Shown here: piece by piece, positions 1 to 64,000 of the stretch | How positions within the stretch are numbered: the first letter of the stretch is position 1 | Layout: the number at the start of each line of letters is the position of its first letter | Assembly (NCBI GenBank): GCA_043802525.1 | Contig: JAZDKY010000075.1 | Location: forward strand, 267 to 64,266 | Origin: a bacterium | GTDB taxonomy: Bacteria; Verrucomicrobiota; Kiritimatiellia; CAIVKH01 | Length of the DNA: 64,000 nt | Direction: 5' to 3' | Notes under the pieces: generated by a model | What the model was told of the DNA's origin: nothing | What the model saw: the letters and a program-made list of their open reading frames with translations, nothing else | Databases searched by the model: none | Translations under genes and position numbers: made by a program

Positions 1-1
1 C

Positions 2-307
2 ATCTCCTTCGAGATCAAGACCCGGAAGCCGCTATCGGTCGGCGAGCAGGTCTTTGTCACCGGCAACATCAACATGCTTGGCAACTGGCATCCGGACGGC
101 TTCCCGCTGACCCGCATGGGCGAGAACCTCTGGTTTGGCTCCGCGATTGTCCCCGCCGCCGCGAACGCGGAGTTCAAGGTCACGCGTGGCTCGTGGGACG
201 ACGAGGAGATTCTCGAGGACGGTTCTCCACCACCCAACGGAACGATCCGCGCCAGCGGTGATGCCATGGTCCGGAAACTCATCTTCGGCTGGAAAGACGG
301 GATGTAG
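2..307 (+). CDS. 3' partial CDS; the C-terminus has a CBM20-like starch-binding module and the gene starts upstream of the window
   Basis: Frame-2 translation ISFEIKTRKPLSVGEQVFVTGNINMLGNWHPDG...WFGSAIVP...EFKVTRGSWDD matches the CBM20 pattern (G.LGNW, K.T.GSWD). Stop at 305-307. Confidence 0.5.
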   Translation: MSFEIKTRKPLSVGEQVFVTGNINMLGNWHPDGFPLTRMGENLWFGSAIVPAAANAEFKVTRGSWDDEEILEDGSPPPNGTIRASGDAMVRKLIFGWKDGM

Positions 308-333
308 GGACCGACAGCTCCGCCTTCGCCGAG

Positions 334-386
334 GCGCACGCATCGCAGACGCGTGGCTACACCGGATGGCTGCGCTGTGTAGCCGC
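334..386. repeat. REP-like imperfect palindrome GCGCACGCATCG[CT]AGA[CT]GCGTGGCTACAC plus GTGTAGCCGCGGCTC; second copy at 2128-2180, partial at 3105-3125
   Basis: Near-identical 28-nt palindromic strings downstream of genes at 335-362 and 2157-2184. TGTAGCCGCGGC recurs three times. Confidence 0.5.
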
Positions 387-479
387 GGCTCCCCTCCAAT
401 CGCCACGCTTGACCGTTCCCGCGTGCCTTCATAGACTGCCCGCTCCAAATCGAGCACGACCAAGGAGATAGGTGGAACT

Positions 480-1205
480 ATGGCTACGGAAGCAGGCATG
501 AAGGAATCGTCGGGGAAGCAGGCGGAAGGGTCGACGGGGACCTATGCAATCCTGTTTGAGATCGAAAACGTGGCCGCCGGAGGACGTCCGGCAACCTTCA
601 ACGCGGTGAAGAAGGCACTCGGTGATGTCAGCGCGAAGCTGACGCCGTCCGATTTCGCGCGACACGCGCTGCAACCCTCGCCCGACATGTACATGGAAAC
701 GCTTCTGCAGGTGACCGATGCGAAGGATGCATCTGCCGACAAGGTGGCAGCGACCGCCAAGGAAAGCCTCTCTGATTATTTCCAGAGCAAGGCAGAATTG
801 GACCCCGGCCTCTCCAAGCTGGCTCAGGCGGCGAAGTCCCGCGACGTGGCGATCGGCGTGATCAGCGGCCTCAGCGACGAAGCGTCGGAGCAGCTCATGA
901 CGAAGCTCCAGCTCTCCGCGACGGGCGCGAAAATGCTCGTCGTGAAGGACCTTGAGAAGGGGTACCCCCGCGCGGATTCGTGGCTCAAGGTCGCGAAGCA
1001 GATCAACCGCGCCCCGCGGAACTGTATCGTTGTCACCTCGTGCCAGACTGCGTGCAAGTCCGCCCTGAACGCGGGCATGCGTTGTATCGTCGTGACCGAC
1101 GAATACACCTCGCACCAGGACTTCAGCGGCGCGGACCTTGTCCTCGACAACTGGGAAGAGATGAGCGCCAAGGACATCCTCGACGCACTGATGCCGGATG
1201 CATAG
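480..1205 (+). CDS. HAD-superfamily hydrolase (beta-phosphoglucomutase-like)
   Basis: 241 aa. N-terminal AILFEIENVA and C-terminal VVTDEYTSHQDFSGADLVLDNW resemble the HAD fold. RBS-like GGAGATAGGTGG lies upstream. Confidence 0.5.
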   Translation: MATEAGMKESSGKQAEGSTGTYAILFEIENVAAGGRPATFNAVKKALGDVSAKLTPSDFARHALQPSPDMYMETLLQVTDAKDASADKVAATAKESLSDYFQSKAELDPGLSKLAQAAKSRDVAIGVISGLSDEASEQLMTKLQLSATGAKMLVVKDLEKGYPRADSWLKVAKQINRAPRNCIVVTSCQTACKSALNAGMRCIVVTDEYTSHQDFSGADLVLDNWEEMSAKDILDALMPDA

Positions 1206-1281
1206 CCATGGAGCGGCGAAGCTTGCTTCGCCGGGGACAAGGCGGCGGCAAGCCGCCGCACTCCACAGGAAAGCTTGACCC

Positions 1282-2127
1282 TTGCCTGCCGAACCCAAGA
1301 AATCCGTACCGCCACCGACGCTTCCAAAGCCTATCGACCGTCTGCTCGAGATCATGCGCATCCTGCGCTCTCCGCAGGGCTGCCCGTGGGATCACAAGCA
1401 GACGCTCCAGACCCTCAAGGAACACCTCGTCGAGGAAAGTCACGAGGTGCTCGACGCGATCGATAGCGGTGACCGCGACAAGCTTTGCGACGAACTCGGC
1501 GACCTGCTGCTACAGGTCGTGTTTCAGGCCCAGGTGTGTTCCGAGGAGGGGGCTTTTACGTTTGACGACGTGGCCGCGGCGATCTCCGACAAGCTGATCC
1601 GCCGCCATCCGCACGTCTTCGGCGACGTCCATGTCAGTGGCGCGGACGAGGTGCTCAAGAACTGGGAGCAGATCAAGAAGGACGAGAAGGGCGACCCGCC
1701 TTCGCTGGGAAGCTCCGGCGCGGCAGGCCCGCCGAGGTCCACGCTCGAAGGCATCCCGAAGAGCCTGCCCGCGCTGCACAAGGCACACCTGGTCCAGAAA
1801 CGGGTCGCCCGCGTCGGGTTTGACTGGGAAAACGTCGGTGGAGCGCTCGGGAAACTCGACGAAGAAGTCGGCGAAGTCCGCGAGGCCGTCCAGTCGGGCG
1901 ATGAGAAAAAAATCGGTGAGGAGCTGGGCGACGTCCTGTTTGCCGCGGTCAATGTCAGCCGGTTCTTCGGCCGTAACCCGGAGGATCTGCTGCACCAGAC
2001 CATCGCCAAATTCACACGGCGTTTCCAGGTCATCGAGGAAACCGTTCACGCGCGGGGGAAGAAGATGACGGATTGCACCTTGGCCGAACTCGACGAGATC
2101 TGGGAAGAGGCGAAGAGGGAAGAGTGA
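1282..2127 (+). CDS. mazG: Nucleoside triphosphate pyrophosphohydrolase MazG
   Basis: IDRLLEIMRILRSPQGCPWDHKQTLQTLKEHLVEESHEV...HPHVFGD and a second EEVGEV..ELGDVLF repeat are the tandem MazG-domain signature. Confidence 0.8.
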   Translation: MPAEPKKSVPPPTLPKPIDRLLEIMRILRSPQGCPWDHKQTLQTLKEHLVEESHEVLDAIDSGDRDKLCDELGDLLLQVVFQAQVCSEEGAFTFDDVAAAISDKLIRRHPHVFGDVHVSGADEVLKNWEQIKKDEKGDPPSLGSSGAAGPPRSTLEGIPKSLPALHKAHLVQKRVARVGFDWENVGGALGKLDEEVGEVREAVQSGDEKKIGEELGDVLFAAVNVSRFFGRNPEDLLHQTIAKFTRRFQVIEETVHARGKKMTDCTLAELDEIWEEAKREE

Positions 2128-2178
2128 CCGGTGTAGCCGCGGCTCTATGAGCCGCGCGCACGCATCGTAGATGCGTGG

Positions 2179-2997
2179 CTACACTTTCTCCGGATACTCC
2201 AGATCCCCGCGGAACACATGCGTCGCCGGGCCGCACAGCGTGACATCGGTGGCGCTGTCGGCCGTCGACGTGTAGTTCACTTCCAGAACGTCGCCGCTCA
2301 GCGGCCTCACCTTGATCGGGGTTGTGACGAGCCCCAGCTTTCCCGCGAGGAGGCCGCAGGCGGTGATGCCCGTTCCGCAGGCGAGGGTCTCGCTCTCGAC
2401 GCCGCGTTCGTACGTGCGCACGATGAGGGAGTTCGGGCCTGTCACCTTGACGAAGTTCGCGTTGGTGCCGTTCGGTTGGAAAGCCTTGTCGTAGCGGATC
2501 AGTTCGCCGATCCGGTCGACGTCAAAGGTTGTAAGGTTCCTGACCGGTATCATGACGTGGGGCACGCCGCAAACGACGTAGTGGTACGTGACCTGTTCGC
2601 CGTCGATCATCAGCGTACCGTTCAGACGCCAATCCTTTGGCTCCGTCATGCGGAGCCGGACCTGGTCGGTCTGGACCTCGGCGCGCACGATGCCGGCGCC
2701 TGTTTCCATGCTGAGGCTCGCAGGAGCCACACCGATCTCGTGGGCGAGGCGGGCGATGCAGCGCGCGCCGTTGCCGCACATGTCGACCTCGCCGCCGTCA
2801 GGGTTGAAAAACCGCATGCGGAAATCCGCCGTCCCGGACGGTTGGATCAGGAGGATGCCTTCCGCTCCAATGCCCGTTCGGCGTTGCATGATTTTCGCGA
2901 GCCACTGCTGGTTGTGGGCGGGAAATGTGAGTTCACGGTCATCCACAAGGATGAAGTCATTCAACGCGCCGTGCATTTTCCAGAATGGGATTTGCAT
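2179..2997 (-). CDS. dapF: Diaminopimelate epimerase
   Basis: 272 aa. NPDGGEVDMCGNGARC and ETLACGTGITA are the two DapF active-site Cys motifs. Confidence 0.9.
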   Translation of the reverse strand: MQIPFWKMHGALNDFILVDDRELTFPAHNQQWLAKIMQRRTGIGAEGILLIQPSGTADFRMRFFNPDGGEVDMCGNGARCIARLAHEIGVAPASLSMETGAGIVRAEVQTDQVRLRMTEPKDWRLNGTLMIDGEQVTYHYVVCGVPHVMIPVRNLTTFDVDRIGELIRYDKAFQPNGTNANFVKVTGPNSLIVRTYERGVESETLACGTGITACGLLAGKLGLVTTPIKVRPLSGDVLEVNYTSTADSATDVTLCGPATHVFRGDLEYPEKV

Positions 2998-3245
2998 GGG
3001 GGAGAATCTACCTCATGCAGGATAAATGCGCAACCCGACGGCGCGGTTCATTCATGAACGCGTCGACGTTCATGAATAAACCGGGCTAAAGCTGTTTAGG
3101 GAAAACTGTAGCCGCGGCGCTTGCTGCTCTGCGAAGTAACGAAGCTCCTTCGCTACGTAGCACGAGCGGTCGCCGCGTTGTTATTCGCCCCGACTGAGCG
3201 GGGCGGCCACAACAAACAGGCGACGACGAAATCTACTAACCCGAT

Positions 3246-4592
3246 CTAGTCGTGGGCGTCCTTGGCGGCTTCCACTGCAGCGGCGGCGGCCTGATGTTCC
3301 GGCCGGTGCGGGGCGTGGGGGTGCCAGCCGACGGTGTAGAACATCACGATGAAGCCGGCGATATATGCTGCCGTGACATGCCATCCGCCCTTCAGCCAGG
3401 CACCGACCGACTTGGCTTCGTGGTAGATGTTGGAGATCGCGACACCGGCGGAGGAGCCGAACCAGACCATCGATCCTCCGAACCCGACGGCGTAGGCGAG
3501 AAAACCCCAGTCGAAGCCGCCCTGCTCGAGGGCTAGTTTCGTGAGCGGGATATTGTCGAATACTGCGGAGACGAAGCCCAGCGTCAGCGCGCTCTGCCAA
3601 CTCGCGGCCGGCAGCGTTTCGACCGGCATCATGGATGCGCAGGTCACGAGCGAGAGCAGGAAGATGCTGCCGCGCAAAGCCCCGGGGAGGCTGCTCCAGT
3701 GCGGGCGGCGGATGAGTGCGGTGGCGAAGATGGCCACCCACACGGCGGCGCCGATCCAGGGGAACAGGTCGGCCATGTTGTTGAACTTCACGTTGATGGT
3801 TACATTGGTGCCGATGGCCGCGACGAGGATCGTGGCCACGATGCCGAGGCGCGCCATGTCGATCGACTCTTTCGAGACGGCGTCGGCCGCGATGGGGTGG
3901 AATCTCTGCTGTTGTAGCGCTGCGACGATCCCGCTCACGAGGAGGGCCACTGCAGCCGCGAGATAGGCGTGGAGTACGTCGAACGGGCTGACGCCATCGA
4001 TCCACATCATGGTCGTGGTTGTGTCGCCGACCACGCTGCCGGCGCCGCCGGCGTTGCTGGCGGCGACGATGCCCGCGATGTAACCGATGTGAACCTTGCC
4101 CTTGAATACGCTGGCGGCGATGGTGCCGCCGATCATCGCGGCGGCGATGTTGTCGAGAAAGCTGGAGAGGACGAACACGATGACAAGCAGGGCGAAGGGC
4201 CCCTTCCAGTCATCGGGCAGGAAGCGCGGCAGATGGGCGGGCACCTTGCTCGCGGAGAAGTGGTGGGAGAGGATGTCGAAGCCGAGCAGGAGGCAAAGCA
4301 GGTTCGCGAGGATGACCCACTCGCGATTCAGGTGGCCGATGAGACCCATAATCCCGGGTCCCGCATGAAAGCCCGTGAAGACAAGCTTGTAGGTGGTGAT
4401 GACCGCGACGCCCGTCAGCGCCACCTGCAGGGTCTTGTGATGAAACAGCGCGACGCCGAGGAGGGTCAGGCCAAAGAGGATGAATTCAACGCGAATGCCC
4501 GCGACGGTCGGTGCGGCTCCGCCGGTCGAAGCCAGCAGCGTCATGGGAGCTGCCAGCAGGAAGGCGAGGGCGGGTATGAAGAATTTTTTCAT
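3246..4592 (-). CDS. ArsB/NhaD-family ion transporter (putative Na+/H+ antiporter NhaD)
   Basis: Polytopic membrane protein with the duplicated FLDNIAAAMIGG / VFDNIPLT motifs of NhaD/ArsB permeases. Start placed at MKKFFIPALAFLLAA (signal-like); the ORF upstream of that is a read-through. Confidence 0.65.
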   Translation of the reverse strand: MKKFFIPALAFLLAAPMTLLASTGGAAPTVAGIRVEFILFGLTLLGVALFHHKTLQVALTGVAVITTYKLVFTGFHAGPGIMGLIGHLNREWVILANLLCLLLGFDILSHHFSASKVPAHLPRFLPDDWKGPFALLVIVFVLSSFLDNIAAAMIGGTIAASVFKGKVHIGYIAGIVAASNAGGAGSVVGDTTTTMMWIDGVSPFDVLHAYLAAAVALLVSGIVAALQQQRFHPIAADAVSKESIDMARLGIVATILVAAIGTNVTINVKFNNMADLFPWIGAAVWVAIFATALIRRPHWSSLPGALRGSIFLLSLVTCASMMPVETLPAASWQSALTLGFVSAVFDNIPLTKLALEQGGFDWGFLAYAVGFGGSMVWFGSSAGVAISNIYHEAKSVGAWLKGGWHVTAAYIAGFIVMFYTVGWHPHAPHRPEHQAAAAAVEAAKDAHD

Positions 4593-4665
4593 GGACTCAG
4601 AACACTCCGTGCGAATCGTTGTTATTGATGGTTGAAGAGCCATCGTTTATGCATAACGGGAAGGC

Positions 4666-5928
4666 TTGCTTCAATCCTTAACCGTCATTCATGCTGTCAT
4701 GACCATGGACCTACAATCCCTTTTTGCGGAGCGTATCGGTGGTGCTAAGTTCGGCGCCTCGAACGAGATATACAAGTTCGAGAAGATCAAGCGCGCCAAG
4801 GCCGCCGCGTTGGAGGCCCGGCCGGATCTCGAACTGCTCGATTTCGGCGTCGGCGAACCGGACCAGATGGCCCCTGCGGCGATCCGCGAGGCGTTAAAGA
4901 TGGCGGTCGACGATCCGGCCAATCGTGGCTACGCGGACAACGGGATACGCGACTTCAAGCTTGCCGCGGCCGACTACATGAAGAAGTTCTTCGGGGTGGC
5001 GGACCTCAATCCCGACACGGAAATCAACCACAGTATCGGCTCGAAGCCGGCGCTGGCCATGCTCCCGCTTTGCTTCGTGAACCCGGGCGACGTCGTTCTG
5101 CTGACCGTGCCGGGTTACCCCGTGCTCGGCACGCACGCGAAATACCTCGGTGGCGACGTGGTCAAGATTCCGCTCCGGCGCGAGGACGCGTTTTTGCCGG
5201 ACCTGAAGGCCATTCCGGCGGACGTCGCGAAGCGGGCGAAGTTGTTCTACGTCAATTATCCGAACAACCCGACCGGTGCGGCTCCGACGGTGGCGTTCTT
5301 CGACGAGCTCATTGCGTATGCGCAAGAACACAACATCCTTATCGTGCAGGACGCGGCGTATGCGACGCTCACCTACGGAAGGGAGCGTCTCTCGATCCTC
5401 GCGAGGCCGGGCGGCAAGGACGTTGCGATCGAACTGCACTCGATGAGCAAGAGCTACAACATGACCGGGTGGCGGCTCGGCTTCGTGGCGGGTCCGGCCC
5501 GCGCGGTGCAGGCGTTTGCCGAGGTGAAGGACAATTGCGACTCGGGCCAGTTCAAAGCGATCCAGCACGCGGCCTGCGCGGGCATCGCGGACGTGAAGCT
5601 GTCCGAGGCGATCCGCGAACACTACAGGGCCCGGCTCGAAAAAATGGTGGCGGTCCTGCGCCGCGCCGGGTTCGATGCCCGGATGCCCGGCGGCACGTTC
5701 TTCATGTACATGCCCGCCCCGCGCGGCGCGGGGCACGTCGCCTTCGGGAGCGCGGAGGAGGCGTCGCAGTTCCTGATCCGCGAATGTTCGGTGTCGACCG
5801 TGCCGTGGGACGACGTCGGCAGTTTCCTGCGGTTCTCGGCGACGTTTGAATCGAAGGGCGATGCGGACGACGACCGCGTGCTGGCGGAACTGGAGAGACG
5901 GCTGAAAGCCGCGAAGCTCAGATTCTGA
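4666..5928 (+). CDS. dapL: LL-diaminopimelate aminotransferase (DapL-type PLP aminotransferase); alternative starts at 4699 or 4705
   Basis: FGASNEIYKFEKIKRAKAAALEARPDLELLDFGVGEPD, NYPNNPTG and SMSKSYNMTGWRLG (PLP lysine) are typical of DapL. It sits next to dapF. Confidence 0.8.
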   Translation: MLQSLTVIHAVMTMDLQSLFAERIGGAKFGASNEIYKFEKIKRAKAAALEARPDLELLDFGVGEPDQMAPAAIREALKMAVDDPANRGYADNGIRDFKLAAADYMKKFFGVADLNPDTEINHSIGSKPALAMLPLCFVNPGDVVLLTVPGYPVLGTHAKYLGGDVVKIPLRREDAFLPDLKAIPADVAKRAKLFYVNYPNNPTGAAPTVAFFDELIAYAQEHNILIVQDAAYATLTYGRERLSILARPGGKDVAIELHSMSKSYNMTGWRLGFVAGPARAVQAFAEVKDNCDSGQFKAIQHAACAGIADVKLSEAIREHYRARLEKMVAVLRRAGFDARMPGGTFFMYMPAPRGAGHVAFGSAEEASQFLIRECSVSTVPWDDVGSFLRFSATFESKGDADDDRVLAELERRLKAAKLRF

Positions 5929-5929
5929 T

Positions 5930-6050
5930 GGGAACCACGAAAAACACGAAAGACACGAAAATTCCAGGCGTTGGAAAGTTAAGAGCGGGAAATTCCAATC
6001 GTTGAAAATTCTTTCGTGTATTTCGTGTATTTCGTGGTTCAAATTCCGGA
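5930..6050. repeat. MITE-like palindromic element with (CACGAAA)n inverted termini
   Basis: CCACGAAAAACACGAAAGACACGAAAA ... TTTTCGTGTATTTCGTGTATTTCGTGG. The core holds an internal palindrome TTCCAGGCGTTGGAAA/TTCCAATCGTTGAAAA. A related core occurs at 57893-57945. Confidence 0.6.
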
Positions 6051-6057
6051 GATCACT

Positions 6058-6471
6058 ATGATCAGGAAACTATTCAGCGCGAAGGCGGGGAGGCAGATTT
6101 CGATTTTCATCGAGAACCGGCCGGGCAGCCTCGCCGAGGTCATCGACCTGCTGGGGGCGAACGGGATCAACATGATCGCGCTGTCGCTTTCCGAAGGCTT
6201 GGACCTCGGCTACCTGCGCATCGTGGTGGACAATCACGAAGAAGCGAAGAAGATCCTGCATGCCAAGGGCCATCTCGTGCTGGACCGCGACATCATCCTC
6301 GTTGAAGTCGCGAACGAACCCGGCGGCCTCGCCAGCGCGATCGACAAGCTCGTGCAGGCGCAGATCAATGTGGAATATGCCTACAGCGCGAACAGCCTGA
6401 AAAACGACCACAGCCTGATCGTCATCAGGGTTGGCGATGCGGCCAAGGCGTTGAAGGTTGTTGAGGCGTAA
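6058..6471 (+). CDS. ACT domain-containing protein
   Basis: Two ACT-like segments (ISIFIENRPGSLAEVIDLL...; IILVEVANEPGGLASAIDKL). Start chosen at MIRKLF. Confidence 0.55.
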   Translation: MIRKLFSAKAGRQISIFIENRPGSLAEVIDLLGANGINMIALSLSEGLDLGYLRIVVDNHEEAKKILHAKGHLVLDRDIILVEVANEPGGLASAIDKLVQAQINVEYAYSANSLKNDHSLIVIRVGDAAKALKVVEA

Positions 6472-6549
6472 TACCCAATCGTCCTCGCTTGCCTCGCCGT
6501 TGCTCGGAGAAGGCGAGTTCTCGTCGTCCTCGAAGGATCGCGCGACTCG

Positions 6550-7185
6550 TTATTTATCGTTTTTAGGATCGACCCCAATCGGCCCCGCGCCAACCGCCTT
6601 CTTGTTGTTCTTCCACCAGTCTTCCCATCCAGAAAGGTCTCGGACACCGCCATCGAGAACGGCGCGGTAAATGTCGGTGCTCTTGATTTCCTGTCTATAG
6701 TTCGGGCGTGTGCACAGCTCGGCCTTGATGAGAAGAATGGCATCTCGGGCGCTGGTCGTCAGTTCCAAGACGAGTTCTCTGCCCGGGGCAATCGTTTGTG
6801 CCACGAGTTCGGGAGAGCCCAGGAGAATGTCCACTTTCCAGATTTCGCGGTCAGCGTGAAGGAACTCTGTGCAGACGAAGACAGCCTTCGGATTCCCTTC
6901 CGTCATCAGCACGTGTTCATTGCGGATGTAGATGCTGGCGACAGCGTTGCTCTTGCAAATCTGTGCCACAATCTCAGATGCAATGAGCATCGGTTCGCCG
7001 GCTATGGGCAGACAGATATCGAGATCACGCCAGGTCATCAGATCGTAGAAGTAGCTGCCCGTGAAGGTCACTGTACCGTGCTTCGCGAGTACCGCTCGAA
7101 GATTCGTCTCAACAAGAAGCTGATCGGCTTCCCGTTTCAGCGCCGCTGCTTGTTCATGTGGTGTTGTCATTATCCGCTGGCTCAA
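6550..7185 (-). CDS. Nucleotidyltransferase-fold protein (Pol-beta superfamily), function unknown
   Basis: TGSYFYDLMTWRDLDI fits the hG[GS]x9-13DxD NTase motif. The region has lower GC than its flanks. Confidence 0.4.
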   Translation of the reverse strand: MSQRIMTTPHEQAAALKREADQLLVETNLRAVLAKHGTVTFTGSYFYDLMTWRDLDICLPIAGEPMLIASEIVAQICKSNAVASIYIRNEHVLMTEGNPKAVFVCTEFLHADREIWKVDILLGSPELVAQTIAPGRELVLELTTSARDAILLIKAELCTRPNYRQEIKSTDIYRAVLDGGVRDLSGWEDWWKNNKKAVGAGPIGVDPKNDK

Positions 7186-7225
7186 CGTCCGGCCTCAGTA
7201 ACCTGGACGCCGTGGTCGTGCGTCC

Positions 7226-7954
7226 CTATCTCCTTTGTGAGGTCTCCCGCCACGAATAGGGTGGCCCCGCGCTTCGCGCCTTCAAATTCTTGTAAAGAAT
7301 CTCCAGCGCTGTCCCCGCTGTTGGAGTTTCGATATCCATCTGTACTTTGGTGATGGGCGCAATCTCGCCCTCATACTTCACAGTGCCGACCTTCCTATTG
7401 TCGACAAAATAGGCGATCAGAGACTCTGTTCTATTGAGCACGACCCGCATCTTATGGAATCGCTGTGTCTCATCACCAAATCCCGCCACGTTGCGCTTCT
7501 CCCCCTTGACCGTCGCGGGAATGTTCATCCAACGGGTCTGGATGATGTACTGTCCTTCTCCGTTTGACCCCTCGAAATACAGGCACAGAGGACCGTCTGT
7601 GTCCCTTTCGCCAGCGACGATCCCCCACAGGGCGATTAGCTGATAACCTTGACTCTTGGCTATCTTGAAATCACCCGAGATCTCAATCATCGCCCGGTTG
7701 TCGTTGGTCACCGACAAAACGATGTGATTGCCCTTCCATCGGGTGTCACTGGAGACACCGGCGAATCGACCAACACCATCCTGAACCGACCACTTCAAAC
7801 CCGGGTCTGTTTCTATCAGCGAGGTGTTGTGTGTCTCGCGATCGTCAAACCGGCCTTCTGCCGCTGTGCGCCAAGTTGCACAGCCAGTGAAAATGGGTAG
7901 GGTGAGCAAGAGAAACATCCCGAACACACGGCAAACAGAATCTTTCACATGCAT
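7226..7954 (-). CDS. Lipoprotein, function unknown
   Basis: Signal/lipobox MFLLLTLPIFTGC. Start at MHVKDSV with RBS AAGGAA. Lower GC. Confidence 0.5.
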   Translation of the reverse strand: MHVKDSVCRVFGMFLLLTLPIFTGCATWRTAAEGRFDDRETHNTSLIETDPGLKWSVQDGVGRFAGVSSDTRWKGNHIVLSVTNDNRAMIEISGDFKIAKSQGYQLIALWGIVAGERDTDGPLCLYFEGSNGEGQYIIQTRWMNIPATVKGEKRNVAGFGDETQRFHKMRVVLNRTESLIAYFVDNRKVGTVKYEGEIAPITKVQMDIETPTAGTALEILYKNLKARSAGPPYSWRETSQRR

Positions 7955-7986
7955 TCCTTTCTGATGTTCGGTATTCCACAGGTAAA

Positions 7987-8253
7987 TCATTCGTAGTGTG
8001 TCCACATGCGGAGCACTTTTACGACGTTGTCCTGCTTGAGAAGCTGGTAGACCAAGCGATTATGGATGTTGATTCGTCGCGAGCAGGCACCCGTCAGATC
8101 ACCGATGAGCTTTTCGTGGGGTGGCGGATTCCGGAAGGGATTCGTTGCGAGGACTTCAAGGAGCTTCTGGGCTTGTGATCGCAAACCCGCGTGCGCAATT
8201 CGCTTGGCATCCTTTTGCGCCTGCCTGGTGAACAGAACGGTCCAAGCGCTCAC
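7987..8253 (-). CDS. yoeB: Type II toxin YoeB/Txe family (mRNA interferase)
   Basis: 88 aa. The C-terminus ...NRLVYQL...VVKVLRMWTHYE is the YoeB signature. It overlaps the upstream antitoxin by 4 nt. Confidence 0.85.
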   Translation of the reverse strand: MSAWTVLFTRQAQKDAKRIAHAGLRSQAQKLLEVLATNPFRNPPPHEKLIGDLTGACSRRINIHNRLVYQLLKQDNVVKVLRMWTHYE

Positions 8254-8492
8254 CAGCCGGGTTCCCGTGAGCAGTTCTTCGTGGAAGTCTTCATGCCTTC
8301 GACGATCGATTTGCGCATGCCGGGAATCGAGACAAGGTGCAGCGTTTCCTGTATGGAGCGCCAGTCACTCCCGGAAAGCAGGACCGCATCGGACCGCTTA
8401 CCGGTGATTTGAACGGGCTCATGGGAATCAGAAACTTGATCAATCAAGGCGTAGAGCCTGGTGCGCGCTTTGGTTGCAGTTATCGTTGTCAT
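8250..8492 (-). CDS. yefM: Type II antitoxin YefM/Phd family
   Basis: MTTITATKARTRLYALIDQVSDSHEPVQITGKRSDAVLLSGSDWRSIQETLHL is a typical Phd/YefM. It is translationally coupled to yoeB. Confidence 0.85.
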   Translation of the reverse strand: MTTITATKARTRLYALIDQVSDSHEPVQITGKRSDAVLLSGSDWRSIQETLHLVSIPGMRKSIVEGMKTSTKNCSREPGW

Positions 8493-8925
8493 GGCTTTCC
8501 TTGGCATCCGTACGGAATAACGTACGTTGATGGCCCATCCGCGTCAAGTCCGCCCGCGTCGCACAGCCATGTGCTTCAGAAATATCGCGACCTGTGCCGC
8601 TGTATCGCCGGCGCCTTATCGGAAGCGGTGTTGTGGATGCGCGCTTTGCGCACAACCATGCAACATCTCGGAATAGGCGGGAGGGCTGGTCCGCTCTGGC
8701 CGGACGGGTATGTGGAGATGCAGGATCTGGCGAGCGAGCAAGTTCTTCGCAACCTCGTACCCGAGCACGCCGTCCGTAAATTCCATACTGGACCGATTCC
8801 TTGATAACGCGCTGCTTCTCTTCCGCAGTCAGCGTTTTCTTGGCGATGAGATCGAGGACGTATGCAGACTTCGTTTTGGCGGCCTCGAGATCCTGGCCCA
8901 TGCGATGTCGCTCCGGAGTTTCTGT

Positions 8926-9486
8926 CTAGCTCCTGGAAAAGCGGTATGTGGCGCTTCGTTCCTTGACGTGGAAGCCGATTTGCTTCCGCGACGGCTGTGC
9001 CGGCATCAGAAGCTCGCGCATTTTCTCGTAAAGATCACGCAGGGCTGCATCATGCTCGAGCAGGGTCCCGTCCACGTGGTCGAGTCTTTTCAAGAGTTCC
9101 GCATTGGTGAGCGCGGTCTCGCGCAATCGCACGAAGGCGCGAATCAGGAAAATGCTCATCGTGACGGCACGGTCACTGTTCAGCACATTGGCCGCCATCA
9201 GCGCGCCGTGCTCGGTGAAAACGAGGGGCAACTTGCGCGTACCACCATGGCCCAAACTTGAAGTCGCAATTTGCGACTTCAAGTTTGTAACCTCTTTATG
9301 GACAAGCTGAAACGCAAACTCATCCGGGAACTTTTTGCGGTTGCGCTTCACTTGTTCGTTCAGTCGCCTAGTGGTGACTCCATACCACCGCGCCAAGTCC
9401 GAATCGAGGATTACCCGCTGCCCGCGGATGACGTGAATCATCTGTTGAGCTTCCTCCATGACGGGTTCGGGCAGGGGGTCTTTCAT
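8926..9486 (-). CDS. ORF6N (KilA-N-like) domain protein, phage anti-repressor-like
   Basis: 186 aa starting MKDPLPEPV. RVILDSDLARWYGVTTRRLNEQVKRNRKKFPDEFAFQL is the ORF6N motif. The upstream two-thirds of the 411-aa ORF are Arg-rich antisense read-through of potD. Confidence 0.7.
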   Translation of the reverse strand: MKDPLPEPVMEEAQQMIHVIRGQRVILDSDLARWYGVTTRRLNEQVKRNRKKFPDEFAFQLVHKEVTNLKSQIATSSLGHGGTRKLPLVFTEHGALMAANVLNSDRAVTMSIFLIRAFVRLRETALTNAELLKRLDHVDGTLLEHDAALRDLYEKMRELLMPAQPSRKQIGFHVKERSATYRFSRS

Positions 9487-9503
9487 CTTGCACTTTCCTC
9501 GTT

Positions 9504-10538
9504 CTAGTTCGACTTCACCTGCGTCCAGATCTGGTCGTAGAGCTTGGAGACTTCGCCCAGGTCCTTGATGAATTCCAGCCTGGCCATGATGTCCGCGGGC
9601 GGGTAGATGGCCGTGTTCTCCAGGTCTTCCTTGGTGACGAACTCGCGCGCGGCCTTGTTGGGCGTTGCGTACTTGTTGAAGTTCGAGAGCTGGGCCCCGA
9701 CCTTGGCGTCGAGGATGTAGTTGATGAACGTTTCGGCCATGTCGCGGTTCGGGGCCTTGGCGGGGATGGCCATGTTGTCGAGCCAGATCTCGCCGCCCTC
9801 GCGCGGGACGAAGTAGACGGTCTGCGGGTCCTGCTCCATGCCGCGCGCAGCGTCGCGGTTGTAGACGACGGCCAGCGTGGCCGCCTTCGCGAGCACCTTG
9901 TCTTTTCCAACGGCGCTGCTCTCGAAGCCGTGCGACCGGCCCCTTGCTTCGAGCAACGCCGCCCGCGCGGCAATGATCGCATTCGCGTCGGTCGCATTGA
10001 TGCTCGCGCCCGTGTATTTCAGCGCCGCGCCGATCTGCTCGCGGAGGGAGTCGATCAGGATAAACGGACCGGGCTGCTTGCTTCCGTCGAACACCAGGCC
10101 CCAGGTCTTGTCGATCGGCTTGTCGTCGTCCTTGCGCATGTAGATGCCGACGGTGCCCCATTGGTAGGGTGCGGTGTACTGGTTACCCGGGTCGAACGGC
10201 GGGCTTGCGAAGCGCGTATCGACGTTGGCGAGGTTCGGGATGTTCTCGTGGCGCAGGGGCGCGAGGATGTTGAGCCTGATCAGTTCACGGACGACGTAGT
10301 CCGGCGAGACGGCAATGTCACAGAGAGGGTCCTCACCGCCCCGCAGCTTCGCCATCATGGTCTCGTTGTCCTCGAAGAGGACCATCATGACCGTGCAGTC
10401 GAACGCCGCCTCGAACTGCTTCACAATCCCGGGATCGATGTATTCGCTCCGGATGAAGACATTGAGCTTGTTCGTCTGCGCCCATGCGGACGAGGCGACG
10501 AAGAGGGCAAGGGCAACTGGCGCGAGTTTCCTGAGCAT
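9504..10538 (-). CDS. potD: Polyamine (spermidine/putrescine) ABC-transporter substrate-binding protein, PotD/PotF family; orphan
   Basis: Signal peptide MLRKLAPVALALFVASSAWA and a PotD-like fold (YTAPYQWGTVGI..., FVPREGGEIWLDNMAIP). No permease or ATPase genes are adjacent. Confidence 0.7.
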   Translation of the reverse strand: MLRKLAPVALALFVASSAWAQTNKLNVFIRSEYIDPGIVKQFEAAFDCTVMMVLFEDNETMMAKLRGGEDPLCDIAVSPDYVVRELIRLNILAPLRHENIPNLANVDTRFASPPFDPGNQYTAPYQWGTVGIYMRKDDDKPIDKTWGLVFDGSKQPGPFILIDSLREQIGAALKYTGASINATDANAIIAARAALLEARGRSHGFESSAVGKDKVLAKAATLAVVYNRDAARGMEQDPQTVYFVPREGGEIWLDNMAIPAKAPNRDMAETFINYILDAKVGAQLSNFNKYATPNKAAREFVTKEDLENTAIYPPADIMARLEFIKDLGEVSKLYDQIWTQVKSN

Positions 10539-10970
10539 GACCAACTCTCCTTTCGTTTTCGCGGGGCGCTGCAAGAGCGTCGCCCCGAGGGTTCCCGGCA
10601 CCGACGCGAGAACGATCAGCGTCGAGAGCACATTCATGTCCGGCGTGACGCCGCGTTTGACCGACGAATAGATCAGGATCGGGAACGTGTGGCGCCCGTT
10701 CCGATGGTGAAAAAGCTAACCGCAAAAACATCGACGCTCAAGGTGAAAGCGAGCATGGCGCCGGGCTGGTCCCAATGGGGCGGCGATGTTCCGCCTCAGC
10801 GGAGCCGCAAGGGCGGAAGCGAAGCGTTCCCGAAGACTCTCGGCTTCCCCGGCAACCGGGGTAAGCCGACCCTACATCTCGCCGTTCAATTGGGACACTG
10901 CCGATATTCGCGGGCGCTTGCCCTGATGGGCGCCGATTCCTATACTCGTCCGATCGTTGGAAGGAAAATC

Positions 10971-11543
10971 ATGATCACTGTAGTTTCTGGCCTGCCGCGG
11001 TCCGGCACGTCGTTGATGATGCAGATGCTGTATGCCGGCGGCATGCCCGTGTTGACGGATAACCTCCGTACCCCCGACGCCAACAACCCGCAGGGTTTCC
11101 TCGAATACGAAAAGGTCAAGGCCCTCAAGAAGGACAACACGTGGATGGGCGAGGCCGAGGGCAAGGTGGTCAAGATCGTCTCACACCTTCTCCAGAGCAT
11201 GGACATGAAGTACCAGTACCAGATGATCTTCATGGTGCGCGATGTGGAAGAGGTCGTTTCATCGCAGGCGTCGATGCTGGAGCGGCTGGGGAAAACCGGC
11301 TCGCAGGCGCCGACGGAAAGCCTGCTTCGCCACTACGCGCGTCACCTGGCCGAAATCCGCGAGTGGCTCGGCAAGCAGCCGAATGTCCGCGCGCTCTACG
11401 TCTTCCACCGCGACGCAGTCCTGCAGACGGATCGCGAGGCCGGGAAGATCAACGAATTCCTGGGCGGTCGGCTGGACGAGGCGAAGATGAGAGCCATCAT
11501 CGACAGGTCGCTGTACCGGGAACGCAAGTCGAAGAACCAATAA
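10971..11543 (+). CDS. Sulfotransferase-family protein
   Basis: MITVVSGLPRSGTSLMMQML is a 5'-PSB P-loop-like motif of sulfotransferases. RBS GGAAGGAAA upstream. Convergent with cysC. Confidence 0.6.
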   Translation: MITVVSGLPRSGTSLMMQMLYAGGMPVLTDNLRTPDANNPQGFLEYEKVKALKKDNTWMGEAEGKVVKIVSHLLQSMDMKYQYQMIFMVRDVEEVVSSQASMLERLGKTGSQAPTESLLRHYARHLAEIREWLGKQPNVRALYVFHRDAVLQTDREAGKINEFLGGRLDEAKMRAIIDRSLYRERKSKNQ

Positions 11544-11660
11544 GCAATAACCAATAACCAATAACCAGTAACCAATAACCAATAACCAAGAAACAATAAC
11601 CAAAAACCGATATCCAATAACCAGGGAGACGGAGTTTGGTTATTGGTGCCTGGTTATTTC
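11538..11660. repeat. (CCAATAA)n heptamer tandem array (about 11 units) ending in a hairpin CCAATAACC..GGTTATTGG
   Basis: The array starts in the sulfotransferase stop codon (AACCAATAA) and runs to the cysC stop. The inverted copy forms a terminator-like stem. Confidence 0.8.
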
Positions 11661-12290
11661 CGCCTGTTTCCTCTGGAGCACAATAAAGCCCTTGCTGGCG
11701 AGGTGGTGCATCAACTGCCACGCGCTCTGGTCGACCGTGGCGGACGTTGAGTCGATGCGGATGTCCGGGTGCTCGGGGGATTCATAGGCTGACGTGATCC
11801 CGGTGAACTCGGGGATTTTGCCCGCGCGGGCCTTCTTGTAGAGACCCTTCGGATCGCGCTGCTCGCAGACGCTCAAGTCGCAATCCACGAAAACCTCAAA
11901 GAACCGATCCTTACCAAGGATATCCCGCGCCATCTGGCGCTGCGAACGAAGCGGCGAGATGAACGCGGTGATACAAATCACACCGCATTCGGCAAACAGG
12001 CGTGCGACCTCGGCGATGCGGCGGATGTTTTCGTGGCGGTCATCCTGCGTGAAGCCGAGATCCTTGTTCAGGCGATTGCGTACCTCGTCGCCGTCGAGGA
12101 CGAAGGCGATGCGACCGTCACGGACCAGGATCTGTTCGAGGGCCCGGGAGATCGTTGACTTACCTGAGCCGGATAGGCCGGTCAGCCAGAGCACGCACCC
12201 CTTCTGCCCGAGGGCCGCCTCGCGCTCCGCGCGGTCCATGGGCGCCACTTGGTTAAAGACGTGTTTTTCGTGCTGCACAGCATGCTTCAT
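11640..12290 (-). CDS. cysC: Adenylylsulfate (APS) kinase
   Basis: GCVLWLTGLSGSGKSTIS (P-loop) and FISPLRSQRQMARD match APS kinase. The C-terminal codons run into the heptamer hairpin. Confidence 0.85.
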   Translation of the reverse strand: MKHAVQHEKHVFNQVAPMDRAEREAALGQKGCVLWLTGLSGSGKSTISRALEQILVRDGRIAFVLDGDEVRNRLNKDLGFTQDDRHENIRRIAEVARLFAECGVICITAFISPLRSQRQMARDILGKDRFFEVFVDCDLSVCEQRDPKGLYKKARAGKIPEFTGITSAYESPEHPDIRIDSTSATVDQSAWQLMHHLASKGFIVLQRKQAEITRHQ

Positions 12291-12392
12291 GGCAAATTTG
12301 TCACGAATACCGTAAGGAAATGTTCAGCAAAGGTAAATTTAATACTTGTGAATATCGTCGCAGACCGTTACAGGGCAAATGATTACATCGAC

Positions 12393-13931
12393 ATGACCGC
12401 CCAGGAAAACAGAAAGGACTCCGCCCCTCGCACCCTTGTCGCGGCGATTGGGTTTGAAGACCCCTATCGGAAAGGGCTTGTTGCCGGTACGGAGTGGGTC
12501 GGTCCGGTTCTTGCGGTTGCGCAGGATCGGTCGTTTGACCGGGTGATCCTGCTCGCAGCACAAGAGGACATGCCGCGCGCCCACGAGACCGCAGAGGAGT
12601 TGGCACGTCGCCTGCCGGGAGCGGTGGTGGAGATTACGGCGCTGGACGGCGAATTGTTTCAGGTCCCTCCTGTCGTCGCCGAGGCAGAGCTCGGGACGGT
12701 ATATGTCTCCCTGGTCGCGACTTCGCCTGTGGTTCGCGAGCGTTTGATGTCGCTGGCAGGTGAATGGCCCGGTCGCGCGCATATGTTCGATGCGACGTTG
12801 CCGGACTGGCCGTGGTGCGGTCCGTTGGCCATGCGCGACGTCGATGTGCCGTGGCGCGGCGTGGTGCGCGAGCCGCCCGTTGTGTACGCCGCGAACCCGG
12901 TCCGTCGCAACGCATCTCGCGAATCCTCGGCCGAGGACCGGCTCGACCGCGCGACGCGGAAGCTGGGTATCCGCGGCGAGCATCCGGCCATGCGCGACAT
13001 CCTGGCGACAGCGGCCGCCCTCGCCGGGCACCGGGTGCCCGTGCTGATCGAGGGCGAGACCGGCACGGGCAAGACCCTTATCGCGCGGCTCCTTCACGAG
13101 CTCAGCGGGCGCCCCTCCGACCTCTTCGTGCAGATCAACTGCGGCGCGTTGCCGGAAAAGCTCGTGGAGAGCGCGCTCTTCGGGCATCGGAAAGGCGCAT
13201 TTACAGGGGCCACGGAGGACCAGCCCGGCAAGTTCGAATTGGCCGACGGTGGCACGTTGTTCCTCGATGAAATCGGGGAGCTTCCGCTGGAACTTCAACC
13301 GAAATTTCTCAAGGTGCTGGAGGACGGCCTGGTCGAGCCGGTCGGCGCGCGGAAGGGGCGCAAGGTCGACGTGCGCATCATCGCGGCGACGAACCGCGAT
13401 CTCAAGCACGCGATCGACGAGCGGACGTTCCGCGAAGACTTGTACTACCGGTTGTCCTTCGGCGTGCTCCGCATTCCACCGCTGCGCGAACGGGCGAGCG
13501 ACATTCCGCACATCGCGATGCACGCCCTCGCGGCGGTCAACAAATCGCTCCGCCACCCGAAACAACTGTCGCGCGGTGCCCTGACCCGTTTGGAGCGCCA
13601 ATCCTGGCGGGGCAACGTACGCGACCTCGAAAACGTGATCGGCCGATCGGTCCTCCTGTCACAGCAGGATGTCCTCGAGGCCGACGATCTCCTCATCGAG
13701 GACACGCGCCGGGGCAAGGACCCGCTGTCGTTTCTCCCCGTGCCGCACGAAGCTTTTTCCCTTGAGGACTTCCTGGTCAGCGCGCGAAAGCAACTGATGC
13801 TCAAAGCCCTCGAACTCGCCGACGGCAGCCAGACCGCCGCCGCGCGACTGCTCGGCATATCGCCGCAGGCTGTCCATAAATTCCTCAAGACCTCGCCCCC
13901 GTCGCTCGACAGCGACTTCAACCCGCGTTGA
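12393..13931 (+). CDS. Sigma-54-dependent transcriptional activator (bEBP) with an uncharacterised N-terminal sensor domain
   Basis: AAA+ core [21 protein letters not shown]-like [13 protein letters not shown]-terminal [23 protein letters not shown]. The N-terminal 230 aa have no receiver or GAF motifs. Start at MTAQENRK. Confidence 0.8.
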
Positions 13932-14039
13932 TTGTTTCAACCTGCGTTGAAGGTTGCGCCCTCCGGTGTCCAAGCTGGACGCTTTCGTAATTAGTCTCAC
14001 TGCAAAGAGTTATGACTTTGCCTGATCCGCGCTCCTTTC

Positions 14040-14056
14040 TGGCATGGCACCTGCAT
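14040..14056 (+). promoter_or_regulatory. Putative sigma-54 promoter (-24 TGGCAT, -12 CTGCA), 30 nt upstream of the KTSC-ssb operon
   Basis: CTGGCATGGCACCTGCATTT has GG and GC at the canonical 10-nt spacing. It lies immediately downstream of the bEBP gene. Confidence 0.4.
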
Positions 14057-14084
14057 TTACATCCGCGCGAATGAAGGGAGTGTC

Positions 14085-14426
14085 ATGAAGAGTCGTTGGA
14101 TCGTGGTTAGCGTGTTTGGTCTGCAACTGGCCCTTGCCGGTGACGGTCTGGCACACGAGCCATGGAAGCCGGAAGAGGGGGACCTCGTCGCGATCGTGTC
14201 GACCGTGTTCGAGTCAGCCCTTTATGAAGAAGAAGCGAAGGTGCTGGTGGTCACGTTCCGTGGCGGGAGGAGCTACGAGTACTACGGGGTGACTGCGGGC
14301 GTGTATCAAAACCTGTTGAGAGCTGAACACAAAGGAAGGTACTTCAATGCGCACATACGAAATGTCTACGAATGCGAGCGGATCTCAAACCAAGCGGGTG
14401 GCGGAAGGACCGATGGGGGCGGCTGA
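14085..14426 (+). CDS. KTSC-domain protein with signal peptide
   Basis: AIVSTVFESALYEEEAKVLVVTFRGGRSYEYYGVTAGVYQNLLRAEHKGRYFNAHIRNVYECERI matches the KTSC domain consensus. Confidence 0.6.
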   Translation: MKSRWIVVSVFGLQLALAGDGLAHEPWKPEEGDLVAIVSTVFESALYEEEAKVLVVTFRGGRSYEYYGVTAGVYQNLLRAEHKGRYFNAHIRNVYECERISNQAGGGRTDGGG

Positions 14427-14856
14427 CCAGGGCAATCACAAGAAACGTGCGGGCCGGAATTCGATCAACCTCGTGTTTCTGTCGGGCAACCTGACGCGGG
14501 ACCCGGTGCTGCGCCGGACCAGTTCCGGTGTCGCCCTCGCGGATATGGGGCTTGCGTTGTCCGATTCGTGGAGCAACCGGAACGGCGAGAAGGGCGAGTC
14601 GGTCTGTTTTGTCGACGTCATCGTGTGGGAACGGCAGGCGGAGGCCTGCGCGCAGTATCTGGCCAAGGGTTCGCCGGTCTTCATCGAGGGGCGCCTGCAG
14701 TTTGACGAGTGGACCGACAAGGAGGGAGCCCGCCGGAACAAGGTCAAGGTGCGCGCCGAGCGCGTCCAGTTCCTGGGCCATCCGAAATCAACCGCCGCGG
14801 GTGCGGACGTTGACGATGTGGAGGACGACGCGCCGCCGGCGAAAACGCGGCGATAG
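14412..14856 (+). CDS. ssb: Single-stranded DNA-binding protein
   Basis: INLVFLSGNLTRDPVLRRTSSGVALADMGLAL...VIVWERQAEACAQYLAKGSPVFIEGRLQ is an OB fold, and there is an acidic tail DDVEDDAPP. RBS GGAAGGA; start MGAADQ. Confidence 0.8.
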
Positions 14857-15094
14857 TTTGTGCTGACAGGTGAATGTGAGCGCCCCCTGCCGGCTTGTCC
14901 GGCAGGAGCGCCAGGTTGCTGATGGCCGCGCAGACGCAGCCATCAGGAACCGCGTTCACCCGCCTTCGCCGGCTTCGGCGCGGCAGGCTGAGCGGGGCGG
15001 CTACAACAGACAGGCGGCCGCGAAATTTGTTAACCCGCTCTGGCTCGCCGGGTTTCAAGTGCGTATTCCGGCTGGGCCGGGGGGGGGGTAGCCC

Positions 15095-17743
15095 TCACGC
15101 TCGCGGCACCGAGGGCTGCGGCGACAGGGTGGGCTGGAACTCCAACTGTTCAATGACGTAGGAGAGCTCGCGAGGATCGGTGCCCATGTCGTGATGGGCG
15201 GGCACGAACGATGACTCTGCCATGAGGCCTATCCGCGTGAGTCGGCCTTGCGCGCCCGTAGGTACCTTCAGGACGGTGGACTCGTCAGACGACGTGAAGG
15301 TCGCCGTGGCGACTTCACCGTTGTCGATGCTCGCAAAGACCCGGAAGGGGAATACGCCATACAGCTCGGATTGGCTGCATCGGATTCTGATGGCCAGGGT
15401 GTGCGGTCCCGGCAGGGCGGTGTCCAGTTCGAGTTCGGCGAGCGGGCCGGCCCATTTGATGGGATCGCGGTGGTGGAATCCCCTGATTTTCCGCAGCCGG
15501 AAGAAGGGCGTTGCCTGAAGCAGGTCGCCGTCCGCGTTCACGTTGGAGACCATGAGGGACAAGTCGCGGTGATCGGCGTTGATGCCGAGCCGTGCAGGGA
15601 CAAAGGATTCCGAGCAGCAGATATCGATCATGTGGGCGGCAAGCCCCGCTGGCAGGAGAAACCTGATGTCGTGGTGCCCGTCCGTGGCCTGGATCGTCAC
15701 ATCGGCCGCGGCCGCGCCGTTGACGCGCAGCCGTACGCGAAGCGGCCATTGCCGGTAGCAGTGCGCGCGGTTTGCCTGGACGGTGAATCCAAGCGTGTGG
15801 GAACAGGTCGACCGTGTGAGCAACAGCAGCGTGCAACGGCGTGAAATCCAGCGCTGACCCGGCGCATGCGGGGGGTAGCTCCCGTGGAGAAAGCGCGCGA
15901 TGAGGGGAGGTGAATCGACGGCAAGGCCTGTCTGCTTGGTCGGATCAAAGGAGAAAAAGTCGGAGCATGTGCTCAGGTTGCGGTTGTAGAACGGATCCCC
16001 GTGACGAAGCACGTAACGGTGGGACCGTCGCAGGAGGCGTTTGGATGCATGCTCCCCGGGGCTGTCGTCGAAGCGCCCGCGCGTGTGGCCTTCGTCGTGG
16101 TAGAGCAGGGCCCGTGGCGTAAAAATGACGCTGTGCCCGTGGCGGCCGGCGCGGAGGCAAAGGTCGACGTCCTGCCAGGCCCGGTCCATGCGTTCGTTGA
16201 AACCGCCCAGTTCTTTGAAAACGTTGCGGCGAACCATCATGCATGCGCCCGTTACGGCGCTGCATTCGCGGACGACGCCTGCAAACCCGTTATACCCGGG
16301 ATCGTCGTGCGGCATGCCACCGTAGTTGGCCGCGTTGCCTTGGTAGCCGACGATGATGCCGGCGTGTTGTACCGTGTGGTTCGGATAAAGCAGTTTTGCA
16401 CCCGCGATGCCGACGCCGGGCTGGAGAACCTGCTCGAGCAGCGCCTCCAGCCAGTCGGGTGAGATGACCTGTGTGTCGTTGTTGAGGAACACAAGGATAT
16501 CGCCTTTCGCGGCCGCGACGGCCATGTTGTTCATCCGCGAGTAATTGAAACGGCCGCGGTAGGGCAACACGCGATGCCGGAGGCTTGCGAGATAGTCCCG
16601 CGCGGCGGGCTCATCGCTCTCGTGGTCGATCACGAGAAGCTCGAAATTCGGGTAGGTCGTCCGTGCCTCGATGCTCTCGATGCATCGGCGAAGAATGGTG
16701 TCCTGGTTCCTGGTGGGTATGATGATGGATACCATGGGCTGCTCATTGATCGGGTAGCGCACGATGTAGCGCGCCTCGTCGCTGTCGATGCGCGCCGGCG
16801 TTACGTGGCCTGAAATACACCGACGCGCCAGCGCGTCGTGCAAGACCAGGAGGTCGCCCTCTTGCGATGAATGGGGCGGCGGACTGCGGCGCAGGTAAAG
16901 CGCTTCGTCGATGTGCTCGATATTCCGGGCCTGCTCAGTGACGCGCAGATTGAAGTCGTATGCGTGTCCGCCGGCCGCCGTCTCGCGAAAGCCTCCCGCA
17001 GAGTGTGCCATATCGCGGCGCACGACGAGGAGTCCGCCCAGGTAGTTGGTCGACAGAAGAAGGTGTGGCGACCAGTCCGGCTTGTAGAAATGGGCTGCGA
17101 TGGCTCCCCCTTCGTCGAGCGTGACTTCGTCGCTGTACGCAAGGTCGACGTGCGGGTGTCGCACTGCGTGGCGGGTGACGCGGTGCAGGGCCCCTGCGGA
17201 TAACTCGTCGCCCGCACGGAGAAAGCCGACGAAGTTCGCGGTGGCCGCGGCCATCAGAGCATTCAGTTCGCCGATTTCCGTGTCGCTCGACCTGGTGTCC
17301 ACGGCGCGGATTCTCTTGTCGATGGCGGCCGCGACGGTCCACGCGCCCGGGACGCAGAGTTCCCACTGGAGCCACGACTGTCGCAGGAGGGAATGGATCG
17401 ACCGGACCACCAGCGCATAGTCGTCCGAAGGACCACGCGTGAGCAGGATGCTGATTCGTGGACCACTCCGGCCTGCGTGTCGTTCGTTTGCAGTCCGCGT
17501 CGCGCGAAAAGACTTGGCGGCTTGGGAAAGGCGGAACAACCCTGTCAGAAAACGCCCACGCACCGTATGGGCCAGACGTCCCCGTACATCGATCACGTGT
17601 TCGACGGTTCCGGAACAACCGCGGGTGTCCTGTTCCGCAACGACCATGGCATCAAACGCCCGGAGTTTTCCGACGCCGCCTCGCCTGAGACGATTCTGGA
17701 CGCAACTCGATTCCATGTTGTTTTGCGGGACAGGACACGGCAC
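15095..17743 (-). CDS. Large glycosyltransferase with tandem GT2 domains plus a C-terminal domain of about 300 aa of unknown function
   Basis: MVSIIIPTRNQDTILRRCIESI...LVIDHESDEP...LNNDTQVISPDWL (GT-A DXD). An earlier GT2-like segment reads ISILLTRGPSDDYALVVRS. Confidence 0.7.
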   Translation of the reverse strand: MPCPVPQNNMESSCVQNRLRRGGVGKLRAFDAMVVAEQDTRGCSGTVEHVIDVRGRLAHTVRGRFLTGLFRLSQAAKSFRATRTANERHAGRSGPRISILLTRGPSDDYALVVRSIHSLLRQSWLQWELCVPGAWTVAAAIDKRIRAVDTRSSDTEIGELNALMAAATANFVGFLRAGDELSAGALHRVTRHAVRHPHVDLAYSDEVTLDEGGAIAAHFYKPDWSPHLLLSTNYLGGLLVVRRDMAHSAGGFRETAAGGHAYDFNLRVTEQARNIEHIDEALYLRRSPPPHSSQEGDLLVLHDALARRCISGHVTPARIDSDEARYIVRYPINEQPMVSIIIPTRNQDTILRRCIESIEARTTYPNFELLVIDHESDEPAARDYLASLRHRVLPYRGRFNYSRMNNMAVAAAKGDILVFLNNDTQVISPDWLEALLEQVLQPGVGIAGAKLLYPNHTVQHAGIIVGYQGNAANYGGMPHDDPGYNGFAGVVRECSAVTGACMMVRRNVFKELGGFNERMDRAWQDVDLCLRAGRHGHSVIFTPRALLYHDEGHTRGRFDDSPGEHASKRLLRRSHRYVLRHGDPFYNRNLSTCSDFFSFDPTKQTGLAVDSPPLIARFLHGSYPPHAPGQRWISRRCTLLLLTRSTCSHTLGFTVQANRAHCYRQWPLRVRLRVNGAAAADVTIQATDGHHDIRFLLPAGLAAHMIDICCSESFVPARLGINADHRDLSLMVSNVNADGDLLQATPFFRLRKIRGFHHRDPIKWAGPLAELELDTALPGPHTLAIRIRCSQSELYGVFPFRVFASIDNGEVATATFTSSDESTVLKVPTGAQGRLTRIGLMAESSFVPAHHDMGTDPRELSYVIEQLEFQPTLSPQPSVPRA

Positions 17744-19864
17744 TCATCCATGCTGTTGAGCCTTGGGCGCGGTGTGAGCGGACGGATCGACAAGCCGATT
17801 CTTCAGCCGTGTGATCAGGCCAGGCCGGGACGCGAGACGCCCCGTCTTCTGTTCCCGCAGCCATCGTGTCAGTCTTATGCCCAGATGTGCCGCCACGTCC
17901 GCGCGCTCTGCAAGCCGGTTGACGGTATCAAGCTGCACGTCGCGCAAATCGAAAAGCGCCCGGTCACGCGGCTTCCAACTCCATTCGGGCGAGACGTGAT
18001 GAGCCCGAACCGCGTGGATTAGTTTGTCGTTGCCTGACACGATGGAGTACGCGACTTCCTGGAGATCGACGGCGAAACTGTCATGCGGAGGGATCGGTTG
18101 CCCCGATGCAATCTCTGTCCACCGGCTCGCGCCGTCGAGGCGCGGTGGAACGGGTAGTTCCAGCGCCTGCAGGATCGTGGGGAAGAGATCGATGATGTCC
18201 ATGATGCCGTCGATGGTGGTTCCGGCCTGCGCCCGCCCCGCGGCCGATTTGATGATCAGCGGCACGCGCAGGACCTGTTCGGCCAGCAGGTGGTGATGGA
18301 AATGGATGCCATGTTCGCCGAATAACTCCCCGTGCGGTGACGTGACAACGATCGTGGCGGACTCGTAAAGTCCGCGTTCCTTGAGTGCCGCGATGATCTT
18401 GCCGACCTGATCGTCGAGATGGCTGACGCACCCCCTGTACTGGCACACGGGATAGCGGTAGTCCACGATGCCGTCGAGCCACGCGAGAATGTCCTTCTCG
18501 ATTTCCCGCACCTGGGGCAGTAGTCCCTTGAGCCATTCAAGCAGGGCGGCGGGTATGATGCCTTCATCGAGCGCGCGAACCTGGTCTGCGAGCCACACGG
18601 TGAATTCCGTCCTTGAACGTCCGTTCATGGCGGGCGCTCCAAGCGACTGGATGTGTGCCGCAAGATCAGGTCCGTGGGGAATCTTTCCCTGGAAGCATTC
18701 AACAATGCCGCGCAGGCGCTCGTGCAGGAAGGTGTCGATCACCCCTCTTTCCAGCATAGGCACGCCGAGAAGTATCTCCTGAACGCCTTCAATGCCTCGT
18801 ACCTTGGTGATGGCCTCCGGCATGAACTCGTTGCGGGGGTTGGACGGGTCACCCTGATAGTACATGGATCGGTACGGCTCCGGTGGCGTCGCCGGAGGAT
18901 GCGTGTCGAAGAACTCAACCCATGCGAAACAGGATTGGTCCGGACGGCGGTCGAGCCATTGGATGAACTGGCGCGCCGTGATCGATCCGTCCTGCGCGGG
19001 CCTGGCGAGGCAGGGAATCTGCTCATCAAACTGTTGAACAAATCCGGGCCCCTTGTCTCCAACCTCGGCCTCGCTGGCCGCGATCAGGGTGTGGAATCCG
19101 CAGGAGTGCAGGAGCGCCGGCAGACTCATGACGCCGGAGGGAAACGTGGACCATTCCGACAACGTACCGAGCCGCAGTGGATGGACGCCCGTCAGCATTG
19201 CGCAGTACGATCCGGCCGTGGCCCCGGTATGGGCCCGCGCGTGGCGGAACAGCGCGCCGTCGCGGGCCAGCTGGTCGAGGTGCGGCGTGCGCACCTCCGC
19301 GTTGCCGTAGCAGCCGAGAAAGTCCGGTCGGAGCGCGTCCGACGTGATGAACAGGACGAGCGGGTAGGACGGCGGCCGCGCCGCGCGGGTCTGCTCGATC
19401 ACTTCGTCCGTGACGCGGGGTTCGGCCCAGCCCGCCCAGCAATAGTCCGCCGCCGCGCCGGCGGGCGCGCTGGTTTGAAAGATCAGCGAAACGTCTTCGT
19501 GCGCGAGAGAGGTGAGATCGACGTCGAACTCGCGCCACCGGCGATGGTCCGCCCGGTTGCGCGGATCCAATTCCATGGAAAAGACGACGCGCGCCGCCTG
19601 TTCGCGGTCGCGGACCAGGACGCGGAATGTGACGGGCGATGCCATCCGCGTCCAGCAAACCTGTTTCAGCCCGCACGAGAACGCGAGGCGCGGGTGATGA
19701 CCGAGTCGCATCGGCTTGAATTCAACCGTGGAGTCGGGGTGCTGAAACAGCGCCATCCGCGAATCGCGCAGGAGGGTCATCGGCTGGACAGCGACGTGGT
19801 GGGGACCTGGTGAAGTGACGTCAGCCGTGGCGAGGTGATCGATCAGGTGTGTCGTTCGTGTCAT
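17744..19864 (-). CDS. Sulfatase-like hydrolase/transferase (alkaline-phosphatase superfamily); non-canonical active site
   Basis: LVLFITSDALRPDFLGCYGNAEVRTPHLDQLARDGALF is sulfatase-like. The CxPxR FGly motif is replaced by GSYCAMLTG. Confidence 0.6.
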   Translation of the reverse strand: MTRTTHLIDHLATADVTSPGPHHVAVQPMTLLRDSRMALFQHPDSTVEFKPMRLGHHPRLAFSCGLKQVCWTRMASPVTFRVLVRDREQAARVVFSMELDPRNRADHRRWREFDVDLTSLAHEDVSLIFQTSAPAGAAADYCWAGWAEPRVTDEVIEQTRAARPPSYPLVLFITSDALRPDFLGCYGNAEVRTPHLDQLARDGALFRHARAHTGATAGSYCAMLTGVHPLRLGTLSEWSTFPSGVMSLPALLHSCGFHTLIAASEAEVGDKGPGFVQQFDEQIPCLARPAQDGSITARQFIQWLDRRPDQSCFAWVEFFDTHPPATPPEPYRSMYYQGDPSNPRNEFMPEAITKVRGIEGVQEILLGVPMLERGVIDTFLHERLRGIVECFQGKIPHGPDLAAHIQSLGAPAMNGRSRTEFTVWLADQVRALDEGIIPAALLEWLKGLLPQVREIEKDILAWLDGIVDYRYPVCQYRGCVSHLDDQVGKIIAALKERGLYESATIVVTSPHGELFGEHGIHFHHHLLAEQVLRVPLIIKSAAGRAQAGTTIDGIMDIIDLFPTILQALELPVPPRLDGASRWTEIASGQPIPPHDSFAVDLQEVAYSIVSGNDKLIHAVRAHHVSPEWSWKPRDRALFDLRDVQLDTVNRLAERADVAAHLGIRLTRWLREQKTGRLASRPGLITRLKNRLVDPSAHTAPKAQQHG

Positions 19865-21113
19865 GCCCGTGTCGCACCTCCATCAGAAGGCCCAGCATTT
19901 CCTCCGCGTGTTGATCCATACTTTTCATGGGAACCGGCGCGGGGTCAAGCGTGCCGACGCGTGGAACGGCATCGCGCAAGGCGGAGGTCCACGCCGGAAC
20001 ATCGCCCGCAGGCGCCAGCCAGCCGGTCTGGTAGCCGCGCAGCATCACCGGGAGCGACCCGAGGTTGCTGGCCAGGATGGGCAACCCGATGTGCAGAGCC
20101 GCCTTCATAACCAGGGGTTCGTTTTCGAACCACAGGGCGGGCACAGCCAGAAGGTCGGCTTCATCGAGCACCGTCGCCGTGCGCTCGGGCGGGAACGCGC
20201 CGCGGAAGTGGATCCGCGGATCGCCGGAGGCAAGCACCTTGAGGCTTTGCGTGTACTCGTCTTTTCCGTCCGCGGCTCCGTGAATCAGGCATTCGATGTC
20301 CAGTTCGGGCGCGCGAAGGACCGCTTCGACGAGGACATGCGGACCTTTGTGCCGCGCGAGACTCCCGATGAACGCGACGCGGACGGGCCTGGCGGCCCGT
20401 CGCGCGCGGGTCATGAGGCCGGTTGTGTCGAGACCGTGCGGGATCACCTCGATCCGCCCCGGCGGATACCCGTGTTCGACGAACCGCTGTTTCTGAAACC
20501 CGCACAGCGCGATGATGCGGCTGCAACGGAGCAGGGCGTCGCGCAGATAGGGATTCCGGGCACGGATAGCCGGGGCGTCCTGGTCCGTGGAAAACCCGTG
20601 TGTGGCCTTCAGGCAGGGCGCGCAGTACAGGTCGTGTTCCGGGCCGCGGCAGAGTGAGCCATCCCACTTCAGGAGCGTGTGGCGCGGGCAGATGTACCAA
20701 AAGTCGCAGAGCGTCGCTACCACAGGCGCTCCGGCCGCGTGGCAGGCGTCCAGCGCCGAGCCGGAGAGTTTCATGGTGTGCACGGCGTGGACCACATCGG
20801 GCCCGAACGAGGCAATCTCGCGCCGGATCGCATCGCCCAGGAAGGCATTATCGAATTCAAACCGGGCCGGATCGGGTGCGACGCTGAGGTTGTAGTGCAG
20901 TTCCGTCACGGGAATGCCGTCGACCTCGATCTCGCGCGGGCCGAACGCATCCGGGTCGCCGGACGGCGACTCGACCGCGGTGACAATGCGGAGCTCGTGC
21001 CCGCGCGAACGGGCCCGCGTCGCGACGCCGCGCACATACATTTCCGTTCCGCCCACGTGCCGGGGGAAATACTGATGTGTCAGGTAGAGAATCTTCACGA
21101 AGTGGACCCCCAT
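19821..21113 (-). CDS. GT4-family glycosyltransferase
   Basis: Start at MGVHFVKILYLTHQYFPRHVGGTEMYV. C-terminal GT-B motifs ENEPLVMKAALHIGLPILASNLGS. The ORF upstream of 21113 overlaps blaI on the other strand and was trimmed. Confidence 0.7.
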   Translation of the reverse strand: MGVHFVKILYLTHQYFPRHVGGTEMYVRGVATRARSRGHELRIVTAVESPSGDPDAFGPREIEVDGIPVTELHYNLSVAPDPARFEFDNAFLGDAIRREIASFGPDVVHAVHTMKLSGSALDACHAAGAPVVATLCDFWYICPRHTLLKWDGSLCRGPEHDLYCAPCLKATHGFSTDQDAPAIRARNPYLRDALLRCSRIIALCGFQKQRFVEHGYPPGRIEVIPHGLDTTGLMTRARRAARPVRVAFIGSLARHKGPHVLVEAVLRAPELDIECLIHGAADGKDEYTQSLKVLASGDPRIHFRGAFPPERTATVLDEADLLAVPALWFENEPLVMKAALHIGLPILASNLGSLPVMLRGYQTGWLAPAGDVPAWTSALRDAVPRVGTLDPAPVPMKSMDQHAEEMLGLLMEVRHGHDTNDTPDRSPRHG

Positions 21114-21246
21114 GAACCCTAATCCCCGCGAACCCGACGCACGAAGAAAATATTTGTATCCATTCGCCTGGCCGTAGATCACGGGCCTCCGGCGCCACCC
21201 AGCGTCGGTAAATGTGCGCTTCGGAAAAAAATCATTTTCCGCCTTG

Positions 21247-21282
21247 ACTACATGCGTAGTCCGGATTACAGTTGTAATCATC
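21247..21282. promoter_or_regulatory. Two BlaI/MecI-type operator palindromes in the blaI-GT4 divergent promoter
   Basis: GACTACATGCGTAGTC and GATTACAGTTGTAATC carry the TACA/TGTA half-site arrangement seen in BlaI/MecI boxes. They lie 20-50 nt upstream of the blaI RBS. Confidence 0.5.
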
Positions 21283-21299
21283 ATAACGGAGGGCGTGCC

Positions 21300-21674
21300 A
21301 TGAGTGGTGTTCCGAAAATTTCCGAAGCCGAGTGGGAAGTGATGAAAGTGATCTGGGAGAAGAGCCCTGTCACGGCGCAGGACGTGATCGGGAAGCTCGG
21401 CGACCGGATGGAGTGGAGCCCGCGCACGATCAAGACGCTGCTGGGGCGGCTGGTGAAGAAGGGCGCCCTGAAGTTCGAGGCGCAGGGCAAGTCGTACCTG
21501 TACCGGCCCGGCGTGGCGATGGACAAGTGTGTGAAGGTGGAAAGCGAATCGTTCGTCGACCGCGTCTTCGGCGGCGCCGCCGCGCCGATGCTCGTCCATT
21601 TTGTGAAGAACGCGAAGCTCAGTCCCGGGGACATCCGCGAACTCCGGAAAATCCTGGAGGAGAAGAAACAATGA
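21300..21674 (+). CDS. blaI: BlaI/MecI/CopY-family transcriptional repressor
   Basis: ISEAEWEVMKVIWEKSPVTAQDVIGKL...WSPRTIKTLLGRLVKKGAL is a penicillinase-repressor winged helix. The ATGA overlap with the next gene indicates an operon. Confidence 0.8.
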   Translation: MSGVPKISEAEWEVMKVIWEKSPVTAQDVIGKLGDRMEWSPRTIKTLLGRLVKKGALKFEAQGKSYLYRPGVAMDKCVKVESESFVDRVFGGAAAPMLVHFVKNAKLSPGDIRELRKILEEKKQ

Positions 21675-23560
21675 ACACCGCGAACGCATGCTGGCACTGG
21701 CTCCTGCAGACGTCGTGGCAGGCATCGATCCTGGTGCTCCTCGTCATGGCGATCCAGCTACTACTCCGCACGAGACTCGCGCCGCGGTGGCGCTACGCGC
21801 TCTGGCTGCTGGTTGTCGCGCGACTTGTCATGCCCGCGACGCCCGCGAGTCCCTTGAGCGTGTTCAATTTCACCCGGCATGTTCTGCCCGCGTCCGCCGG
21901 GGGCATCGGCGAAGTATCGTCTGGAATGACGATCGTCAATCCGAACGATAAGTACCTTGAGGCGGCTCCGGCGAAGGAGACTGCGGGTCGGCAGCGTTCT
22001 GTCTCGTGGCACGACGGTCTGATGGTTTTATGGGCGGCGATTGCATGCGTGTTGTTTGCCCGCATGGCGTTCGGGAACTATCGGCTCTCGTCGCGCGTCT
22101 GCAAGCAGCGTCCGGTGACGAAGCAGGCGGTGTTGGACATCCTGGAGGACTGCAAACAGGAACTTCATGTGCACATACCGATCAATGTCGTGGAGTCCTC
22201 GGACGTGCAGAGCCCCGCGCTGCTCGGCTTCATCCGTCCGCGCCTGCTCCTGCCGGAGCGGATGATTCAGAACTTTGACGCGGCCGAGTTGCGCCTCGTG
22301 TTCTTGCACGAGCTGGCGCACCTGAAGCGGCACGACATCGTCTTCAACTGGCTGATCAGCGCGCTGCAGGTCCTGCACTGGTTCAATCCGCTGATCGCGC
22401 TCGCGTTCTACCGCATGCGCGTCGACCGCGAACTGGCGTGTGATTCGCTGGTGCTCTCGTTCGGCCGCGAGCAGGAGAGCCGGCGGTACGGCCAGACGAT
22501 GATCAAGCTGCTCGAATTTTCCTCAGCGCCGAAACTCGTTCCCGGGGTTGTGGGGATACTGGAGGACAGGAACGAACTCAAAGGGAGAATGACCATGATC
22601 GCTGCACATACCAAACACACGTACCAGTTTTCCGGCCTGGCCGCCGGCTTGATCCTGATACTGGGCATGACCACACTCACGGGCGCGAACGAAAAAACGC
22701 AGGCGCCGTCAGGCGTTTCGCTCGAGAACGCAAAGCCGCACTTGAATCTCGATTTCGAACTCGGTCCGCGTACCGGCACCACGTATCCCTCCGCATGGGG
22801 CGGAGGCGGCGAAGGCTATGAATTCACTGCGGATGGCGAGACGCGTCACACCGGCGGCTGGGCCGGACGCATCCATAATACTCGACCGAGTCCGGAAGGA
22901 TTCGGATCGCTGACCGCGACGCTCGCGCCGGAGACGCTGGCCGGGAAGCGCGTTCGGTTCAGCGGCTATCTGAAGCTGGCCGAGGTGACCGGGTATGTGG
23001 CGCTGTGGATCCGGGCGGACAAGCAACAGAAGCCGGTCGCCTTTCAGACGCTCCAGGGCAAAAACGTTCATGGTACCCGTGACTGGGCGGCATATACGGT
23101 CGAAGTGGAATTTCCCGCCGATATCGACAACATCAACTTCGGTGTACTGCTCGCCGGCGGCGGCACCTTGTGGGCGGACGATCTGGAGATTGAAATCGTC
23201 GGCGGCACGGTGTTCGACGCGCAGCCCGCGCAGGAGGCGCTGACCCGGTGGCTAGGCCTCGTCGACGGGGAGCGGTATGAGGAAAGCTGGGACGACGCGT
23301 CTGTCGCGTTCCGGGCCGCCGTGACGAGCGACGACTGGGTCAGGATGGTGGGCACGGTCAGGCGTCCCCTCGGCAAGGTGATCTCACGCACCATCGCCTC
23401 GTCGATACACCAGACCAACCTGCCCGGCGCACCGGACGGAGACTACGTGATCTTTCAGACCGAAACGTCCTTTGAGAAGAAGAAATCCGCGGTCGAGACC
23501 GTCACCATGATGAAGCAGGACGACGGAAGCTGGCGGGGAGCGGGCTATTTCATCCGCTGA
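21671..23560 (+). CDS. BlaR1-like M56 peptidase signal transducer with a non-PBP C-terminal sensor (DUF4019-like)
   Basis: M56 motif FLHELAHLKRHD. TM helices. The C-terminal 120 aa (EESWDDASVAFRAAVTSDDWVRMVGT...DGSWRGAGYFIR) show no penicillin-binding motifs (no SxxK). Confidence 0.7.
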   Translation: MNTANACWHWLLQTSWQASILVLLVMAIQLLLRTRLAPRWRYALWLLVVARLVMPATPASPLSVFNFTRHVLPASAGGIGEVSSGMTIVNPNDKYLEAAPAKETAGRQRSVSWHDGLMVLWAAIACVLFARMAFGNYRLSSRVCKQRPVTKQAVLDILEDCKQELHVHIPINVVESSDVQSPALLGFIRPRLLLPERMIQNFDAAELRLVFLHELAHLKRHDIVFNWLISALQVLHWFNPLIALAFYRMRVDRELACDSLVLSFGREQESRRYGQTMIKLLEFSSAPKLVPGVVGILEDRNELKGRMTMIAAHTKHTYQFSGLAAGLILILGMTTLTGANEKTQAPSGVSLENAKPHLNLDFELGPRTGTTYPSAWGGGGEGYEFTADGETRHTGGWAGRIHNTRPSPEGFGSLTATLAPETLAGKRVRFSGYLKLAEVTGYVALWIRADKQQKPVAFQTLQGKNVHGTRDWAAYTVEVEFPADIDNINFGVLLAGGGTLWADDLEIEIVGGTVFDAQPAQEALTRWLGLVDGERYEESWDDASVAFRAAVTSDDWVRMVGTVRRPLGKVISRTIASSIHQTNLPGAPDGDYVIFQTETSFEKKKSAVETVTMMKQDDGSWRGAGYFIR

Positions 23561-23622
23561 GGCCGCATGCCGTAAAGGAACAGCTATATGAGATCTGTTG
23601 GGCAACACATGGAGATGAAATC

Positions 23623-23958
23623 ATGACAACCGGTGAAATGATGGGCTGGGCTGGAGGGATCATCGGAACCATCGGTGGGATTGCAGGCGGAGTCATCGGG
23701 TCGTACTTCAGCATAAAGAACACAAATGGTCCTGCTGAAAAACGGTTCATGATCCATTGTGCAGTGGGCTTTTCGATCTTTGTGATCTCCTTCCTGATCA
23801 TTCTGTTTCTAACACCCATGAAATATTGGTGGATAGCGTGGATCCCCTATGTCCCCATCTTATGGATACTGATCAGCAAACTTAACGCGAAGCAAGAGCA
23901 GATCAGAAAAGCAGAAAAAGATGCCCAGCGGCTTGAGGCTACGCGATCAAGCCACTGA
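23623..23958 (+). CDS. Small membrane protein, unknown function (Gly-zipper N-terminus)
   Basis: MGWAGGIIGTIGGIAGGVIGSYF plus two TM helices. Region is about 47% GC against about 65% in the flanks. Confidence 0.4.
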   Translation: MTTGEMMGWAGGIIGTIGGIAGGVIGSYFSIKNTNGPAEKRFMIHCAVGFSIFVISFLIILFLTPMKYWWIAWIPYVPILWILISKLNAKQEQIRKAEKDAQRLEATRSSH

Positions 23959-24017
23959 AGTTGGAATGACTCCGGGGCCGCGAGCCTTGGCCGCAACGTT
24001 CGCGAAGGAAAAGACCA

Positions 24018-24554
24018 ATGCGCGCGCTCTTCATTTTGACGTTCATGGCCAACGTGGTGGTGACGCTGATCTCGCTCGCCGTGTTGCCCTCACGTGTTGC
24101 CATCCATTATGGCGCCGACGGGATGGCAAACGGATGGGCACCCAACTATGTCAACGCGCTCCTCATGACAGGCACGCACGTTCTTCTGTTTTGTTCCCTT
24201 TACTTTAGTCATCGCCTCATCCTTTTGTTTCCGCCCAAGTGGATCAATCTTCCGAATAAGGAGTACTGGCTGAAGCCGGAGCATCGAACCCGAACCATGG
24301 AGAAGATACAGGGGTTTATGTGGCGCTTCGGCGGCGCAGTGTTCCTGTTCTTTCTCGTCTTGGGCCTGCTCTCGCTCCAAGCCAACTTGGCGAAGATCGT
24401 CAGACTGAATCAGCGGGTTCTGTTGCCTGCAACGGGAGCCTTCCTCGCCTACACCATCTGGTGGACGATTGTCTTCTTTCGGGCATTCCGGGTACTCCTG
24501 CCGGAAGTTGATGGGAACCAGCAAATGCACGGTACGGCGTCCCGCCGCCGGTGA
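24018..24554 (+). CDS. DUF1648-domain membrane protein
   Basis: VAIHYGADGMANGWAPNY resembles the DUF1648 (SdpI-related) N-terminal motif. Four TM segments. Low-GC patch. Confidence 0.45.
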   Translation: MRALFILTFMANVVVTLISLAVLPSRVAIHYGADGMANGWAPNYVNALLMTGTHVLLFCSLYFSHRLILLFPPKWINLPNKEYWLKPEHRTRTMEKIQGFMWRFGGAVFLFFLVLGLLSLQANLAKIVRLNQRVLLPATGAFLAYTIWWTIVFFRAFRVLLPEVDGNQQMHGTASRRR

Positions 24555-24587
24555 TTTGCGTCGTTGGGCGAGAAAGGATGATGGAAT

Positions 24588-24893
24588 ATGAACACGGTGA
24601 TCTTCGTGGTGCTCTTCGTTCTGGTGCTTATCGCGATCGTTGTACTCGCCTCGGCCTGGGAAAAGCGGCGGTCGGCGGACATCGTGCGCCGTTGGGCGGA
24701 ACAAAACGGTTTCACCATAATCGAATCTGATTTCAGAGCCCTCCTAAAGCGCGGACCGTTCTGGGCCAGCACATGGACCTATCAGGCCGTCAGACGGGTT
24801 ACCGTAACAGGCAAGGACGGCAAGCAGAAGACCGGATGGGTCAGATGCAACGTGTACTGGCCGACAGACAAGGTTGAAGTCCGATGGGATTGA
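24588..24893 (+). CDS. Small membrane-anchored protein, unknown function
   Basis: N-terminal TM helix VIFVVLFVLVLIAIVVLA. Low-GC patch. Confidence 0.35.
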   Translation: MNTVIFVVLFVLVLIAIVVLASAWEKRRSADIVRRWAEQNGFTIIESDFRALLKRGPFWASTWTYQAVRRVTVTGKDGKQKTGWVRCNVYWPTDKVEVRWD

Positions 24894-25048
24894 AAACGGC
24901 CCCATGAGGTGGAGTTCACATTTTGCCCGCAGCGGGCAATTGGAAAAATCGCCGAACAAAGTTCCAAGGATTGGACGTTTGAACCGCGGAGGACACGGAG
25001 CTTCGCGGAGGAACTACAAACACCTCCGCGTACCTCTGCGGTGAACCA

Positions 25049-25687
25049 TCAGACTTTGAAGGCCGACGGGCAGAGGTCGTTCACGGAGCAGCCGGCGCAG
25101 TTCGGTTTACGGGCGAAACAGCAGCGGCGGCCGTGCCAGACGATGCTGTGCGACCAGGTGGTCCAGTCCTTCTCGGGCACAATCTCCCGAAGATCGAATT
25201 CGATTTTCACCGCATCGGTGTGTTTTGTGAAGCCGAGCCGGCCGGCGAGGCGTGTCATGTGCGTGTCGACGACGATGCCGGGCCGGTTGAACCCCGAGGC
25301 CATGAGCAGGTTCGCGGTCTTGCGGCCGATGCCGGGCAGCTCGCACAACGCGTCGAAATCGTCCGGGACCTTGCCGCCGAACTTCTCGTCCAGCACCGCA
25401 CACAGGGCGCGGATGTTCTTCGCCTTGTTGCGGAAAAAGCCGGTGGAGCGGATCTCGTTTTCCAGCGTCGCCTGGTCGGTCCCGGCCCAGGCTTTCGCGG
25501 TCCGGTACTTCTTGAACAGCGCGGGCGTGACCATGTTCACCCGCTTGTCGGTGCACTGCGCCGAAAGAATAGCCCCGATCGCCAGCTCGAGTACGTTGGA
25601 ATAGTCGAGCTCGCAGCGGGCGTCGGGGTAGGTCTTCTTGAGGCGCTTCAGGATTTCCAAGGCGCGTTTCTTGAGATCTCCGGCCAT
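25049..25687 (-). CDS. nth: Endonuclease III
   Basis: HhH-GPD LPGIGRKTANLLM, catalytic K, and the C-terminal 4Fe-4S cluster CCFARKPNCAGCSVNDLC. Confidence 0.9.
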   Translation of the reverse strand: MAGDLKKRALEILKRLKKTYPDARCELDYSNVLELAIGAILSAQCTDKRVNMVTPALFKKYRTAKAWAGTDQATLENEIRSTGFFRNKAKNIRALCAVLDEKFGGKVPDDFDALCELPGIGRKTANLLMASGFNRPGIVVDTHMTRLAGRLGFTKHTDAVKIEFDLREIVPEKDWTTWSHSIVWHGRRCCFARKPNCAGCSVNDLCPSAFKV

Positions 25688-25757
25688 TGAGGTTTCAGGT
25701 GTCAGGTTTCAGGTGTCAGGGCAGCGTTTGCTGACACCTGACACCCGACACCTTCTT

Positions 25758-27884
25758 CTACTTCTGCTCCGCGGGCGCAGCAGCAGCGGCCTGCTGGTCC
25801 ATCTCCTCCATCGCCGCGCGGCGGCTGAGGCGGACGCGGCCGGTGTCGTCAACGTTGATGCACTTGACCCACATCACGTCGCCCATCTTGCAGATGTCGC
25901 TGACGGCCTTCACGCGGAAGTTCGCCATTTCGCTGATGTGGACGAGGCCTTCCTTGCCGGGCAGGATTTCGACGAACGCGCCGAACTCCTTGATGCTCGT
26001 CACGGTGCCCTGGTAGAGCTTGCCGACTTCGGCATCCGCGGCGACGAGGTTGACCTCGCGCACGGCGGCGTCCATCGCCTTCGCGTCGACCGCGAAGATC
26101 TTGACGGTGCCGTCGTCCTCGATGTCGATCTGGGCGCCGGTCGCGTCGGTGATGCGGCGGATGTTCTTGCCGCCCGGGCCGATGAGGGCGCCGATCTTCT
26201 CCGGGTTGATGTGGACGACCGTGATACGCGGGGCATACGGGGACAGCTCGGCGCGGGGTTCCGCGATGGTCTTCGCCATGAAGTCCAGGATGTTGAGCCG
26301 CGTCTTGCGCGCCTTTTCAAAGGCGCCTTCGACGAGGTCCCAGCGCAGGCCGCGAGTTTTCAGGTCGACCTGGAAACCCGTGATGCCGTCGCGCGTGCCG
26401 GCGACCTTGAAGTCCATGTCGCCGCAGTGATCTTCCGCGCCGAGGATGTCGACGACCAGTTCCGCCTTCTGGGCGTTGCTGAACAGGCCGATCGAGATGC
26501 CCGCGACGGGTTTGGTGATCGGGATACCCGCGTCCATCAGCGCCAGCGTGCCGGCGCAGATCGAGGCCATCGAGGAGGAGCCGTTGGACTCCATGATTTC
26601 GGAGACCAGGCGGACCGAGTACGGGTAGTCCTTCGGGATGACCGGGAGGAGCGAGCGTTCGGCCAGGTTGCCGTGGCCGATTTCGCGGCGGCTGGTCGAG
26701 CCGAGGCGGCCGGCTTCACCGACGCTGTACGGCGGGAAGTTGTAGTGCAGGAGGAAGTTCTTTTCCTTCGGGCCGCCCGCGATCGCGTCCAGGTCCTGGA
26801 CGTCGTCGCTGGTGCCCAGCGTGACGATGGCCAGCGCCTGTGTCTCTCCGCGCTGGAACAGCGCCGAGCCGTGCGTACGCGGGAGCAGGCCGACCTGCGC
26901 GTCGAGAGCGCGGAGTTCGTCGAATCCGCGGCCGCCGATGCGGAACTGCTGTTCCAGCACGAGCTTGGTCGTCGATTCGATTTCGAGCTCGTCGAAGATC
27001 TGGAAGTATTGTTCCTCGGTCGTTTCTGGCAGCGCGGCGACCACCTTGGCCTGCAGCGCTTTCTTGAGCTCGGACACCTTGTCCTGGCGTTCGAGTTTGC
27101 CGTTGATCTTGAGCGCCTCGACGAAGTCGGCGCCGCCGAGTTCGCGGACCTTGTTGAGCAGGGCGTGGTCGACCGCGGCTTCCGCGACGACCTTGGCGTC
27201 CTTGCCCACGAGCTTGCGCAGTTCAACCTGCGCGTCGCACAGCGGGACAATGTGCTGGTGGGCGAACTTCATCGCCGCGACCATGTCCGCCTCGCTGATC
27301 TCGCGCGCATTACCTTCGATCATGATCGGCAGGTCGCGGGACCCGGCGTAGATCAGGTTCAGGTCGCTCTTCTCGAGATCCGCGTGTGTGGGGTTGATGA
27401 TGAACGTGCCGTCGACTCGGCCGACGCGGGCCGCCGCGATGGGGCCGTGGAACGGGATTTCAGAGAGCATCAGCGCCGCGCTGGCCGCCGTGATGCTCAG
27501 GATGTCGGAGTCGTTCTCGCCGTCCGCGCAGAGGAGCAAATTATTGATCTGCACGTCGTTGCGGTGGTTGGACGGGACGAACGGGCGCAGCGGGCGATCG
27601 GTGACGCGCGCGGTCAGGATTTCCTTTTCCGACGGACGCGCCTCGCGCTTGAAGTAGCCGCCGGGGAATCGGCCGGCCGCGTAGTATTTTTCGCGGTATT
27701 CGACCTGGAGCGGGAAGTAGTCGACGCCTACGCGCGGCTTTTTCGTGGTGGTGACGGCGGAGAAAACGATCGTTTCCCCGAGCTGGACGGTGACGGCGCC
27801 ATCGGCCTGTTTGGCGAGGAGCCCGGATTCGATCCGGATGACCTTGCCGCCGACGTTAACTTCTACGAATTTTGCGTTCTTCAT
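25758..27884 (-). CDS. pnp: Polynucleotide phosphorylase
   Basis: Start [21 protein letters not shown] with RBS AGGAAG. Two RNase PH domains, KH and S1 ([20 protein letters not shown]). Confidence 0.95.
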
Positions 27885-28086
27885 ATGTCTTCCTGTGTTG
27901 CCCGGTTCGAGGTCACGCGGAGCGTGACCCTCCCGCCTTCGTTTCAATCGCGTCGCGCGCGATTTCAACTACGGCGTGGCTCGCCGTAGCTTGCCGAAGC
28001 GGAGGCGGCCGGAGGGACGCGCAAAGCGCGGCCGTTGCGTTGAAGAAAGACACTCCGAAAAATCGTGGCTGGCGGAGAGGGCAGGA

Positions 28087-28350
28087 CTACCGACGCAGGC
28101 CGAGGCGGTCGATGAGCTTGTGATAGCGCTCTTCGTCCGTCCGTCCGAGGTAATCGAGTAAGCGCCGGCGCTGGCTGACCATCACAATCAGGCCACGGCG
28201 AGAGCTATGATCCTTCATGTGACCCTGCAAATGCCCGGTCAGATCCTTGATGCGCTGGCTGAGAAGGGCTACCTGCACCTCGACAGAACCCGTGTCCTTG
28301 TCGTGCTGCGCGTATTCCTTCTTGATTGTCGCTTTGTCAGCGGTCTGCAT
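28087..28350 (-). CDS. rpsO: 30S ribosomal protein S15
   Basis: 87 aa, [34 protein letters not shown]. The rpsO-pnp operon order is conserved. Confidence 0.95.
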
Positions 28351-28674
28351 ATCTCGTTCAAGCCTTTATCCCGGCTTGTCTTTCTTGCTTGTTCCTTTTG
28401 TTTATCGGGGGGCGTTTATAATGGTCAGACCAATCCATGTAAAGGAAGTTGTGCGAAAAAATATGTGCGCCGTTTCGCGCGGCGCGCAACGTGCCGTCCG
28501 TGAACTAGTTGCAACGCGTTGTAATCCACGCGATTTCATCGGGCAGCAACATGCGCTGGGTTACAAAGCCGAGGTTGAGAATGAGCATTTCGTCGTGCTG
28601 TCTTTTTTCAGCGGTCGGGGGTAGTGCTGTAAGCAGGTCAGACGAGTCAACAGACGAACAGACGGGGTGTTGTC

Positions 28675-29433
28675 ATGCCCGGTGAGAACAACGATTTTTC
28701 CAACACGATGCGGTTCGAGATCCCGCCGGAACTCCTGCGCGAACTGCAGCAGCAACCGAAGAGCAAGGCCACGGGTATCCACCAGCCTCCCAAGCCGACG
28801 CCCACGGCTGCGATTCGAATAGTCCGCAACAACAAGCCTGCTACGAAGTCGCTCTTCTCCCAGTTGCTGGAGAGCATCTATGACGGATGCCTGATTACCG
28901 ATCTCAAAGGGACCATTGTTGACGCCAACCCGCGCGTCCTGGGGTTCCTCAGGCAGACCCTGGAGGATGTGAAGGGACTGAGCGTGCCGCACCTGATTTC
29001 CGGCTCCGACGACAAGCTCGTTCCGTCCATTCGCGAAACCCTCGAGAGCGATCGCTTCGTCTTGTTCCAGGCGTACTGTACGCGGAGTGATCGATCGCTT
29101 TTCCCTGCCGAGATCTCGGTGAACATCCTGGACGGGGATGAGCGGCGTCTCTGCTTCTTTGTCCGCGACATCACCGAACGCAAGCGGGCGGAAGCGGAAC
29201 GCGAAAAGCTGATCCGTGAACTTCAACAGGCCATCTCCGAGGTCAAGACCCTGAGCGGACTGCTGCCCATCTGTGCCGCCTGCAAGCGTGTACGCGACGA
29301 TGGCGGGTATTGGAACCAGATCGAGACGTACATCAAGAGCCACTCAGGGGTGCAATTCAGCCACGGCCTGTGTCCGGAGTGCATCTCCAAGCTGTACCCG
29401 GACTATGAAGAAGATCCCCCTGCGAACACGTGA
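28675..29433 (+). CDS. PAS-domain protein with a conserved Cys-rich C-terminal motif
   Basis: PAS core plus the C-terminal LPICAACKRVRDDGGYWNQIETYIKSHSGVQFSHGLCPEC. Confidence 0.6.
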   Translation: MPGENNDFSNTMRFEIPPELLRELQQQPKSKATGIHQPPKPTPTAAIRIVRNNKPATKSLFSQLLESIYDGCLITDLKGTIVDANPRVLGFLRQTLEDVKGLSVPHLISGSDDKLVPSIRETLESDRFVLFQAYCTRSDRSLFPAEISVNILDGDERRLCFFVRDITERKRAEAEREKLIRELQQAISEVKTLSGLLPICAACKRVRDDGGYWNQIETYIKSHSGVQFSHGLCPECISKLYPDYEEDPPANT

Positions 29434-29789
29434 CGGGATTGTGCTGGTCGGGACGGCTGGCCTCCTTTGACAGGCTCAGGGCAGGCAGCCCCGCCCTTCG
29501 CCGTAACGATGCACTTGGAGAACCGTGAATTTCCGCCCGAGGCGGATCCGTCTTCGGCCATGCGCATCAACCTGACGCAGAAGCAGTTCATCTGTGAATC
29601 TCCTGATCCGGGACGAGCCGGGTTTTGGAGTGCGGCGGCTTGCCGCCGCTTTGTAAGCGTGCGGCATGACGCACGCTGAAGGGGCGCCGCTACCCACCTC
29701 CGCCAATCCGCCGGAGGCGGACAGGGGCTTGCCCGCCAACTGGCCATGTGCATCAACCTAAGGCGTATCCATGCCGTTGCAATAGCCAC

Positions 29790-29975
29790 GAAGACGCACC
29801 CGCCTTCGTCCCGCCTCGGAGGCGGGACTTCGGCGAGGCAGGCAAGAGGCACAAAGAAAGAAAATTGCGAAGCGACGCCATCGAGAAAGATATTCACCGA
29901 TCAGCGATCCAAACCCGGCGCGCCTGATTATCGATCCGCGACTTCTTCTTGTGCCTTTTCGTGCCTCTTCGTGGC
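29790..29975. repeat. MITE-like palindromic element (CCACGAAGA..GCAC termini; core palindrome CGCCTTCGTCCCGCCTCGGAGGCGGGACTTCGGCG); a homologous copy lies at 54355-54490
   Basis: The two copies share about 85% identity over termini and core. Both are intergenic. Confidence 0.6.
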
Positions 29976-30110
29976 CAATCCGTCTGCATCGTTACAGCCT
30001 AGGTTGATGCGTATGGCCAACTGGCGGGCTACGGTGGGCAGGCAAGCCACCGCACTGCAAAGCCAGCGCACGTTGCATGGGCGAAGGAGGGTCCAGTCGT
30101 GGTTGAAGTT

Positions 30111-31943
30111 TCAAGGATGCTTCGCTGCGAGTTGGGCCCAGAATTCCCCTGCCGTCTGTTTCCACCCATCCGGCTCCGTGGCGATGTACTGCAACGACGG
30201 ATGGTTGTGCAGGAAGTCGATGGATGAAAACTGTTCCGGCAACAGGAGTCGCACCAGGGAATGGATCTCGGCCAGGGGACCGAGATCCGTGATGTTGCGG
30301 CATTGCCACAGCGAAAGTTCCTGGAGCGGAAGTTGGCTGAGCGAGCGGAGGTCGGCAACGGGGGTGTCGTTGAGCACGAGCTTCTCGATGGGTAGGCCTT
30401 CGAGCGGGGCCAGGTTTGTGACGCTGGTGCTCTGCATGCGCAATTCGCGGACGGGGATTTGATGAATCGGCGCGATGTCGACGAGCGCTTTGTTGCCGCT
30501 CATGTCGATGGACACGAATCCGTCCTTGATTCGATAGAAAACCTGAAAGTGGTCAAGATCGGGGTTGGCCTTTTCCAGCGCGTCAATGACTTCGTTCACG
30601 GCCTGATCATCGGCCGGCGCGGGGGGGGACCCGCCGGGAACCGCAAGGGTGAATTTCTCGTAGTATACCTGTAATGCCTCCTCGGGCTGTTGCGTCGCGT
30701 TCGTTTGAACTACGGGTTCCGGCGTCACGGATGGCGGCGCGAGCGATGCCGAGATGTCGTTGCGTTTGCCGCGGAGTGAAACGGCCACGACGATCACGCA
30801 ACCTGCGAGAACCGCGACGCCTGCGGCGACGATGTAGGGCTTGAGCGACCAGCGCTTTTCGCCGGCTCGCTGAGCGGTTGACGGCTCGACACCGGCCTTT
30901 GGCGCAACCTGTATCAGCGGCGCGTGCGACGAGTGGTGCGGCGAGCTGTGCGACGGCGGTCCGAACCCCCGCATGTTGGTCTGCTTCTTCACGGTACCCG
31001 ACTCAAGCAGGGATTCAATTTCGGCGATCGCTTCCGTCCAGCTCGGGAAACGCTCTTCGCGGTCCGGCGCCATCATCTTGAGAATGAGGCGCTCGCAGGC
31101 GGGCGACACATCGGGATTCAACTGACGCACGTTCGGCGCCGGTTCGATCGTCTTTCGCGTCAGCACTTCGGTCACCGTCGTGCCATTGTGGGGCAGGGCT
31201 CCGGTCAGCAGGTGGAACAGCGTGGCGCCCAACGCGTATTCATCCGATCGAAAATCCAGGTCATGTTGCCCGCGTGCCTGCTCTGGACTCATGTAGTTCG
31301 GCGTGCCGAAGGCCACGCCTTCCATGGACAGGCTCGTGTCCTCCACGACGCACTTCGAGAGGCCCATGTCCATCACTTTCACCTCGCCGTTGCGGTCGAT
31401 CATGATGTTCCCGGGTTTCACGTCGTTGTGGAGAATCTGGTGGTGTTCCCATGCGTAGGCCAGGGCCAGCGCCGCCTTTGCCGCGACGGCGAGCGCTTCC
31501 TGCTCGGGGATGCGTTTCTCTTCCTCCAGACGCTGGCCGAGATCCTTCCCTTCCACATAGGTCATGGCCAGGTAGTAGACGCCGTCGTACTCACCAGCCT
31601 CAAACGCGGTGACCAGGTTGGGGTGTTCCACGCGGGCGAGCAGACGGATCTCGCGTTGGAATCTTGAGATCAGATTCTTATCCGCTGTGATTTCGGAAGG
31701 CATGATCTTGAGCGCGACCTTCCGGTCCATGGACAGCTGCGTTGCGACAAACACTTCGCCCATGGCGCCGCGGCCGATGGATTTCTCCACCCGAAATCCG
31801 CCGATGACCGCTCCAGTACCGATCCCGTACAACGGTGTCTCCACGGAGCTGCCACATCTGGCGCACAGGATATGCGTCGGCAGCATGCGGGCGTGCACCT
31901 TGATAGGGTTCCCGCACGAGGGACACTGGAACATGATAAGCAT
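30111..31943 (-). CDS. Ser/Thr protein kinase with an N-terminal zinc ribbon, one TM helix and a C-terminal LRR-like domain
   Basis: CPSCGN...CARCG. Kinase subdomains (VALKIM, HNDVKPGNIMI, DMGLS, YMSPE). TM helix YIVAAGVAVLAGCVIVVAV. Confidence 0.85.
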   Translation of the reverse strand: MLIMFQCPSCGNPIKVHARMLPTHILCARCGSSVETPLYGIGTGAVIGGFRVEKSIGRGAMGEVFVATQLSMDRKVALKIMPSEITADKNLISRFQREIRLLARVEHPNLVTAFEAGEYDGVYYLAMTYVEGKDLGQRLEEEKRIPEQEALAVAAKAALALAYAWEHHQILHNDVKPGNIMIDRNGEVKVMDMGLSKCVVEDTSLSMEGVAFGTPNYMSPEQARGQHDLDFRSDEYALGATLFHLLTGALPHNGTTVTEVLTRKTIEPAPNVRQLNPDVSPACERLILKMMAPDREERFPSWTEAIAEIESLLESGTVKKQTNMRGFGPPSHSSPHHSSHAPLIQVAPKAGVEPSTAQRAGEKRWSLKPYIVAAGVAVLAGCVIVVAVSLRGKRNDISASLAPPSVTPEPVVQTNATQQPEEALQVYYEKFTLAVPGGSPPAPADDQAVNEVIDALEKANPDLDHFQVFYRIKDGFVSIDMSGNKALVDIAPIHQIPVRELRMQSTSVTNLAPLEGLPIEKLVLNDTPVADLRSLSQLPLQELSLWQCRNITDLGPLAEIHSLVRLLLPEQFSSIDFLHNHPSLQYIATEPDGWKQTAGEFWAQLAAKHP

Positions 31944-32230
31944 GGCTGCGGCAGCCTCTTCTGACGAAGAAGCATACCTCGGGCGTGGGGAGGGTTAAGG
32001 GAAATCTTGCCATGCGGGCGCTGCAAGGCTTGCGCCGAAGACCGGGTCATGGTCACGGACTTGTGCAATGGCGGTCTGGAAAGGCGTTTGGGAAGGTGGC
32101 AGAACGGCCCCGTCAGAGGGGATCCTGTTCGTACAGCAGGCTTTCCTTCCCGGCTGTGGAGGAGATGATCATTCCACCTGGAAGGTCGAATCGTGCCCGT
32201 GCTTTTCTGGCGGGCAAAACGCGCACGGCA

Positions 32231-34168
32231 TTATTGCGCGGCCGCAGGACCGGTCGATTCTTCAAGCCAGAGCGAGCCCGCGGGGTGTACGGAGGAGGCA
32301 TCAGACCACGCGGGGGCGAATTCGCTCTGCATGTCGCCAATCGCGACGGCCTGGGCCGTGCCCACTTTCTTCTTCCTGGGCGAAGCCGTCGGTTTGCTGT
32401 CCGTGCCGGCGCGTTCGATGAGGGCAAAGGTCATGCCGGTGTCGATACCGTGAAAGTTTCCGAGCCCTGCATCAAGCAGGCCGTCGCGTTCCTGGAGCAC
32501 ACGCGCGGTCAGCGGTTTCATTTCCTGCGCCTTGCGCACGATGTCGTCCGCAAGGCGCTCGCACACATCCGGCAACTGGTCGCGATTTTCGGCGTGGGCG
32601 GTGAACGAGGCCAGTATGCGTGTCGTTTCCGTGTCCACGAGGCGCACGTACACATCGAGGCCCTGGCCGCGCGGGATGATGTCTCCGAGCAGCATGAGGC
32701 TTGCGGGAAGCAACTTGCCGATCGCCAGCCCGGCGTCCTTGTCCGCGAGCGGTGACGTCCCGATATTCAATTCGGCCAGCAGATCCTCCAACGCCTCGCG
32801 CTCCACGACGCGGAACGACGCATGGGTCTCGATCCGCGCGCGCAGGCAGATTCTCGCCAGGTGGGCCAGCGATTCCGTTTCAGCGGAGGCGTCGGTGCTG
32901 GAAGGCCCGAAGCAGGCGAGCACGCGCGGCCGCGCGTACAGGTCTTGCCCGCTGCTTTCGCCCTGCGCTTTGGAGGCGGCGTTCTTCTCGATGCGATCGA
33001 CGAGTTCCCGGATTTCGCTGCGCTCCTTCTCACGGTTGTCGTCGCGCACAAAGGCGGCGATCGCCTTTACAAGCCCGTCCTCAGCATGGCTGCTGAGCAG
33101 CGAGGAGGCAATCTGGCCGGCGCTTTGCTCCGCGCCCTGCTGTTTCATCAGGACCGCATCCTGCATCAGCTGGACCTTGCTGGCCGGGGGCTCGCCGCCC
33201 GACGATTTTTCGTCCGGCGCGTTGACGCCGCGATGGGGAGACACGGAGGCCAGGCGCTTTTCCTCTTCGGGCCATTCGACGCTGGCATTCCTCGCGACAA
33301 AGACGAACTCGCCGCCGGCGTGCGTGCTGACGGCCATGGGGCCCATCCGAACGAGTTGCCCGGTCAGCGTGCTTACTTTTTCGCGGAGCGCGAAGCCGAT
33401 GTCCGACGCCGAAAAGACGAGGCGGTCGGTATGTTCGAGGAAGTTCAGCAGCTCCTGTGCGAAAACGCTGTGGCGCTCCCCGGAATCCATGACCGGTTCA
33501 AGGTCGCCGCTGGTGATCAGATAACGCGACGGCGCACGGATGGCCCGCGCATACCACTGGAAGTCCTCTTCGAGAACGGGCGTTGCCCCGCCGCGGAAGA
33601 GCGATCCGCCATAGCACGAATCCGCGACAACCAGCACGTGGCGCGCCCGGGAAGCGGCGATGATCTTGGTGAGCATCGAATTCCATATCCAGTCGGCCTT
33701 GGCAGAGCGTTTCCCGTCGGTCTTTTTCCCGTCGGCGGGAATCCAATAGCCTTCGCCGAGGGATTCGTCGTACTGGCCGTGACCCGCGAAATAGATGAGG
33801 ACCGCGTCATCCGGCGTGAGGTTGACCAGGTCGTCCATGGCCTGGATAATGTGTGCCCGTGTAGCCTCCCGGTCGAGGAGGCGCGTAACGTTGAAGCCGT
33901 ACTTCTTCGCAAGAACGTCGGCCACGGCCTCGGCATCCCCGCGAGCCGTCACGAGGGAGTCCCATCCTTCAGCGCCGAACTTCTCGTAATCGCTGATACC
34001 GATGACCAGTGCGTGGTAACGGGGCATGACTTGCGGACCCGACTGTTGTGTGACGGGTTCGGGAGGGGGCGTTCCGCGTACGGCGGGGCGCTTTTCCCTG
34101 GTGCAGCCGGAGACAAGGATCCCCAGGCCGACGACGATCAGCAGACCATGTTTTGTTTTAGCGCGCAT
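32231..34168 (-). CDS. Periplasmic caspase-family (C14) peptidase lipoprotein with a C-terminal CsgG/LpoB-like domain
   Basis: Lipobox LVSGC. Caspase His-Cys dyad motifs YFAGHG and VVADSCYGG. The C-terminus VVEREALEDLLAELNIG...AIGKLLPASLMLLGDI resembles the CsgG/LpoB fold. Confidence 0.7.
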   Translation of the reverse strand: MRAKTKHGLLIVVGLGILVSGCTREKRPAVRGTPPPEPVTQQSGPQVMPRYHALVIGISDYEKFGAEGWDSLVTARGDAEAVADVLAKKYGFNVTRLLDREATRAHIIQAMDDLVNLTPDDAVLIYFAGHGQYDESLGEGYWIPADGKKTDGKRSAKADWIWNSMLTKIIAASRARHVLVVADSCYGGSLFRGGATPVLEEDFQWYARAIRAPSRYLITSGDLEPVMDSGERHSVFAQELLNFLEHTDRLVFSASDIGFALREKVSTLTGQLVRMGPMAVSTHAGGEFVFVARNASVEWPEEEKRLASVSPHRGVNAPDEKSSGGEPPASKVQLMQDAVLMKQQGAEQSAGQIASSLLSSHAEDGLVKAIAAFVRDDNREKERSEIRELVDRIEKNAASKAQGESSGQDLYARPRVLACFGPSSTDASAETESLAHLARICLRARIETHASFRVVEREALEDLLAELNIGTSPLADKDAGLAIGKLLPASLMLLGDIIPRGQGLDVYVRLVDTETTRILASFTAHAENRDQLPDVCERLADDIVRKAQEMKPLTARVLQERDGLLDAGLGNFHGIDTGMTFALIERAGTDSKPTASPRKKKVGTAQAVAIGDMQSEFAPAWSDASSVHPAGSLWLEESTGPAAAQ

Positions 34169-36266
34169 AAATAAAGTCCCCCACATGCACAAGGTCTCTG
34201 CCCTCAACCGGCCGGATGTCCGCTGTCCCTGCCGAATCATCAACATCCTTCACACGAAGTTGCACAAGCGATTTGTCCAGGGTGCAAAGGTCTCCGTCCT
34301 CCATGGGCGCCGTGTCGGACGCCGGGCGGATGACGAGGAACCGCGCGCCGTTCAGCACGCCATGCTGTGAGCCCACGTTGATGACCGCGCGGCTCCTGCG
34401 GATACCGGTCACTTTTCCCTCTACGAGCGGGAAACGCTGCTCGAGCTTGACGATCAGGCCGGCCACCTTGGTTTCCAATTCCCGATCCAGCGCCTCGCTG
34501 TACACGTCGTCCAGCGCCAGGGTCTCGCCGGTTTCGGCGTCGGCAATCACCGCGTAGATGGTCGTGCCCGCCCCGAGGGGAATCACAGAGCCCACGAGGA
34601 AAAGTTCAGCGGGCAACACCTTGCCGAGTTGCAGCAGCGCGCGCGGGTCCGCAAGATCGGATACGGCAAGCCGCTGTTCACGCAGAATCAGATCCCAGCC
34701 CTCGGCCCGTTCAACCAGGAAGAACCGGGCCGGATCGCGTGTCAGTTCAAGCTCGGCCCGCCGCCTGATCGATGGCCCGAGGTCGCCGGTACCCTCGCGA
34801 TTGCAGAGGAAGGGCGGCATGACGAGCGACATGCGGTAGTGGCGATCGAGATACGCGGGCACCTTGCGGATGGCGATGACCGTGCGGCGCGCGACATGGC
34901 CCTGGCTGTCGCGGGCACTCACGACGATGGTGTTCGTCCCGACGTTGAGCGGGATGCGTCGCGCAAGACTGTACGTCACGGCGCCGCGATCGCCTTGGTC
35001 CAGCGTTTCCTCATCCCGGATGCGGACGCTGTCCAGGCCGTTTGCGTCGGCGACCGATCCCTCCAGGATCAATTCCTCGTTGAAGACGCATACGGTGTCG
35101 GGCACGCCGAGCCGGATCTCGGGTGCTTGGTCGTCCGGCGGCTTGGACCCGCCGGACGACGCGGGCACATCGGCGATACCGCCCGCGTCAGCGGCGGCAT
35201 AGCGGAGCATCGCGGCCGCGCTGACGACAGGGGCGAACAGGGATGCGGAAAGTTCCGTGGTGAAGGTGTTGCCCGCCGTGTCCACGGCGTCGAACATCAG
35301 GCTCTCGCCGTCGCGAAACCGGAGGCTCAGGGGCAGTGTGGATCCCGGGTTCTTTTCATCCAGCAGCGTGGCCGTCGTGGCCGCATTTCGCACCGTCACG
35401 CGGGCAAGCCGGCGATCGTCGTTGCACCGGCCTTCCAACAGCCACTCGGAGCCCCGCTTTGACGCTCGCAGGATCAGCAGGGCGGGCGGGCGCCAGTCCG
35501 CCATCCACGTTTGCGAGGTCATGGTGTGGTGTCCGCCGAGGTCGGATACCGCGATGCGAATCTCGTTCGAGCCCTCCTGGAGCGTGACGGTCCGGGAGAA
35601 CGGCATGTTTGTCGACGCGAGTTCGATGAACTGGGGCCGTCCGTTGATGACGATGTCGCTGACGTAGCCTTCGCCGGCCGCGGTTCCGGAAATCGTCCTG
35701 CTCCGGTCGCGTGTCCACACAACCCGCGAGGCGGCGTCGAGTTTCACGGAAGGCGTCGTCGTGCGTCCGCCCTCGATATGGCGTTTGCGCGCGAGGTTCA
35801 GGTAGTGCTTGGCCCGGCCCGAAGGCGTCTGGGCGAGCGACGCGCTCAGCCAGCGGATGGCCTGCGTGTCATTGCCCAGCACGTAGTAGCAGACACCCAG
35901 TTCCCGGTGGGGAAAATACTGTTCCTGGAAATGAAGGCCGTAGGTTCGCGCCCGCCACAGATCTTTTGGAAAGGAATACGTCGCGCCGGATCGGAGACCG
36001 AGGCACCGTTCGAAGTCCTTGCGCGCGCGTTCGGCGTTGCCCGCGGCAACCTCGTCGAGGCCCCGTTGGTAGAAGTTCCACCAATTATGATGACGCAGTG
36101 TCGTCACGTCCGCTTTCTCCCCTGACGTCCCCGTGTTGCACGCCGCCATTCCCGCCGCGGCAACGATGGCCAGAAGGATGGTCCGAACCCATTTCCCGGA
36201 CCCGGCTCCAGGGACCTTCCTGCCATTCCGTTGTTCACGTCTACTCGATGTAATCTTGTGTCCCAT
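34158..36266 (-). CDS. Large lipoprotein with N-terminal TPR, Ig-like middle and C-terminal CsgG/LpoB-like domains
   Basis: Lipobox AAGMAAC. C-terminus FFLVERAEGWDLILREQRLAVSDLADPRALLQLGKVLPAELFLVGSVI is paralogous to the C-terminus of the caspase protein. Confidence 0.55.
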   Translation of the reverse strand: MGHKITSSRREQRNGRKVPGAGSGKWVRTILLAIVAAAGMAACNTGTSGEKADVTTLRHHNWWNFYQRGLDEVAAGNAERARKDFERCLGLRSGATYSFPKDLWRARTYGLHFQEQYFPHRELGVCYYVLGNDTQAIRWLSASLAQTPSGRAKHYLNLARKRHIEGGRTTTPSVKLDAASRVVWTRDRSRTISGTAAGEGYVSDIVINGRPQFIELASTNMPFSRTVTLQEGSNEIRIAVSDLGGHHTMTSQTWMADWRPPALLILRASKRGSEWLLEGRCNDDRRLARVTVRNAATTATLLDEKNPGSTLPLSLRFRDGESLMFDAVDTAGNTFTTELSASLFAPVVSAAAMLRYAAADAGGIADVPASSGGSKPPDDQAPEIRLGVPDTVCVFNEELILEGSVADANGLDSVRIRDEETLDQGDRGAVTYSLARRIPLNVGTNTIVVSARDSQGHVARRTVIAIRKVPAYLDRHYRMSLVMPPFLCNREGTGDLGPSIRRRAELELTRDPARFFLVERAEGWDLILREQRLAVSDLADPRALLQLGKVLPAELFLVGSVIPLGAGTTIYAVIADAETGETLALDDVYSEALDRELETKVAGLIVKLEQRFPLVEGKVTGIRRSRAVINVGSQHGVLNGARFLVIRPASDTAPMEDGDLCTLDKSLVQLRVKDVDDSAGTADIRPVEGRDLVHVGDFIYAR

Positions 36267-37035
36267 GGCCCAATTGTGCGAGATCCTCAACGATTTGCCG
36301 GCCGTAGTCGTAAACCCTTGCGCGGAAGGATTGCGCGTCAGCGTAGTTCTTCAGCCATTCCTTGATCGGCTTTTCGCCTTTCGACTTGTACGCCTGCACC
36401 TGGACGGCCAGCCTGCCCGATTCAAGCTCCTGGATGCGGGTGCTGAGCACCCAGCCCGGCCAGACCGTCCTATCGCGGTTGGCCAGGTACCGGAACTCGT
36501 CCTCGACCGATGCGCGCAACGAACTGGTCAGTTCCGTCATGTCCGCGCGCGTGTACCTCGGCAACGCTTCCTCGCCGCCTGCGCCGCGGTATTTGGCCTG
36601 CTGGATGATCTCGACTTCCCACACAAACGCGGGTGTTTGCATCTGGCGTACGCCCACCACGGCGACGATGCCGCATGCGGCGGCGGCAAAGGCGAGGCGT
36701 ACCGGTTTGTTGAACTGGAAGTGGGGGCGTCGGCTTGCGGGTTTAAGCACCACGGAGTTCCGGCGGATGGATGGGTTGCCCCTATCGCCTTCATTGGCCT
36801 GCCCCGCATCCCACGCTGCCAGAACGCGTTCCTGCAGCTCTTCTTCGCTGACAGAAGCGAACGGCGCCAGTCTTCGCAGCTCCCGGTCGCAATCCTGTAC
36901 TTCGCCGACAAGGGCCCGAATCGCTCCGTCGTGGCTCATGCGTCCCTCAAAGTCCTGCCGTGCATCTTCGCCCAACTCGCCGTGGACAAAGGTCCAGGCC
37001 TTCTCGCTATTCGGTTTTTCGTTGTTTGTATTCAT
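36241..37035 (-). CDS. Putative anti-sigma factor (single-pass membrane protein)
   Basis: Immediately downstream of the ECF sigma gene. Central TM VRLAFAAAACGIVAVVGV. Assignment is by context. Confidence 0.45.
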   Translation of the reverse strand: MNTNNEKPNSEKAWTFVHGELGEDARQDFEGRMSHDGAIRALVGEVQDCDRELRRLAPFASVSEEELQERVLAAWDAGQANEGDRGNPSIRRNSVVLKPASRRPHFQFNKPVRLAFAAAACGIVAVVGVRQMQTPAFVWEVEIIQQAKYRGAGGEEALPRYTRADMTELTSSLRASVEDEFRYLANRDRTVWPGWVLSTRIQELESGRLAVQVQAYKSKGEKPIKEWLKNYADAQSFRARVYDYGRQIVEDLAQLGHGTQDYIE

Positions 37036-37047
37036 AATCTCTGTTTC

Positions 37048-37674
37048 CTACTGGCTAGAGTCGAAGCCCGAGTCAGTTTCTTCCCTAAAAAATACATGAC
37101 TTTTCATCAAGGACCTGAGTTTCTCGAGGCACTTGCTCAGGCGGGTGCCGACCGTATTGATGGAAATGCCTGCGGATGAGGCTATTTCCTTATAAAGCGT
37201 GCCTTCGAAGTAGAACGATCGGATGGCCGAACTGCACGGTTCGCCGATCTCCTCGAGCATCTGACGGACGGCTGCCGCACGCTCAAACAGCACAATCTGC
37301 ATGACCGGGTCATCTCCGGGTCCGGACGTGGTGGGCACATTCACGATGTCCCCGTCCGCGTTGACCGTCTGCATCGCCACGGTGAATCGGCCGGCGCGGA
37401 CCTGGCGGCGGATCTCATCGATGATCCGGTGAATGCAGATCTTCTTGACGAAGTATTCCACGGTTGCCGCTTCCTTGATCTGGCCGATCGATCGTACAAT
37501 CTCCTGTCGTATGCTTTGGGCAACATCTTCTCGGGTATGGGCGTCGAGGTGCCACTTTCCCCAGGCAACGACGGAGCGGATCAAGGGGTCGAACTGTTCG
37601 AAGAACTGATCCCACGGGGGCTCACGCCCTTCGCGCAGAGCGGCGATGAACTCGGCGATTTCGCGCTTCTCCAT
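37048..37674 (-). CDS. ECF-family RNA polymerase sigma factor
   Basis: Region 2 (DVAQSIRQEIVRSI..YFVKKICIHRIIDEIRR) and region 4 (LYKEIASSAGISINTVGTRLSKCLEKLR). Start MEKREIAEF. Confidence 0.8.
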   Translation of the reverse strand: MEKREIAEFIAALREGREPPWDQFFEQFDPLIRSVVAWGKWHLDAHTREDVAQSIRQEIVRSIGQIKEAATVEYFVKKICIHRIIDEIRRQVRAGRFTVAMQTVNADGDIVNVPTTSGPGDDPVMQIVLFERAAAVRQMLEEIGEPCSSAIRSFYFEGTLYKEIASSAGISINTVGTRLSKCLEKLRSLMKSHVFFREETDSGFDSSQ

Positions 37675-37688
37675 GTGGCTTTCGGTCT

Positions 37689-37717
37689 GCAATCCGCGTG
37701 CGGGGCACGCGGATTGC
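37689..37717. promoter_or_regulatory. Perfect 13-bp inverted repeat GCAATCCGCGTGC-GGG-GCACGCGGATTGC in the leader/promoter of the ECF sigma operon
   Basis: Lies 15-45 nt upstream of the sigma start codon. A GGAAC box follows at 37720-37724 (minus strand). Confidence 0.45.
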
Positions 37718-37872
37718 GCGTTCCTGTTGCCCGGTCGCGCGGTCATCCCGCCAGGGAACAACGATTGTTCGACAACAAGATGAACGCGCCAAACGACGTA
37801 AATATATACTACTACCTACTTCATAACCCGCGATGCACGGGGTATAAAGAACGTTTTAAGAGGAGGTGTTCC

Positions 37873-39681
37873 ATGAGGTTGAGCCTATCCGTGCAGTCCT
37901 ATTGTCAGATCGTCGTCTGGTACAGCCGGTGGTTCCGACGATGCTCGAGCGCCATGAGCCTGATGTTGCTCGCGCTGTTTTTCGCCTTTTCCGTCGCGGG
38001 ATCGCGCGCGGAAGAGTTTGTCATTCTCACGCCGACCGGGCCCATACTCGTGGACATCCCGCACGTGGGTCCCAGCGGAAGCCTCGTGGAAGCCGCGTCG
38101 CCCGAGAGCCCGGCCTTCCGGCCCCCGAGTATTTTTTCCGCGCCGCTGCCCAGCGGCTCGGGCGCCAGGGCTTTGGGCCTGGCCGGAGCGTTCACGGCGG
38201 TCGCGGATGATGCCACCGCGGCTTCGTGGAATCCTGCCGGGTTGATCCAGCTCGAAACGCCCGAGGCGTCGTTCATGCTGCGCGCCTCGCGGGAGACCCA
38301 GAAGCACCACTCAGGCAGCGAAAGCCTGACGGTGGGCGACGACGAGTTCGAGAACTATACGTTGAACTATCTTAGCGGGGTTTACCCGTTTCACGTCGGC
38401 GAACGGAACTTTGTGTTTTCCCTGAACTATCAGGAAGCGTACGACTTTAACCAGAAGTTCACGGCCGACTTCACGGATACCGCGTCCCGTTCGGCGGGCA
38501 GCACGACGTCCGACACCTATCACGAAACGCTCACCGACCACTACGAGGATGAATACTCGGAGGTCGATCTGACCAGCGAGGTCACGACAAAGCTGGTCAG
38601 TTCCGTCGACCAGATCATCGGTTCCGATCTGTTGACGGCCCTGGATTTCGATCAGCAGGGGATCATCGAGGCGTTCACGCCCTCGATGGCGGTGGAGATT
38701 TCGCCGAAGCTTTTCCTGGGCGCGTCCTTCAACTACTACCAGGACAGCGCGCTCGATCCCATCCGGTCCTCCACGCGCGCGAAATATTCGGGTCGGACCG
38801 ACAGCTCCGCGGGGATCACCGACGTCAGGACCACGTCGGGGACGTACACGTACACCGGCGTGTTCAAGCCGCCGCTGGGCGGACCCGACGTTCCGTTCGG
38901 CCCTGACTACGGCATCTACCGTCCGTTCAGCGATACGACGGAAAGCGGCATGGCGGACGGTGTGGAAGTCGACGGCGAATATGAGGAGATCAACGAGTTC
39001 GACGATCTTGAAGGGTACAACGGTACGTTCGGTTTCCTCTGGACCGTGTCGCGTTACCTGAGCCTGGGCGGTTCCGTGGATCTGCCTTGGGTGGCCAAGG
39101 CCAGCCAGGAAAAGACTGTCCGCAATACCGTGACGACGTTCAATGATACGCGGACGGAAGTGCTCGACGTGACCTCGACGGAAGACGTGCAGGGAAAGGG
39201 CGTCGAATTCGAGTTCCCTCTGTACTGGGCGCTCGGAAGCGTCATCCGGCTGAACGACCGGCTGTACACGAGTTTCGATGTCAGCAAGACATACTGGTCC
39301 GACTTTTCGTTCCAGGCCGAGGGTGAGGAGAAAATCAATCCGCTGGACGGCACGCCGTACGGGGAGAATAAGGTGGACGATTGCTGGTCCGTGCGCGGCG
39401 GTATTGAATACCTGCTTGTCCTGACCAGGACGGAAATCCCGTTCCGCGGCGGCGTGGCGTGGGAACAGCGCCCGGCCGTCGGCGCTCCGGACGAATACTG
39501 GAGCTACAGCCTCGGGTCCGGCGTTTCGATCGGAAAAGGCGACCGGAAACTCATCATCGACATCGCCTACGTACTTACGTGTGCGGATGACGTTCTCGGA
39601 AGCCTCGTGCCGCAGCAGGGAGATCTCACGTCGGATGTCGTTGAGCACCAAGTATTTCTGTCGTGCATCCGACATTTCTAA
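37873..39681 (+). CDS. Outer-membrane transport protein, OMPP1/FadL/TodX family
   Basis: RBS AGGAGG. Signal peptide. N-terminal hallmark SGARALGLAGAFTAVADDATAASWNPAGL. Beta-strand-rich with aromatic C-terminus ...VFLSCIRHF. Confidence 0.7.
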   Translation: MRLSLSVQSYCQIVVWYSRWFRRCSSAMSLMLLALFFAFSVAGSRAEEFVILTPTGPILVDIPHVGPSGSLVEAASPESPAFRPPSIFSAPLPSGSGARALGLAGAFTAVADDATAASWNPAGLIQLETPEASFMLRASRETQKHHSGSESLTVGDDEFENYTLNYLSGVYPFHVGERNFVFSLNYQEAYDFNQKFTADFTDTASRSAGSTTSDTYHETLTDHYEDEYSEVDLTSEVTTKLVSSVDQIIGSDLLTALDFDQQGIIEAFTPSMAVEISPKLFLGASFNYYQDSALDPIRSSTRAKYSGRTDSSAGITDVRTTSGTYTYTGVFKPPLGGPDVPFGPDYGIYRPFSDTTESGMADGVEVDGEYEEINEFDDLEGYNGTFGFLWTVSRYLSLGGSVDLPWVAKASQEKTVRNTVTTFNDTRTEVLDVTSTEDVQGKGVEFEFPLYWALGSVIRLNDRLYTSFDVSKTYWSDFSFQAEGEEKINPLDGTPYGENKVDDCWSVRGGIEYLLVLTRTEIPFRGGVAWEQRPAVGAPDEYWSYSLGSGVSIGKGDRKLIIDIAYVLTCADDVLGSLVPQQGDLTSDVVEHQVFLSCIRHF

Positions 39682-39969
39682 CCCGATTCTCAACTACTTG
39701 CGGTTTATCCGGAAATCTTCGCGGCTTGAGAAGATTCCACGGAGCTCACGGAAGGCACGGAATAGGGATGCAGGGCCGACCTTCCGTGTAGTCTGTGTAC
39801 CTGACCGCCTTGGAGGGTTCCGTGGTTCCCCCCTCCGCTATTGCATCGCAAGATCCGGGCTGCGTTCTTTCAGCAAGAAACCTCAATTCTTTCGTGGTTG
39901 GTTTGGTTTATCGTGAAAATGCTGGCGCTTTTTCGGGAAGAATTGACCCTCCGCGTGCGACTACAGTAC

Positions 39970-40425
39970 ATGAAGGACATGAACGACAACCTTACAAAGC
40001 GGCGGGTGTTGGTGATCGATGATCAGGCGTCGATCCGTTTTCTACTTACCCGGCTGCTCTCCCGGAACTTTGAGGTGGCGTGCGCGCGCGACGTGGACGA
40101 CGGATTGAGCCGCCTCGCGGTCTTCAAGCCGGATGTCATCCTGATGGACGTCGATATGCCTGGGAAGAACGGAATCGAGGGCCTGCAGGAAATCCTGAAG
40201 CTCGATCTGGGCGTACGGGTCATTGTGATGACCGGTTCCTTTCTTTCCGCGGACCGCGACTCGTTTCTTGCCTTGGGCGCTGATGCGTTCATTCCAAAGC
40301 CGTTTGCAACGCGCGAGGTGTTCGACCTCGTGACCAGGCTTGCTGGAGCCAGAATCGCGCGTCGAAGCCCTTGCTCCGCAGAGGATCCGCGGCGCTTTCC
40401 GTGCGAACAGATTGACATTATTTGA
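39970..40425 (+). CDS. Single-domain CheY-like response regulator
   Basis: RVLVIDDQASIRFLL...PDVILMDVDMPGKNGIEGL...RVIVMTGS...ADAFIPKPF. Confidence 0.8.
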   Translation: MKDMNDNLTKRRVLVIDDQASIRFLLTRLLSRNFEVACARDVDDGLSRLAVFKPDVILMDVDMPGKNGIEGLQEILKLDLGVRVIVMTGSFLSADRDSFLALGADAFIPKPFATREVFDLVTRLAGARIARRSPCSAEDPRRFPCEQIDII

Positions 40426-40645
40426 CCGCCGGCCATCGCCGGAATTTCATGGGAGACGCGGAGGCTGCCGGCTGTCCGAATCGGGCAAATTAAGGTTTCA
40501 TCCCTGAACGATCCGGCCGCCTCCGGCGGAATCTGCGGTTGTTCTGAACTGCCGGATTCAGGCTGATGGGTGATGCGGTGTCGACGAGGCTCCTGCTTGC
40601 CAAAGGCCTGTCTTCTTTCGTGTCGTGGTTTGAATCAAATCTCCG

Positions 40646-41161
40646 TCATGCCTCTTCCAACATCGGCCACAACGGCTTCAGATCCTCATCCTCCATCGCC
40701 ATCGCCCGGCAGTGCGGATCCAACTTGATGGCGCGTTGAAGGTGTTCCATGGCCCGGGCGCGACGTCCCTCCTGGCATTCGTAGCAGGCGAGGTTGAACG
40801 CGATCACGGCGACATCCGGAAATCTCTTCTGCGCTTCTTCGAGGATGAACTGTGCCGGTGCGATGCCGTCCGAGCGACGCGTCGCGTACGCGAGTTGGAT
40901 CAGATAGTCCGCCACACCGGGCATGCGATCCGCGAGGGCACGCGCCGCGTCCGCGGCGGATTTCCAGTCCTGTTCCTCAAACGCCAGCCGCATCCGCGCG
41001 TTGAGGTAGAATGGCGATCCCCGCCAAGCCTCGTCGATCCGGTCCAGTTCGGCGCGGGCCCGGGCGGTCATTCGCAGATCGAGAAACCCGTCGGAGCGGC
41101 GCAGGTGCCACTGAACATCTTCCGGGAGCTTACCCAGTTCGGCCTTGAGCTTGTTTTTCAT
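40646..41161 (-). CDS. TPR-repeat protein
   Basis: Helical repeats with TPR-like spacing. ATGA overlap with the upstream ORF. Confidence 0.5.
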   Translation of the reverse strand: MKNKLKAELGKLPEDVQWHLRRSDGFLDLRMTARARAELDRIDEAWRGSPFYLNARMRLAFEEQDWKSAADAARALADRMPGVADYLIQLAYATRRSDGIAPAQFILEEAQKRFPDVAVIAFNLACYECQEGRRARAMEHLQRAIKLDPHCRAMAMEDEDLKPLWPMLEEA

Positions 41162-41484
41162 GGCGCCGGGATCGATTCGACGACGAAATCAATCTGCTCC
41201 GGTGCGATGCCCCGTGCGGCCAGGTTCTCCATGAGCGGCCACCCGGGCCCCAGGCCGTGGAGGTCGATTTCCTTATCCGTGAAATGCGTGGCGGAACCGC
41301 AGCCGGTATCGACCAGGCCGCGCTGGCCGTCGTCGAGTTCGAGCAGGAGCGCGTGGGCGTGCTGCGGGATGCGGTGGCGGTCATCGGGTGGAATCCGCTT
41401 CGCCCAGATCGGCCGGGGCACGAGGCCGAACATGCTGCCGCCGTCGGAGCGGAACGTGGATGCGATAAGCGGCGTAACGCGCAT
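41158..41484 (-). pseudogene. N-terminal fragment (about 108 aa) of an MBL-fold metallo-hydrolase lacking the HxHxDH motif; likely truncated
   Basis: GGSMFGLVPRPIWAKRIPPDD...HALLLELDDGQRGLVDTGCG resembles the MBL N-terminal beta-sheet. The ORF stops before the metal-binding motifs. It overlaps an (ACGCAAG)n-like repeat at 41560-41625. Confidence 0.35.
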
Positions 41485-41797
41485 GAGCGAAGATACAAAA
41501 TCCGGGCCTGTCACCGATGTTTTTTTACCGCAAATCGCACAGCGCGGCAGATCCGCAACCGAAGAGGAAACCGCAAGAAAACGCAAAACACGCAAGAAGG
41601 AATCACGCGAAGAACGCCGAGGCGCCCATCAAGCGGGTTATAGGCCCGCTCGCAACGCATACGCGCCCGCCTGCAGCGCTATGCGAAGCATGGAGGGCAA
41701 GTAGGCGTTTCGGGCGAGGGTGGAGCGCTTATGCCTGCCCTGCGTAATCTTAGCGAAGAGGGGCGTTATCTGCGGTTCACTCTTATCCTGAGGGGCT

Positions 41798-42166
41798 TCA
41801 GGACAGCGACGCGTCCTTCAGCTTGCGTTCGATGTAATGCGACCAGTGGAGCATGTCCACCGGTGGCGTTTCCGTGAATTCCACGCCGACCGAGCAACGC
41901 GTGCCGTGGCCGTTCTGGCGGACCCAGCGCACGCATGCGAGATGCGTAATGGTCTTCAACGGAAACTTCAGCGCGACATGAATCCGGACGAGCGCATCGA
42001 TCGGCAGGTCGCGCTGGTGTTTGAACTGCAATCCGCCGCGGGAAATATTCTCCGTGATGTGGAGAATTCTTTGGGCGCCGTGTGCGGAACCGTTGGCGTG
42101 GTCGACCAGGGTGACCGCGATGCCGAGGTCGTCGTGGACGCGCGGATATTTCCTCTTGTCCAACAT
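41798..42166 (-). CDS. PilZ-domain protein (c-di-GMP binding)
   Basis: RKYPRVHDDLGIAV and ..ENISRGGLQF are the RxxxR and D/NxSxxG PilZ motifs. Confidence 0.7.
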   Translation of the reverse strand: MLDKRKYPRVHDDLGIAVTLVDHANGSAHGAQRILHITENISRGGLQFKHQRDLPIDALVRIHVALKFPLKTITHLACVRWVRQNGHGTRCSVGVEFTETPPVDMLHWSHYIERKLKDASLS

Positions 42167-42588
42167 GGAATCAGTCCCCTTCGGCAGTCGCTTGAAGAAG
42201 CACGGAAACCCACTACGGCACCCCTCTGCTTACGGCGAGATCATAGCAAATCCGCGCCGAGGGTCAATTCTGAGCTCGGAGAGCTCCACCTTGAAAAACG
42301 GGCCATTTTCCTGATCTTTGGTCGCGCTCCCTGCCCGCCGTGCTGCGATCGCCCGAAACGCTACTTGCCAGCCATGCTTCGCACAGCGTTGCAGGCGGGC
42401 TTCCCGACCGTTGTTTTCTGGAGTTTTTCAAGAGTCCCCTGAAATTGTCATTGAATAGCTTTGCCCCTGTATCGAATAATACGCTGTTTAGGAGCGTAGC
42501 GCAATCTGGCGTGCCAGGGCGAAGCGCGTGGAGCAGGAACCGTCCGGCGGAAGGACGATCGACTTGGCGGGATACTGGACATAGCAAT

Positions 42589-42665
42589 CGGAGCGTAGCG
42601 CAGCCTGGTAGCGCGTCAGCCTTGGGCGCTGAAGGTCGAGAGTTCAAATCTCTCCGCTCCGACCA
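42589..42665 (+). tRNA. tRNA-Pro (anticodon TGG)
   Basis: Cloverleaf: acceptor CGGAGCG/CGCUCCG, D-arm GCGC..GCGC, anticodon stem UCAGC/GCUGA with loop CUUGGGC, T-arm GAGAG-UUCAAAU-CUCUC, 3' CCA encoded. 77 nt. Confidence 0.85.
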
Positions 42666-43004
42666 TCCTACGCTCCCTTCGGGAGCTACGGATAGCGCGG
42701 CTCTCCTACGCTCGCGTTGGGAGCTTCCGCCTTCGCCGACAAGCTACGGCGGACAAGTCGGATGACAAGCCATCCTGTAAGATGCGGTGAGAGTTGAACT
42801 TGGCGCCGAAGGCGCCGCCCTTCAGCGGAGCTCGAGACAGGTGGCCGACCGTGTCCCGCCGCCGCTCGTTCTGAGCGAAGGCGGATATTCCTTCTTCGGG
42901 GGGCGCGCGAAATTTATCAAACGACCAGCTTCACCGCCGGTGCCCATGGCTCTTCTCTGAAACCGTGCCGGATACGCCGTACGAGCGCTGGTTGGGGCCC
43001 GCAG

Positions 43005-43289
43005 CTACAGAGAGAGGACAAGTCGCAAGCCGTCATCCACTTGCTGCATTTGTAGCGCGGATAATTTGCCCGATTGCTCGACAAGAAACTCTTTATCGAT
43101 CGTCACAATTTGGGAAACGCTTGCGACAGAATCTTTTGGAAGGCCTGTGCCTTTTGCTTTGATCAGCACATTCCCGGGTGCGTCAGCCAGCGCAAGGGTG
43201 TAGAGTTTGCTTCGGGTGAGGCCGAGTCTGCGGGCAACTTGTTCGGCAGCCTCGAAGAGGTTGTTCGGCACTGAAATGGCGGTCTTCAT
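43005..43289 (-). pseudogene. Degenerate MazE-MazF (PemI/PemK-type) toxin-antitoxin remnant; antitoxin N-terminus fused in-frame to toxin C-terminus
   Basis: MKTAISVPNNLFEAAEQVARRLGLTRSKLYTLALA is an AbrB/MazE-like antitoxin. It runs directly into GLPKDSVASVSQIVTIDKEFLVEQSGKLSALQMQQVDDGLRLVL, a MazF/PemK C-terminal half. The toxin N-terminal half is absent. Confidence 0.6.
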
Positions 43290-43434
43290 GCAGGGGAGTA
43301 TAACCGTAGTTATACCTTTGTCAAAAGCCCCAGCGATGGTATTGGGCGGCAAACTGAACCAGTACCGGTCAGCCAAACGGCTTGTCTCCCCGGGCCCCCA
43401 TAGCCTAGAGTCCGCAGGCATTTTCGGGGAAACC

Positions 43435-44472
43435 ATGTCACAGGAAACATTTGGAAGAATCCTGCTGGGTACGGCCGACGATCTCGGCCGGGCTCATGCG
43501 CGTTGGCAGCAACAGGCGGTCGATTGGGACCTCACCAACGGGCATTCACCTGCTCCGGCGCACCGCCAGCGGACGATCGCACGGCCCGTGTCCGTGGCTG
43601 GCCCGGGCACCTTCCTCGGCAAGGCGACCCGGACCCTTCGCTTCGAGCCGACCAACGAGCCGGGCTGGTGGTTCAGCCGCGAGGACCTGGGCGGCGATTG
43701 CCTTCCCGTGGCCGGATCCATCCGCAATGTGTGGACGATCGGCGATGTGGTCAGCAACATCGTCCTGCGCAGCGGACATCCGAGCAACTACATCCGTATG
43801 GTCGAGCATGTCATTGCGCTACGGCTCGGACTGGGCATCGACAACCTCATGATCCGCATGGAGTCCGGCGACCCGCCGCTGTTCAAACGGGGGAGTCTCG
43901 ACCTGATCGACGCGCTCGAGGGCGCGGGCATCGTCGAGCAGGACCTGCCGGTCAACTACTTCACCGTGAAGGAAAAAGTCAGCGTCGTCACGCCGTCGGG
44001 CAGTTTCCTGATCCTCTCTCCGTGTCGTCCCGGGGAGCTCGTGCTGAACCTCGACTGCGCGGTCGATTTCCCGACCGCCATCGGCAGGCAACGCATCCGT
44101 TTTCCGCTCACGCTCGAGCATTTCAAATACGGCGCGGAAGCGCGCACCAATACGTCGTTTGCCAAGATGCTGTTCTGCAAAACGATCGGCAAACTTTTCG
44201 CGGACATCCGCAACCTTGGCTACACGATGGACAACATTCTCGTCGCGGGCAAATCCGGCTACCTGAACGAGGCGAGACTCGTTCACGACGGGAAATCGCT
44301 CGAGGCGGTCTGGCACCGCGCGGTGCTCGACCTCGTGGCCGCGCTGGCCCTGGTCGAAAACGGGCGGTTTGCCGGTGACGTCGTTTCCTACTGCGCCGGC
44401 CACGGCCTCGACTGCCACATGGTGCGCCTGCTGTACAAGCACAACCTGCTGCAGCGCGTCGCGCCGGCTTGA
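43435..44472 (+). CDS. lpxC: UDP-3-O-acyl-N-acetylglucosamine deacetylase family protein (LpxC-like)
   Basis: KQRTIARPVSVAGPGTFLG..., VEHVIALRLGLGIDN (cf. LpxC TVEHLLAAL.GLGIDN), AGKSGYLNEARL. Confidence 0.65.
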   Translation: MSQETFGRILLGTADDLGRAHARWQQQAVDWDLTNGHSPAPAHRQRTIARPVSVAGPGTFLGKATRTLRFEPTNEPGWWFSREDLGGDCLPVAGSIRNVWTIGDVVSNIVLRSGHPSNYIRMVEHVIALRLGLGIDNLMIRMESGDPPLFKRGSLDLIDALEGAGIVEQDLPVNYFTVKEKVSVVTPSGSFLILSPCRPGELVLNLDCAVDFPTAIGRQRIRFPLTLEHFKYGAEARTNTSFAKMLFCKTIGKLFADIRNLGYTMDNILVAGKSGYLNEARLVHDGKSLEAVWHRAVLDLVAALALVENGRFAGDVVSYCAGHGLDCHMVRLLYKHNLLQRVAPA

Positions 44473-44856
44473 TATGGAGTGCGGCGGCTTGCCGCCGCCA
44501 TGTTGGGCGCAGCTTGCTGCGCCTTGACAAGGCGCAGGCAAGTCGTGGCGAAGCCCGATCAGGGCTCACGCGTGACCTGCGCACTCCATGACAACGAATT
44601 TCTCACACGTTCCTTGCGCGAGTCGGTTTGACTTGCTGCATGACGCATTCCTCCGAAACCGATGCCCTGATGTACCGCGCCATCTGGATCTCCGATGTCC
44701 ACATCGGCTCGCCGTCCTGCCGGTCAGGTCGTTTGAGATCTCGTACGCGAGGGAAAAATCGGACGCCGAAAGCCGCGTGGCCACGGCGAAGTTCAAGCAC
44801 TGAGAAATGCATGGGAAAGGGACAGAAGGGACGTAATGGACGCAAGGGATTGGATA

Positions 44857-45285
44857 TTACTTGTTCCTTTGCGCTAGTCGTGCCTTGGTCATGCGCTCGC
44901 GGAGGCCGCCATCCTGGACGAAATTCTTTTCCAAGGCTGCGATCTGCCGGTCCAGGAGTGTGTTGGTGACCTTGATGAGGCCGAGAATGACATTCGAGCA
45001 GATCGCGGGATCCTCATGCTCAATGCCCTTCTTGAAGGTTCCGTAGTTGGCGCCATCGGTTCGGCAAAGCTTCGAGAGGCGTTTCGCATAACGATGCGTC
45101 TTTGGCCACGCCTCTATCCCGCGCGGCCTCATAAAATCGAGATAGTCGTTGAGGAGTTCCTCGAGACTGCCCCGCGCGACGTTGGTGAGTTTCAGTTCAA
45201 ACTCTTTCGAGGTTCCTGAAACCTGGCTGCCCTCCGCGATATTCTGTTTTCCAGACCTCGCAGCTTGAACCCGCCTTCGCCAAGG
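44857..45285 (-). pseudogene. N-terminally truncated four-helix-bundle (TIGR02436-like) gene with C-terminal suffix domain; no start codon upstream of the NIAEG motif
   Basis: The open frame reads ...SGKQNIAEGSQVSGTSKEFELKLTNVARGSLEELLNDYLDFMRPRGIEAWPK... The frame opens just after a TAG at 45286-45288 with no ATG before NIAEG. It is flanked by inverted GGGAC-type short repeats (44805-44850; 45437-45475). Confidence 0.55.
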
Positions 45286-45471
45286 CTACGGCGGGCAAGC
45301 CATCTGATCATGGGTCCGGCTCCGTTTGTCGATGAACCGGTCACAGAAATAGACCGTGGCATCATAGACAATCTCAGCCTTCTGAAACGAAAGCAGATCA
45401 CGATAGCCACCATGTGGCGGAATGAAGCGCTCAGTCACTTAGGTCCCTTCAGTCCCTTTCGTCCCTTCTTT

Positions 45472-46590
45472 TTACGGCAGGAACTTCCCTTTCTTCAGTT
45501 TCTCGGGCAGGTAGTGGTCCAAAACGAAATTCAGGCCGTGTTTGGCGAAGGCCTGCTGCTCGATGCGGACGCCGAGCTTGAGCATATGCTCGAGGGCGTG
45601 CTGCCATTCCTTGTGGTGCCGGATGAAGGGGTCGTTCTTCAGCGCGTCCTTCGCGCGTTTGATGTCGGCTTCTTCGAGCGGGTGTGTCGCATCCTCGAGT
45701 TTGTAGTCCGCGATGTCCTGCGGTGTGACACCGAGGTAGTGGACCTGCGGCACGCAGAAGAACCGGTTGATGTGCGCGGCCTGGCCGGAGCCGACCTTCA
45801 GCGTGCGGTAGATGTTGCAGTAGCCGTACGGGTCGCCGTCGGTGAAGGCCAGCACCGGCACCTTCTGGTCGTCCGCCAGCCGGCGGATGAAACGCCTGCA
45901 CGCGCGGGTCGGCACACCGCTCATCGAAATGAGAATGCAATTTGCCTTCTCATAATATCGGTGATGGACGAGGCGCTGGAAGAGCGACGCGGTCTCGACG
46001 GTGAGGATGAGCTTGGCCTTCGTCTGGAACCGCAGGTGCTCGACCCGCGAGGGGATGCTCCACGCGCCCGTGCCGAGCTTCGTGCAGTCGATCTTGATGT
46101 CCTTGCCCGTGGCGGGATCGCGGTCGATGACGACAAGCGGCCCGCACACGTCGCCGCCGCGCTCCTCGGGAATGTAGCCGAGCTGCTCGCGGTTGATCCC
46201 GAGCATCGCCTCGATGTCGTCCAGCAGCGTGTCGCTCTCCGGCTGCTCGTTGAACCGGCACTCACCCCAGCTCTTGCTGTTGTAATAAATCTCGCGCTTC
46301 CCCGCGATGTCGTCCTTGTCGAGCAGGTCGTTCTTCGTCGTCGACAGGAGCCGCATCGACTGCGCGAACGTCTTGACCGTGTTGTACGAGAGCGTCCGCG
46401 TCGCGACCTTGTTGAGGATCTCGAAATGCCCGCGCTTCGTGTCGTACTTCACGTTCGCGAGCGAGCGGATCGGGAACCGCATCGACGGCTTCCGTTTCTT
46501 CTTGATGATGTCGGTGTGGATATCGCCCGCCACGTCGACGATCTTCCTGGACGCGGCCTGCTTGGAAATGACTTCGGGTGCTTCAGCCAT
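45472..46590 (-). CDS. top6A: DNA topoisomerase VI subunit A (Spo11/Top6A)
   Basis: Catalytic-Tyr region GKREIYYNSK. Toprim E in LILTVETASLFQRL. DxD in VLAFTDGDPYGYCNIY. RBS AGGAGT; start MAEAPEV. Confidence 0.8.
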   Translation of the reverse strand: MAEAPEVISKQAASRKIVDVAGDIHTDIIKKKRKPSMRFPIRSLANVKYDTKRGHFEILNKVATRTLSYNTVKTFAQSMRLLSTTKNDLLDKDDIAGKREIYYNSKSWGECRFNEQPESDTLLDDIEAMLGINREQLGYIPEERGGDVCGPLVVIDRDPATGKDIKIDCTKLGTGAWSIPSRVEHLRFQTKAKLILTVETASLFQRLVHHRYYEKANCILISMSGVPTRACRRFIRRLADDQKVPVLAFTDGDPYGYCNIYRTLKVGSGQAAHINRFFCVPQVHYLGVTPQDIADYKLEDATHPLEEADIKRAKDALKNDPFIRHHKEWQHALEHMLKLGVRIEQQAFAKHGLNFVLDHYLPEKLKKGKFLP

Positions 46591-46609
46591 GGTATTACTC
46601 CTGATTTTT

Positions 46610-46740
46610 GACCGCAGAGGACCCGCCTTCGCCAATGACTACGGCGAGGCAAGCGCAGAGGCGCGCGGAGGTTCGGAAGTTCTCGGAAAACCTCTGCGCA
46701 TCTCTGCGTCCTCTGCGGTTCAATTCTCCCCCATTCAACC
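46610..46740. repeat. MITE-like element with (CTCTGCG)n / CGCAGAGG inverted termini and core CCCGCCTTCGCCAATGACTACGGCGAGGCAAGC
   Basis: The core motif CCGCCTTCGCC..CTACGGCG..CAAGC recurs at 42725-42780 and 45262-45300. The right arm recurs at 57990-58030. Confidence 0.55.
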
Positions 46741-46754
46741 AACCAAGCGCAAGA

Positions 46755-47543
46755 CTAGGAACAGGTCAGGCGGACTCCGAAGTAGGTGAAATTCACTTCG
46801 GGGTTGGTCTGCAACCGGGCGAACTCCCGCATCAGGTCGGTCTTGTCGTGTTCCGTGACATAGCCTTTGCTCATCAGGTTGTCCGCGCCGGACAGCAGCA
46901 GGGCATCGAGATAGTCGAGCCAGATGCGGCGCCGCTCCGGCTCGCGCCGCGTGTCGATGATCCGCGCCGGGGCGGCGCGAATCTCCCGCGCACCCGCGCG
47001 GCGCGCGAGGTCCTCTAGTTTCGGGCCGACGAACGGATCGCCGCCTGCTTCCTGCTGGAAGCGGTTGAACCGCGACCACCAGTCCGTGATGACGGCGCTT
47101 GGCGGATCAAACCGGAACGTGTTGTTGTCCACTTCCGTGCAGACCAGTTTCCCGCCCGGCTTCAGCACGCGCAGCGCCTCGCGCATCACGGTGACAGGAT
47201 CGGAAACGTGCTCGAGCATCCAGATCGTGATGACGCGGTCGAATGACGCGCCTGCGAACGGCAGGGCTGTCGCATCGCCCTGCATCAGGCTGATCGAGTC
47301 CGGCAGGCGCGCATGTCCCGCTGCGAGGTGGTCCGCGCTCCGGTCGAGGCCCGTCAGCTTCACGCCCGGCCAGCGCTCGCGGATGATGTCGAGTTCCGCG
47401 CCGACGCCGCACCCGATCTCGAGCAGGCTTGCCACGCCGGCCAGATCCCAGCCATCAAGAACGCCCGGCGCAAGAATCCTTGCCTGCGCGAAGAGCCGTT
47501 CCTGTTCGGCCTTTGAAAACCCATGGATGTAGTGTTCAGTCAT
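46755..47543 (-). CDS. Class I SAM-dependent methyltransferase
   Basis: Motif I LEIGCGVGAEL. Motif post-I/II DRVITIWMLEHV...LKPGGKLV. Confidence 0.8.
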   Translation of the reverse strand: MTEHYIHGFSKAEQERLFAQARILAPGVLDGWDLAGVASLLEIGCGVGAELDIIRERWPGVKLTGLDRSADHLAAGHARLPDSISLMQGDATALPFAGASFDRVITIWMLEHVSDPVTVMREALRVLKPGGKLVCTEVDNNTFRFDPPSAVITDWWSRFNRFQQEAGGDPFVGPKLEDLARRAGAREIRAAPARIIDTRREPERRRIWLDYLDALLLSGADNLMSKGYVTEHDKTDLMREFARLQTNPEVNFTYFGVRLTCS

Positions 47544-47870
47544 CTCTTAATCGTAATCTTAATCGTACTCGTAATCGTAATCATGATTAGCGCTCGTCGC
47601 CGGTCACATACGCAGCACCGTCCTCGTGCACCCGCCATGCCGAATTGCTCCTGATCAAGCCGGCCGGCATGGAAACAACGGCAAGGAGTCTTTATTCCCC
47701 TCGTGCAACGAGTTCAATGCAGGGGTTGTAGATATTCAGTTTCTCGTGGTCGAAGAGCTGTAGCATGAGGGGTGCTTCTGATGTGATTACGATTAGGATT
47801 AGGATTACGATTACGATTACGATTACGATTACGATTACGATTAGGATTGGGGCCGAGATTAGGATTATGA
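47541..47870. mobile_element. Hexanucleotide-repeat-armed element (left arm (CGTAAT/CTTAAT)n 47545-47585; right arm (GATTAC/GATTAG)n 47775-47862) enclosing a deleted four-helix-bundle gene remnant (47692-47769, minus strand, MLQLFDHEKLNIYNPCIELVARGE*)
   Basis: The arms are inverted tandem hexamers. The internal sequence CGTCCTCGTGCACCCGCCATGCCGAATTGCTCCTGATCAAGCC... aligns with the 55576-55650 junction of the intact copy. The remnant N-terminus aligns with MNSKPLFDHEKLEVYQLSIEF of the 55587-55982 gene. Confidence 0.6.
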
Positions 47871-47934
47871 GCGGAAGAAGTCCCGCAAAGTCCAGTTTGA
47901 TGTATTTGGAGTGTCGCGATATGGTGCTCCGCAC

Positions 47935-48588
47935 ATGGACAACCTGCGTGACCTGATCGCCAACAATCGGTCCTGGGCTGCGAAGATGGTGGGCGCCGAC
48001 CCGTGCTTTTTCACCCGGCTTGTGCGCCAGCAGTCGCCGAAGTACCTCTGGATCGGCTGCTCGGACAGCCGCGTGCCCGCGAACGAGATCGTCGACCTCG
48101 ATCCTGGCGAGCTGTTTGTTCACCGCAACGTTGCCAACATCGTTGTCCATACGGACCTCAATTGCCTGTCGGTCATCCAGTACGCGGTTGACGTGTTGAA
48201 GGTGGAGCACGTCATGGTGTGCGGGCACTACGGTTGCGGCGGCGTGCAGGCCGCGCTGCTCGACAGCAAGCTGGGCTTGATCGACAACTGGCTCCGGCAC
48301 GTCCGGGATGTGATGGACAAGAACGCCGCCGTGCTGGCCAACGTGCCGGACGAACGTCGCCGCATTGACAAGCTTTGCGAACTCAACGTGATCGAACAGG
48401 TTCTGAACGTCTGCGAGACCACCATCGTCCAGGCCGCGTGGGGCCGCGGGCAGAAGCTCGCCGTCCACGGCTGGATCTACGGCCTCGCAGATGGGTTGGT
48501 GCGGGATCTTGGAATGAGCTGTCGCGGTGAGTTGGAACGTGTTCCGGCCTACCACGCCGCCGTGGCCGCAGCGGCCGGCGGCGCCTGA
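47935..48588 (+). CDS. Beta-class carbonic anhydrase
   Basis: CSDSRVP, HRNVANIV, HVMVCGHYGCGG are the Zn-ligand motifs of beta-CA. Confidence 0.85.
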   Translation: MDNLRDLIANNRSWAAKMVGADPCFFTRLVRQQSPKYLWIGCSDSRVPANEIVDLDPGELFVHRNVANIVVHTDLNCLSVIQYAVDVLKVEHVMVCGHYGCGGVQAALLDSKLGLIDNWLRHVRDVMDKNAAVLANVPDERRRIDKLCELNVIEQVLNVCETTIVQAAWGRGQKLAVHGWIYGLADGLVRDLGMSCRGELERVPAYHAAVAAAAGGA

Positions 48589-48850
48589 ATGTTGCGCGAA
48601 GCCGGTGAAACTGTCGGAATTCATTACAAGTTTACACTTTCGCCCTTCCGCGCAGTGGTTGACCTGTCGAAAAGAATCACCTCTTATAACTTCCAAGGGA
48701 GCGGGTTACGGAAAGACGCATGAAAACGGTAGCCCGGTGGTGTGATATCTGCTGGCTGTGGCGCCGAGTCTATGCGTGCCATTGATGTGCGTTTGACGGA
48801 TCAAGCAATCTCAACATGAGGAACGAACCATGAGAGCCTACGGGAAGACC

Positions 48851-49504
48851 ATGCGGCTGATACCCTGCATCATCGCCATGCTAGCCATCGCCACTGTGCC
48901 GGCCATGGGCATTCCATGGATCAACGAATTCCATTATGACAACGTCAGCACCGACGTCGGCGAGTTTATTGAAATCGCCGGCGAGGCGGGGACGGACCTG
49001 TCGGATTACACCCTCTACCTTTACAACGGCACGGGCGGCGCGGTCTACGACACGCTCGCCCTCTCCGGTGTGTTGGCCGACCAGCAGAATGGGTTTGGCA
49101 CGCTGGCGTTCGATTATCCTGTGAACGGCATTCAAAACGGACCGTCGGATGGTTTCGCCCTTTTCGACAGTGACTCAGCGACGGTGATCCAGTTCCTCAG
49201 CTACGAGGGGTCGTTTACGGCAGTGGATGGCGTGGCCATCGGTCTCACCAGTACGGATGTTGGGATTGCCGAAACGACGCCAACTCCCGTCGGTCATTCG
49301 ATGCAACTCACGGGCACCGGAAGTCATGCGAGCGATTTCACCTGGTCGGGTCCCTTGGCGGCGACGAAGAACGGCGTCAATGCAGACCAGCAGTTCACAT
49401 GCGTGTCGGTCCCGGATTTCACGCCGACCTTGGGCATCCTCCTGCTCGCGTTGGCGGGGATGAGCGCGTTTCGCAGGCTCCCGGCAGGCTCACGCAGCGG
49501 TTGA
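48851..49504 (+). CDS. Secreted lamin-tail-domain (LTD) protein with a PEP-CTERM-like C-terminal anchor
   Basis: Signal peptide. INEFHYDNVSTDVGEFIEIAG..DLSDYTLYLYNG is LTD-like. C-terminal VPDFTPTLGILLLALAGMSAFRRL resembles a PEP-CTERM sorting signal. Confidence 0.55.
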   Translation: MRLIPCIIAMLAIATVPAMGIPWINEFHYDNVSTDVGEFIEIAGEAGTDLSDYTLYLYNGTGGAVYDTLALSGVLADQQNGFGTLAFDYPVNGIQNGPSDGFALFDSDSATVIQFLSYEGSFTAVDGVAIGLTSTDVGIAETTPTPVGHSMQLTGTGSHASDFTWSGPLAATKNGVNADQQFTCVSVPDFTPTLGILLLALAGMSAFRRLPAGSRSG

Positions 49505-49689
49505 CGCGAAGTCTGCTCCGCTGCCCCCGTCACTCATCTCATCGGTCCGTTGCGCTCCTGGGCCGTTGCCGTTGCCGGGCCTGCGAGCAGGCGAACCACG
49601 AGGGGCCCATGCGCCCGGTCGTTCTCGGTTTGCGTTGCGCCCTGATGGCGGTCATATTTCCTCAGGAGCGCCTGCGAGAGGAGGCGGTT

Positions 49690-50502
49690 GTGTCCCACAA
49701 GAACCACGACAAAGACGATGCGCACAAAGGGCTGCGCAAAAAGGATTACGAGAAGGAGTTGGCCAAGCTTCAACTCGAGCTGGTCAAGTTGCACGAATGG
49801 GTGCGGCACAAAGGCATGAAAATCGTTGTCCTCTTCGAGGGACGCGATGCCGCGGGCAAGGGCGGCGTGATCAAGCGGATCAGCCAGCCCCTCAACCCTC
49901 GCGTCTGCCGCGTCGTCGCGCTTGGCGTGCCGACGGAGCGTGAAAAGACGCAGTGGTATTTCCAGCGCTACGTGCAGCATCTTCCCGCTGCGGGCGAGAT
50001 GGTGTTGTTCGACCGCAGCTGGTACAACCGCGCGGGCGTCGAACGCGTCATGGGTTTCTGCACCGAGGAGGAATACCAGGAATTCCTGCGGGCCTGCCCC
50101 GAGTTCGAGCGGATGCTCATCCGTTCCGGCGTCATCCTTATCAAGTACTGGTTCTCCGTCAGCGACGAGGAGCAGGAGCAACGGTTCCAGGCCCGCATGG
50201 AAGACCCGACGAAACATTGGAAGCTGAGCCCGATGGATGTGCAGTCGCGCTCGCGATGGATCGACTACTCCAGGGCCAAGGACGTGATGTTCGCACACAC
50301 GGACACGAAACTCTCGCCCTGGTTCGTGGTGGAGGCCGACTGCAAGCGGCGCGCGCGGCTGAACTGCATTGCCCACCTGCTGAGCATGATTCCGTACAAG
50401 GACGTGACGCCGGTGCCGATCAAGCTTCCGCCCCGCCAGCCGCGCAAGGGTTACGAACGCCCGCCAAAGTCGGATCAGACCTACGTGCCCGAGAAATACT
50501 GA
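49690..50502 (+). CDS. ppk2: Polyphosphate kinase 2 (start assumed GTG with RBS GAGGAGG; alternative ATGs at 49609 or 49645)
   Basis: LELVKLHEWV..KIVVLFEGRDAAGKGG (Walker A), FDRSWYNRAGVERV, the lid-loop region and the overall PPK2 length. Confidence 0.8.
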   Translation: MSHKNHDKDDAHKGLRKKDYEKELAKLQLELVKLHEWVRHKGMKIVVLFEGRDAAGKGGVIKRISQPLNPRVCRVVALGVPTEREKTQWYFQRYVQHLPAAGEMVLFDRSWYNRAGVERVMGFCTEEEYQEFLRACPEFERMLIRSGVILIKYWFSVSDEEQEQRFQARMEDPTKHWKLSPMDVQSRSRWIDYSRAKDVMFAHTDTKLSPWFVVEADCKRRARLNCIAHLLSMIPYKDVTPVPIKLPPRQPRKGYERPPKSDQTYVPEKY

Positions 50503-50546
50503 TCAGAAACTTCAACCGTGGTTCAATTCTTCCTTCGGAACTCCAT

Positions 50547-50915
50547 ATGCGATCACCCATCAATGTTCTCTTCGTCTGCGGACGCAACAACCGGCGCAGT
50601 CCGACCGCCGGGAGGATCTTCAAGCGCGACCGTCGCATGAACATCCGCGCGGTCGGTTTGGGCGACACCAGCCCGCGGCGGGTGAAGGAAGCCGACCTGC
50701 GCTGGGCCCACCTCGTGCTCGTCGTGGAACGGAAGTACGCCGGCCGCCTTCGGACGGCCTTTCCAAACGTCGACCCGTTCCCGCCCATCGAATCCCTCGA
50801 CATCTCCGACGAGTACACCTTCATGCAGCCCGAACTGGTGGACCTCCTGAAATCCAGCGTGGCATCCGCGTTGGAGACCTATTACGAAGACCGGGTGGGC
50901 GATGGTTCTCCTTAG
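50547..50915 (+). CDS. Low-molecular-weight phosphotyrosine-phosphatase/ArsC-like small protein (CX5R(S) P-loop); paralog of 54657-55055
   Basis: VLFVCGRNNRRSPTAG is the LMW-PTP CX5R motif. Only about 120 aa long. Confidence 0.55.
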   Translation: MRSPINVLFVCGRNNRRSPTAGRIFKRDRRMNIRAVGLGDTSPRRVKEADLRWAHLVLVVERKYAGRLRTAFPNVDPFPPIESLDISDEYTFMQPELVDLLKSSVASALETYYEDRVGDGSP

Positions 50916-51204
50916 CCGGGCGTTCGTACCGGTCGGGCTCTGCGAACTGAAGTTGCAGGACCGTACGGCCCCCGGCGGTGGCCGGTTCGTTCGGAGCGGA
51001 AAGTTTTAGCCGCAAAAGAACGCAAAGAATCCGCCCCTTATTGCCCGTTATTTCTGAGGGCTATGGGGGTGGAGCCTCTTTGCGCTCCTTCGCGGCTCAA
51101 ATTCGTGACGATTCGTGTCCATTCGTGGTTTGCTTCTCCGTGTAAGGTTCCATCTTTCACTTCGAGTTCTTGACTCATAATAGTATGTCACGTATGTACA
51201 GATC

Positions 51205-51771
51205 ATGAACGTGATCCGGTCAGCCCGGGAACGGCGCGGCTATTCGCAACGGGAACTGGCGAAACGGGCTGGTGTTTCGTTCCGCTGCGTCCAGCAATTG
51301 GAACGTCCCGGGCACAACTGGAGCGTCTCGAGCCTGAAGCGTGTCGCCCGAGCCCTGGCCGTGCCCGCGGGAGGGTTGCGCTATCACTTGGACTATCCCT
51401 TTAGAATTCCGCCCGATTCGATCGAGGACATTTCGCTGCGCATCCATGGCGAGGAGTTTTCCTCGTGGAAGCTTCACGTGTTCAACTTCGTGGACCGTTT
51501 CCGGGCGACGCGTGACCCGGACCTGATCGCCAGGCCGCCCATGCCGGAACTGGACCCGCGCCTGCACGCCTTGTTGGCCGGCGTGGTGGAAACGCTCTGC
51601 GCGGAAATCGATCGGTCGGCGCCGTCCTGGTGCGCCGGGATAGATACACTTCCCGAGCCGTGGTTCGTCGCCGGTATTGAGAACCTGAAGCCCGCGGCGC
51701 TCGTTGAATCGCCGGTTCGTTTCAGGACGCGGAACATCTTCGTGCTGGGGAACTTCCTGGAGAGGGCATAG
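51205..51771 (+). CDS. XRE-family HTH protein with an uncharacterised C-terminal domain
   Basis: N-terminal RRGYSQRELAKRAGVSFRCVQQLE. The 130-aa C-terminal domain has no recognised motif. Confidence 0.6.
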   Translation: MNVIRSARERRGYSQRELAKRAGVSFRCVQQLERPGHNWSVSSLKRVARALAVPAGGLRYHLDYPFRIPPDSIEDISLRIHGEEFSSWKLHVFNFVDRFRATRDPDLIARPPMPELDPRLHALLAGVVETLCAEIDRSAPSWCAGIDTLPEPWFVAGIENLKPAALVESPVRFRTRNIFVLGNFLERA

Positions 51772-51778
51772 CGCCAAC

Positions 51779-52291
51779 ATGTTGGATAACGCGACCATCC
51801 AGAAACTCTTCGAAGCCCTGAACCGGGCGCTCAAGGCCCGGAAGGTCGTGGGTGAAATCGGTCTCTGCGGGGGCGCGGTCATGTGCGTGGTTTTTGAAGC
51901 CCGCGTGTCGACCAAGGACGTCGACGGCATTTTCGAACCCACGTCGGAGATTCGAAAAGCGAGCCGGGAAGTCGCCCGTGAGATGGGCGTTCCGCAGAAC
52001 TGGCTGAAGGACGTCGCGAAGGCCTATTTCCTGAGCGATCCGCCGCGGGTCCCGGTCATGGACCTCTCCAACCTGCGCATCTGGGCCCCGAGGGCCGACT
52101 ACATGCTGGCCATGAAATGCGTATCCGCCCGGTTTGACACGCACGATACCGACGACGTGAAGTTCCTGGTCCGTCATCTTGGACTGAAAAAACCGGGCGA
52201 CGTCTTCGAGATCGTGGAGAAGTACTATCCCCGGAAGCAGGTTCCGTCCAAGACCCAAATCCTGATCGAGGAAATCATGCAGAAAAGCTAG
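51779..52291 (+). CDS. Minimal nucleotidyltransferase (Pol-beta fold; MntA/AbiEii-like)
   Basis: GLCGGAVMCVVFEARVSTKDVDGIF fits hG[GS]x9-13DxD. 8 nt downstream of the XRE gene, so probably co-transcribed. Confidence 0.55.
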   Translation: MLDNATIQKLFEALNRALKARKVVGEIGLCGGAVMCVVFEARVSTKDVDGIFEPTSEIRKASREVAREMGVPQNWLKDVAKAYFLSDPPRVPVMDLSNLRIWAPRADYMLAMKCVSARFDTHDTDDVKFLVRHLGLKKPGDVFEIVEKYYPRKQVPSKTQILIEEIMQKS

Positions 52292-52451
52292 CCGCGAAAA
52301 ACACAAAAATAAACGCCCCATAACCCTCGGAATTTCGAAGGTGGGTCATGGGGGTGGGGGTTATGGTGTTTTTCGTGGCCATTCTGCGCTATTCCGCGCC
52401 GGCCCTTTCAAGCTCTCGTGTCCACTCATACGCGAACCAGGGCTGTTCGCG

Positions 52452-54290
52452 TCAGCGCAGTCGGCCGCGGGATACCCAGTCCTTGCGCGGGAAAGCGTGA
52501 AAGATCATGCGGCTATCCTCCTCGCGCACGAGGATGCGCGCTTTACCGCGCTTCAGCTTGCGCCAGTAGAAGCCGCTGATGGATTCGTGCGGCAGAAGAG
52601 CTCGCGTGACAGGTGACATGGACGCGTAGTAGTCGAGGGCGCTGGTCAGACTTTCGGCCGGAATCGGAAGGGTGGGGAGATGCTCGCGTATCCAGCTTGA
52701 CGTGTCAGTCCCGGGGCTATCGTCGTTCCACACAAGGATTTTCGCCTGTGCAAGGCCGTGTCCAGGGTCCCGCACCATGTGCCACACGCGTACCACGGGG
52801 GCGGCCGGTTCGGGGGGCAGGGGCGTCGCGTCGTCCTCCGCCAGATCGAGATGCTGCTCGATCGTCCTGGAGACCTCCGGCTCCGGCGGCAGGTGGAGAT
52901 CGAAAATCGACACGGTTTGGCCGGCGGCCTGTGTGCATCGGCAAAGAAAATCCAGATTCTCCAGCATGAAAGGTTCGGACCACTGCTTCCAAAGTTGGCG
53001 AATCAGCGCGCTCTGGTCGTCATTCAGCGGAACGAAGGGCGTATCCGGGCGCATGTTGGACAGCGATATTTCCTCGGCCACCATCCGAAGCACCTGCGCG
53101 TCCGGCGCGTTGTCCAGCGCGGCCTGGGTAAAAAGACGGCGGGTTCCGGCGTGATGGGGCCCGCGCAGATAGGGCGCGATGTGGCGTGACAGCGCCGTCC
53201 TCGTTTTCTCGCCCTCGCGCGTCACGGGCATGCGGATGAGCTTCGAGGGATGGTTGAGCATGTCGGCGAGGAGCGGTCGCACCCAGGGTTTGAGCCTGTC
53301 GCCTGAAATCCCGTCCGTCCGGGCGAGTTCCTGAAACAGAGCCACGTACCAGAAGCATTCGCTGGTGGAGATCATCCCCGCAGCTTCATCCGACATGTTG
53401 TCGGCAAGGGTGTACCGTTCCCTTTCTTTCCGGGCGAGACCTCTCAGTTGAGTGCACATGTTGGTGCGCATCTTCGCCAGGAGGAGGAATACGTGAAAGT
53501 CCATGGCTGTTTTCTTCGGATCCAGTGCCTGATCGAGCGTCTCGAACAGAAAAGTTTCCGTCATTTCCACGCGGTGGACGATCTGGTTGTAGCCTTCCGC
53601 GGCGTCGCGGAAGATCGGCATCAGCGTCTCCATGCGATGCCGGGCCTCGACGAGCAAGGCGTCCAGCGATTCGGCTGGATCCTCGACATCCAGGAGCAAA
53701 ACGGCCGCGTCATCGGAGAAGGGCAGGACCAGCAGCAGGATATCCCGCGGGGCGAGCGTGGGCGCGAAGTCCTCGGCGAGTTCCATGATAAAATCAGGAT
53801 TGCAGGCAAAAGCTGTCAACAGCGGGCTGTTGGCGGTCAGCGTCATACTGCGGCGGAACTGGTCCAGGCAAATCCGCTCCCTGTCCTTGTCGTCATCGAG
53901 CAGGGCGGAGATGGCGTCAATCGCATCAAAACCGAACCGGTCGATATGGTATTTGATTCCTCCGCACCAATGGAGAAAGTCGCGTAGGGCGTCCGACGAT
54001 GCGACGTCCCGGGCCCGTGCCAGGTCAAATACCTTGGCGACCGTTGAAAGCAGTGTCAGGTCCGATTCGGCATAGACCAGGTCATCGCCGGTCCCGAGCC
54101 ACTCGACCATGGCGGCGCGAAACCGGGTTTGGATTTTCAGCGACTTGGGCGACGCCAGCCAGGCTTGGAGGCGCCTCCGGCTCTCCGCGTAGCCGGCCAG
54201 TGCCCTGCTGACGTGTTCAGCCCCATACCGGGCCGACGAGAATGCCATTGGCCACGGCTGGATAAAAGTGGGTCGTGGTTTCTTGCTCAC
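52452..54290 (-). CDS. Hypothetical 612-aa cytoplasmic protein, no recognisable domain
   Basis: Long ORF with protein-like composition and no TM or signal peptide. No catalytic motif recognised by eye. Confidence 0.4.
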   Translation of the reverse strand: MSKKPRPTFIQPWPMAFSSARYGAEHVSRALAGYAESRRRLQAWLASPKSLKIQTRFRAAMVEWLGTGDDLVYAESDLTLLSTVAKVFDLARARDVASSDALRDFLHWCGGIKYHIDRFGFDAIDAISALLDDDKDRERICLDQFRRSMTLTANSPLLTAFACNPDFIMELAEDFAPTLAPRDILLLVLPFSDDAAVLLLDVEDPAESLDALLVEARHRMETLMPIFRDAAEGYNQIVHRVEMTETFLFETLDQALDPKKTAMDFHVFLLLAKMRTNMCTQLRGLARKERERYTLADNMSDEAAGMISTSECFWYVALFQELARTDGISGDRLKPWVRPLLADMLNHPSKLIRMPVTREGEKTRTALSRHIAPYLRGPHHAGTRRLFTQAALDNAPDAQVLRMVAEEISLSNMRPDTPFVPLNDDQSALIRQLWKQWSEPFMLENLDFLCRCTQAAGQTVSIFDLHLPPEPEVSRTIEQHLDLAEDDATPLPPEPAAPVVRVWHMVRDPGHGLAQAKILVWNDDSPGTDTSSWIREHLPTLPIPAESLTSALDYYASMSPVTRALLPHESISGFYWRKLKRGKARILVREEDSRMIFHAFPRKDWVSRGRLR

Positions 54291-54354
54291 GAGTGTGCTG
54301 CATAGCCGGTCCGCCGCTCCATTTCAAGCCGGCGATTCGGAGAGGCGGGTACGC

Positions 54355-54490
54355 AGGTCGGATGGTCACGAAGACGCACCGGCCTTCGCCCCGCCTCGGA
54401 GGCGGGACTTCGGTGAGGCAAGCAAGAGAAGGCCGCCCTTGGAACCCGGGGATCTCTTCTTCGTGCTTCTTGTGCCTCTTCGTGGCTATC
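54355..54490. repeat. MITE-like element, homolog of the 29790-29975 copy
   Basis: TCACGAAGACGCACCGGCCTTCGCCCCGCCTCGGAGGCGGGACTTCGGTGAGGCAAGCAAGAG...CTTCTTCGTGCTTCTTGTGCCTCTTCGTGGC. Confidence 0.6.
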
Positions 54491-54656
54491 TCTGTTGCTG
54501 CTTTACTGTTTCTTCCATTTGGACGGATATGAGGCAGGCTTGCCCTCATGAACCATCATCAATGTGCCACGTGCCCCGTCCCGCCTTGGCGGGCAAGTGT
54601 GACGCGGCTACAGGCAAACATTTAACGCCTTGGCGGGATCTGCTACGCTCCGGTTC

Positions 54657-55055
54657 ATGGCTGGTCCTCTCAACGTCCTCTTTGTCTGCGACAGCAAGAA
54701 ACGGCGCAGCCCCACCGCGGAGCGAATCTTCAAGCGGGACCGCCGGATGAACGTCCGCGCGGCGGGCGTTGGTGACAGCAGTTCGTGTCGCATGAAGGAA
54801 GGGGACCTGCGCTGGGCCCAGCTCGTGCTCGTGATGGAGCGGAAGTACGCCGGGCGACTTCGGGCGGCCTTTCCGAATCTCGATCCATTCCCGCCCATCG
54901 CATCCCTCGATATCCCCAATGACTACGCCTTCATGCAGGAAGAGCTGATCCAACTCCTGAGAGTCACCGTAACCGCTGCCTTGGCCGCCTATCACGCCGC
55001 TGAAGATTCAACCACGAATGGGACCCGCCTCCGTCCTGCTTCCGACGCGGGTTGA
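54657..55055 (+). CDS. LMW-PTP/ArsC-like small protein, paralog of 50547-50915
   Basis: LNVLFVCDSKKRRSPTAERIFKRDRRMNVRAAGVGD. About 70% identical to the first copy through the first 100 aa. Confidence 0.55.
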   Translation: MAGPLNVLFVCDSKKRRSPTAERIFKRDRRMNVRAAGVGDSSSCRMKEGDLRWAQLVLVMERKYAGRLRAAFPNLDPFPPIASLDIPNDYAFMQEELIQLLRVTVTAALAAYHAAEDSTTNGTRLRPASDAG

Positions 55056-55140
55056 TTCGTGGTTGAGCTCCCGATTTCGCGAAGCGCGGTTCACTTTCGC
55101 GCAAGTAATTGCAGATCAAGCTGAGTCGTAGCGACCCAGG

Positions 55141-55575
55141 GGATGTATGTCCTCCGCCTCGTAATCCTAATCCTAATCGTAATCGTAATCCTAATCGTAC
55201 TCGTAATCGAATATCCTCGTGCCGCCATGGCCGGTATCGGAGAGTGCAGAGCGGTTATGGCCCGGAGTTTCGATTTCGATTACGATTAGGATTACGATTA
55301 CGATTAGGAATCAGATGTAGACATGGGCCTTGTCGAGCATCCTCTTCAGAGTGCTGACGAGTCTTCGACTCGTCTTTGTCCTTCAGGTCGAGGGCGAGGT
55401 GGGGGGCTATGTCCTCCGCCTCGTAATCCTAATCCTAATCCTAATCGTAATCGTAATCCTAATCGTACTCGTAATCGAATGTCCTCGTGCAGCCATGGCC
55501 GGTATCGGAGAGTGCAGAGCGATTATGGCCCGGATTTTCGATTACGATTACGATTACGATTGGGATTACGATTGG
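55141..55575. repeat. Two tandem units of about 170 bp (55141-55310; 55421-55575), each hexamer inverted arms (CGTAAT/CCTAAT)n ... (GATTAC/GATTAG)n around a 65-bp core, separated by a degenerate copy of the topoisomerase VI-B 3' end (55316-55415)
   Basis: The units are over 90% identical. The core reads GAAT[AG]TCCTCGTGC[CA]GCCATGGCCGGTATCGGAGAGTGCAGAGCG. The 55316-55415 segment aligns with 56109-56215 (shared TCCTTCAGGTCGAG, TCGAGCAT; translates LDLKDKDE.. against LDLKEKDEDRIVKDLKKMLEKTHLEV). Confidence 0.7.
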
Positions 55576-55586
55576 GAGGGCAAGCC

Positions 55587-55982
55587 TCATCCCCACGTTG
55601 CGCTGTCTTCATGAACGCGCATGGGCGAATTGCTCTTGATCAAACCAACAAGCATGGAGACGATCCGCGCCAGCATGACCTTGCCCTCGACGATTGCATC
55701 TGCATCCACTTTCCTTTTCGCGACGAGAACGTCGAGACACGCCGCGCATTCCAACGCCGATCCTCGCGCTATATCGAAAAAGCGACACCGGTCGTTTTCA
55801 GTGTAGCGGCCATTGCCTTCAGCCGTGTTCAGCGGAATGGAGGTGGAAGCCCGATCAATATTGTCGCGCGCAGCAAGCGTACGCGGGACATCAGCTACGA
55901 TGGGTTCTAGCCAGGCGATGAATTCGATGGAGAGTTGGTAGACTTCGAGCTTTTCGTGGTCGAAGAGAGGTTTGGAATTCAT
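55587..55982 (-). CDS. Four-helix-bundle protein (TIGR02436 / 23S rRNA intervening-sequence protein family)
   Basis: 131 aa. FDHEKLEVYQLSIEF...IPLNTAEGNGRYTENDRCRFFDIARGSALECAACLDVLV is the family signature. Confidence 0.75.
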   Translation of the reverse strand: MNSKPLFDHEKLEVYQLSIEFIAWLEPIVADVPRTLAARDNIDRASTSIPLNTAEGNGRYTENDRCRFFDIARGSALECAACLDVLVAKRKVDADAIVEGKVMLARIVSMLVGLIKSNSPMRVHEDSATWG

Positions 55983-56059
55983 GGTCTTCCCTCCGTTTCG
56001 TAATCGTACTCGAATTCCGTTCCTGCCGCTCCGTTCGGTGGTGAGGGACGTAGGGCGTT

Positions 56060-56106
56060 TATACTTCTGATATTCGATTACGATTACGATTACGATTACG
56101 ATTACG
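56060..56106. repeat. (ATTCGATTACGATTACG...)n hexamer array, right arm of the element, abutting the top6B stop codon
   Basis: ATTCGATTACGATTACGATTACGATTACGATTACGAATCAG. Confidence 0.7.
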
Positions 56107-56108
56107 AA

Positions 56109-57875
56109 TCAGACTTCCAGATGCGTTTTCTCGAGCATTTTCTTGAGGTCTTTGACGATCCGATCTTCATCCTTTTCCTTCAGGTCGAGAATCTGCCTCA
56201 ATCCCAACGCAAGGTGCGGGATGTAGAGCTCGATGTAGTTCTTCTTCCTCGCTTCCTCCAACTCGCGGTTGCGTTTGTGGAGGAAGACGGACAATCGCCG
56301 ACCGCATTCCTGCAGGCCTAGTGTGATCTCATTGAGGATTTCCTGGTAGCTGGCGAGGGCGTCCTTGCTCTCGCTTGTGAACGGGACCCAGACGCTGGCC
56401 ATGTGGATCATCAATACGACCGGGCCTTGCGGCAGCCCGTCTCTGGGCTGGTTCAGGCCGTACGATTTCCAGTTTACGCCGCACGTCGCTTTCGTGATCG
56501 CGCAGGCGCCGGGCTGGTAGAGCAGAGGAACCCGGTTCGCAAATCGCAGCAGCCGCACGGGCTCTTCCTTGCCCATGTCCTGGTCGGTATTTTCCGAGGG
56601 TCGCGTGTACGCGACGCCGATCTCGATCTGAAACGGGTTGCCGCGGTAGACCGACGGGTCGCGCGTGAGGGACGTGAAAAAGTCGGCTTTGAATTCTTTC
56701 TGCAATCCCGCAAGAATCTGTGTCTCGCCAATCGGCGACAAACAGTCCGTTGGTGGCCGCATCAACTTCGTTTCCTGGATCGCCTTGTACAAGGCCTCGG
56801 CTTCCTGGTGCGCGACGCGGGTCGGGTTCGCTTTCGGGTTCAGGCCGGCGCGTTCGCAGATCTGCAGCGCGGTGCCGGTACTGACGCGGGAGAAGTCGGT
56901 CGACAACGCCCCGCGCAACGTGCGCGATTCGGAGTCCTTCAACATCTGCATCAGCATCCCGATCTCCACGCCGTGCGGATGCGGCATGATCTCCTGCGCC
57001 GGCAGCGGGACCTGTTTGGTGGCACGGAGGTAGGTGATGCGGAGTTCTGCTTTTGCTGGTTTTTCATCCGATGTAGGCCGCGTGACCCCACGCGGCGCGG
57101 ACCCCGCCGGGTCGGCGACCCGGCCTACAACGAGACGGTAGTGCAGCGTCACATGCGGGTTCACGATCGCGCACTGCTTCACGAATTCGTCGACGGACTG
57201 CTTGCCCCGCTGGTACGCGGCTTCCATGTCGATCGAGACACACGTGCCGTGCTTGTACGTGGAGGCTTCCCCGTCCGATTTCCCTTCCGCGTTCACGGCT
57301 TGGAACGTCGGCAGCCACTCGGCTTCCTCGTCGGTCAGGATGGTAGGCTTATTCTGGCGCGTATCGATCTGCACGGCCATGGAATGCGCCTTCTTGCTGC
57401 CCGAAATCTTCGACAGGATGCGCGTCGACGAACCGGTCGTGAGCTGGCCGTACATGCCCGCTGCGCTGATGCCGATGCCCTGCTGGCCGCGCGACATGCG
57501 GAGGCGGTGGAATTTCGAGCCGTAGAGCAGCTTCGCGAAAATCTTCGGGATCTGGCTCTTCACGATGCCGGGCCCGTTGTCGGTGATCGTCACGCGGAAC
57601 CGGCTCTCGGAAATCTGTTCCAGGTCGATGGAAAGTTCGGGGAGGATGTGGGCCTCCTCGCATGCGTCGAGCGAGTTGTCGACCGCCTCCTTGACCGCGG
57701 TCAGCAGCGCGCGGCGCGGGCTGTCGAACCCGAGCAGGTGCCGGTTCTTGAGGAAGAATTCCGAGACCGATATGTCGCGCTGCCGCGCGCCCATGCTCTC
57801 GGCGGTCTCGACCTTCGGTTCCTTCTTCGGCTTCGGTGCCGGGGCTGGAGGGGACGGTGTGGGCGCTTTCTTCAT
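56109..57875 (-). CDS. top6B: DNA topoisomerase VI subunit B (GHKL ATPase)
   Basis: Bergerat-fold motifs EAVDNSLDA (N box), ITDNGPGI (G1), KLLYGSKF, SRGQQGIGISAA (G2), followed by H2TH and transducer regions. Start MKKAPTPSPP. Confidence 0.85.
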   Translation of the reverse strand: MKKAPTPSPPAPAPKPKKEPKVETAESMGARQRDISVSEFFLKNRHLLGFDSPRRALLTAVKEAVDNSLDACEEAHILPELSIDLEQISESRFRVTITDNGPGIVKSQIPKIFAKLLYGSKFHRLRMSRGQQGIGISAAGMYGQLTTGSSTRILSKISGSKKAHSMAVQIDTRQNKPTILTDEEAEWLPTFQAVNAEGKSDGEASTYKHGTCVSIDMEAAYQRGKQSVDEFVKQCAIVNPHVTLHYRLVVGRVADPAGSAPRGVTRPTSDEKPAKAELRITYLRATKQVPLPAQEIMPHPHGVEIGMLMQMLKDSESRTLRGALSTDFSRVSTGTALQICERAGLNPKANPTRVAHQEAEALYKAIQETKLMRPPTDCLSPIGETQILAGLQKEFKADFFTSLTRDPSVYRGNPFQIEIGVAYTRPSENTDQDMGKEEPVRLLRFANRVPLLYQPGACAITKATCGVNWKSYGLNQPRDGLPQGPVVLMIHMASVWVPFTSESKDALASYQEILNEITLGLQECGRRLSVFLHKRNRELEEARKKNYIELYIPHLALGLRQILDLKEKDEDRIVKDLKKMLEKTHLEV

Positions 57876-58037
57876 AGGGGCACAGCGTAGTTTCCAACGA
57901 TTGGAAAAATCACGAAGAAAAGTTCCAAGCGTTGGAAGAAATTGAACCACGGAGGGAAGAGGAGGTTCTGGAGACCGGGCTCGCCATTCCCCAACCTCCG
58001 CGAACCTCTGCGCCCTCTGCGGTTCAAATTGATGCGG

Positions 58038-58925
58038 TCAAGGAGCCAGGAGGTCCGTCACGAGCTGCGACAGGTCGGTGATGACGACATCGGGCGGGAT
58101 GGCCGGCGGTTTCCATGCGGCGGGGCGGTACGAGCGCCGGTCGCCGGCAAACAGCGCGGTGCGGAAGCCGAGGAGCGCTGAGGGCGTCATATCCTTGGTC
58201 ATATCGTTACCCACATAGAGGACCTCCCCGGGCCGGATGCCGTGGCTCCCGGCCAGGGCATCGAGCGCGAGGCGGAACAGGCGCCCGGACGGCTTGGCTT
58301 CACGCTGCTCAAACGACCAGACCGCAGGTTCCGGAGGCGGGCGGCCCAGGTGCGTGCGGAAGATCAGCGGGGAATAGAACTGGGCGTTGGATACGATGCC
58401 TGTGACGAAGCCGCGCTTCTCCAGGGCCGACAGCGTTTCCGCGGCGCCGGGCATGGGCCATGTGGGATTGACGCGGCATTCGAACTCCACGGCGAGGCGC
58501 TCGATCGTTGCCCGGTCGCAGGAACCGGAAAGCGATCCATCGCGCCGGAGCTCGGAGAGCACGGCATCCCACGTCTCGCGAATTTCGATCTCGGGGAATT
58601 CCACGCCCGCGGCGCGGCGCCGCGCGTGTTCTTCCTGGATTCGCTCGACCAGCAGGGCCGGGCCCCGCGCCACCGCCCCGGGTGGCGCGTCGAATCCCGC
58701 CGCACGCAAGGCGTCACGGAACGCATCGGCGGGCGGGGCGGCATGGAGTACGGAACCGATGTCGCCCGACGCGCTGACCACGAGCGTTCCGTACACATCG
58801 AACAGGACGGCGCGGATGCCTTTGAGCGGATGAATCCGCGCCTCCATGTCTGTGGGCAGAGGATCCATCGGCCGACTGCAGCGGCTGATGCGCTCGAGAA
58901 GATCAGAAACCTGCGCCTCGTCCAT
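58038..58925 (-). CDS. HAD-family hydrolase (candidate glucosyl-3-phosphoglycerate phosphatase by context)
   Basis: Motif I AVLFDVYGTLV. Motif III/IV KPSGRLF...LYVGNDMTKD. Confidence 0.6.
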   Translation of the reverse strand: MDEAQVSDLLERISRCSRPMDPLPTDMEARIHPLKGIRAVLFDVYGTLVVSASGDIGSVLHAAPPADAFRDALRAAGFDAPPGAVARGPALLVERIQEEHARRRAAGVEFPEIEIRETWDAVLSELRRDGSLSGSCDRATIERLAVEFECRVNPTWPMPGAAETLSALEKRGFVTGIVSNAQFYSPLIFRTHLGRPPPEPAVWSFEQREAKPSGRLFRLALDALAGSHGIRPGEVLYVGNDMTKDMTPSALLGFRTALFAGDRRSYRPAAWKPPAIPPDVVITDLSQLVTDLLAP

Positions 58926-58929
58926 GGCG

Positions 58930-60372
58930 TTATGTCCGGAGGAGCCTGAATTGCGATGGATCGAGGAATCCGTCCAGCACGGACTCGATGGAGAGCGTTG
59001 AAAGCGGGCCCGGCTCGCTAATCGCGAGGTCTTGATAGATCGTCAGCAGGCGTTGCGCGTAGGTGTCGGGACCGAACTTGTCGCGCACAACCGCCTGGTT
59101 CCGGGCGATCGTCGCAGCCGGAACCGGCTCTTGCGCAAGGCGCGGAGGCTGGAGCAGGGCAGCCGCGTCCGCGTCGTTTGCGACGCGGCGGATCACGTCG
59201 CGCTGCATCGCTTCGTCCAGCCGGCCGAAATCGACGGTGTCGCGCGAGTCGAGTCCATGGCAGGCCTTCTCCAGGGCTCCTGCGGGCAAAGGCCTGCCGT
59301 ACGCCTCAAACAGGCGTTGAAGACCCTCGTCCACGGACTGCCGCATGCGATCGATGCCGATCCATTCCACGGGAACCAGCAGCGCGTTGTAGAGGTTGTC
59401 CAGCTCCAGGCCGGCCTCGGCCATGTCCAGGGTGACGTCCGGGATGTTGCGTCCGTGCAGAGGGCGACCCGAGAGCCACGGTTCGAGGAAGGCGAGCCCG
59501 AAGCCTTCGGCCACGCTCGTGGTCACGATGGCTGACGCCGCGCGCATGAGGTCGGTGAGCGACCATTGCCGTCGTGTGCCGACCTCGAATTCCACGGGCA
59601 GCCGGAGCTCGCCGGCAAACTGGACCCAACTGTCGTAGTACACCCGTTCCGCTGGATTATTCGGTGCGAGCGTCGTGGCCCATTGAGCGCCCGGCTCGGA
59701 CAGCGCGGACCAGAGCAGGAATTCGCCGAGGTTCTTTCGGCGGATCGCGCGCGTGGGATACACGAAGAAAGGAGGTCCTTCCGGCGGCGGCAGCGTCTCG
59801 CCGTCTGTGACGCAGTTGGGAAGATGGTGCGCGAAACCGGCCGGCAGCCCCGCCTTGGTGAGGAGGGCCAGGTCGCGCAGGTTCAGCAGCGCGTAATGAA
59901 CGTGGGGGGCAACGGGGTAGAGGACGTGCGCCATCGCGGTGACGCTGCCCCGTCCGACCTCGTCGACGAGTTTGCGGAAGTTCCCGGGTCGCCCGTCTTC
60001 GGCGAAGTCGTGGATTTGCAGCAGCAGTTTTTTTCCGCGACGCGCCAGCTCGTGCAGCGCGCACGGAAGCAGCCCGCTTTTGCCGACCGCATGGTTGTGC
60101 ACGTGCAGGATATCCGGCTCACCGCCGAGCGCCTCGCGCGCCGTATCCAGCAGTGCGTCCGCCAAGCCGGCGGGATCGCCGTCGTCGTCGTAGTCCAGTC
60201 CCGGCACGGTCCGTACAGTCCCTGCGCGCTCCGGCCCGGGCTCGGCGCCGCAGAGTACGACGGTCTGCACATCGTGCGCCTGCAGCGCGGCGACGGCGCG
60301 TTCGATGACGGTGGTCACGCCGCCGGGACGCAGGTGGTAGTGGACGATCGCGACGCGAAGGGGCGGGCTCAT
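58930..60372 (-). CDS. GT-B (GT4-like) glycosyltransferase
   Basis: N-terminus LRVAIVHYHLRPGGVTTVIERAVAAL. The C-terminal half has a GT-B Rossmann fold. 4-nt overlap with gpgS. Confidence 0.55.
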   Translation of the reverse strand: MSPPLRVAIVHYHLRPGGVTTVIERAVAALQAHDVQTVVLCGAEPGPERAGTVRTVPGLDYDDDGDPAGLADALLDTAREALGGEPDILHVHNHAVGKSGLLPCALHELARRGKKLLLQIHDFAEDGRPGNFRKLVDEVGRGSVTAMAHVLYPVAPHVHYALLNLRDLALLTKAGLPAGFAHHLPNCVTDGETLPPPEGPPFFVYPTRAIRRKNLGEFLLWSALSEPGAQWATTLAPNNPAERVYYDSWVQFAGELRLPVEFEVGTRRQWSLTDLMRAASAIVTTSVAEGFGLAFLEPWLSGRPLHGRNIPDVTLDMAEAGLELDNLYNALLVPVEWIGIDRMRQSVDEGLQRLFEAYGRPLPAGALEKACHGLDSRDTVDFGRLDEAMQRDVIRRVANDADAAALLQPPRLAQEPVPAATIARNQAVVRDKFGPDTYAQRLLTIYQDLAISEPGPLSTLSIESVLDGFLDPSQFRLLRT

Positions 60373-61412
60373 GGACGGCGACCAAACTTCTCCTGGTACG
60401 CGGGAATCGTGATCATCGGGGGACGCTCCTCCGCCCTGATCGCGTGCTCGCTGAGCTGGTATCCGCTCTCCCGGTCCGTGAACTGCCGGAGTATGTTGCT
60501 GAACGCATCTACGCCGCGGGCGAGGCCGAACTGCTCGAGGCGCGCGTTGAACGTCTGCAGGATGCCGAACGCCATGCGCCCGAGCGCCTGCGTGTCCTGG
60601 TTGCGGTGGATCCGCTGGCCGAGGTCGGTCTGCCCGATGGCATCAAGTCCCCAGCGCCGGTATACGTCCAGCAGGTGCGCGGTTTCCACGCCGTACCCCA
60701 CGGGGAACGCCATCTGCTCCAGCGCCTCGCGCCGGGCGGCATACTCGCCCGAAAGCGGCTGGATCAACGCAGTCAGTTCGGGGAAGTACAGCGCAAAGAG
60801 CGGCCGGACCAGGATCTCGGTCACGCGCCCTCCGCCGGGCACGCGCACGCCCTGCTTCAGCGTCAGCGGCCGATCGTAGAAGCCCTTCACATACTCAATT
60901 TCCGGCCGGTGAATGAGCGGTCCGACGAGGCCGTACACGAAGTGGGGCCGGATGTTGGCGATGTCCGTGTCGATGTACACGATGATGTCGCCTTTGAGCT
61001 GGTAGATGGCTTTCCAGAGGTTCTCGCCCTTCCCCTTTTTTTCTCCCAGCTTGGGCAGGATGTCGTGGGACAGGTAGACGTCCGCGCCGTACTCCGCGGC
61101 GATCTCTCGCGTGCGGTCGGTGGACCCCGAATCCAGCACGGCGATTTCATCGAGCAGCGGCTGGCGGGTCATGAGCTCGGACTTGAGCAGCACGACCTCC
61201 TTGCCGATCGTCTTCTCCTCGTTAAGCGTGGGCAGGCACAGCGAGATGGTGACGCCGCGTTTCTGCTTCTCCGCCACGAGGCCTTTCAGATCGGCGAACT
61301 GGTCGCAGCGGTACGTGTTCGTCTCGAGCCAGCCGTTGACGCGACGCGAGATGTCGCCGGTTACTTCCGCGCGCTTTCCGAACAGCTTGCGTAGCCAGGA
61401 ACCGGTCTTCAT
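60369..61412 (-). CDS. gpgS: Glucosyl-3-phosphoglycerate synthase (GT81)
   Basis: ISLCLPTLNEEKTIGKEVVLL...VLDSGSTDRTREIA...YIDTDI (DxD) and the C-terminal YQEKFGRRP are typical of GpgS/MpgS-family GT81. Confidence 0.7.
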   Translation of the reverse strand: MKTGSWLRKLFGKRAEVTGDISRRVNGWLETNTYRCDQFADLKGLVAEKQKRGVTISLCLPTLNEEKTIGKEVVLLKSELMTRQPLLDEIAVLDSGSTDRTREIAAEYGADVYLSHDILPKLGEKKGKGENLWKAIYQLKGDIIVYIDTDIANIRPHFVYGLVGPLIHRPEIEYVKGFYDRPLTLKQGVRVPGGGRVTEILVRPLFALYFPELTALIQPLSGEYAARREALEQMAFPVGYGVETAHLLDVYRRWGLDAIGQTDLGQRIHRNQDTQALGRMAFGILQTFNARLEQFGLARGVDAFSNILRQFTDRESGYQLSEHAIRAEERPPMITIPAYQEKFGRRP

Positions 61413-62581
61413 GATGCCGGGAGGCCTCCGTCAATGGCCTGCAACAGCGCGACGAGCTGGGCCATGCCGGTCGCCATGGGCGGGATGGCCACGGACTCAT
61501 CGATCTCGTCCAGCTCGCTCTTGCGTTCGCCCGTGGTGATGCCGACCGTCAGCGACGGGATCTTCGCGTCGCGGAGGGCCGCCATCAGCGACGTTGTCGC
61601 GTACAACTGCGGCTGGATGCTGAGGGCCGTCAGGATGTCGCGCGCGGCGCGAACGAGAGGATGCGAAATGTCGAGTCCGCCCGGCTCCCGCTGTGCAACC
61701 GTTTCGAATTTCATCTGTACCCCCGCCTGCGCGGCGACATCCTCGGCGATGTCGTCAATCTGCTGGGCGGTCTGTTTCAGGATGTCGAGCGACTCACTGC
61801 GCAGCTCGAAGCGCAGCTTCGTTTCCCGTGCGACGTTGTTGTAGGTGAATCCACCGTCGATCGCGCCCATGATGATGGAGGTCAGCGGGCGGCGGGGCAG
61901 GGGGATGCGGCTGATCCGCTGGATGACGTCGCTTATGGGAATGATGGATCCTGTCGATCCGTACTGCTCCCAGTTGAAGTTGTCGGGGAGGCGCGCGACA
62001 ATTTCGCCGCGCAGCATCCCCATACACGTGTAGTTCAGGCGCCCGAGCTGAACGCTTTCGACGCACAGACCGGCGGCGTAGGGGCCGGGGCGGTCGGAGA
62101 GGAATCCGCGGATGCCTTCGAGGTTGCCGCGGCCCAGGCAGCGCGCCGCGGCGACGACCTGGATGCCCGAGCGGAACCGGAGCTGAAGCTTGTCGAGAAG
62201 CAGGGGGAGCACCGTGAGCGCCGCGAGCGCGATGCAGTTGTCGCCGACGAACGGGCCCACGGCGCGGTCGCTGTGGATCTCAATGGTCTGGTCGCGCGCG
62301 TCCTCGACGACCGTGTCCGCGTTGACGGCGACGAGCGTGTTCGGGCCGTTCTCCGTGCCGGGCAGGATCGCGGACACGGTGCCCGTGGCATCCAGCACGC
62401 AGTTCTGGTAGCCAGCCTCGGCCAGGCGCCCCATCAGAAAGTCGACGCGCTGGTCCTCCCGGAAGGTTGGGGCGGGAATTTCACCGATGAGCGTAACGTC
62501 GGCGAGCAGGAGATCCTTAATGCTCCCGGCCGCCTCGCGAAAGCGGGTGAGGTCGGTCGTTATGGTTTCGCCGTTCTGCAT
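61409..62581 (-). CDS. M20-peptidase-fold protein (ArgE/DapE-like) with a degenerate metal site
   Basis: Two-domain M20 architecture with a dimerisation insert. The canonical H.D metal motif reads NADTV (Asn in place of His). Confidence 0.45.
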   Translation of the reverse strand: MQNGETITTDLTRFREAAGSIKDLLLADVTLIGEIPAPTFREDQRVDFLMGRLAEAGYQNCVLDATGTVSAILPGTENGPNTLVAVNADTVVEDARDQTIEIHSDRAVGPFVGDNCIALAALTVLPLLLDKLQLRFRSGIQVVAAARCLGRGNLEGIRGFLSDRPGPYAAGLCVESVQLGRLNYTCMGMLRGEIVARLPDNFNWEQYGSTGSIIPISDVIQRISRIPLPRRPLTSIIMGAIDGGFTYNNVARETKLRFELRSESLDILKQTAQQIDDIAEDVAAQAGVQMKFETVAQREPGGLDISHPLVRAARDILTALSIQPQLYATTSLMAALRDAKIPSLTVGITTGERKSELDEIDESVAIPPMATGMAQLVALLQAIDGGLPAS

Positions 62582-63074
62582 ACAGACAACTGAATGGCGC
62601 GACACGCATCCCCGATGAGTACCCTCGCTTGATTCCATTTAACCGGAACTTCGCCGCATCTGTCTAGTGGAACCGCCCGAAAGGGCGATATATATTTACC
62701 GGTGCTGCGAAGGGTCTGTCTGAGATTCGACCATTGAAGGTAGGGCGCGCGGTTCCCGCCAAAAGCGGGCGAGCCTCGTGCGCCGCCCCTCGACCGTGTT
62801 CGGAACAGGTGGCGGACCGGGATACGCCTTCGCTCGGAAGATCTGAAACTTGAACCGCTTGCGGTTCATCCGGAAATCTTCTCCGTTCTCTTTGGTGTGA
62901 GACTTCAAGCTGGGATTGACGTTTCTCATCTGAATGACCCGGCCGCAGACCGGTGGCCGGACTACGGTGAGGCACGCGGTCCGTCCTGCCACGAAGAAAT
63001 AAATTTCAAACTGATCCCGTGCCGCGGAACGCGCGGGTGTTGACGCCCGGTGCAATTCGTGTTCTTTTGAGGTC

Positions 63075-64000
63075 ATGGATTGGATCATGCACTTGCACAT
63101 GGCGACGATTGCGGGAAACGAACTCTGGCGGATCGGCAGCTTTTCCGCGTTCATACTGGCTGGCCTTGTGATCGGACGCGTCGGGCGCTGGCTGTTTCTT
63201 GTCGGGAGCGAGCGCATGCGCCGTCTTGGACGCAGCCTGGTTGCCGACGCGCTCGACGCGCTCGCGCCGTCCTCGGTTTTCCTGTGTTTTGCCTTGGCCC
63301 TGCGCATCGGTGTCATCTGGCTGACCATCCCGGAGCGCTTCATGCCGGCCGTCCAATCGACGGGCGACGTCCTCGTCGCGCTGGCGATCGGGTTCACCGC
63401 CTATAACCTCGTGTCGATCGTCGAGCTGGCGCTCCGGCGCCAGTTCCCGGACGTGACGGGCGTGGGCGGCATGGTGATCCCGCTCGTGCGGAAGAGCATC
63501 CGCGTCACCGTGGTCATCCTGACGATTCTGCAGGTGGCGACGATCCTGAGCGACAAGCCGGTGACATCGCTCCTGGCCGGCCTCGGTGTCGGCGGCCTGG
63601 CCGTCGCGCTGGCCGCGCAGGAAACGATCAAGAATTTCTTCGGCTCGCTCGTCATTTCCGCCGACCGGCCATTCGAGATCGGCGACCGCGTCGTGGTCGA
63701 CGGATTTGACGGCCCCGTAGAGGATGTCGGGTTCCGCTCGACCCGCATCCGTACCCTGGAAGGCCACCTCATCACGATTCCGAACGGGGAACTGGCGAAC
63801 AAGACGATCCAGAACATCGGCAAGCGGCCCTACATCCGTCGCAACACGGTCATCTCGGTCACGTACGACACGCCGCCGGATAAAGTCCGCCGCGCGTTGG
63901 AGATCCTCCGCGAACTCCTGCGGAACCACGAGGGGCAGCAGCCGGACCTGCCGCCGCGGGTTTTCTTCGATCAGTTCGGCGCCGCCTCGCTCGACCTGCG
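63075..64000 (+). CDS. Mechanosensitive channel MscS-family protein; 5' partial, continues beyond the window
   Basis: Frame-0 translation gives three TM helices, then GLGVGGLAVALAAQETIKNFFGSLVI..DRPFEIGDRVVVDGFDGPVEDVGFRSTRIRTLEGHLITIPN, the MscS pore and beta-domain signature. No stop before 64000. Confidence 0.75.
   Translation, partial: MDWIMHLHMATIAGNELWRIGSFSAFILAGLVIGRVGRWLFLVGSERMRRLGRSLVADALDALAPSSVFLCFALALRIGVIWLTIPERFMPAVQSTGDVLVALAIGFTAYNLVSIVELALRRQFPDVTGVGGMVIPLVRKSIRVTVVILTILQVATILSDKPVTSLLAGLGVGGLAVALAAQETIKNFFGSLVISADRPFEIGDRVVVDGFDGPVEDVGFRSTRIRTLEGHLITIPNGELANKTIQNIGKRPYIRRNTVISVTYDTPPDKVRRALEILRELLRNHEGQQPDLPPRVFFDQFGAASLDL

Follow-up and report, generated by a model that had tools for sequence, protein, structure and literature searches.

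Genes for both subunits of DNA topoisomerase VI (topo VI) are carried on the minus strand of the window, i.e. the whole 64-kb stretch of a contig of a metagenome-assembled genome (MAG) that was analysed. The top6A gene (45472-46590) encodes subunit A (372 aa; 5Y-CAP and Toprim domains), and top6B (56109-57875) encodes subunit B (588 aa; GHKL ATPase, H2TH region and transducer domain). These subunit calls, made earlier in a first-pass annotation of the sequence, were borne out by profile searches (Pfam and NCBIfam), PDB matches and the catalytic residues. The top6A ORF scored 192, 61.5 and 49.0 bits against PF21180, PF20768 and PF04406, respectively (all above the Pfam cut-offs; 26 bits for PF04406), and matched M. 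jannaschii Top6A (1d3y) with an E-value of 2.4e-104 (352 bits). The catalytic Tyr of its 5Y-CAP (TP6A_N) domain is kept (REIYYNS aligned to REAYYVS of 1d3y), and both the Glu of VETAS and the DxD metal-binding motif (FTDGDPYG) of the Toprim domain (PF21180) are conserved relative to 1d3y. The top6B ORF matched PF09239 (186 bits), HATPase_c (PF02518) and PF13589, exceeded the cut-offs of NF003218 (621 bits; cut-off, 274) and TIGR01052 (470.7 bits; cut-off, 380.7), and matched M. mazei Top6B (2q2e_B; E-value, 2.3e-142). Its GHKL ATPase motifs (N-box KEAVDNSLDA, DNGPGI and GQQGIGISAA) are all conserved in alignment with 2q2e_B, and the transducer domain keeps the switch Lys, with FTSESKDA identical in M. 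mazei. At NCBI, a MAG-derived protein with the annotation topo VI subunit B shows 100% identity to the top6B product, and the best matches of both subunits are found in MAGs of Kiritimatiellia, Verrucomicrobiota or Lentisphaerae.

Both subunits are therefore complete with respect to the domains and catalytic motifs of the archaeal and bacterial A2B2 enzymes (1D3Y and 2Q2E). The closeness of Top6A to the Methanocaldococcus enzyme fits the published bacterial topo VI cluster, which adjoins Methanococcales (PMC11302465). The Ig-like C-terminal domain found in the M. mazei protein is missing from Top6B (588 versus 621 aa, the alignment ending near residue 505), and, unlike in known topo VI systems, the two genes are not adjacent.

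The distance from the top6B stop codon to the top6A start codon is 9,518 nt, in agreement with the 9.5-kb separation noted in the first pass, as is the presence of a methyltransferase gene in the separating DNA. This gene (46755-47543, minus strand; PF08241, 79 bits) encodes a class I SAM-dependent methyltransferase and lies upstream of, and co-oriented with, top6A. The interior genes of the block (47911-55055), annotated using Pfam and NCBIfam, are those for a beta-carbonic anhydrase (47911-48588), a PEP/PFE-CTERM-like protein (48830-49504), PPK2 (within 49399-50502), an LMW-phosphatase-like protein (50529-50915), an XRE-type HTH protein (51205-51771), orf195 (51704-52291) and a second LMW-phosphatase-like protein (54630-55055), all on the plus strand, and orf612 on the minus strand (52452-54290). 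The two LMW-phosphatase-like paralogues share 70% amino acid identity. Except for the carbonic anhydrase gene, no interior gene was found near top6A in relatives. No integrase, recombinase or transposase was identified among the ORFs of 46.7-56.0 kb (Pfam, NCBIfam, PADLOC and PHROGs), and the block shows no GC deviation (0.58-0.62 over 47-55 kb and approximately 0.56-0.67 elsewhere in the window). No promoters or terminators were predicted.

Downstream, top6A is convergent with an LpxC-family gene (43207-44472, plus strand; PF03331), a conserved synteny anchor that is found at the corresponding place in 18 related loci. Directly 3' of top6A is a long four-helix-bundle (4HB)-like gene (44860-45426, minus strand), which shares 76% amino acid identity with a 199-aa gene following top6A in the closest relative, the product of which matches PF05635 weakly. 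The copy in the window contains a 30-nt insertion with an in-frame TAG and is probably a pseudogene.

Hexamer-armed elements and a decayed copy of the top6B end

In total, 40 matches to (GATTAC)3 with up to three mismatches were found in the 64 kb, all within 47547-47850 or 55161-56111, whereas none were expected from shuffled sequences. These arrays form four inverted-arm elements, three of which fold as long stems. The first, cassette e1 (47545-47866, minus strand; z -6.7), consists of two arms around a deleted 4HB pseudogene (47610-47757), and its downstream arm abuts the start codon of the methyltransferase gene. Hairpin h2 (55159-55310) has a predicted folding energy of -78 kcal/mol (z -8.0; none of 200 shuffles was as stable), and h3 (55421-55582), composed of an arm, a 47-nt core and an arm, is 93% identical to h2. 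Element h4 (55998-56107) lies directly against the stop codon of top6B; it comprises a short arm of the (TCGTAA) type, a core and an arm of (GATTAC)5, and its hairpin is only weak (z -1.2). An intact 4HB gene of the 23S rRNA-intervening-sequence protein family (55587-55982, minus strand; 131 aa; PF05635, 65 bits; TIGR02436, 60 bits) lies between h3 and h4; the 4HB copy in e1 is approximately 72-74% identical to it over the retained parts.

Between h2 and h3 lies a degraded second copy of the top6B 3' end (55312-55405, minus strand; approximately 78% identity), covering its final ~95 nt with the stop codon. Such a degenerate duplicate had been proposed in the first pass, and alignment to the top6B 3' end supported it: 55275-55360 is 78% identical to 56073-56158, and 55370-55392 is 87% identical to 56167-56189. 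The copy carries an 18-nt deletion and a frameshift; its conceptual translation reads PHLAL/DLKDKDES/..LVSTLKRMLDKAHVYI before the stop codon, versus IPHLALGLRQILDLKEKDEDRIVKDLKKMLEKTHLEV before that of the resident gene. Its best match is the C-terminus of the resident top6B, with nearly equal scores for the relatives' genes.

Two further hairpins, with CGCAGAGG-type arms, contain no ORF. One is located in the intergenic DNA 5' of top6B (57945-58032, minus strand; -42 kcal/mol, z -3.3), and the other lies in the gap that separates the end of the methyltransferase gene from the start of top6A (46630-46730, minus strand), where a small hairpin (46622-46655) is also formed within the element. 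Their core motifs (57993-58027 and 46689-46723) constitute a 35-nt direct repeat with 89% identity, and only three copies of the motif occur in the window (none expected).

Hexamer arms and a 4HB gene are the usual occupants of the top6B-top6A spacer in the adjacent-type relatives L002, L010 and L087. The intact 4HB gene is the orthologue of the spacer gene in these loci (63-65% amino acid identity in L002 and L087; 58% in L010), and the 4HB stop codon and arm of e1 align collinearly with the cassettes in the L002 and L087 spacers, approximately 32 nt of the arm being identical. In L002, a 33-bp stem encloses the 4HB ORF (z -4.2), and complementary arms are also present in the spacers of L087, L010 and L015.

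Ancestral adjacency and the shared split

Topo VI is uncommon in bacteria generally (PMC11302465), as the first-pass annotation had stated. This does not hold for the Kiritimatiellia-like PVC clade of the host, where its presence is the norm: 241 GTDB species-level loci were detected in the scan, with >8000 database proteins matched. The host group is absent from the main text of the published survey (PMC11302465). Among 80 related loci surveyed, 6 have too little upstream sequence for the gene order to be read, and top6B lies 31-1168 nt upstream of top6A in 60 of the 74 informative loci. Adjacency is therefore ancestral, as the proposal of a former operon had implied. The close relatives L087 and L002 (Top6A 91% identical) retain the order top6B-4HB-top6A-..-LpxC, and L086 (also 91%) retains top6B-GxxExxY-top6A. 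In the Top6A tree, genomes with top6A but no top6B directly upstream recur in several separate clades; 13 genomes are non-adjacent besides the split pair described here. In L003, L004, L012, L013 and L054, for example, top6A is preceded by entirely different genes (def-GT2-UbiA-(Phd/PIN)-top6A) and no top6B is found within 10 kb.

The closest relative is split. Its Top6A and Top6B are 92 and 83% identical, respectively, to those of the window, and its genes lie on the same strand of JGI contig Ga0620842_0000020 (top6B, 100741-102513; top6A, 83444-84565); the relative comes from three JGI samples and was assembled independently. The gap is larger (16,175 nt), but the layout, top6B-4HB ... carbonic anhydrase-methyltransferase-top6A ... 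LpxC, has the same order and strands as in the window. The edge genes are orthologous (carbonic anhydrase, 74%; methyltransferase, 64%; LpxC, 75% amino acid identity), and top6A follows the methyltransferase gene after 18 nt. Apart from the edge genes, the two interiors have no gene in common, and no hexamer arms were found in the relative. The relative is the only sampled lineage that has this particular split in common with the window, and no intermediate between the adjacent state and the split of the window was found among the sampled relatives. A metagenome scan with the methyltransferase detected only 46-59% homologues, none of which adjoins top6A.

As judged from this gene order, the split is not an event of the window's own genome, being present in its closest relative as well. 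The earlier reading of the block as an insertion footprint is supported in that the separating DNA is not found at this position in adjacent-type relatives, but the split is older than this genome. Likewise, the hexamer arrays are indeed confined to the two edges of the block, as had been described, but they were rejected as the edges of the original insertion because the carbonic anhydrase gene (inside) and the methyltransferase gene (outside) are both shared with the arm-less relative. Since the split, both genes have evolved with low dN/dS values (top6A, 0.12; top6B, 0.16; dS, 0.5-0.8). Purifying selection acts on both, and the enzyme is therefore probably made from unlinked genes.

Origin and significance of the split

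The history that we consider probable starts from a top6B-top6A operon. In this clade, its spacer often holds one small co-oriented cassette, consisting of a 4HB or GxxExxY gene inside inverted arms built from short tandem repeats. DNA including at least the carbonic anhydrase and methyltransferase genes probably entered between the cassette and top6A in an ancestor common to the window genome and its closest sampled relative. The interior would since have been replaced completely: the window now has 7 kb of unrelated genes, and the relative has 13 kb of other ones. The hexamer-armed elements are probably copies and derivatives of the spacer cassette that multiplied locally later, one duplication taking the last ~95 nt of top6B along. 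Whether the carbonic anhydrase-methyltransferase pair or e1 came first can be read either way, loss of e1 in the relative being as parsimonious as its gain in the window. As part of the same history, top6A is now most likely co-expressed with the methyltransferase gene or expressed immediately behind it, and top6B most likely relies on the region preceding it. With their catalytic motifs intact, the two genes probably encode an ordinary functional type IIB topoisomerase, the A2B2 form of which would be assembled from separately transcribed subunits.

The bracketing cassettes could instead reflect a lineage-specific, Campbell-type integration, in which recombination took place between the resident spacer cassette and a hexamer-armed 4HB cassette on a circular DNA molecule; the 47.9-55.1 kb block would then be flanked on either side by directly repeated cassettes, as in the footprint envisaged in the first pass. 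Direct, co-oriented copies do bracket the block (e1 at 47545-47866; the 4HB gene and h2-h4 at 55159-56107), the arm abutting top6A in L002 and L087 has its counterpart in the downstream arm of e1, and hexamer arms are missing from the closest relative. We nevertheless regard this route as unlikely. The cassette-less relative has orthologues of both the carbonic anhydrase gene, which the bracket encloses, and the methyltransferase gene, which lies between e1 and top6A, in the same positions, and the split therefore predates, or is independent of, the bracket; in addition, the two 4HB copies have diverged as described above, and the ORFs of 46.7-56.0 kb include no recombinase. The block also resembles integrative islands at gene 3' ends in its top6B-end repeat, variable cargo and patchy distribution among relatives. 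Unlike such islands, it shows neither an integrase or excisionase nor a compositional shift, the top6B-end repeat brackets only ~0.7 kb (the 4HB cassette) rather than the block, and the relative shares the edge genes by vertical descent.

Translocation or inversion of one gene, with the present same-strand order arising by coincidence, fits the L003/L004/L012/L013/L054-type lineages better than insertion does, given their different upstream genes. For the window it is very unlikely, as both the window and its relative keep top6B upstream on the same strand, with 4HB beside top6B and the LpxC anchor beside top6A, and this order could be regained only through two independent rearrangements. The least credible explanation is a misjoin of the MAG interior across the hexamer arrays, the genes being truly adjacent: the window is a MAG contig with near-identical arrays of 50-60 nt at both edges, but these arrays are short and differ in sequence, the methyltransferase-top6A and top6B-4HB junctions are independent of them, and the independently assembled relative has the same split and edge genes.

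A comparable case is gyrBA of Thermotogales, an operon acquired by horizontal transfer and later split to distant loci (Villain et al. 2022, PMC9348778). There too, the two-gene operon of a heterotetrameric type II topoisomerase was separated in poorly conserved surroundings with both genes retained. The gyrase genes belong to family IIA, whereas the topo VI genes of the window and its relative remain on the same strand, only 9.5-16 kb apart, and were probably split at a spacer already holding a small cassette. The split in the window is an old, inherited and recurrent operon break-up in the host's bacterial group and is neither fresh nor unusual.

The 23S rRNA intervening sequences with a 4HB ORF (PF05635/TIGR02436), which RNase III excises from the transcript, were first described in Leptospira. 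As in those elements, a PF05635 ORF is enclosed by inverted repeats forming a long stem. Unlike them, the cassette lies between protein-coding genes, in the spacer of an mRNA operon or an intergenic region, rather than in rRNA (no rRNA was found in the window, in which Rfam detected only tRNA-Pro), and its arms are tandem hexamers. The top6B-top6A spacer in the host clade repeatedly holds small hairpin-armed cassettes with 4HB or GxxExxY genes, and these recurrent spacer cassettes of the 23S rRNA intervening-sequence kind are a more interesting by-product of the analysis than the split itself.

Topoisomerase VI genes in the window and in the clade

The ORF at 45472–46590 on the minus strand contains the Top6A/Spo11 Pfam domains PF04406, PF20768, and PF21180, each above cut-off, and in the alignment with M. 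jannaschii Top6A (1d3y) its product retains the catalytic-tyrosine motif (REIYYNS), the Toprim glutamate (VETAS), and the DxD motif (FTDGDPYG). The alignment score was far higher for M. jannaschii Top6A (352 bits) than for the M. mazei (202 bits) and S. shibatae (141 bits) proteins, a closeness that fits both the published position of a bacterial cluster next to Methanococcales and a putative archaeal origin by horizontal transfer. The ORF at 56109–57875, also on the minus strand, encodes a GHKL ATPase domain and a Topo VI-B transducer domain (Pfam), exceeds the curated NCBIfam cut-offs for NF003218 (621 bits versus 274) and TIGR01052 (470.7 bits versus 380.7), and retains the N-box, the G1 and G2 boxes, and the switch lysine when aligned with M. 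mazei Top6B. The first-pass annotation had called these ORFs top6A and top6B, set apart on the minus strand; both calls pass the profile searches with the catalytic motifs kept, and the two genes lie on the same strand at a distance of 9,518 nt. By every criterion testable from sequence, the predicted enzyme is a member of topoisomerase VI. No gyrase or topoisomerase IV genes are encoded within the 64-kb window. In one related top6A locus, a divergent type IIA topoisomerase A-subunit gene (L027:1862–3937, minus strand; PF00521, 358 bits; 691 aa) adjoins top6A, indicating that type IIA and type IIB enzymes coexist in this genome.

The best matches for both subunits were found in metagenome-assembled genomes (MAGs) labelled Kiritimatiellia, Verrucomicrobiota, or Lentisphaerae, which represent many species and share 82–93% Top6A identity, and a pattern-limited scan in which each GTDB species was represented by one genome identified 241 loci with a relative. 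Topoisomerase VI was known from only three bacterial genomes in 2009 (PMC2647321), and a more recent survey lists 17 families and places one bacterial cluster beside Methanococcales (Allen and Maxwell 2024, PMC11302465). The description of the enzyme as uncommon in bacteria is apt for its sporadic distribution across bacteria overall, as these two papers document, but not for this clade, of which topoisomerase VI is a conserved core enzyme.

The intervening block and the origin of the split

In the block between top6B and top6A, searches of Pfam, NCBIfam, PADLOC, and PHROGs detected no integrase, transposase, phage, or defence signature, and no GC deviation from the rest of the window was observed. 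A defence island or prophage gained no support, the PADLOC and PHROGs searches having returned only generic HTH and methyltransferase matches. The block is a variable region and not a recognisable mobile element. Its interior encodes PPK2, a PEP-CTERM-like protein, two LMW-phosphatase-like paralogues, an HTH protein, orf195, and orf612. The paralogues (50529–50915 and 54630–55055), which are in direct orientation, share 70% amino acid identity and a 300-nt DNA repeat at 79%, and bracket the XRE-type HTH gene, orf195, and orf612; an LMWPc match was obtained for only one of them and was sub-threshold. orf612 (52452–54290, minus strand; NCBI hypothetical V1929_06250) had no match in Pfam, NCBIfam, PADLOC, or PHROG, and a word-indexed search returned only orf612 itself. 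Exhaustive HMMER searching identified 67 remote relatives; these are similar in length, and conservation is highest over their C-terminal ∼70–100 residues.

Every gene of the region was compared by tblastn with 80 related loci, which extended up to 10 kb to each side of top6A. top6B was located directly upstream of top6A in 60 loci, with gaps of 31–1168 nt, and the upstream sequence was too short to judge in 6. Because the genes are adjacent in 60 of the 74 informative loci, adjacency is the ancestral state. The 14 loci lacking top6B directly upstream, 10 of which lack it within 8–10 kb, are scattered over several separate clades in a neighbour-joining tree of Top6A. One such clade has the gene order def-GT2-UbiA-(Phd/PIN)-top6A. 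A PhdYeFM antitoxin/PIN toxin pair lies directly upstream of top6A in L089 (9196–10004) and likewise in L090 and L004, a lineage without top6B within 10 kb; there, the PIN gene and the start of top6A share 4 nt.

The closest relative, represented by a 221-kb JGI contig (Ga0620842_0000020), shares 92% Top6A and 83% Top6B identity with the window and carries top6B (100741–102513) and top6A (83444–84565) on the same strand with a gap of 16,175 nt. As in the window, a PF05635-type gene directly follows top6B, a methyltransferase gene (64% amino acid identity) and a divergent carbonic anhydrase gene (74%) are found upstream of top6A, and a long four-helix-bundle (4HB)-like gene and, further on, a convergent LpxC gene (75%) are found downstream. 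The block interior, which includes genes for GH116, glutamate synthase, COX1, an epimerase, and others, is entirely unlike that of the window. Among relatives with 91% Top6A identity, the order top6B-4HB-top6A-..-LpxC is kept in L087 and L002, and L086 has top6B-GxxExxY-top6A. Since the edge genes are common to the window and its closest relative and the operon is kept in other relatives, the split probably dates to the common ancestor of the two, between the 4HB gene and top6A, and the interior would have turned over after the split. A metagenome scan for split intermediates using the methyltransferase returned only 46–59% homologues, none beside top6A. The proposal that the block is the footprint of an insertion or duplication into a former operon is borne out with respect to the operon; the split itself, however, is shared with the closest relative, at a different spacing and with a different interior but the same edge genes, and the hexamer arms present in the window are not its edges.

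For the pair of split genomes, dN/dS was estimated at 0.12 (top6A) and 0.16 (top6B), at dS 0.5–0.8; the flanking methyltransferase and carbonic anhydrase genes gave 0.34 and 0.27. The top6 values, together with the intact catalytic motifs, argue that topoisomerase VI is still produced from the unlinked genes, and its subunits would probably assemble into an active enzyme.

Spacer cassettes and repeat-armed elements

Small genes were found in the 400–1200 nt spacers of 18 related loci. In L002 (9446–9985), L087 (6024–6560), and L010 (9405–9945), a single cassette fills the top6B-top6A spacer, with a (GTAATC)n arm and a (GATTAC)n arm on the two sides of a 4HB gene of PF05635, the family of 23S rRNA intervening-sequence proteins. 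Folding of the L002 spacer to minimum free energy pairs the two arms as a 33-bp stem enclosing the ORF. L015 (9495–9985) has another PF05635 4HB gene, flanked by (GTGCTN)n/(NAGCAC)n arms, and PF13366 GxxExxY genes, flanked by inverted arms of AACGCAAAGGCGCAGAG-type repeats, are present in L006, L008, L011, L018, L021, L026, L043, L048, and also L086. Other spacer genes encode an IS200-like Y1 transposase (L050), a PIN toxin (L031), and a MazE-type antitoxin (L028). Of the 21 non-redundant 4HB or GxxExxY genes detected in 1.43 Mb of top6 loci, 19 are immediate neighbours of top6A or top6B, and each of the 14 spacer copies points in the same direction as the top6 genes. The naive binomial probability of this association (p < 1e-8) is inflated by the relatedness of the loci, which means that the counts overstate the number of independent cassette events, and by the sampling of only ∼20 kb around top6A per genome. 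Different cassette types occupy the same site in sister taxa, which suggests repeated cassette turnover at the spacer.

In the window, (GATTAC)n/(GTAATC)n arrays are confined to 47545–47866 and 55159–56110 (40 matches in 64 kb versus 0 expected), so that hexamer-armed elements do lie at both block edges, as originally described. The arrays form four inverted-arm elements, three of which fold as ∼45-bp stems (z-scores of −8.0 and −6.7 for two of them). The first (e1; 47545–47866) is the same cassette as the spacers of L002, L087, and L010 with the 4HB gene internally deleted; its stop codon and downstream arm are collinear with those of L002 and L087, ∼32 nt of the arm being identical, but the arm abuts the methyltransferase start codon and not top6A. 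An intact 4HB gene (55587–55982) that is 58–65% identical to the spacer genes of the same three loci lies near the other edge, together with two ORF-less versions that are 93% identical (h2, 55159–55310; h3, 55421–55582) and a weaker copy beside the top6B stop codon (h4, 55998–56107). The starts of h2, h3, and h4 are spaced by 268 and 536 nt (2 × 268), which may be a coincidence or the trace of a 268-nt tandem duplication predating the 4HB gene between h3 and h4. The degenerate duplicate of the top6B 3′ end reported in the first-pass annotation is real: located at 55312–55405 between h3 and h2, it is ∼78% identical to the top6B 3′ end, adjoining arm included, with an 18-nt deletion and a frameshift. 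The pattern of a top6B 3′ end followed by a hairpin thus occurs twice, 797–798 nt apart, flanking the 4HB gene, and is read as local duplication or recombination among hairpins. When a foreign-allele origin was tested, the duplicate scored highest against resident top6B (86), but with scores nearly as high against relatives (76–81) the comparison did not separate the two origins. No hexamer arms were found in 43 kb of the closest relative, and the arms are therefore not the edges of the original insertion. Of the two upstream genes shared with that relative, the carbonic anhydrase gene lies inside the hexamer bracket and the methyltransferase gene outside.

A second type of repeat, an ORF-less palindromic hairpin with CGCAGAGG-type arms, is present at 46630–46730, 57945–58032, and 24970–25060; its arm form (TTGAACCGCAGAGGxCGCAGAG) is the arm type flanking GxxExxY cassettes in relatives. 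Two of these hairpins lie in 5′ intergenic regions, immediately upstream of top6A and of top6B. A 35-nt motif upstream of both genes could be read as a duplicated promoter or operator, but this was rejected as the primary reading because the motif is one arm of the palindromic hairpin, has a third copy at 24979, and was not found in a pattern scan of the closest relative's loci (L081–L085). The hairpins might serve to regulate the two split genes jointly, or they might be passive repeats. Scans for sigma-70 promoters and intrinsic terminators around both top6 genes gave results no better than shuffles, and an Rfam scan of the window identified only tRNA-Pro. The methyltransferase gene ends 18 nt from top6A in the closest relative, a gap that suggests co-transcription there; the corresponding 164 nt of the window contain a palindromic element. 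The 4HB-like gene directly after the top6A stop (44860–45426, minus strand; 76% amino acid identity to the 199-aa orthologue of the closest relative) is broken by an inserted 30-mer, GCTTGCCCGCCGTAGCCTTGGCGAAGGCGG, whose in-frame TAG lies at 45286–45288; a near copy of this 30-mer occurs in the top6A 5′ region (46620–46655). Past the LpxC gene, a few kb beyond top6A, are a PemK/MazF-like toxin ORF (43005–43436, minus strand), which overlaps the annotated 5′ end of the LpxC-family ORF, and, just beyond it, tRNA-Pro(TGG) (42589–42665, plus strand).

A proposed cassette model and its implications

The cassettes resemble the intervening sequences (IVSs) of 23S rRNA in ORF family and stem-enclosed architecture but are located outside rRNA, and thus differ in the defining feature of IVSs. 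We tentatively propose, with less than even confidence, that the Kiritimatiellia top6B-top6A junction is a preferred landing or retention site for IVS-type cassettes, in which tandem-repeat inverted arms would enclose a 4HB or GxxExxY/PD-(D/E)xK gene, along with ORF-less derivatives. Such cassettes would share a transcript with topoisomerase VI and might be processed at their stem, which would uncouple the two cistrons, and recombination between cassette copies could repeatedly open the operon to insertions and eventually split it.

In some archaea, too, the two subunit genes are unlinked. Topoisomerase VI in bacteria is already known, as is the falling apart of heteromeric topoisomerase operons after horizontal acquisition: in Thermotogales, the horizontally acquired two-gene type II operon gyrBA has been broken up, as in many other lineages according to the same authors (PMC9348778). 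The operon split is real but ordinary, being inherited and recurrent in a clade where topoisomerase VI is standard, with both genes under selection, and as first stated is of little import. What is added is an uncultivated PVC class with topoisomerase VI as a core, highly conserved enzyme, and a natural series from tight operon to spacer cassette, 9.5-kb gap, and 16-kb gap, in which the maintenance of subunit stoichiometry after unlinking could be studied. The lead of note beyond the split is the concentration of cassettes at the topoisomerase VI genes. If confirmed genome-wide, these genes would be the first described non-rRNA home of 23S rRNA IVS-type cassettes, whose genes constitute a poorly understood but very abundant class of small bacterial genes.

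Follow-up and report, generated by a model that had tools for sequence, protein, structure and literature searches.

What is the function of a two-gene cassette in which an XRE-type HTH protein is followed by a very small nucleotidyltransferase (NTase), and is it a toxin-antitoxin (TA) module? The question is raised by positions 51205–52291 of the window, a 64,000-nt stretch of DNA from a bacterium of the Kiritimatiellia. From this sequence alone, the pair had been labelled a TA or abortive-infection (Abi)-like module.

The gene pair and its products

Both ORFs of the predicted cassette are present on the + strand. Gene A (51205–51771; ATG at 51205, TAG at 51769–51771) encodes a protein of 188 aa with an XRE HTH and a C-terminal domain, and gene B (51779–52291; ATG at 51779, TAG at 52289–52291) encodes a minimal NTase of 170 aa and of a divergent DUF6036 type. 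The mechanical ORF of gene B begins at a TTG at 51704; we reassigned the start to the ATG at 51779 because all 40 aligned homologues (40/40) begin at the matching M-L-D/N. Read directly, the spacer between the genes is CGCCAAC (51772–51778, + strand), which corrects the 8 nt first given for it to 7 nt. An SD-like GGAGAGGG (51759–51766, +) is located within the 3' end of gene A. In related loci the gap from the stop of A to the start of B is 2–3 nt in 53 of 79 cases and lies between −2 and +9 nt in 72 of 79, a spacing that is consistent with a single operon whose translation may be coupled. Two antisense ORFs, 51220–51942 (−) and 51722–52321 (−), overlap the pair; we take them to be by-products of the G+C-rich coding region, since the + frames are conserved in 80 loci. 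Between gene B (+) and a convergent 612-aa ORF (−) lies a long hairpin (52291–52379) that has an A-run on the 5' side of its stem and a U-run on the 3' side. Its RNA fold of −43.2 kcal/mol compares with −26.9 on average for shuffled sequences (z −4.65; 0/200 shuffles as stable), and it resembles a bidirectional intrinsic terminator, as which it may function. It was not called by a simple terminator scan because the structure is longer than the model of that scan permits.

Protein A has 394 homologues, nearly all of 187–188 aa. Residues 4–55 (nt 51214–51369, +) match the Pfam family HTH_3 (PF01381) with an E-value of 7e-9, above the gathering score, and the best PDB matches of this HTH are C.BclI, C.Esp1396I, SinR and HipB. 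The family-specific C-domain of ~130 aa (residues ~60–188, nt 51382–51768, +) had no match in Pfam, NCBIfam or PADLOC in all 40 members searched, in agreement with the original prediction of an HTH protein with an unknown C-domain. The AF2 model of A (pLDDT 88) predicts this domain to be helical; in a Foldseek search of the model against the PDB and the BFVD viral structures only the HTH part was matched and no fold was found for the C-domain. The C-terminal tail is near-invariant (PWFVAGIENLK..LVESP..FR.RN.FVL.NFL.RA), and the invariant residues of A include R79, W88, D97, R100, W142, P152-W-F-V155, E159, E168, S169, R174, R176, N183 and R187. A HEPN identity of the C-domain was rejected, as the conserved Rx4-6H is missing: this HEPN-like motif, proposed earlier as something to look for here, was found by a regular expression run over the alignment in 2 of 40 sequences at most, whatever the position, and the conserved R79 and H91 are 11 residues apart. 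HEPN was also absent from the Pfam matches of 40 members and from the top 50 Foldseek hits, and at E<=1 the 40 members matched no AbiEi family. The partner of the NTase is, as had been stated, neither a HEPN protein nor an AbiEi.

In protein B, L29-C30-G31-G32 is followed, as read from the sequence, by 14 residues and then by D47-V48-D49. The predicted size of 170 aa is correct, and the GG-x13-DVD of the prediction is actually GG-x14-DVD. The motif of Pol-beta NTases is hG[G/S]x9-13DhD, with x = 15 in AbiEii (PMC3985639); the gap of 14 in B is one beyond the canonical range and shorter than that of AbiEii, and B carries the Pol-beta catalytic motif. Among 40 sequences G31, G32 (nt 51869–51874, +), T45, D47 and D49 do not vary, and K46 is replaced in a single sequence, by Arg (T45-K46-D47-V48-D49, nt 51911–51925, +). 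Further motif residues that are invariant in the alignment are R42, K113/R118 and D120/D123/D126 (K113–D126, nt 52115–52156, +).

Against DUF6036 (PF19502) the window copy of B scores 13.5 bits (E 0.065), below the gathering score of 23.6, and 37 of 40 members of its family match (best E 3.6e-6). With tblastn, B matches the Mycobacterium plasmid protein WP_083533504.1 (E 4e-28; 37.7% identity over 97% of the length), which PGAP names 'DUF6036 family nucleotidyltransferase' and which scores 29.1 bits against PF19502, above threshold. Judged by these matches, the B family is a divergent branch of DUF6036. Homologues of B with the PGAP name DUF6036 are encoded on 32 actinobacterial and Brevibacillus plasmids. 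B has 801 homologues at E<=1e-3; for A and B each there are hundreds at 45–80% identity, and a profile search of the NTase superfamily of B yielded representatives of 4338 clusters at 50% identity. AF2 gave a moderate model of B (pLDDT 72), in which the catalytic segment (residues 33–53) is predicted with low confidence, and Foldseek with this model, weak in its catalytic core, gave no significant match in the PDB that would confirm the predicted NTase fold; PDB sequence and profile searches with B gave nothing relevant. PADLOC, NCBIfam and PHROGs returned nothing for B or for the C-domain of A. DUF6036 (PF19502)/DUF2204 are 'nucleotidyltransferases of unknown function', and for DUF6036 neither a function nor a partner has been described. 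A full-text search of a literature collection found no paper mentioning DUF6036, and a literature search found no paper on this A-B pair family and no published toxicity or neutralisation data.

Distribution and genomic context

The pair is present in 131 of 185,579 species-representative genomes and spans at least 10 bacterial phyla. Of 80 loci from other genomes, 79 have A immediately before B on the same strand; they come from Planctomycetota, Verrucomicrobiota, Kiritimatiellia, Lentisphaerae, Elusimicrobiota, Deltaproteobacteria/Myxococcales, Acidobacteriota, Latescibacterota and Armatimonadota. One MAG has two copies (L017 and L027). Identity to the window copy varies little from phylum to phylum, at 60.9% (sd 2.5) for B and 50.5% (sd 4.3) for A. 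In a mirror-tree comparison, the pairwise identities of A and B correlate with r = 0.77, the maximum after shuffling being 0.10. The mean pairwise identity is 63.6% for B versus 49.4% for A; better conservation of B than of A would be the usual pattern of a toxin over its antitoxin. In five decayed loci (L029, L057, L062, L071 and L079) the HTH of A has been lost; in four of them the C-terminal tail of A is retained beside an intact B, and in L071 the match stops at residue 134.

The surroundings of the pair are variable. The 283 flanking ORFs fall into 251 clusters, and the 134 immediate neighbours belong to 97 Pfam families, none of which occurs more than four times. A housekeeping NTase in a conserved non-TA context, the finding named in advance as the one that would speak against a TA module, is not what these figures describe, and a housekeeping role with a fixed context was rejected because the neighbours differ from locus to locus. 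The adjacent genes for LMW-phosphatase-like proteins and the 612-aa ORF are common to the window and its closest relative only; they are missing from all 80 other loci and were not counted as part of the system. Of the relatives on plasmids, L082 adjoins RES-Xre, PIN (VapC) and integrase genes and L083 adjoins ParDE.

Could the pair serve primarily in abortive infection or phage defence, as a module kept quiet until a signal from a phage releases the NTase or switches it on? AbiE, its nearest functional analogue, works in this manner and is both a TA and a phage-defence system (PMC3985639). An AAA_21 ATPase gene adjoins the pair in its closest relative, and ATPases of the AAA_21 and DUF4143 families turn up several times in the set of neighbours. 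The neighbours are, however, mostly housekeeping genes, with no enrichment of defence genes and no consistent defence-island context; PADLOC had no match for the pair; and no homologue of B was found in 50,697 phage records, while in PHROGs B had no match and A had HTH matches only. We therefore consider a primary role in phage defence very improbable; it would be compatible with, and not exclusive of, a TA module. Of the original label, the TA part is supported by the comparative evidence and the Abi part is not, given the lack of a PADLOC match, of a phage homologue and of a consistent defence-island context. The two phage-sequence searches also led us to reject a phage origin of the pair.

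Promoter, candidate operator and domain exchange

Upstream of gene A we identified a −35 box, TTGACT (51170–51175, +), and, 17 nt past it, a −10 box, TATGTA (51193–51198, +). The ATG of gene A follows the −10 box after just 6 nt, which implies a leaderless transcript, and the operon mRNA is probably leaderless. This promoter was not called by a consensus promoter scan because its −10 box is without the final T. The upstream sequences of 65 related loci, once aligned, have the consensus TTGACnTAnTATAnTAnGTCA followed by TAtnnT; −35 box, −10 box and ATG keep fixed distances, and gene A starts 35–36 nt from TTGAC in 55 of the 65. In comparison with the closest relative (L081), the block TTGACT..ATAGTATGTCACGTAT is conserved and its flanks are not.

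The −35 box is overlapped by a 20-bp palindrome, TGACnTAnTATAnTAnGTCA, whose half-sites covary. In the window it is the operator-like TGACTCATAATAGTATGTCA (51171–51190, +), which covers parts of the −35 box and the spacer. A palindrome with at least 7 complementary pairs out of 10 is found in 55 of 65 loci; among 3250 control 20-mers none exceeded 7 pairs and 13 reached 7. At half-site positions 6/17 the combinations A-T (22), G-C (14) and T-A (8) replace one another. Some relatives have perfect palindromes, such as TTGACATATTATAATATGTCAA in L006, and the window copy is weak, with 6/10 pairs. We infer from the HTH of A and from this conserved, covarying palindrome at its own promoter that the latter is a candidate autoregulatory operator, if a weak one in the window.

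In relatives the C-domain of A is found with other partners. In P0432 it is accompanied by a MazE/AbrB domain (43.7 bits), and P0270 combines an RHH domain (NikA/TacA1/ParD-like), the C-domain and the NTase in a single chain. Proteins of 114 aa, encoded immediately upstream of a DUF6036 gene, consist of the C-domain with no DNA-binding domain. P0279 is a fusion with the C-domain at the C-terminal end of the NTase (hhalign probability 97.5%, E 7e-12). The existence of C-domain/NTase fusions in both orders argues for a direct contact between the two domains. L088 encodes an A-like protein with a MazE domain and without any NTase, which suggests that the C-domain alone is tolerated. By eye only, P0303 and P0326 appear to have the architecture of P0270. 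The exchange of the HTH of A for bona fide antitoxin DNA-binding domains in relatives supports a TA-type module.

The same evidence bears on a benign regulator-enzyme pair, that is, an XRE repressor tuned by the NTase, or an NTase that modifies a small molecule and is controlled by a repressor or regulatory subunit. An operon of an autoregulated repressor and an enzyme is a common non-toxic design, and among small Pol-beta NTases there are enzymes of signalling and of antibiotic modification. Natural fusion of both partners into one chain, as seen for A and B, is not usual in classical type II systems, which counts against a TA module, and the plasmid-borne fusions fit more easily with a harmless enzyme and its regulatory domain; many copies of the pair also sit among housekeeping genes. 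For a repressor of this kind, however, there is no second target operon and no conserved neighbour, and its partner domain persists without a DNA-binding domain and with three unrelated types of such domains, two of them typical of antitoxins. The patchy occurrence among phyla at a flat ~60% identity, with several copies per genome, fits a selfish element, as do the TA-rich neighbourhoods on plasmids, and NCBIfam gave no match of B to any resistance or signalling NTase. We regard a benign pair as rather improbable.

A TA-type module is supported by the strict gene order, close spacing, co-evolution, the palindrome at the promoter, domain exchange and TA neighbours on plasmids. Small, co-directional, tightly spaced and co-inherited genes in a variable context, the generic description of a TA pair, are what we found here (79/80 loci, 2–3 nt, r = 0.77). 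Direct observation covers the pair and its conservation, the architecture of operator and promoter, the domain swaps and fusions, and the motif set of B. On the comparative evidence, the pair is a candidate autonomous, horizontally mobile two-gene module of the TA kind.

Relation to known NTase modules and a proposed mechanism

The AbiEi-AbiEii and MenA-MenT systems, the latter of M. tuberculosis and with DUF1814 toxins, are likewise bicistronic, with a DNA-binding partner upstream and an NTase downstream. AbiE has been described as type IV, and a 2026 preprint assigns it to type VII instead. AbiEi/MenA have an N-terminal DNA-binding and a C-terminal neutralising domain, an arrangement that A would share if its C-domain neutralises B. 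AbiEi, however, has a COG5340 winged helix and A an XRE HTH (PF01381), so A is not a partner of the AbiEi/MenA type. AbiEi is known to be autoregulated via inverted repeats in its promoter (PMC3985639), as predicted here for A, whose candidate operator differs in being a single 20-bp palindrome over the −35 box.

For the NTases, motif II of AbiEii includes an Arg, motif III a Lys in a hydrophobic setting and an Arg, and motif IV is +DxxD (Dy et al. 2014, PMC3985639). B has counterparts in the same order (G31G32; R42..D47-x-D49; K113..R118; D120-x-x-D123-x-x-D126), a weak match in which the spacing of motif III differs from KLxAaxxR. As references for AbiEii/AbiGii we used four plasmid proteins so assigned by PGAP or Pfam, and a fusion protein. 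When B was compared by hhalign with the four plasmid proteins, the four motifs were colinear over 129 columns, again weakly (E 5.9e-4, probability 29%). At E<=1, none of 40 members of the B family matched the Pfam family of AbiEii (PF08843, DUF1814); the fusion relative P0270 gave a sub-threshold match over motifs III–IV (E 0.0021; 18.5 bits versus a cut-off of 22.5). On these profiles B is not a member of DUF1814. It is also smaller, with 170 aa versus ~240–300 aa for AbiEii-type proteins, and its DxD is 66 residues from the Lys of motif III, versus 96–109 in MenT1, MenT3 and MenT4. What B appears to share with AbiEii/MenT, in a weak relation, is the ordered set of GG, an Arg in motif II, DxD, Lys/Arg (III) and an acidic DxxD (IV). 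In the MenT toxins the phospho-acceptor precedes the first catalytic Asp by 2 residues (T39-R40-D41 in MenT1, S78-K79-D80 in MenT3, S67..D69 in MenT4; PMC11375011, PMC7450476), and in the T45-K46-D47 of B a Thr occupies this position.

The N-terminal fold of A is that of XRE antitoxins (HipB, HigA, MqsA-like, Xre of Xre-RES) and of the C-proteins of restriction-modification systems, which have a palindromic operator overlapping their own promoter; such binding is predicted for A. A differs from XRE antitoxins in its ~130-aa C-domain, unrelated to the toxin-binding domain of Xre/MbcA/ParS, and in its partner, which is an NTase and not a kinase, RNase or RES enzyme.

Another two-gene module around a minimal Pol-beta-type NTase of similar size is MntA-HepT (MNT/HEPN, type VII). 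There, however, the NTase is encoded upstream and is the antitoxin, which AMPylates a HEPN RNase toxin with Rx4-6H; here the NTase is downstream and has extra residues of motifs III and IV, and A has a DNA-binding domain and no Rx4-6H. By analogy, the polarity of the pair might be reversed: B would be an antitoxin that modifies, for example AMPylates, the C-domain of A, which would be a growth-inhibiting effector, and the HTH would serve for autoregulation only. The NTase is described as an antitoxin that modifies its partner in the most abundant NTase-containing TA family (PMC7641770). Invariant polar residues of the C-domain (R79, H91, D97, R100, E159, E168, S169, R174 and R176) could form an active site, and the C-domain and the NTase are kept together in decayed loci and fusions, which fits both polarities equally well. 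Yet A has no HEPN motif, matches neither HEPN nor another toxin family, and has no HEPN protein among its top 50 Foldseek hits; it has the DNA-binding domain and upstream place usual for an antitoxin, and the MazE protein of L088 suggests that its C-domain is tolerated on its own. B is the more conserved partner and has motifs III and IV of the AbiEii/MenT toxin type, not the bare MNT core. A reversed polarity therefore seems to us quite unlikely.

Our preferred explanation, which we hold with moderate confidence, is a TA module in which B is an NTase toxin and A its autorepressor and neutraliser. Free B would transfer nucleotides onto an essential RNA and stop growth, its target being perhaps the 3' ends of tRNA, by analogy with MenT. 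The XRE HTH of A would bind as a dimer to the 20-bp palindrome over the −35 box and spacer and repress its own operon, and the C-domain would contact the NTase directly and hold B inactive. A might do so by occluding the active site of B or by provoking auto-phosphorylation of the invariant T45 beside the catalytic Asp residues, as in MenA-MenT/AbiEi-AbiEii. If the latter applies, B would be a 'mini-MenT', at 170 aa among the smallest NTase toxins, with a new partner domain whose near-invariant tail triggers the auto-phosphorylation of T45, a speculative version that we think unlikely. In a more radical variant B would nucleotidylylate the C-domain of A and the pair would be a self-contained covalent transcription switch, with no toxin.

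The pair thus has the genomic hallmarks of a candidate, uncharacterised TA family with a logic related to MenT/AbiE. Most of its occurrences are in phyla that have received little study (the Planctomycetota-Verrucomicrobiota-Lentisphaerae group, Elusimicrobiota and Acidobacteriota), with relatives on mycobacterial plasmids. The operon promoter offers a natural series of operator-repressor variants with covarying half-sites, which could be used to study or engineer XRE specificity. Should B prove toxic and A its neutraliser, the pair would be a new widespread TA family and would provide a function for DUF6036 and for an antitoxin domain that so far has no annotation. The pair would then also serve to test how general the control of MenT/AbiEii, by Ser/Thr phosphorylation beside the catalytic Asp, is among NTase toxins; were B a 'mini-MenT', antitoxin-induced auto-phosphorylation would reach beyond DUF1814 into a second NTase family, unrelated to it in sequence and found in at least 10 phyla.

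The two genes and the surrounding DNA

On its forward strand, the window encodes a 188-aa protein of the XRE-HTH type (gene A, 51205–51771), followed by a 170-aa minimal nucleotidyltransferase (NTase; gene B, from the ATG at 51779 to 52291). The two-gene arrangement of the original prediction is confirmed with small corrections: the spacer (CGCCAAC) has 7 nt, not 8, and the GG and DVD elements noted in the 170-aa NTase are both present (C30-G31-G32 and D47-V-D49) but lie 14 residues apart, not 13. The mechanical ORF of gene B opens at TTG 51704; all 40 aligned homologues begin at a Met equivalent to 51779. Residues 4–55 of A match Pfam HTH_3 (E = 7e-9). The ~130 residues beyond it, searched in the window protein and 40 relatives, have no match in Pfam, NCBIfam or PADLOC, in agreement with the original description of an HTH protein with an unassigned C-terminal domain. 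This domain (C-domain, residues ~60–188) appears to belong to no family.

The pair is located between the genes for topoisomerase VI subunits A (45472–46635) and B (56109–57950), both on the reverse strand and both with strong Pfam matches, which are ~9.5 kb apart and separated by unrelated genes: for a methyltransferase, a β-carbonic anhydrase, a secreted protein, PPK2, two LMW-phosphatase-like proteins, a 612-aa ORF and a 23S-rRNA-IVP protein, besides A and B. The region resembles a variable island that was inserted between topoisomerase genes which usually adjoin each other. In the closest relative, L081, ~2.2 kb separate the pair from the topoisomerase VI B gene, and an AAA_21 ATPase gene lies in that interval. 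The 612-aa ORF (52452–54290, reverse strand), which is convergent with gene B, has no match in Pfam, NCBIfam, PADLOC or PHROGs, and neither L081 nor any of the 80 related loci has an equivalent.

Two diverged paralogous genes for small proteins (50547–50915 and 54630–55055, both on the forward strand; 77% nucleotide identity between 50560–50886 and 54670–54996) flank the A-B pair and the 612-aa ORF on both sides. Only the second paralogue shows a weak, sub-threshold match to LMW phosphotyrosine phosphatase (Pfam E = 0.003). A single copy is present in L081 (71% amino acid identity) and none in the other 80 loci, so these genes were rejected as a part of the module. Intergenic arrays of a hexamer (GATTAC / CGATTA / TAATCG), with up to 10.7 copies, occur on both strands (47545–47582, 47785–47848, 55159–55209, 55271–55309, 55424–55477, 55539–55577 and 56075–56107); in spurious ORFs they are translated into ITITIT or IVIVIV runs. 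Such arrays are contained in a 170-bp direct repeat (55146–55309 versus 55408–55577, 91% identity), and a 62-bp repeat (54367–54428 versus 29787–29848, 93.5% identity) recurs ~24.5 kb away. The 23S rRNA-intervening-sequence (four-helix-bundle) protein is encoded at 55587–55982 on the reverse strand (Pfam E = 7e-18); near 47692–47760, also on the reverse strand, the end of a long spurious ORF contains the stretch ..LFDHEKLNIYNPCIELV.., which looks like the N-terminus of a second copy of this protein.

Distribution and decay of the pair

Homologues of A and of B number in the hundreds each (45–80% identity), with contigs common to both lists. Scanning one genome per species yielded 131 relatives of B. 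Among the best 80 of these 131 loci, an A homologue is encoded directly upstream of B on the same strand in 79, with only 2–3 nt between the A stop and the B start in most of them. The pair is found in Planctomycetota, Verrucomicrobiota, Kiritimatiellia, Lentisphaerae, Elusimicrobiota, Deltaproteobacteria/Myxococcales, Acidobacteriota, Latescibacterota and Armatimonadota, and identity to the window copy varies little between phyla (60.9%, s.d. 2.5, for B and 50.5%, s.d. 4.3, for A). One MAG carries two copies (L017 and L027). Flanking ORFs differ from locus to locus (283 ORFs fall into 251 clusters), and the 134 immediate neighbours, mostly ordinary metabolic genes, represent 97 Pfam families, each seen at most four times. 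A housekeeping NTase with a conserved context unrelated to toxin-antitoxin function, which would have refuted the original prediction, is not what these loci show. Pairwise identities of A and B are correlated (r = 0.77; shuffled maximum 0.10), B being the more conserved partner (mean 63.6% versus 49.4% for A). In all, A and B form a conserved and autonomous unit.

The HTH of A is lost in five loci (L029, L057, L062, L071 and L079), in four of which the near-invariant tail of A, PWFV..ENLK..LVESP..FR.RN.FVL.NFL.RA, is kept beside an intact B; in L071 the match to A stops at residue 134. The A remnant of L029 is in frame with a helicase-like ORF, while L075 lacks A altogether and its match to B begins only at residue 25. 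All six loci are decayed copies of the module.

Partner domain architectures and the putative operator

The window copy of B scores 13.5 bits against Pfam DUF6036, below the 23.6-bit cut-off. Two links assign B by transitive homology to the uncharacterised DUF6036 family: 37 of 40 members of the B family match this model (best E = 3.6e-6), and alignment of B over its full length with plasmid proteins named 'DUF6036 family nucleotidyltransferase' by PGAP, which themselves exceed the Pfam threshold, gives 38% identity (E = 4e-28). Our full-text literature search, over 8 million papers, found none mentioning DUF6036 and no description of an XRE-NTase toxin pair of this kind. Among representative proteins, P0244 (585 aa) has a DUF6036 domain duplicated in tandem within a single chain and P0275 (424 aa) a fusion of this domain to an AbiEii-type NTase, its N-terminal part matching PF08843 (E = 2.3e-7).

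When 1.84 billion representative proteins were searched with a profile, 4338 relatives of B were returned, several of them longer than B. P0270 consists of an N-terminal ribbon-helix-helix (RHH) domain (matches above threshold to NikA-like, 38.3 bits, and to TacA1 antitoxin, 31.3 bits, and a weaker one to ParD), the C-domain of A (hhalign E = 4.7e-7) and the NTase; judged by eye from their sequences, P0303 and P0326 seem to share this architecture. In P0279 the order is reversed, with the NTase first and the C-domain C-terminal (probability 97.5%, E = 7e-12). The same fusion is found on mycobacterial plasmids, as a 359-aa 'DUF6036' protein adjoining ParDE (L083). Fusions in both orders argue that the C-domain and the NTase touch. 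Mycobacterial plasmids also have the split form (L082), in which the gene for a 114-aa protein consisting of the C-domain only lies 2 nt ahead of a DUF6036 gene, surrounded by RES-Xre, PIN and integrase genes; the same arrangement is seen in the Pseudomonadota MAGs L089 and L090. Finally, in P0432, recovered with the C-domain only, a MazE/AbrB domain (43.7 bits) replaces the HTH. Its gene is an orphan (L088:20–607, JGI 3300022665) that adjoins a ParE toxin gene and is followed by no NTase gene, and it may encode a stand-alone anti-addiction antitoxin. One partner domain thus goes with XRE, RHH, AbrB/MazE or no DNA-binding domain, which is how antitoxins are classically built from modules. A harmless regulator-enzyme pair is unlikely: it fits poorly with the swapping in of antitoxin DNA-binding domains and with forms that have none, as well as with the patchy distribution and the absence of any other regulated gene.

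In 65 aligned loci, the 90 nt upstream of A have a fixed order: TTGACn, a 17-nt spacer, TAtnnT and, 6–7 nt further, the start codon, which is 35–36 nt from TTGAC in 55 of them. With no space left for a leader or Shine-Dalgarno sequence, the A-B transcript is likely to be leaderless. A 20-bp palindrome, TGACnTAnTATAnTAnGTCA, has the −35 hexamer at its left end, and at least 7 of its 10 positions are complementary in 55 of the 65 loci; of 3250 control 20-mers, 13 reached 7 complementary pairs and none exceeded 7. Variable half-site positions covary (at pair 6/17, 22 loci have A-T, 14 have G-C and 8 have T-A). This apparently marks a site for a dimeric repressor that has diverged together with the protein binding it, for which the HTH of A is the obvious candidate. 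On the forward strand of the window, the −35 box is TTGACT (51170–51175), the −10 box is TATGTA (51193–51198) and the palindrome (51171–51190) is weak, pairing at 6 of 10 positions; the right half-site and the spacing of the elements are conserved in L081, whereas the DNA around is not. Between B and the convergent gene, a long hairpin (52291–52379; −43.2 kcal/mol, z −4.65) with an A-run/U-run has the form of a bidirectional terminator.

Active-site motifs and proposed mode of action

Sixteen residues of B are invariant in 40 sequences: G25, E26, C30, G31, G32, R42, T45, D47, D49, K113, A117, R118, F119, D120, D123 and D126. AbiEii (DUF1814) toxins have motifs I/II of the form hG[G/S]x(15)DhD with an Arg within motif II, a motif III with a Lys amid hydrophobics followed by an Arg, and a motif IV, +DxxD, and mutation of any of the four abolishes toxicity (Dy et al., PMC3985639). 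Each of these motifs has its counterpart in B, and their order is unchanged. Against a profile of four AbiEii/AbiGii proteins, of which PGAP annotates three and a Pfam match assigns the fourth, the motifs are colinear over 129 columns in a weak match (E = 5.9e-4, probability 29%); the Pfam AbiEii model matches no member of the B family. MenT toxins have a phospho-acceptor two positions before the first catalytic Asp (T39-R40-D41 in MenT1, S78-K79-D80 in MenT3, S67..D69 in MenT4), through which their antitoxins inactivate them (PMC11375011, PMC7450476), and the same mechanism has been reported for AbiEii (2026 preprint). B has T45-K46-D47, with T45 and D47 invariant and K46 a Lys in 39 of 40 sequences. 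B is more compact than these toxins, with 66 residues from DxD to the motif III Lys as opposed to 96–109 in MenT1, MenT3 and MenT4. Since the AF2 prediction for B is of moderate quality (pLDDT 72; residues 33–53 of low confidence) and has no significant structural neighbour in the PDB, the evidence for its NTase fold is the sequence pattern and the links to families rather than a structure.

The best-supported reading is that A and B probably constitute a toxin-antitoxin-type module. In this model, B would be an NTase toxin that may, like MenT, act on tRNA 3' ends; A would work through the palindrome as repressor of the operon, and its C-domain would bind and silence B, either by occlusion or through induced phosphorylation of T45. 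We infer these roles from comparative evidence, namely the pairing, the operator, the domain modularity and the motifs. The opposite polarity, as in MntA-HepT, is quite improbable: it is A that has the DNA-binding domain and the upstream position, an orphan A-like protein exists, and the motifs of B are of the toxin type. Moreover, A contains no conserved Rx4-6H; the identification of the pair as MNT-HEPN was rejected, in agreement with the original description of a partner that is not a HEPN protein. While the pair resembles AbiE and MenAT in its presumed working, it is not a member of these systems, as the AbiEii profile and AbiEi partner tests fail, the latter bearing out the earlier view that A is not a canonical AbiEi. 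A dedicated abortive-infection role would be compatible with the toxin-antitoxin model but is unsupported and highly improbable. The putative operator of this family offers an unusually clear comparative picture, and the A-B pair, a putative toxin-antitoxin module, is directly testable and should be of moderate interest to specialists.

Follow-up and report, generated by a model that had tools for sequence, protein, structure and literature searches.

Gene X, a complete reading frame in the analysed window (the whole stretch of DNA, 64,000 nucleotides long), encodes a protein that, on sequence comparison, belongs to a rare, unnamed and previously undescribed bacterial family. The conserved tail of this protein probably has a fold of the RelE/ParE toxin type. 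This is the best-supported reading of the tail, and membership in the RelE/ParE family proper is not established. As the best explanation for the gene as a whole, we tentatively propose a self-contained, self-regulated RelE/ParE-like effector, and we would put the chances of this proposal somewhat below even.

An intact gene of a rare bacterial family

DNA with a GC content of about 61%, as in the window, can yield long open reading frames by chance, and for this reason we chose codon-position GC as a test of coding character. X has GC1/2/3 values of 0.64/0.45/0.76, uniform in every 100-codon window. For comparison, the values are 0.59/0.43/0.80 for the gene of topoisomerase VI subunit B (top6B) and 0.68/0.41/0.83 for carbonic anhydrase, both proven genes of the window, while a chance frame of 495 aa antisense to top6B has 0.83/0.46/0.60, which is about what antisense frames have here. 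The existence of such long chance frames is what would allow X to be read as a frame open by accident or as the fused remains of decayed pseudogenes. That reading is effectively refuted by the coding-type composition over the full length of X, by co-linear full-length relatives down to 25% identity and by a confident structure model based on co-evolution. X is a real, intact gene with an undisturbed frame. Its relatives, too, are intact and co-linear, not pieces left by frameshifts. Its product is identical to V1929_06250, which NCBI lists as "MAG: hypothetical protein [bacterium]" and which is encoded on a contig of 67,954 bp. No sigma-70-like consensus site was found in the presumed promoter region (Table 1), and Rfam searches together with promoter and terminator scans around X gave nothing informative.

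An earlier sequence-only reading of the window had described the protein as an orphan without recognisable domains. The second half of this description stands as far as sequence-profile libraries are concerned: no model in Pfam, NCBIfam, PADLOC or PHROGs matches the protein, a PDB sequence search returned nothing, and no significant assignment to a known family was obtained. The first half does not, since phmmer (HMMER), run exhaustively against 1.84 billion cluster representatives, recovered 66 relatives at E<=1e-3, half of which (33) reach E<=1e-10. The family was detected by this exhaustive search alone; a word-indexed search of 5.8 billion proteins returned only X itself or fragments.

The closest relative, P0002 (619 aa), is 43% identical to X over the full length in a single HSP, followed by P0003 (32%), P0005 (30%) and P0004 (28%). 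Most members are 560–635 aa long (about 600) and co-linear, and most align with X only from about residue 300 onwards. We checked ten clusters at 90% identity, of which nine are singletons; most are seen on a single contig each, and every source name given for the checked clusters is "hypothetical protein". A taxon could be assigned to few of the relatives, and these are from Lentisphaerota or Verrucomicrobiota MAGs; the taxon-labelled loci belong to Victivallales, Lentisphaerales and Nibricoccus, all of the PVC group. In Nibricoccus, X is reduced to a C-terminal piece of 186 aa at the syntenic site; judging from P0058, a relative of the same length, this piece appears to keep the conserved motif. 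A tblastn search of 72,556 plasmids and 50,697 phage records found no relatives of X.

Table 1. Features of gene X, its product and its surroundings in the window.
Feature	Position	Strand	Remarks
Gene X	52452..54290	-	complete CDS, 612 aa + stop codon, GTG start
X, residues 1-300	53391..54290	-	all-helical N-terminal region, poorly conserved; long helices at high pLDDT
X, residues 301-470	52881..53390	-	helical module, moderate conservation; motifs FWY..L (W314) and HP....R..VP (P348)
X, residues 471-494	52809..52880	-	predicted disordered linker; pLDDT <50 at residues 473-491
X, residues 495-612	52455..52808	-	conserved C-terminal alpha/beta domain, predicted RelE/ParE-like
Presumed promoter region	54291..54629	.	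339 nt upstream of X, divergently shared with LMW-PTP-like gene; role from position only
Topoisomerase VI subunit B gene (top6B)	56109..57950	-	upstream of X; Pfam Topo-VIb_trans 5.9e-55, HATPase_c
Topoisomerase VI subunit A gene (top6A)	45472..46635	-	downstream of X; Pfam TOP6A-Spo11_Toprim 7.7e-57, Topo_VI_alpha, TP6A_N
PPK2	49399-50502		
LMW-PTP-like gene	50547-50915	+	
HTH gene	51205-51771	+	Xre-HTH pair beside X
orf195	51704-52291	+	
LMW-PTP-like gene	54630/54657-55055	+	
23S_rRNA_IVP gene	55587-55982		flanked by hexamer arrays
23S_rRNA_IVP remnant	47705-47757		flanked by hexamer arrays
(GATTAC)n hexamer hairpin arrays	47545-47848; 55159-56107		nowhere else in the window

Predicted structure and conservation

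Structure prediction, together with phyletic and neighbourhood analysis, had been suggested in the sequence-only reading and proved to be the right way forward. A single-sequence AlphaFold model was unusable (pLDDT 37). With a 40-member alignment of the family (A1), the alignment-based prediction (AF2) reached a pLDDT of 88.8 and a pTM of 0.71, and the latter value suggests a defined arrangement of the domains in the modelled protein. In the model, the body of X (residues 1–470) is all-helical and includes several very long helices. The tail (residues 495–612) is compact, with strands predicted at 500–505 and 517–522, helices at 529–537, 545–557 and 560–564, and further strands at 568–581, 584–591 and 594–601.

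Conservation increases towards the C-terminus: the mean pairwise identity within the family is 13.5% over residues 1–300, 19% over 301–470 and 32% over 496–612. Nearly all positions that at least 80% of the members share lie at 576–605 in the tail, with a few earlier ones (W314, P348). The tail motif of the family reads W.KLKRG..RILVR.E..G.L.FH.Y.RKDW. K578, R581, R585 and R602 are invariant across the alignment, W576, K580, G582, I586 and W605 (Y in some members) are near-invariant, and H598 is conserved in at least 80% of the members.

Resemblance of the tail to RelE/ParE toxins

The core pattern of RelE/ParE toxins is 'G.yRiiY ... hRk..Y', and the RelE active site consists of K52, K54, R61, R81 and Y87, located on strands 2–4 and the C-terminal segment. 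It was from the motif of the X family that RelE/ParE toxins were named as candidates, ahead of the structure and profile tests. In X, G..R[IV][ILV], where strand 3 begins, can be read as a parallel to the first half of the toxin pattern, and R-K-D-[WY] after strand 4 as a parallel to the second. The toxins have a compact alpha/beta fold in which one strand and two helices precede an antiparallel sheet of three to four strands, and the beta-alpha-alpha-beta-beta-beta topology predicted for the tail would correspond to it. Of the known activities, cleavage of mRNA in dependence on the ribosome marks the RelE type, and poisoning of topoisomerases marks the ParE type.

A Foldseek search with the full-length model gave no significant match. 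The sole compact-domain matches in the PDB were RelE toxins, with modest scores: RelE1 of M. tuberculosis (9g12_B; prob 0.63, target-normalised TM 0.42) and RelE of M. jannaschii (3bpq_B). In BFVD, an independent library, the compact matches were H9YQY0, a protein of 98 aa (prob 0.89, TMt 0.47, rmsd 4.2 Å), and, at prob 0.75, a phage protein named 'cytotoxic translational repressor', a name used in the RelE family. Matches to the helical body (transporters, JetA, MukB/SMC and tape-measure proteins, all at TM<=0.15) were dismissed as long-helix noise. A full-length profile search of the PDB returned only designed helical repeat proteins and was dismissed as compositional.

At the sequence level, ParE_toxin (PF05016) gave a sub-threshold match in 1 of 38 family members (E 0.039) and sub-threshold matches to two consensus queries of the family (E 0.08–0.13). 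The consensus matches cover positions 24–82 of the 89 in the profile, in the expected register, and the best score, about 14 bits, stays below the curated cut-off of 23. Library-wide, such scores are at noise level, but they are unlikely for a single family that had been named beforehand, with a per-model p of about 1e-6, or about 1e-3 after correction for the queries and related models. Profile searches with NCBIfam and PDB as a RelE/ParE test gave 0 matches. A consensus of the family also matched fvmX5 (PF20003) at E 0.03, which is sub-threshold and otherwise unsupported.

In one hhalign alignment, RKLKRGKARILV of the X family was placed on IKLRSSGYRLVY of RelE, and RKLKRGKARILVREEDSRMIFHAFP on RelE IKLRSSGYRLVYQVIDEKVVVFVIS, at a non-significant P=0.15; against RelE alone the probability was 1.4%. 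The RelE sequence used here is 100% identical to 4v7k, and the small toxin alignment contained nine further sequences. By this non-significant alignment, K578, K580, R585 and R602 of X would take the positions of K52, K54, R61 and R81 of RelE.

In several respects X differs from the known RelE/ParE toxins. It has 612 aa, whereas they have about 90–100 aa, its tail bears two extra N-terminal strands, and all profile scores of the family are sub-threshold. Moreover, an adjacent antitoxin gene is missing, and each member is a solitary gene whose place in the chromosome is stable within its lineage, with none on plasmids or phages.

Loci of the relatives

Across 13 loci of the family, we found no conserved neighbour and no conserved adjacent small ORF; tblastx for such an ORF revealed only GC-rich noise and the synteny within lineages. 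None of the neighbours of X in the window recurs at the locus of any relative. A scan of genomes and metagenomes with a subset alignment (A3) gave only 3+3 loci, owing to a narrow search pattern.

The gene order around X is stable within lineages and differs between them. In two loci (L010 and L007), an epimerase gene is followed by X, a 165-aa gene and a polysaccharide deacetylase. Two others (L005 and L006, the latter also with an integrase) have a gene of about 400 aa without known function, then X and, further on, a second such gene of 826 or 1027 aa. Between L005 and L006, X is 34% identical and the flanking genes are 38% and 44% identical, so that X diverges about as fast as the genes beside it. 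Elsewhere, a PIN gene lies near the relative of X (L002), a PemK pair lies downstream of it (L003), as do unknown genes and a 1745-aa DUF3686 AAA protein (L012), and a CHAT protease lies upstream (L011). Upstream of X in L015 and L016 is aconitase, identified by eye from a translated fragment. Taken together, these loci indicate that X is a solitary gene, vertically inherited at lineage-specific sites and occasionally lost.

P0003 is the only close relative with visible neighbours. On its contig, the called genes begin with top6B, which is followed by a 91-aa UPF0758_N protein and an 847-aa N6/N4 DNA methyltransferase; the homolog of X comes next, and then top6A. The five genes share one strand and are at most 35 nt apart, in an operon-like arrangement.

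X in the window: island cargo or resident

In the window, too, X lies on the strand of top6B and top6A, within the 9.5 kb that separate the two subunit genes. Its immediate neighbours, i.e., the HTH gene, orf195 and both LMW-PTP-like genes, are all on the opposite strand, as the sequence-only reading had noted. That reading placed X in a repeat-bracketed island. Taken further, this would make X the cargo of a mobile or defence element with hairpin repeats at its borders, acquired horizontally along with the plus-strand genes.

Several of the underlying observations were borne out. No other gene between the repeat arrays is as large as X, and the LMW-PTP-like genes on both sides of it are paralogs (70% aa and 79% nt identity), with PPK2 close by. 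The hexamer arrays, counted together with the complement, comprise 34 matches where 0.09 would be expected by chance, and the hairpin at 55140–55330 has a folding energy of -87.9 kcal/mol (z = -8.1). The placement of X between MITE-like elements holds in that these arrays, confined to two sites, bracket the plus-strand genes and X; they do so only loosely, at distances of 0.9 and 4.6 kb from the two ends of the gene. The block also splits the top6B/top6A pair and includes the Xre-HTH gene pair that adjoins X, and integrase, PIN, PemK or CHAT genes occur near relatives.

Arrival of X as cargo is nevertheless unlikely in our view. The composition of X is host-like, its GC content and codon-position pattern being those of host genes, and the lack of plasmid and phage relatives, the strand shared with both topoisomerase genes and the absence of its window neighbours beside any relative all make the island origin doubtful. 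There is no integrase or transposase within the gene block. We also considered the LMW-PTP-like paralogs as ends of an element and rejected them as such: their likeness ends at the CDS borders, which makes them paralogous genes and not terminal repeats. Finally, the P0003 locus has the order top6B, X, top6A without the plus-strand neighbours, and hence X may pre-date these genes. It may be an older resident between top6B and top6A, with the plus-strand genes as later arrivals.

A possible link to topoisomerase VI

The position between top6B and top6A, on their strand in the window and in an operon-like series in P0003, could also mean that X is a ParE-like factor acting on the type IIB topoisomerase (Topo VI) by binding, regulating or poisoning it. 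ParE toxins act on DNA gyrase, and the top sequence-level match of the tail is to the ParE_toxin model. We consider such a role highly improbable. The eight other informative contexts of X contain no topoisomerase VI genes, and synteny in the other lineages is equally stable but different. Both of the topoisomerase contexts are most simply explained by shared ancestry within the closest subfamily. Apart from that, the ParE match is non-significant, and a cluster of invariant Lys/Arg residues fits RelE-type RNases better than ParE. That X separates the two topoisomerase VI genes in two distant genomes is a curiosity; if this position is functional, it would tie a toxin fold to type IIB topoisomerases, and X would be the first toxin-like modulator of these enzymes, parallel to ParE on gyrase.

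A possible self-contained effector

The reading that we prefer, a self-contained RelE/ParE-like effector, would place the C-terminal domain in the RelE/ParE toxin fold class. The Lys/Arg/His cluster in the region of W576, K578, K580, R581, R585, H598, R602 and W605 would then form a phosphate-binding or RNA-cleaving site, a candidate active site comparable to K52/K54/R61/R81/Y87 of RelE. We propose that the protein is self-contained because no partner gene is conserved. Conceivably, the helical body keeps the effector domain inhibited in cis, or targets it; a trigger would release the effector, which might cut RNA and bring about growth arrest.

Genes of a conflict type occur near X in several loci (PIN, PemK, the large DNA methyltransferase, integrase and CHAT), and the Xre-HTH pair of the window fits the same picture. 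The function in defence or signalling that the sequence-only reading had put forward stays a guess, given mixed neighbourhoods and no PADLOC match; the RelE/ParE-like tail provides a lead towards conflict systems.

Precedents for toxins fused to other regions are CapRel(SJ46) (PMC9712102), EzeT (PMC4826407) and the HicA-domain fusions (PMC10865869). As in these proteins, the predicted toxin-type domain of X is joined to a larger and possibly neutralising or sensing region, without a separate partner gene. The folds differ (toxSAS, zeta kinase and HicA in the precedents, predicted RelE/ParE-like in X), the domains follow each other in the opposite order to CapRel, the predicted effector of X being at the C-terminus, and the accessory region of about 470 aa is far larger than in fused toxin-antitoxins.

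A further parallel is offered by polymorphic toxins, whose C-terminal RNase domains include the Barnase-EndoU-ColicinE5/D-RelE fold class (PMC3482391). X, too, is a long protein that varies in its N-terminal region and ends in a domain predicted to be RelE-like and of a nuclease type. Unlike polymorphic toxins, X has neither a signal peptide-like N-terminus nor a recognisable domain for secretion or trafficking, an immunity gene next to it is missing, and it looks like a cytoplasmic, multi-domain protein.

Less probable, and in our opinion rather doubtful, is that X is a non-toxic nucleic-acid-binding or regulatory protein, vertically inherited in some PVC bacteria. Its basic C-terminal domain would then resemble RelE in topology only, and it would bind RNA or DNA without killing. 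The stable synteny within lineages (between epimerase and deacetylase genes, or between two unknown genes), a divergence similar to that of the neighbours, the host-like composition and the absence from plasmids and phages would all suit such a protein. So would the lack of a defence-model match in PADLOC, the sub-threshold level of every RelE/ParE score and the fact that Nibricoccus tolerates the C-terminal-only form. On the other hand, the best structural matches of X are all toxins, and K, K, R, R, H and R are conserved so strictly that they resemble an active site more than a general binding surface. The family is also very sparse, with 67 clusters among the 1.84 billion representatives and almost all of the checked ones singletons, and a housekeeping function would not usually be so patchily distributed.

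If the effector reading is true, X represents an undescribed RelE/ParE architecture, in which a toxin-type domain of about 115 aa ends a helical protein of about 470 aa and there is no partner gene. It would add a RelE/ParE-type case, along with candidate catalytic residues, to the small set of single-chain toxin-antitoxins. If the tail is not a toxin, X represents a rare, lineage-restricted family of hypothetical proteins. The family belongs to poorly studied bacteria and lies outside the current family libraries.

The C-terminal-only form in Nibricoccus, for its part, speaks mildly against neutralisation of the tail in cis.

Genes accompanying X

X, the 612-aa protein with a predicted RelE/ParE-like tail, converges with a gene pair encoding an Xre-type HTH protein, whose C-terminal 130 aa have no assigned domain, and directly after it an ORF of about 171–195 aa. 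The latter gave no match in Pfam, NCBIfam, PADLOC, PHROGs or PDB, and judged by eye its GG...(S/T)KDVD motif looks nucleotidyltransferase-like. The two genes may form an undescribed toxin–antitoxin-like pair.

In the Nibricoccus sp. MAG (locus L007, a 5.09-Mb contig), the site that holds a full-length X homolog in locus L010 carries only a 186-aa ORF spanning the last ~170 residues. As judged from P0058, an X-family relative of equal length, the conserved motif is intact in this ORF; the ORF represents a natural truncation or else the tail domain in stand-alone form.

The region 3′ of the X homolog in locus L012 contains three genes (226, 669 and 86 aa) without assignment and, on the same strand, a 1745-aa DUF3686/DUF7902 AAA-type protein. 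These downstream genes may represent an uncharacterised conflict-system cluster. Two further large-protein families, neither with a Pfam match, lie in synteny with X in MAGs of Victivallales and Lentisphaerales (L005 and L006); between these loci the shorter proteins are 38% identical and the longer ones 44%.

Coordinates of the features discussed (window positions unless a locus is named)
Feature	Position	Strand	Remark
783-aa ORF	25638-27989	+	overlaps ORF 25758-27968 (-)
top6A (topoisomerase VI A subunit)	45472-46635	-	
Inverted GATTAC/GTAATC hexamer arrays	47545-47848, 55159-55577, 56000-56107		
23S_rRNA_IVP remnant	47705-47757		
224-aa protein	48830-49504	+	
LMW-PTP-like paralogs	50547-50915, 54657-55055	+, +	~120-130 aa
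Xre-type HTH protein	51205-51771	+	188 aa
ORF directly after HTH gene	51704/51776-52291	+	~171-195 aa
23S_rRNA_IVP gene	55587-55982		four-helix bundle
top6B (topoisomerase VI B subunit)	56109-57950	-	
495-aa ORF	56403-57890	+	antisense over real gene
~400-430-aa family	L005 3983-5281; L006 119-1318		syntenic with X
826-1027-aa family	L005 8325-10805; L006 3445-6528		syntenic with X
186-aa ORF	L007 9698-10258		
Genes 3′ of X homolog	L012 11936-20403		

Other features of the window

The LMW-PTP-like paralogs share 70% aa identity, and both retain the CX5R(S) phosphatase loop. They are a short divergent LMW-PTP/ArsC-like subfamily, because their Pfam LMWPc matches are below threshold and confined to the first 24–40 residues. 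The 224-aa protein is without a Pfam match; by eye, its C-terminal end shows a PEP-CTERM-like sorting signal (VPDF..., then a hydrophobic stretch, then RR).

The GATTAC/GTAATC arrays, which include two tandem 268-nt copies (93% identity), fold into long hairpins (55140-55330, -87.9 kcal/mol, z -8.1). They flank the 23S_rRNA_IVP gene and likewise the remnant of such a gene, and none were found elsewhere in the whole 64 kb.

Codon-position GC identifies the minus-strand ORF of the overlapping pair as coding and the 495-aa ORF as spurious. Such very long antisense ORFs are a warning against gene calls based on ORF length in the source genome.

Bacteria with topoisomerase VI are uncommon. In the window its A and B subunit genes are separated by ~9.5 kb with some ten unrelated genes; in the contig of P0003, a distant relative, top6B and top6A are also parted, by three inserted genes.
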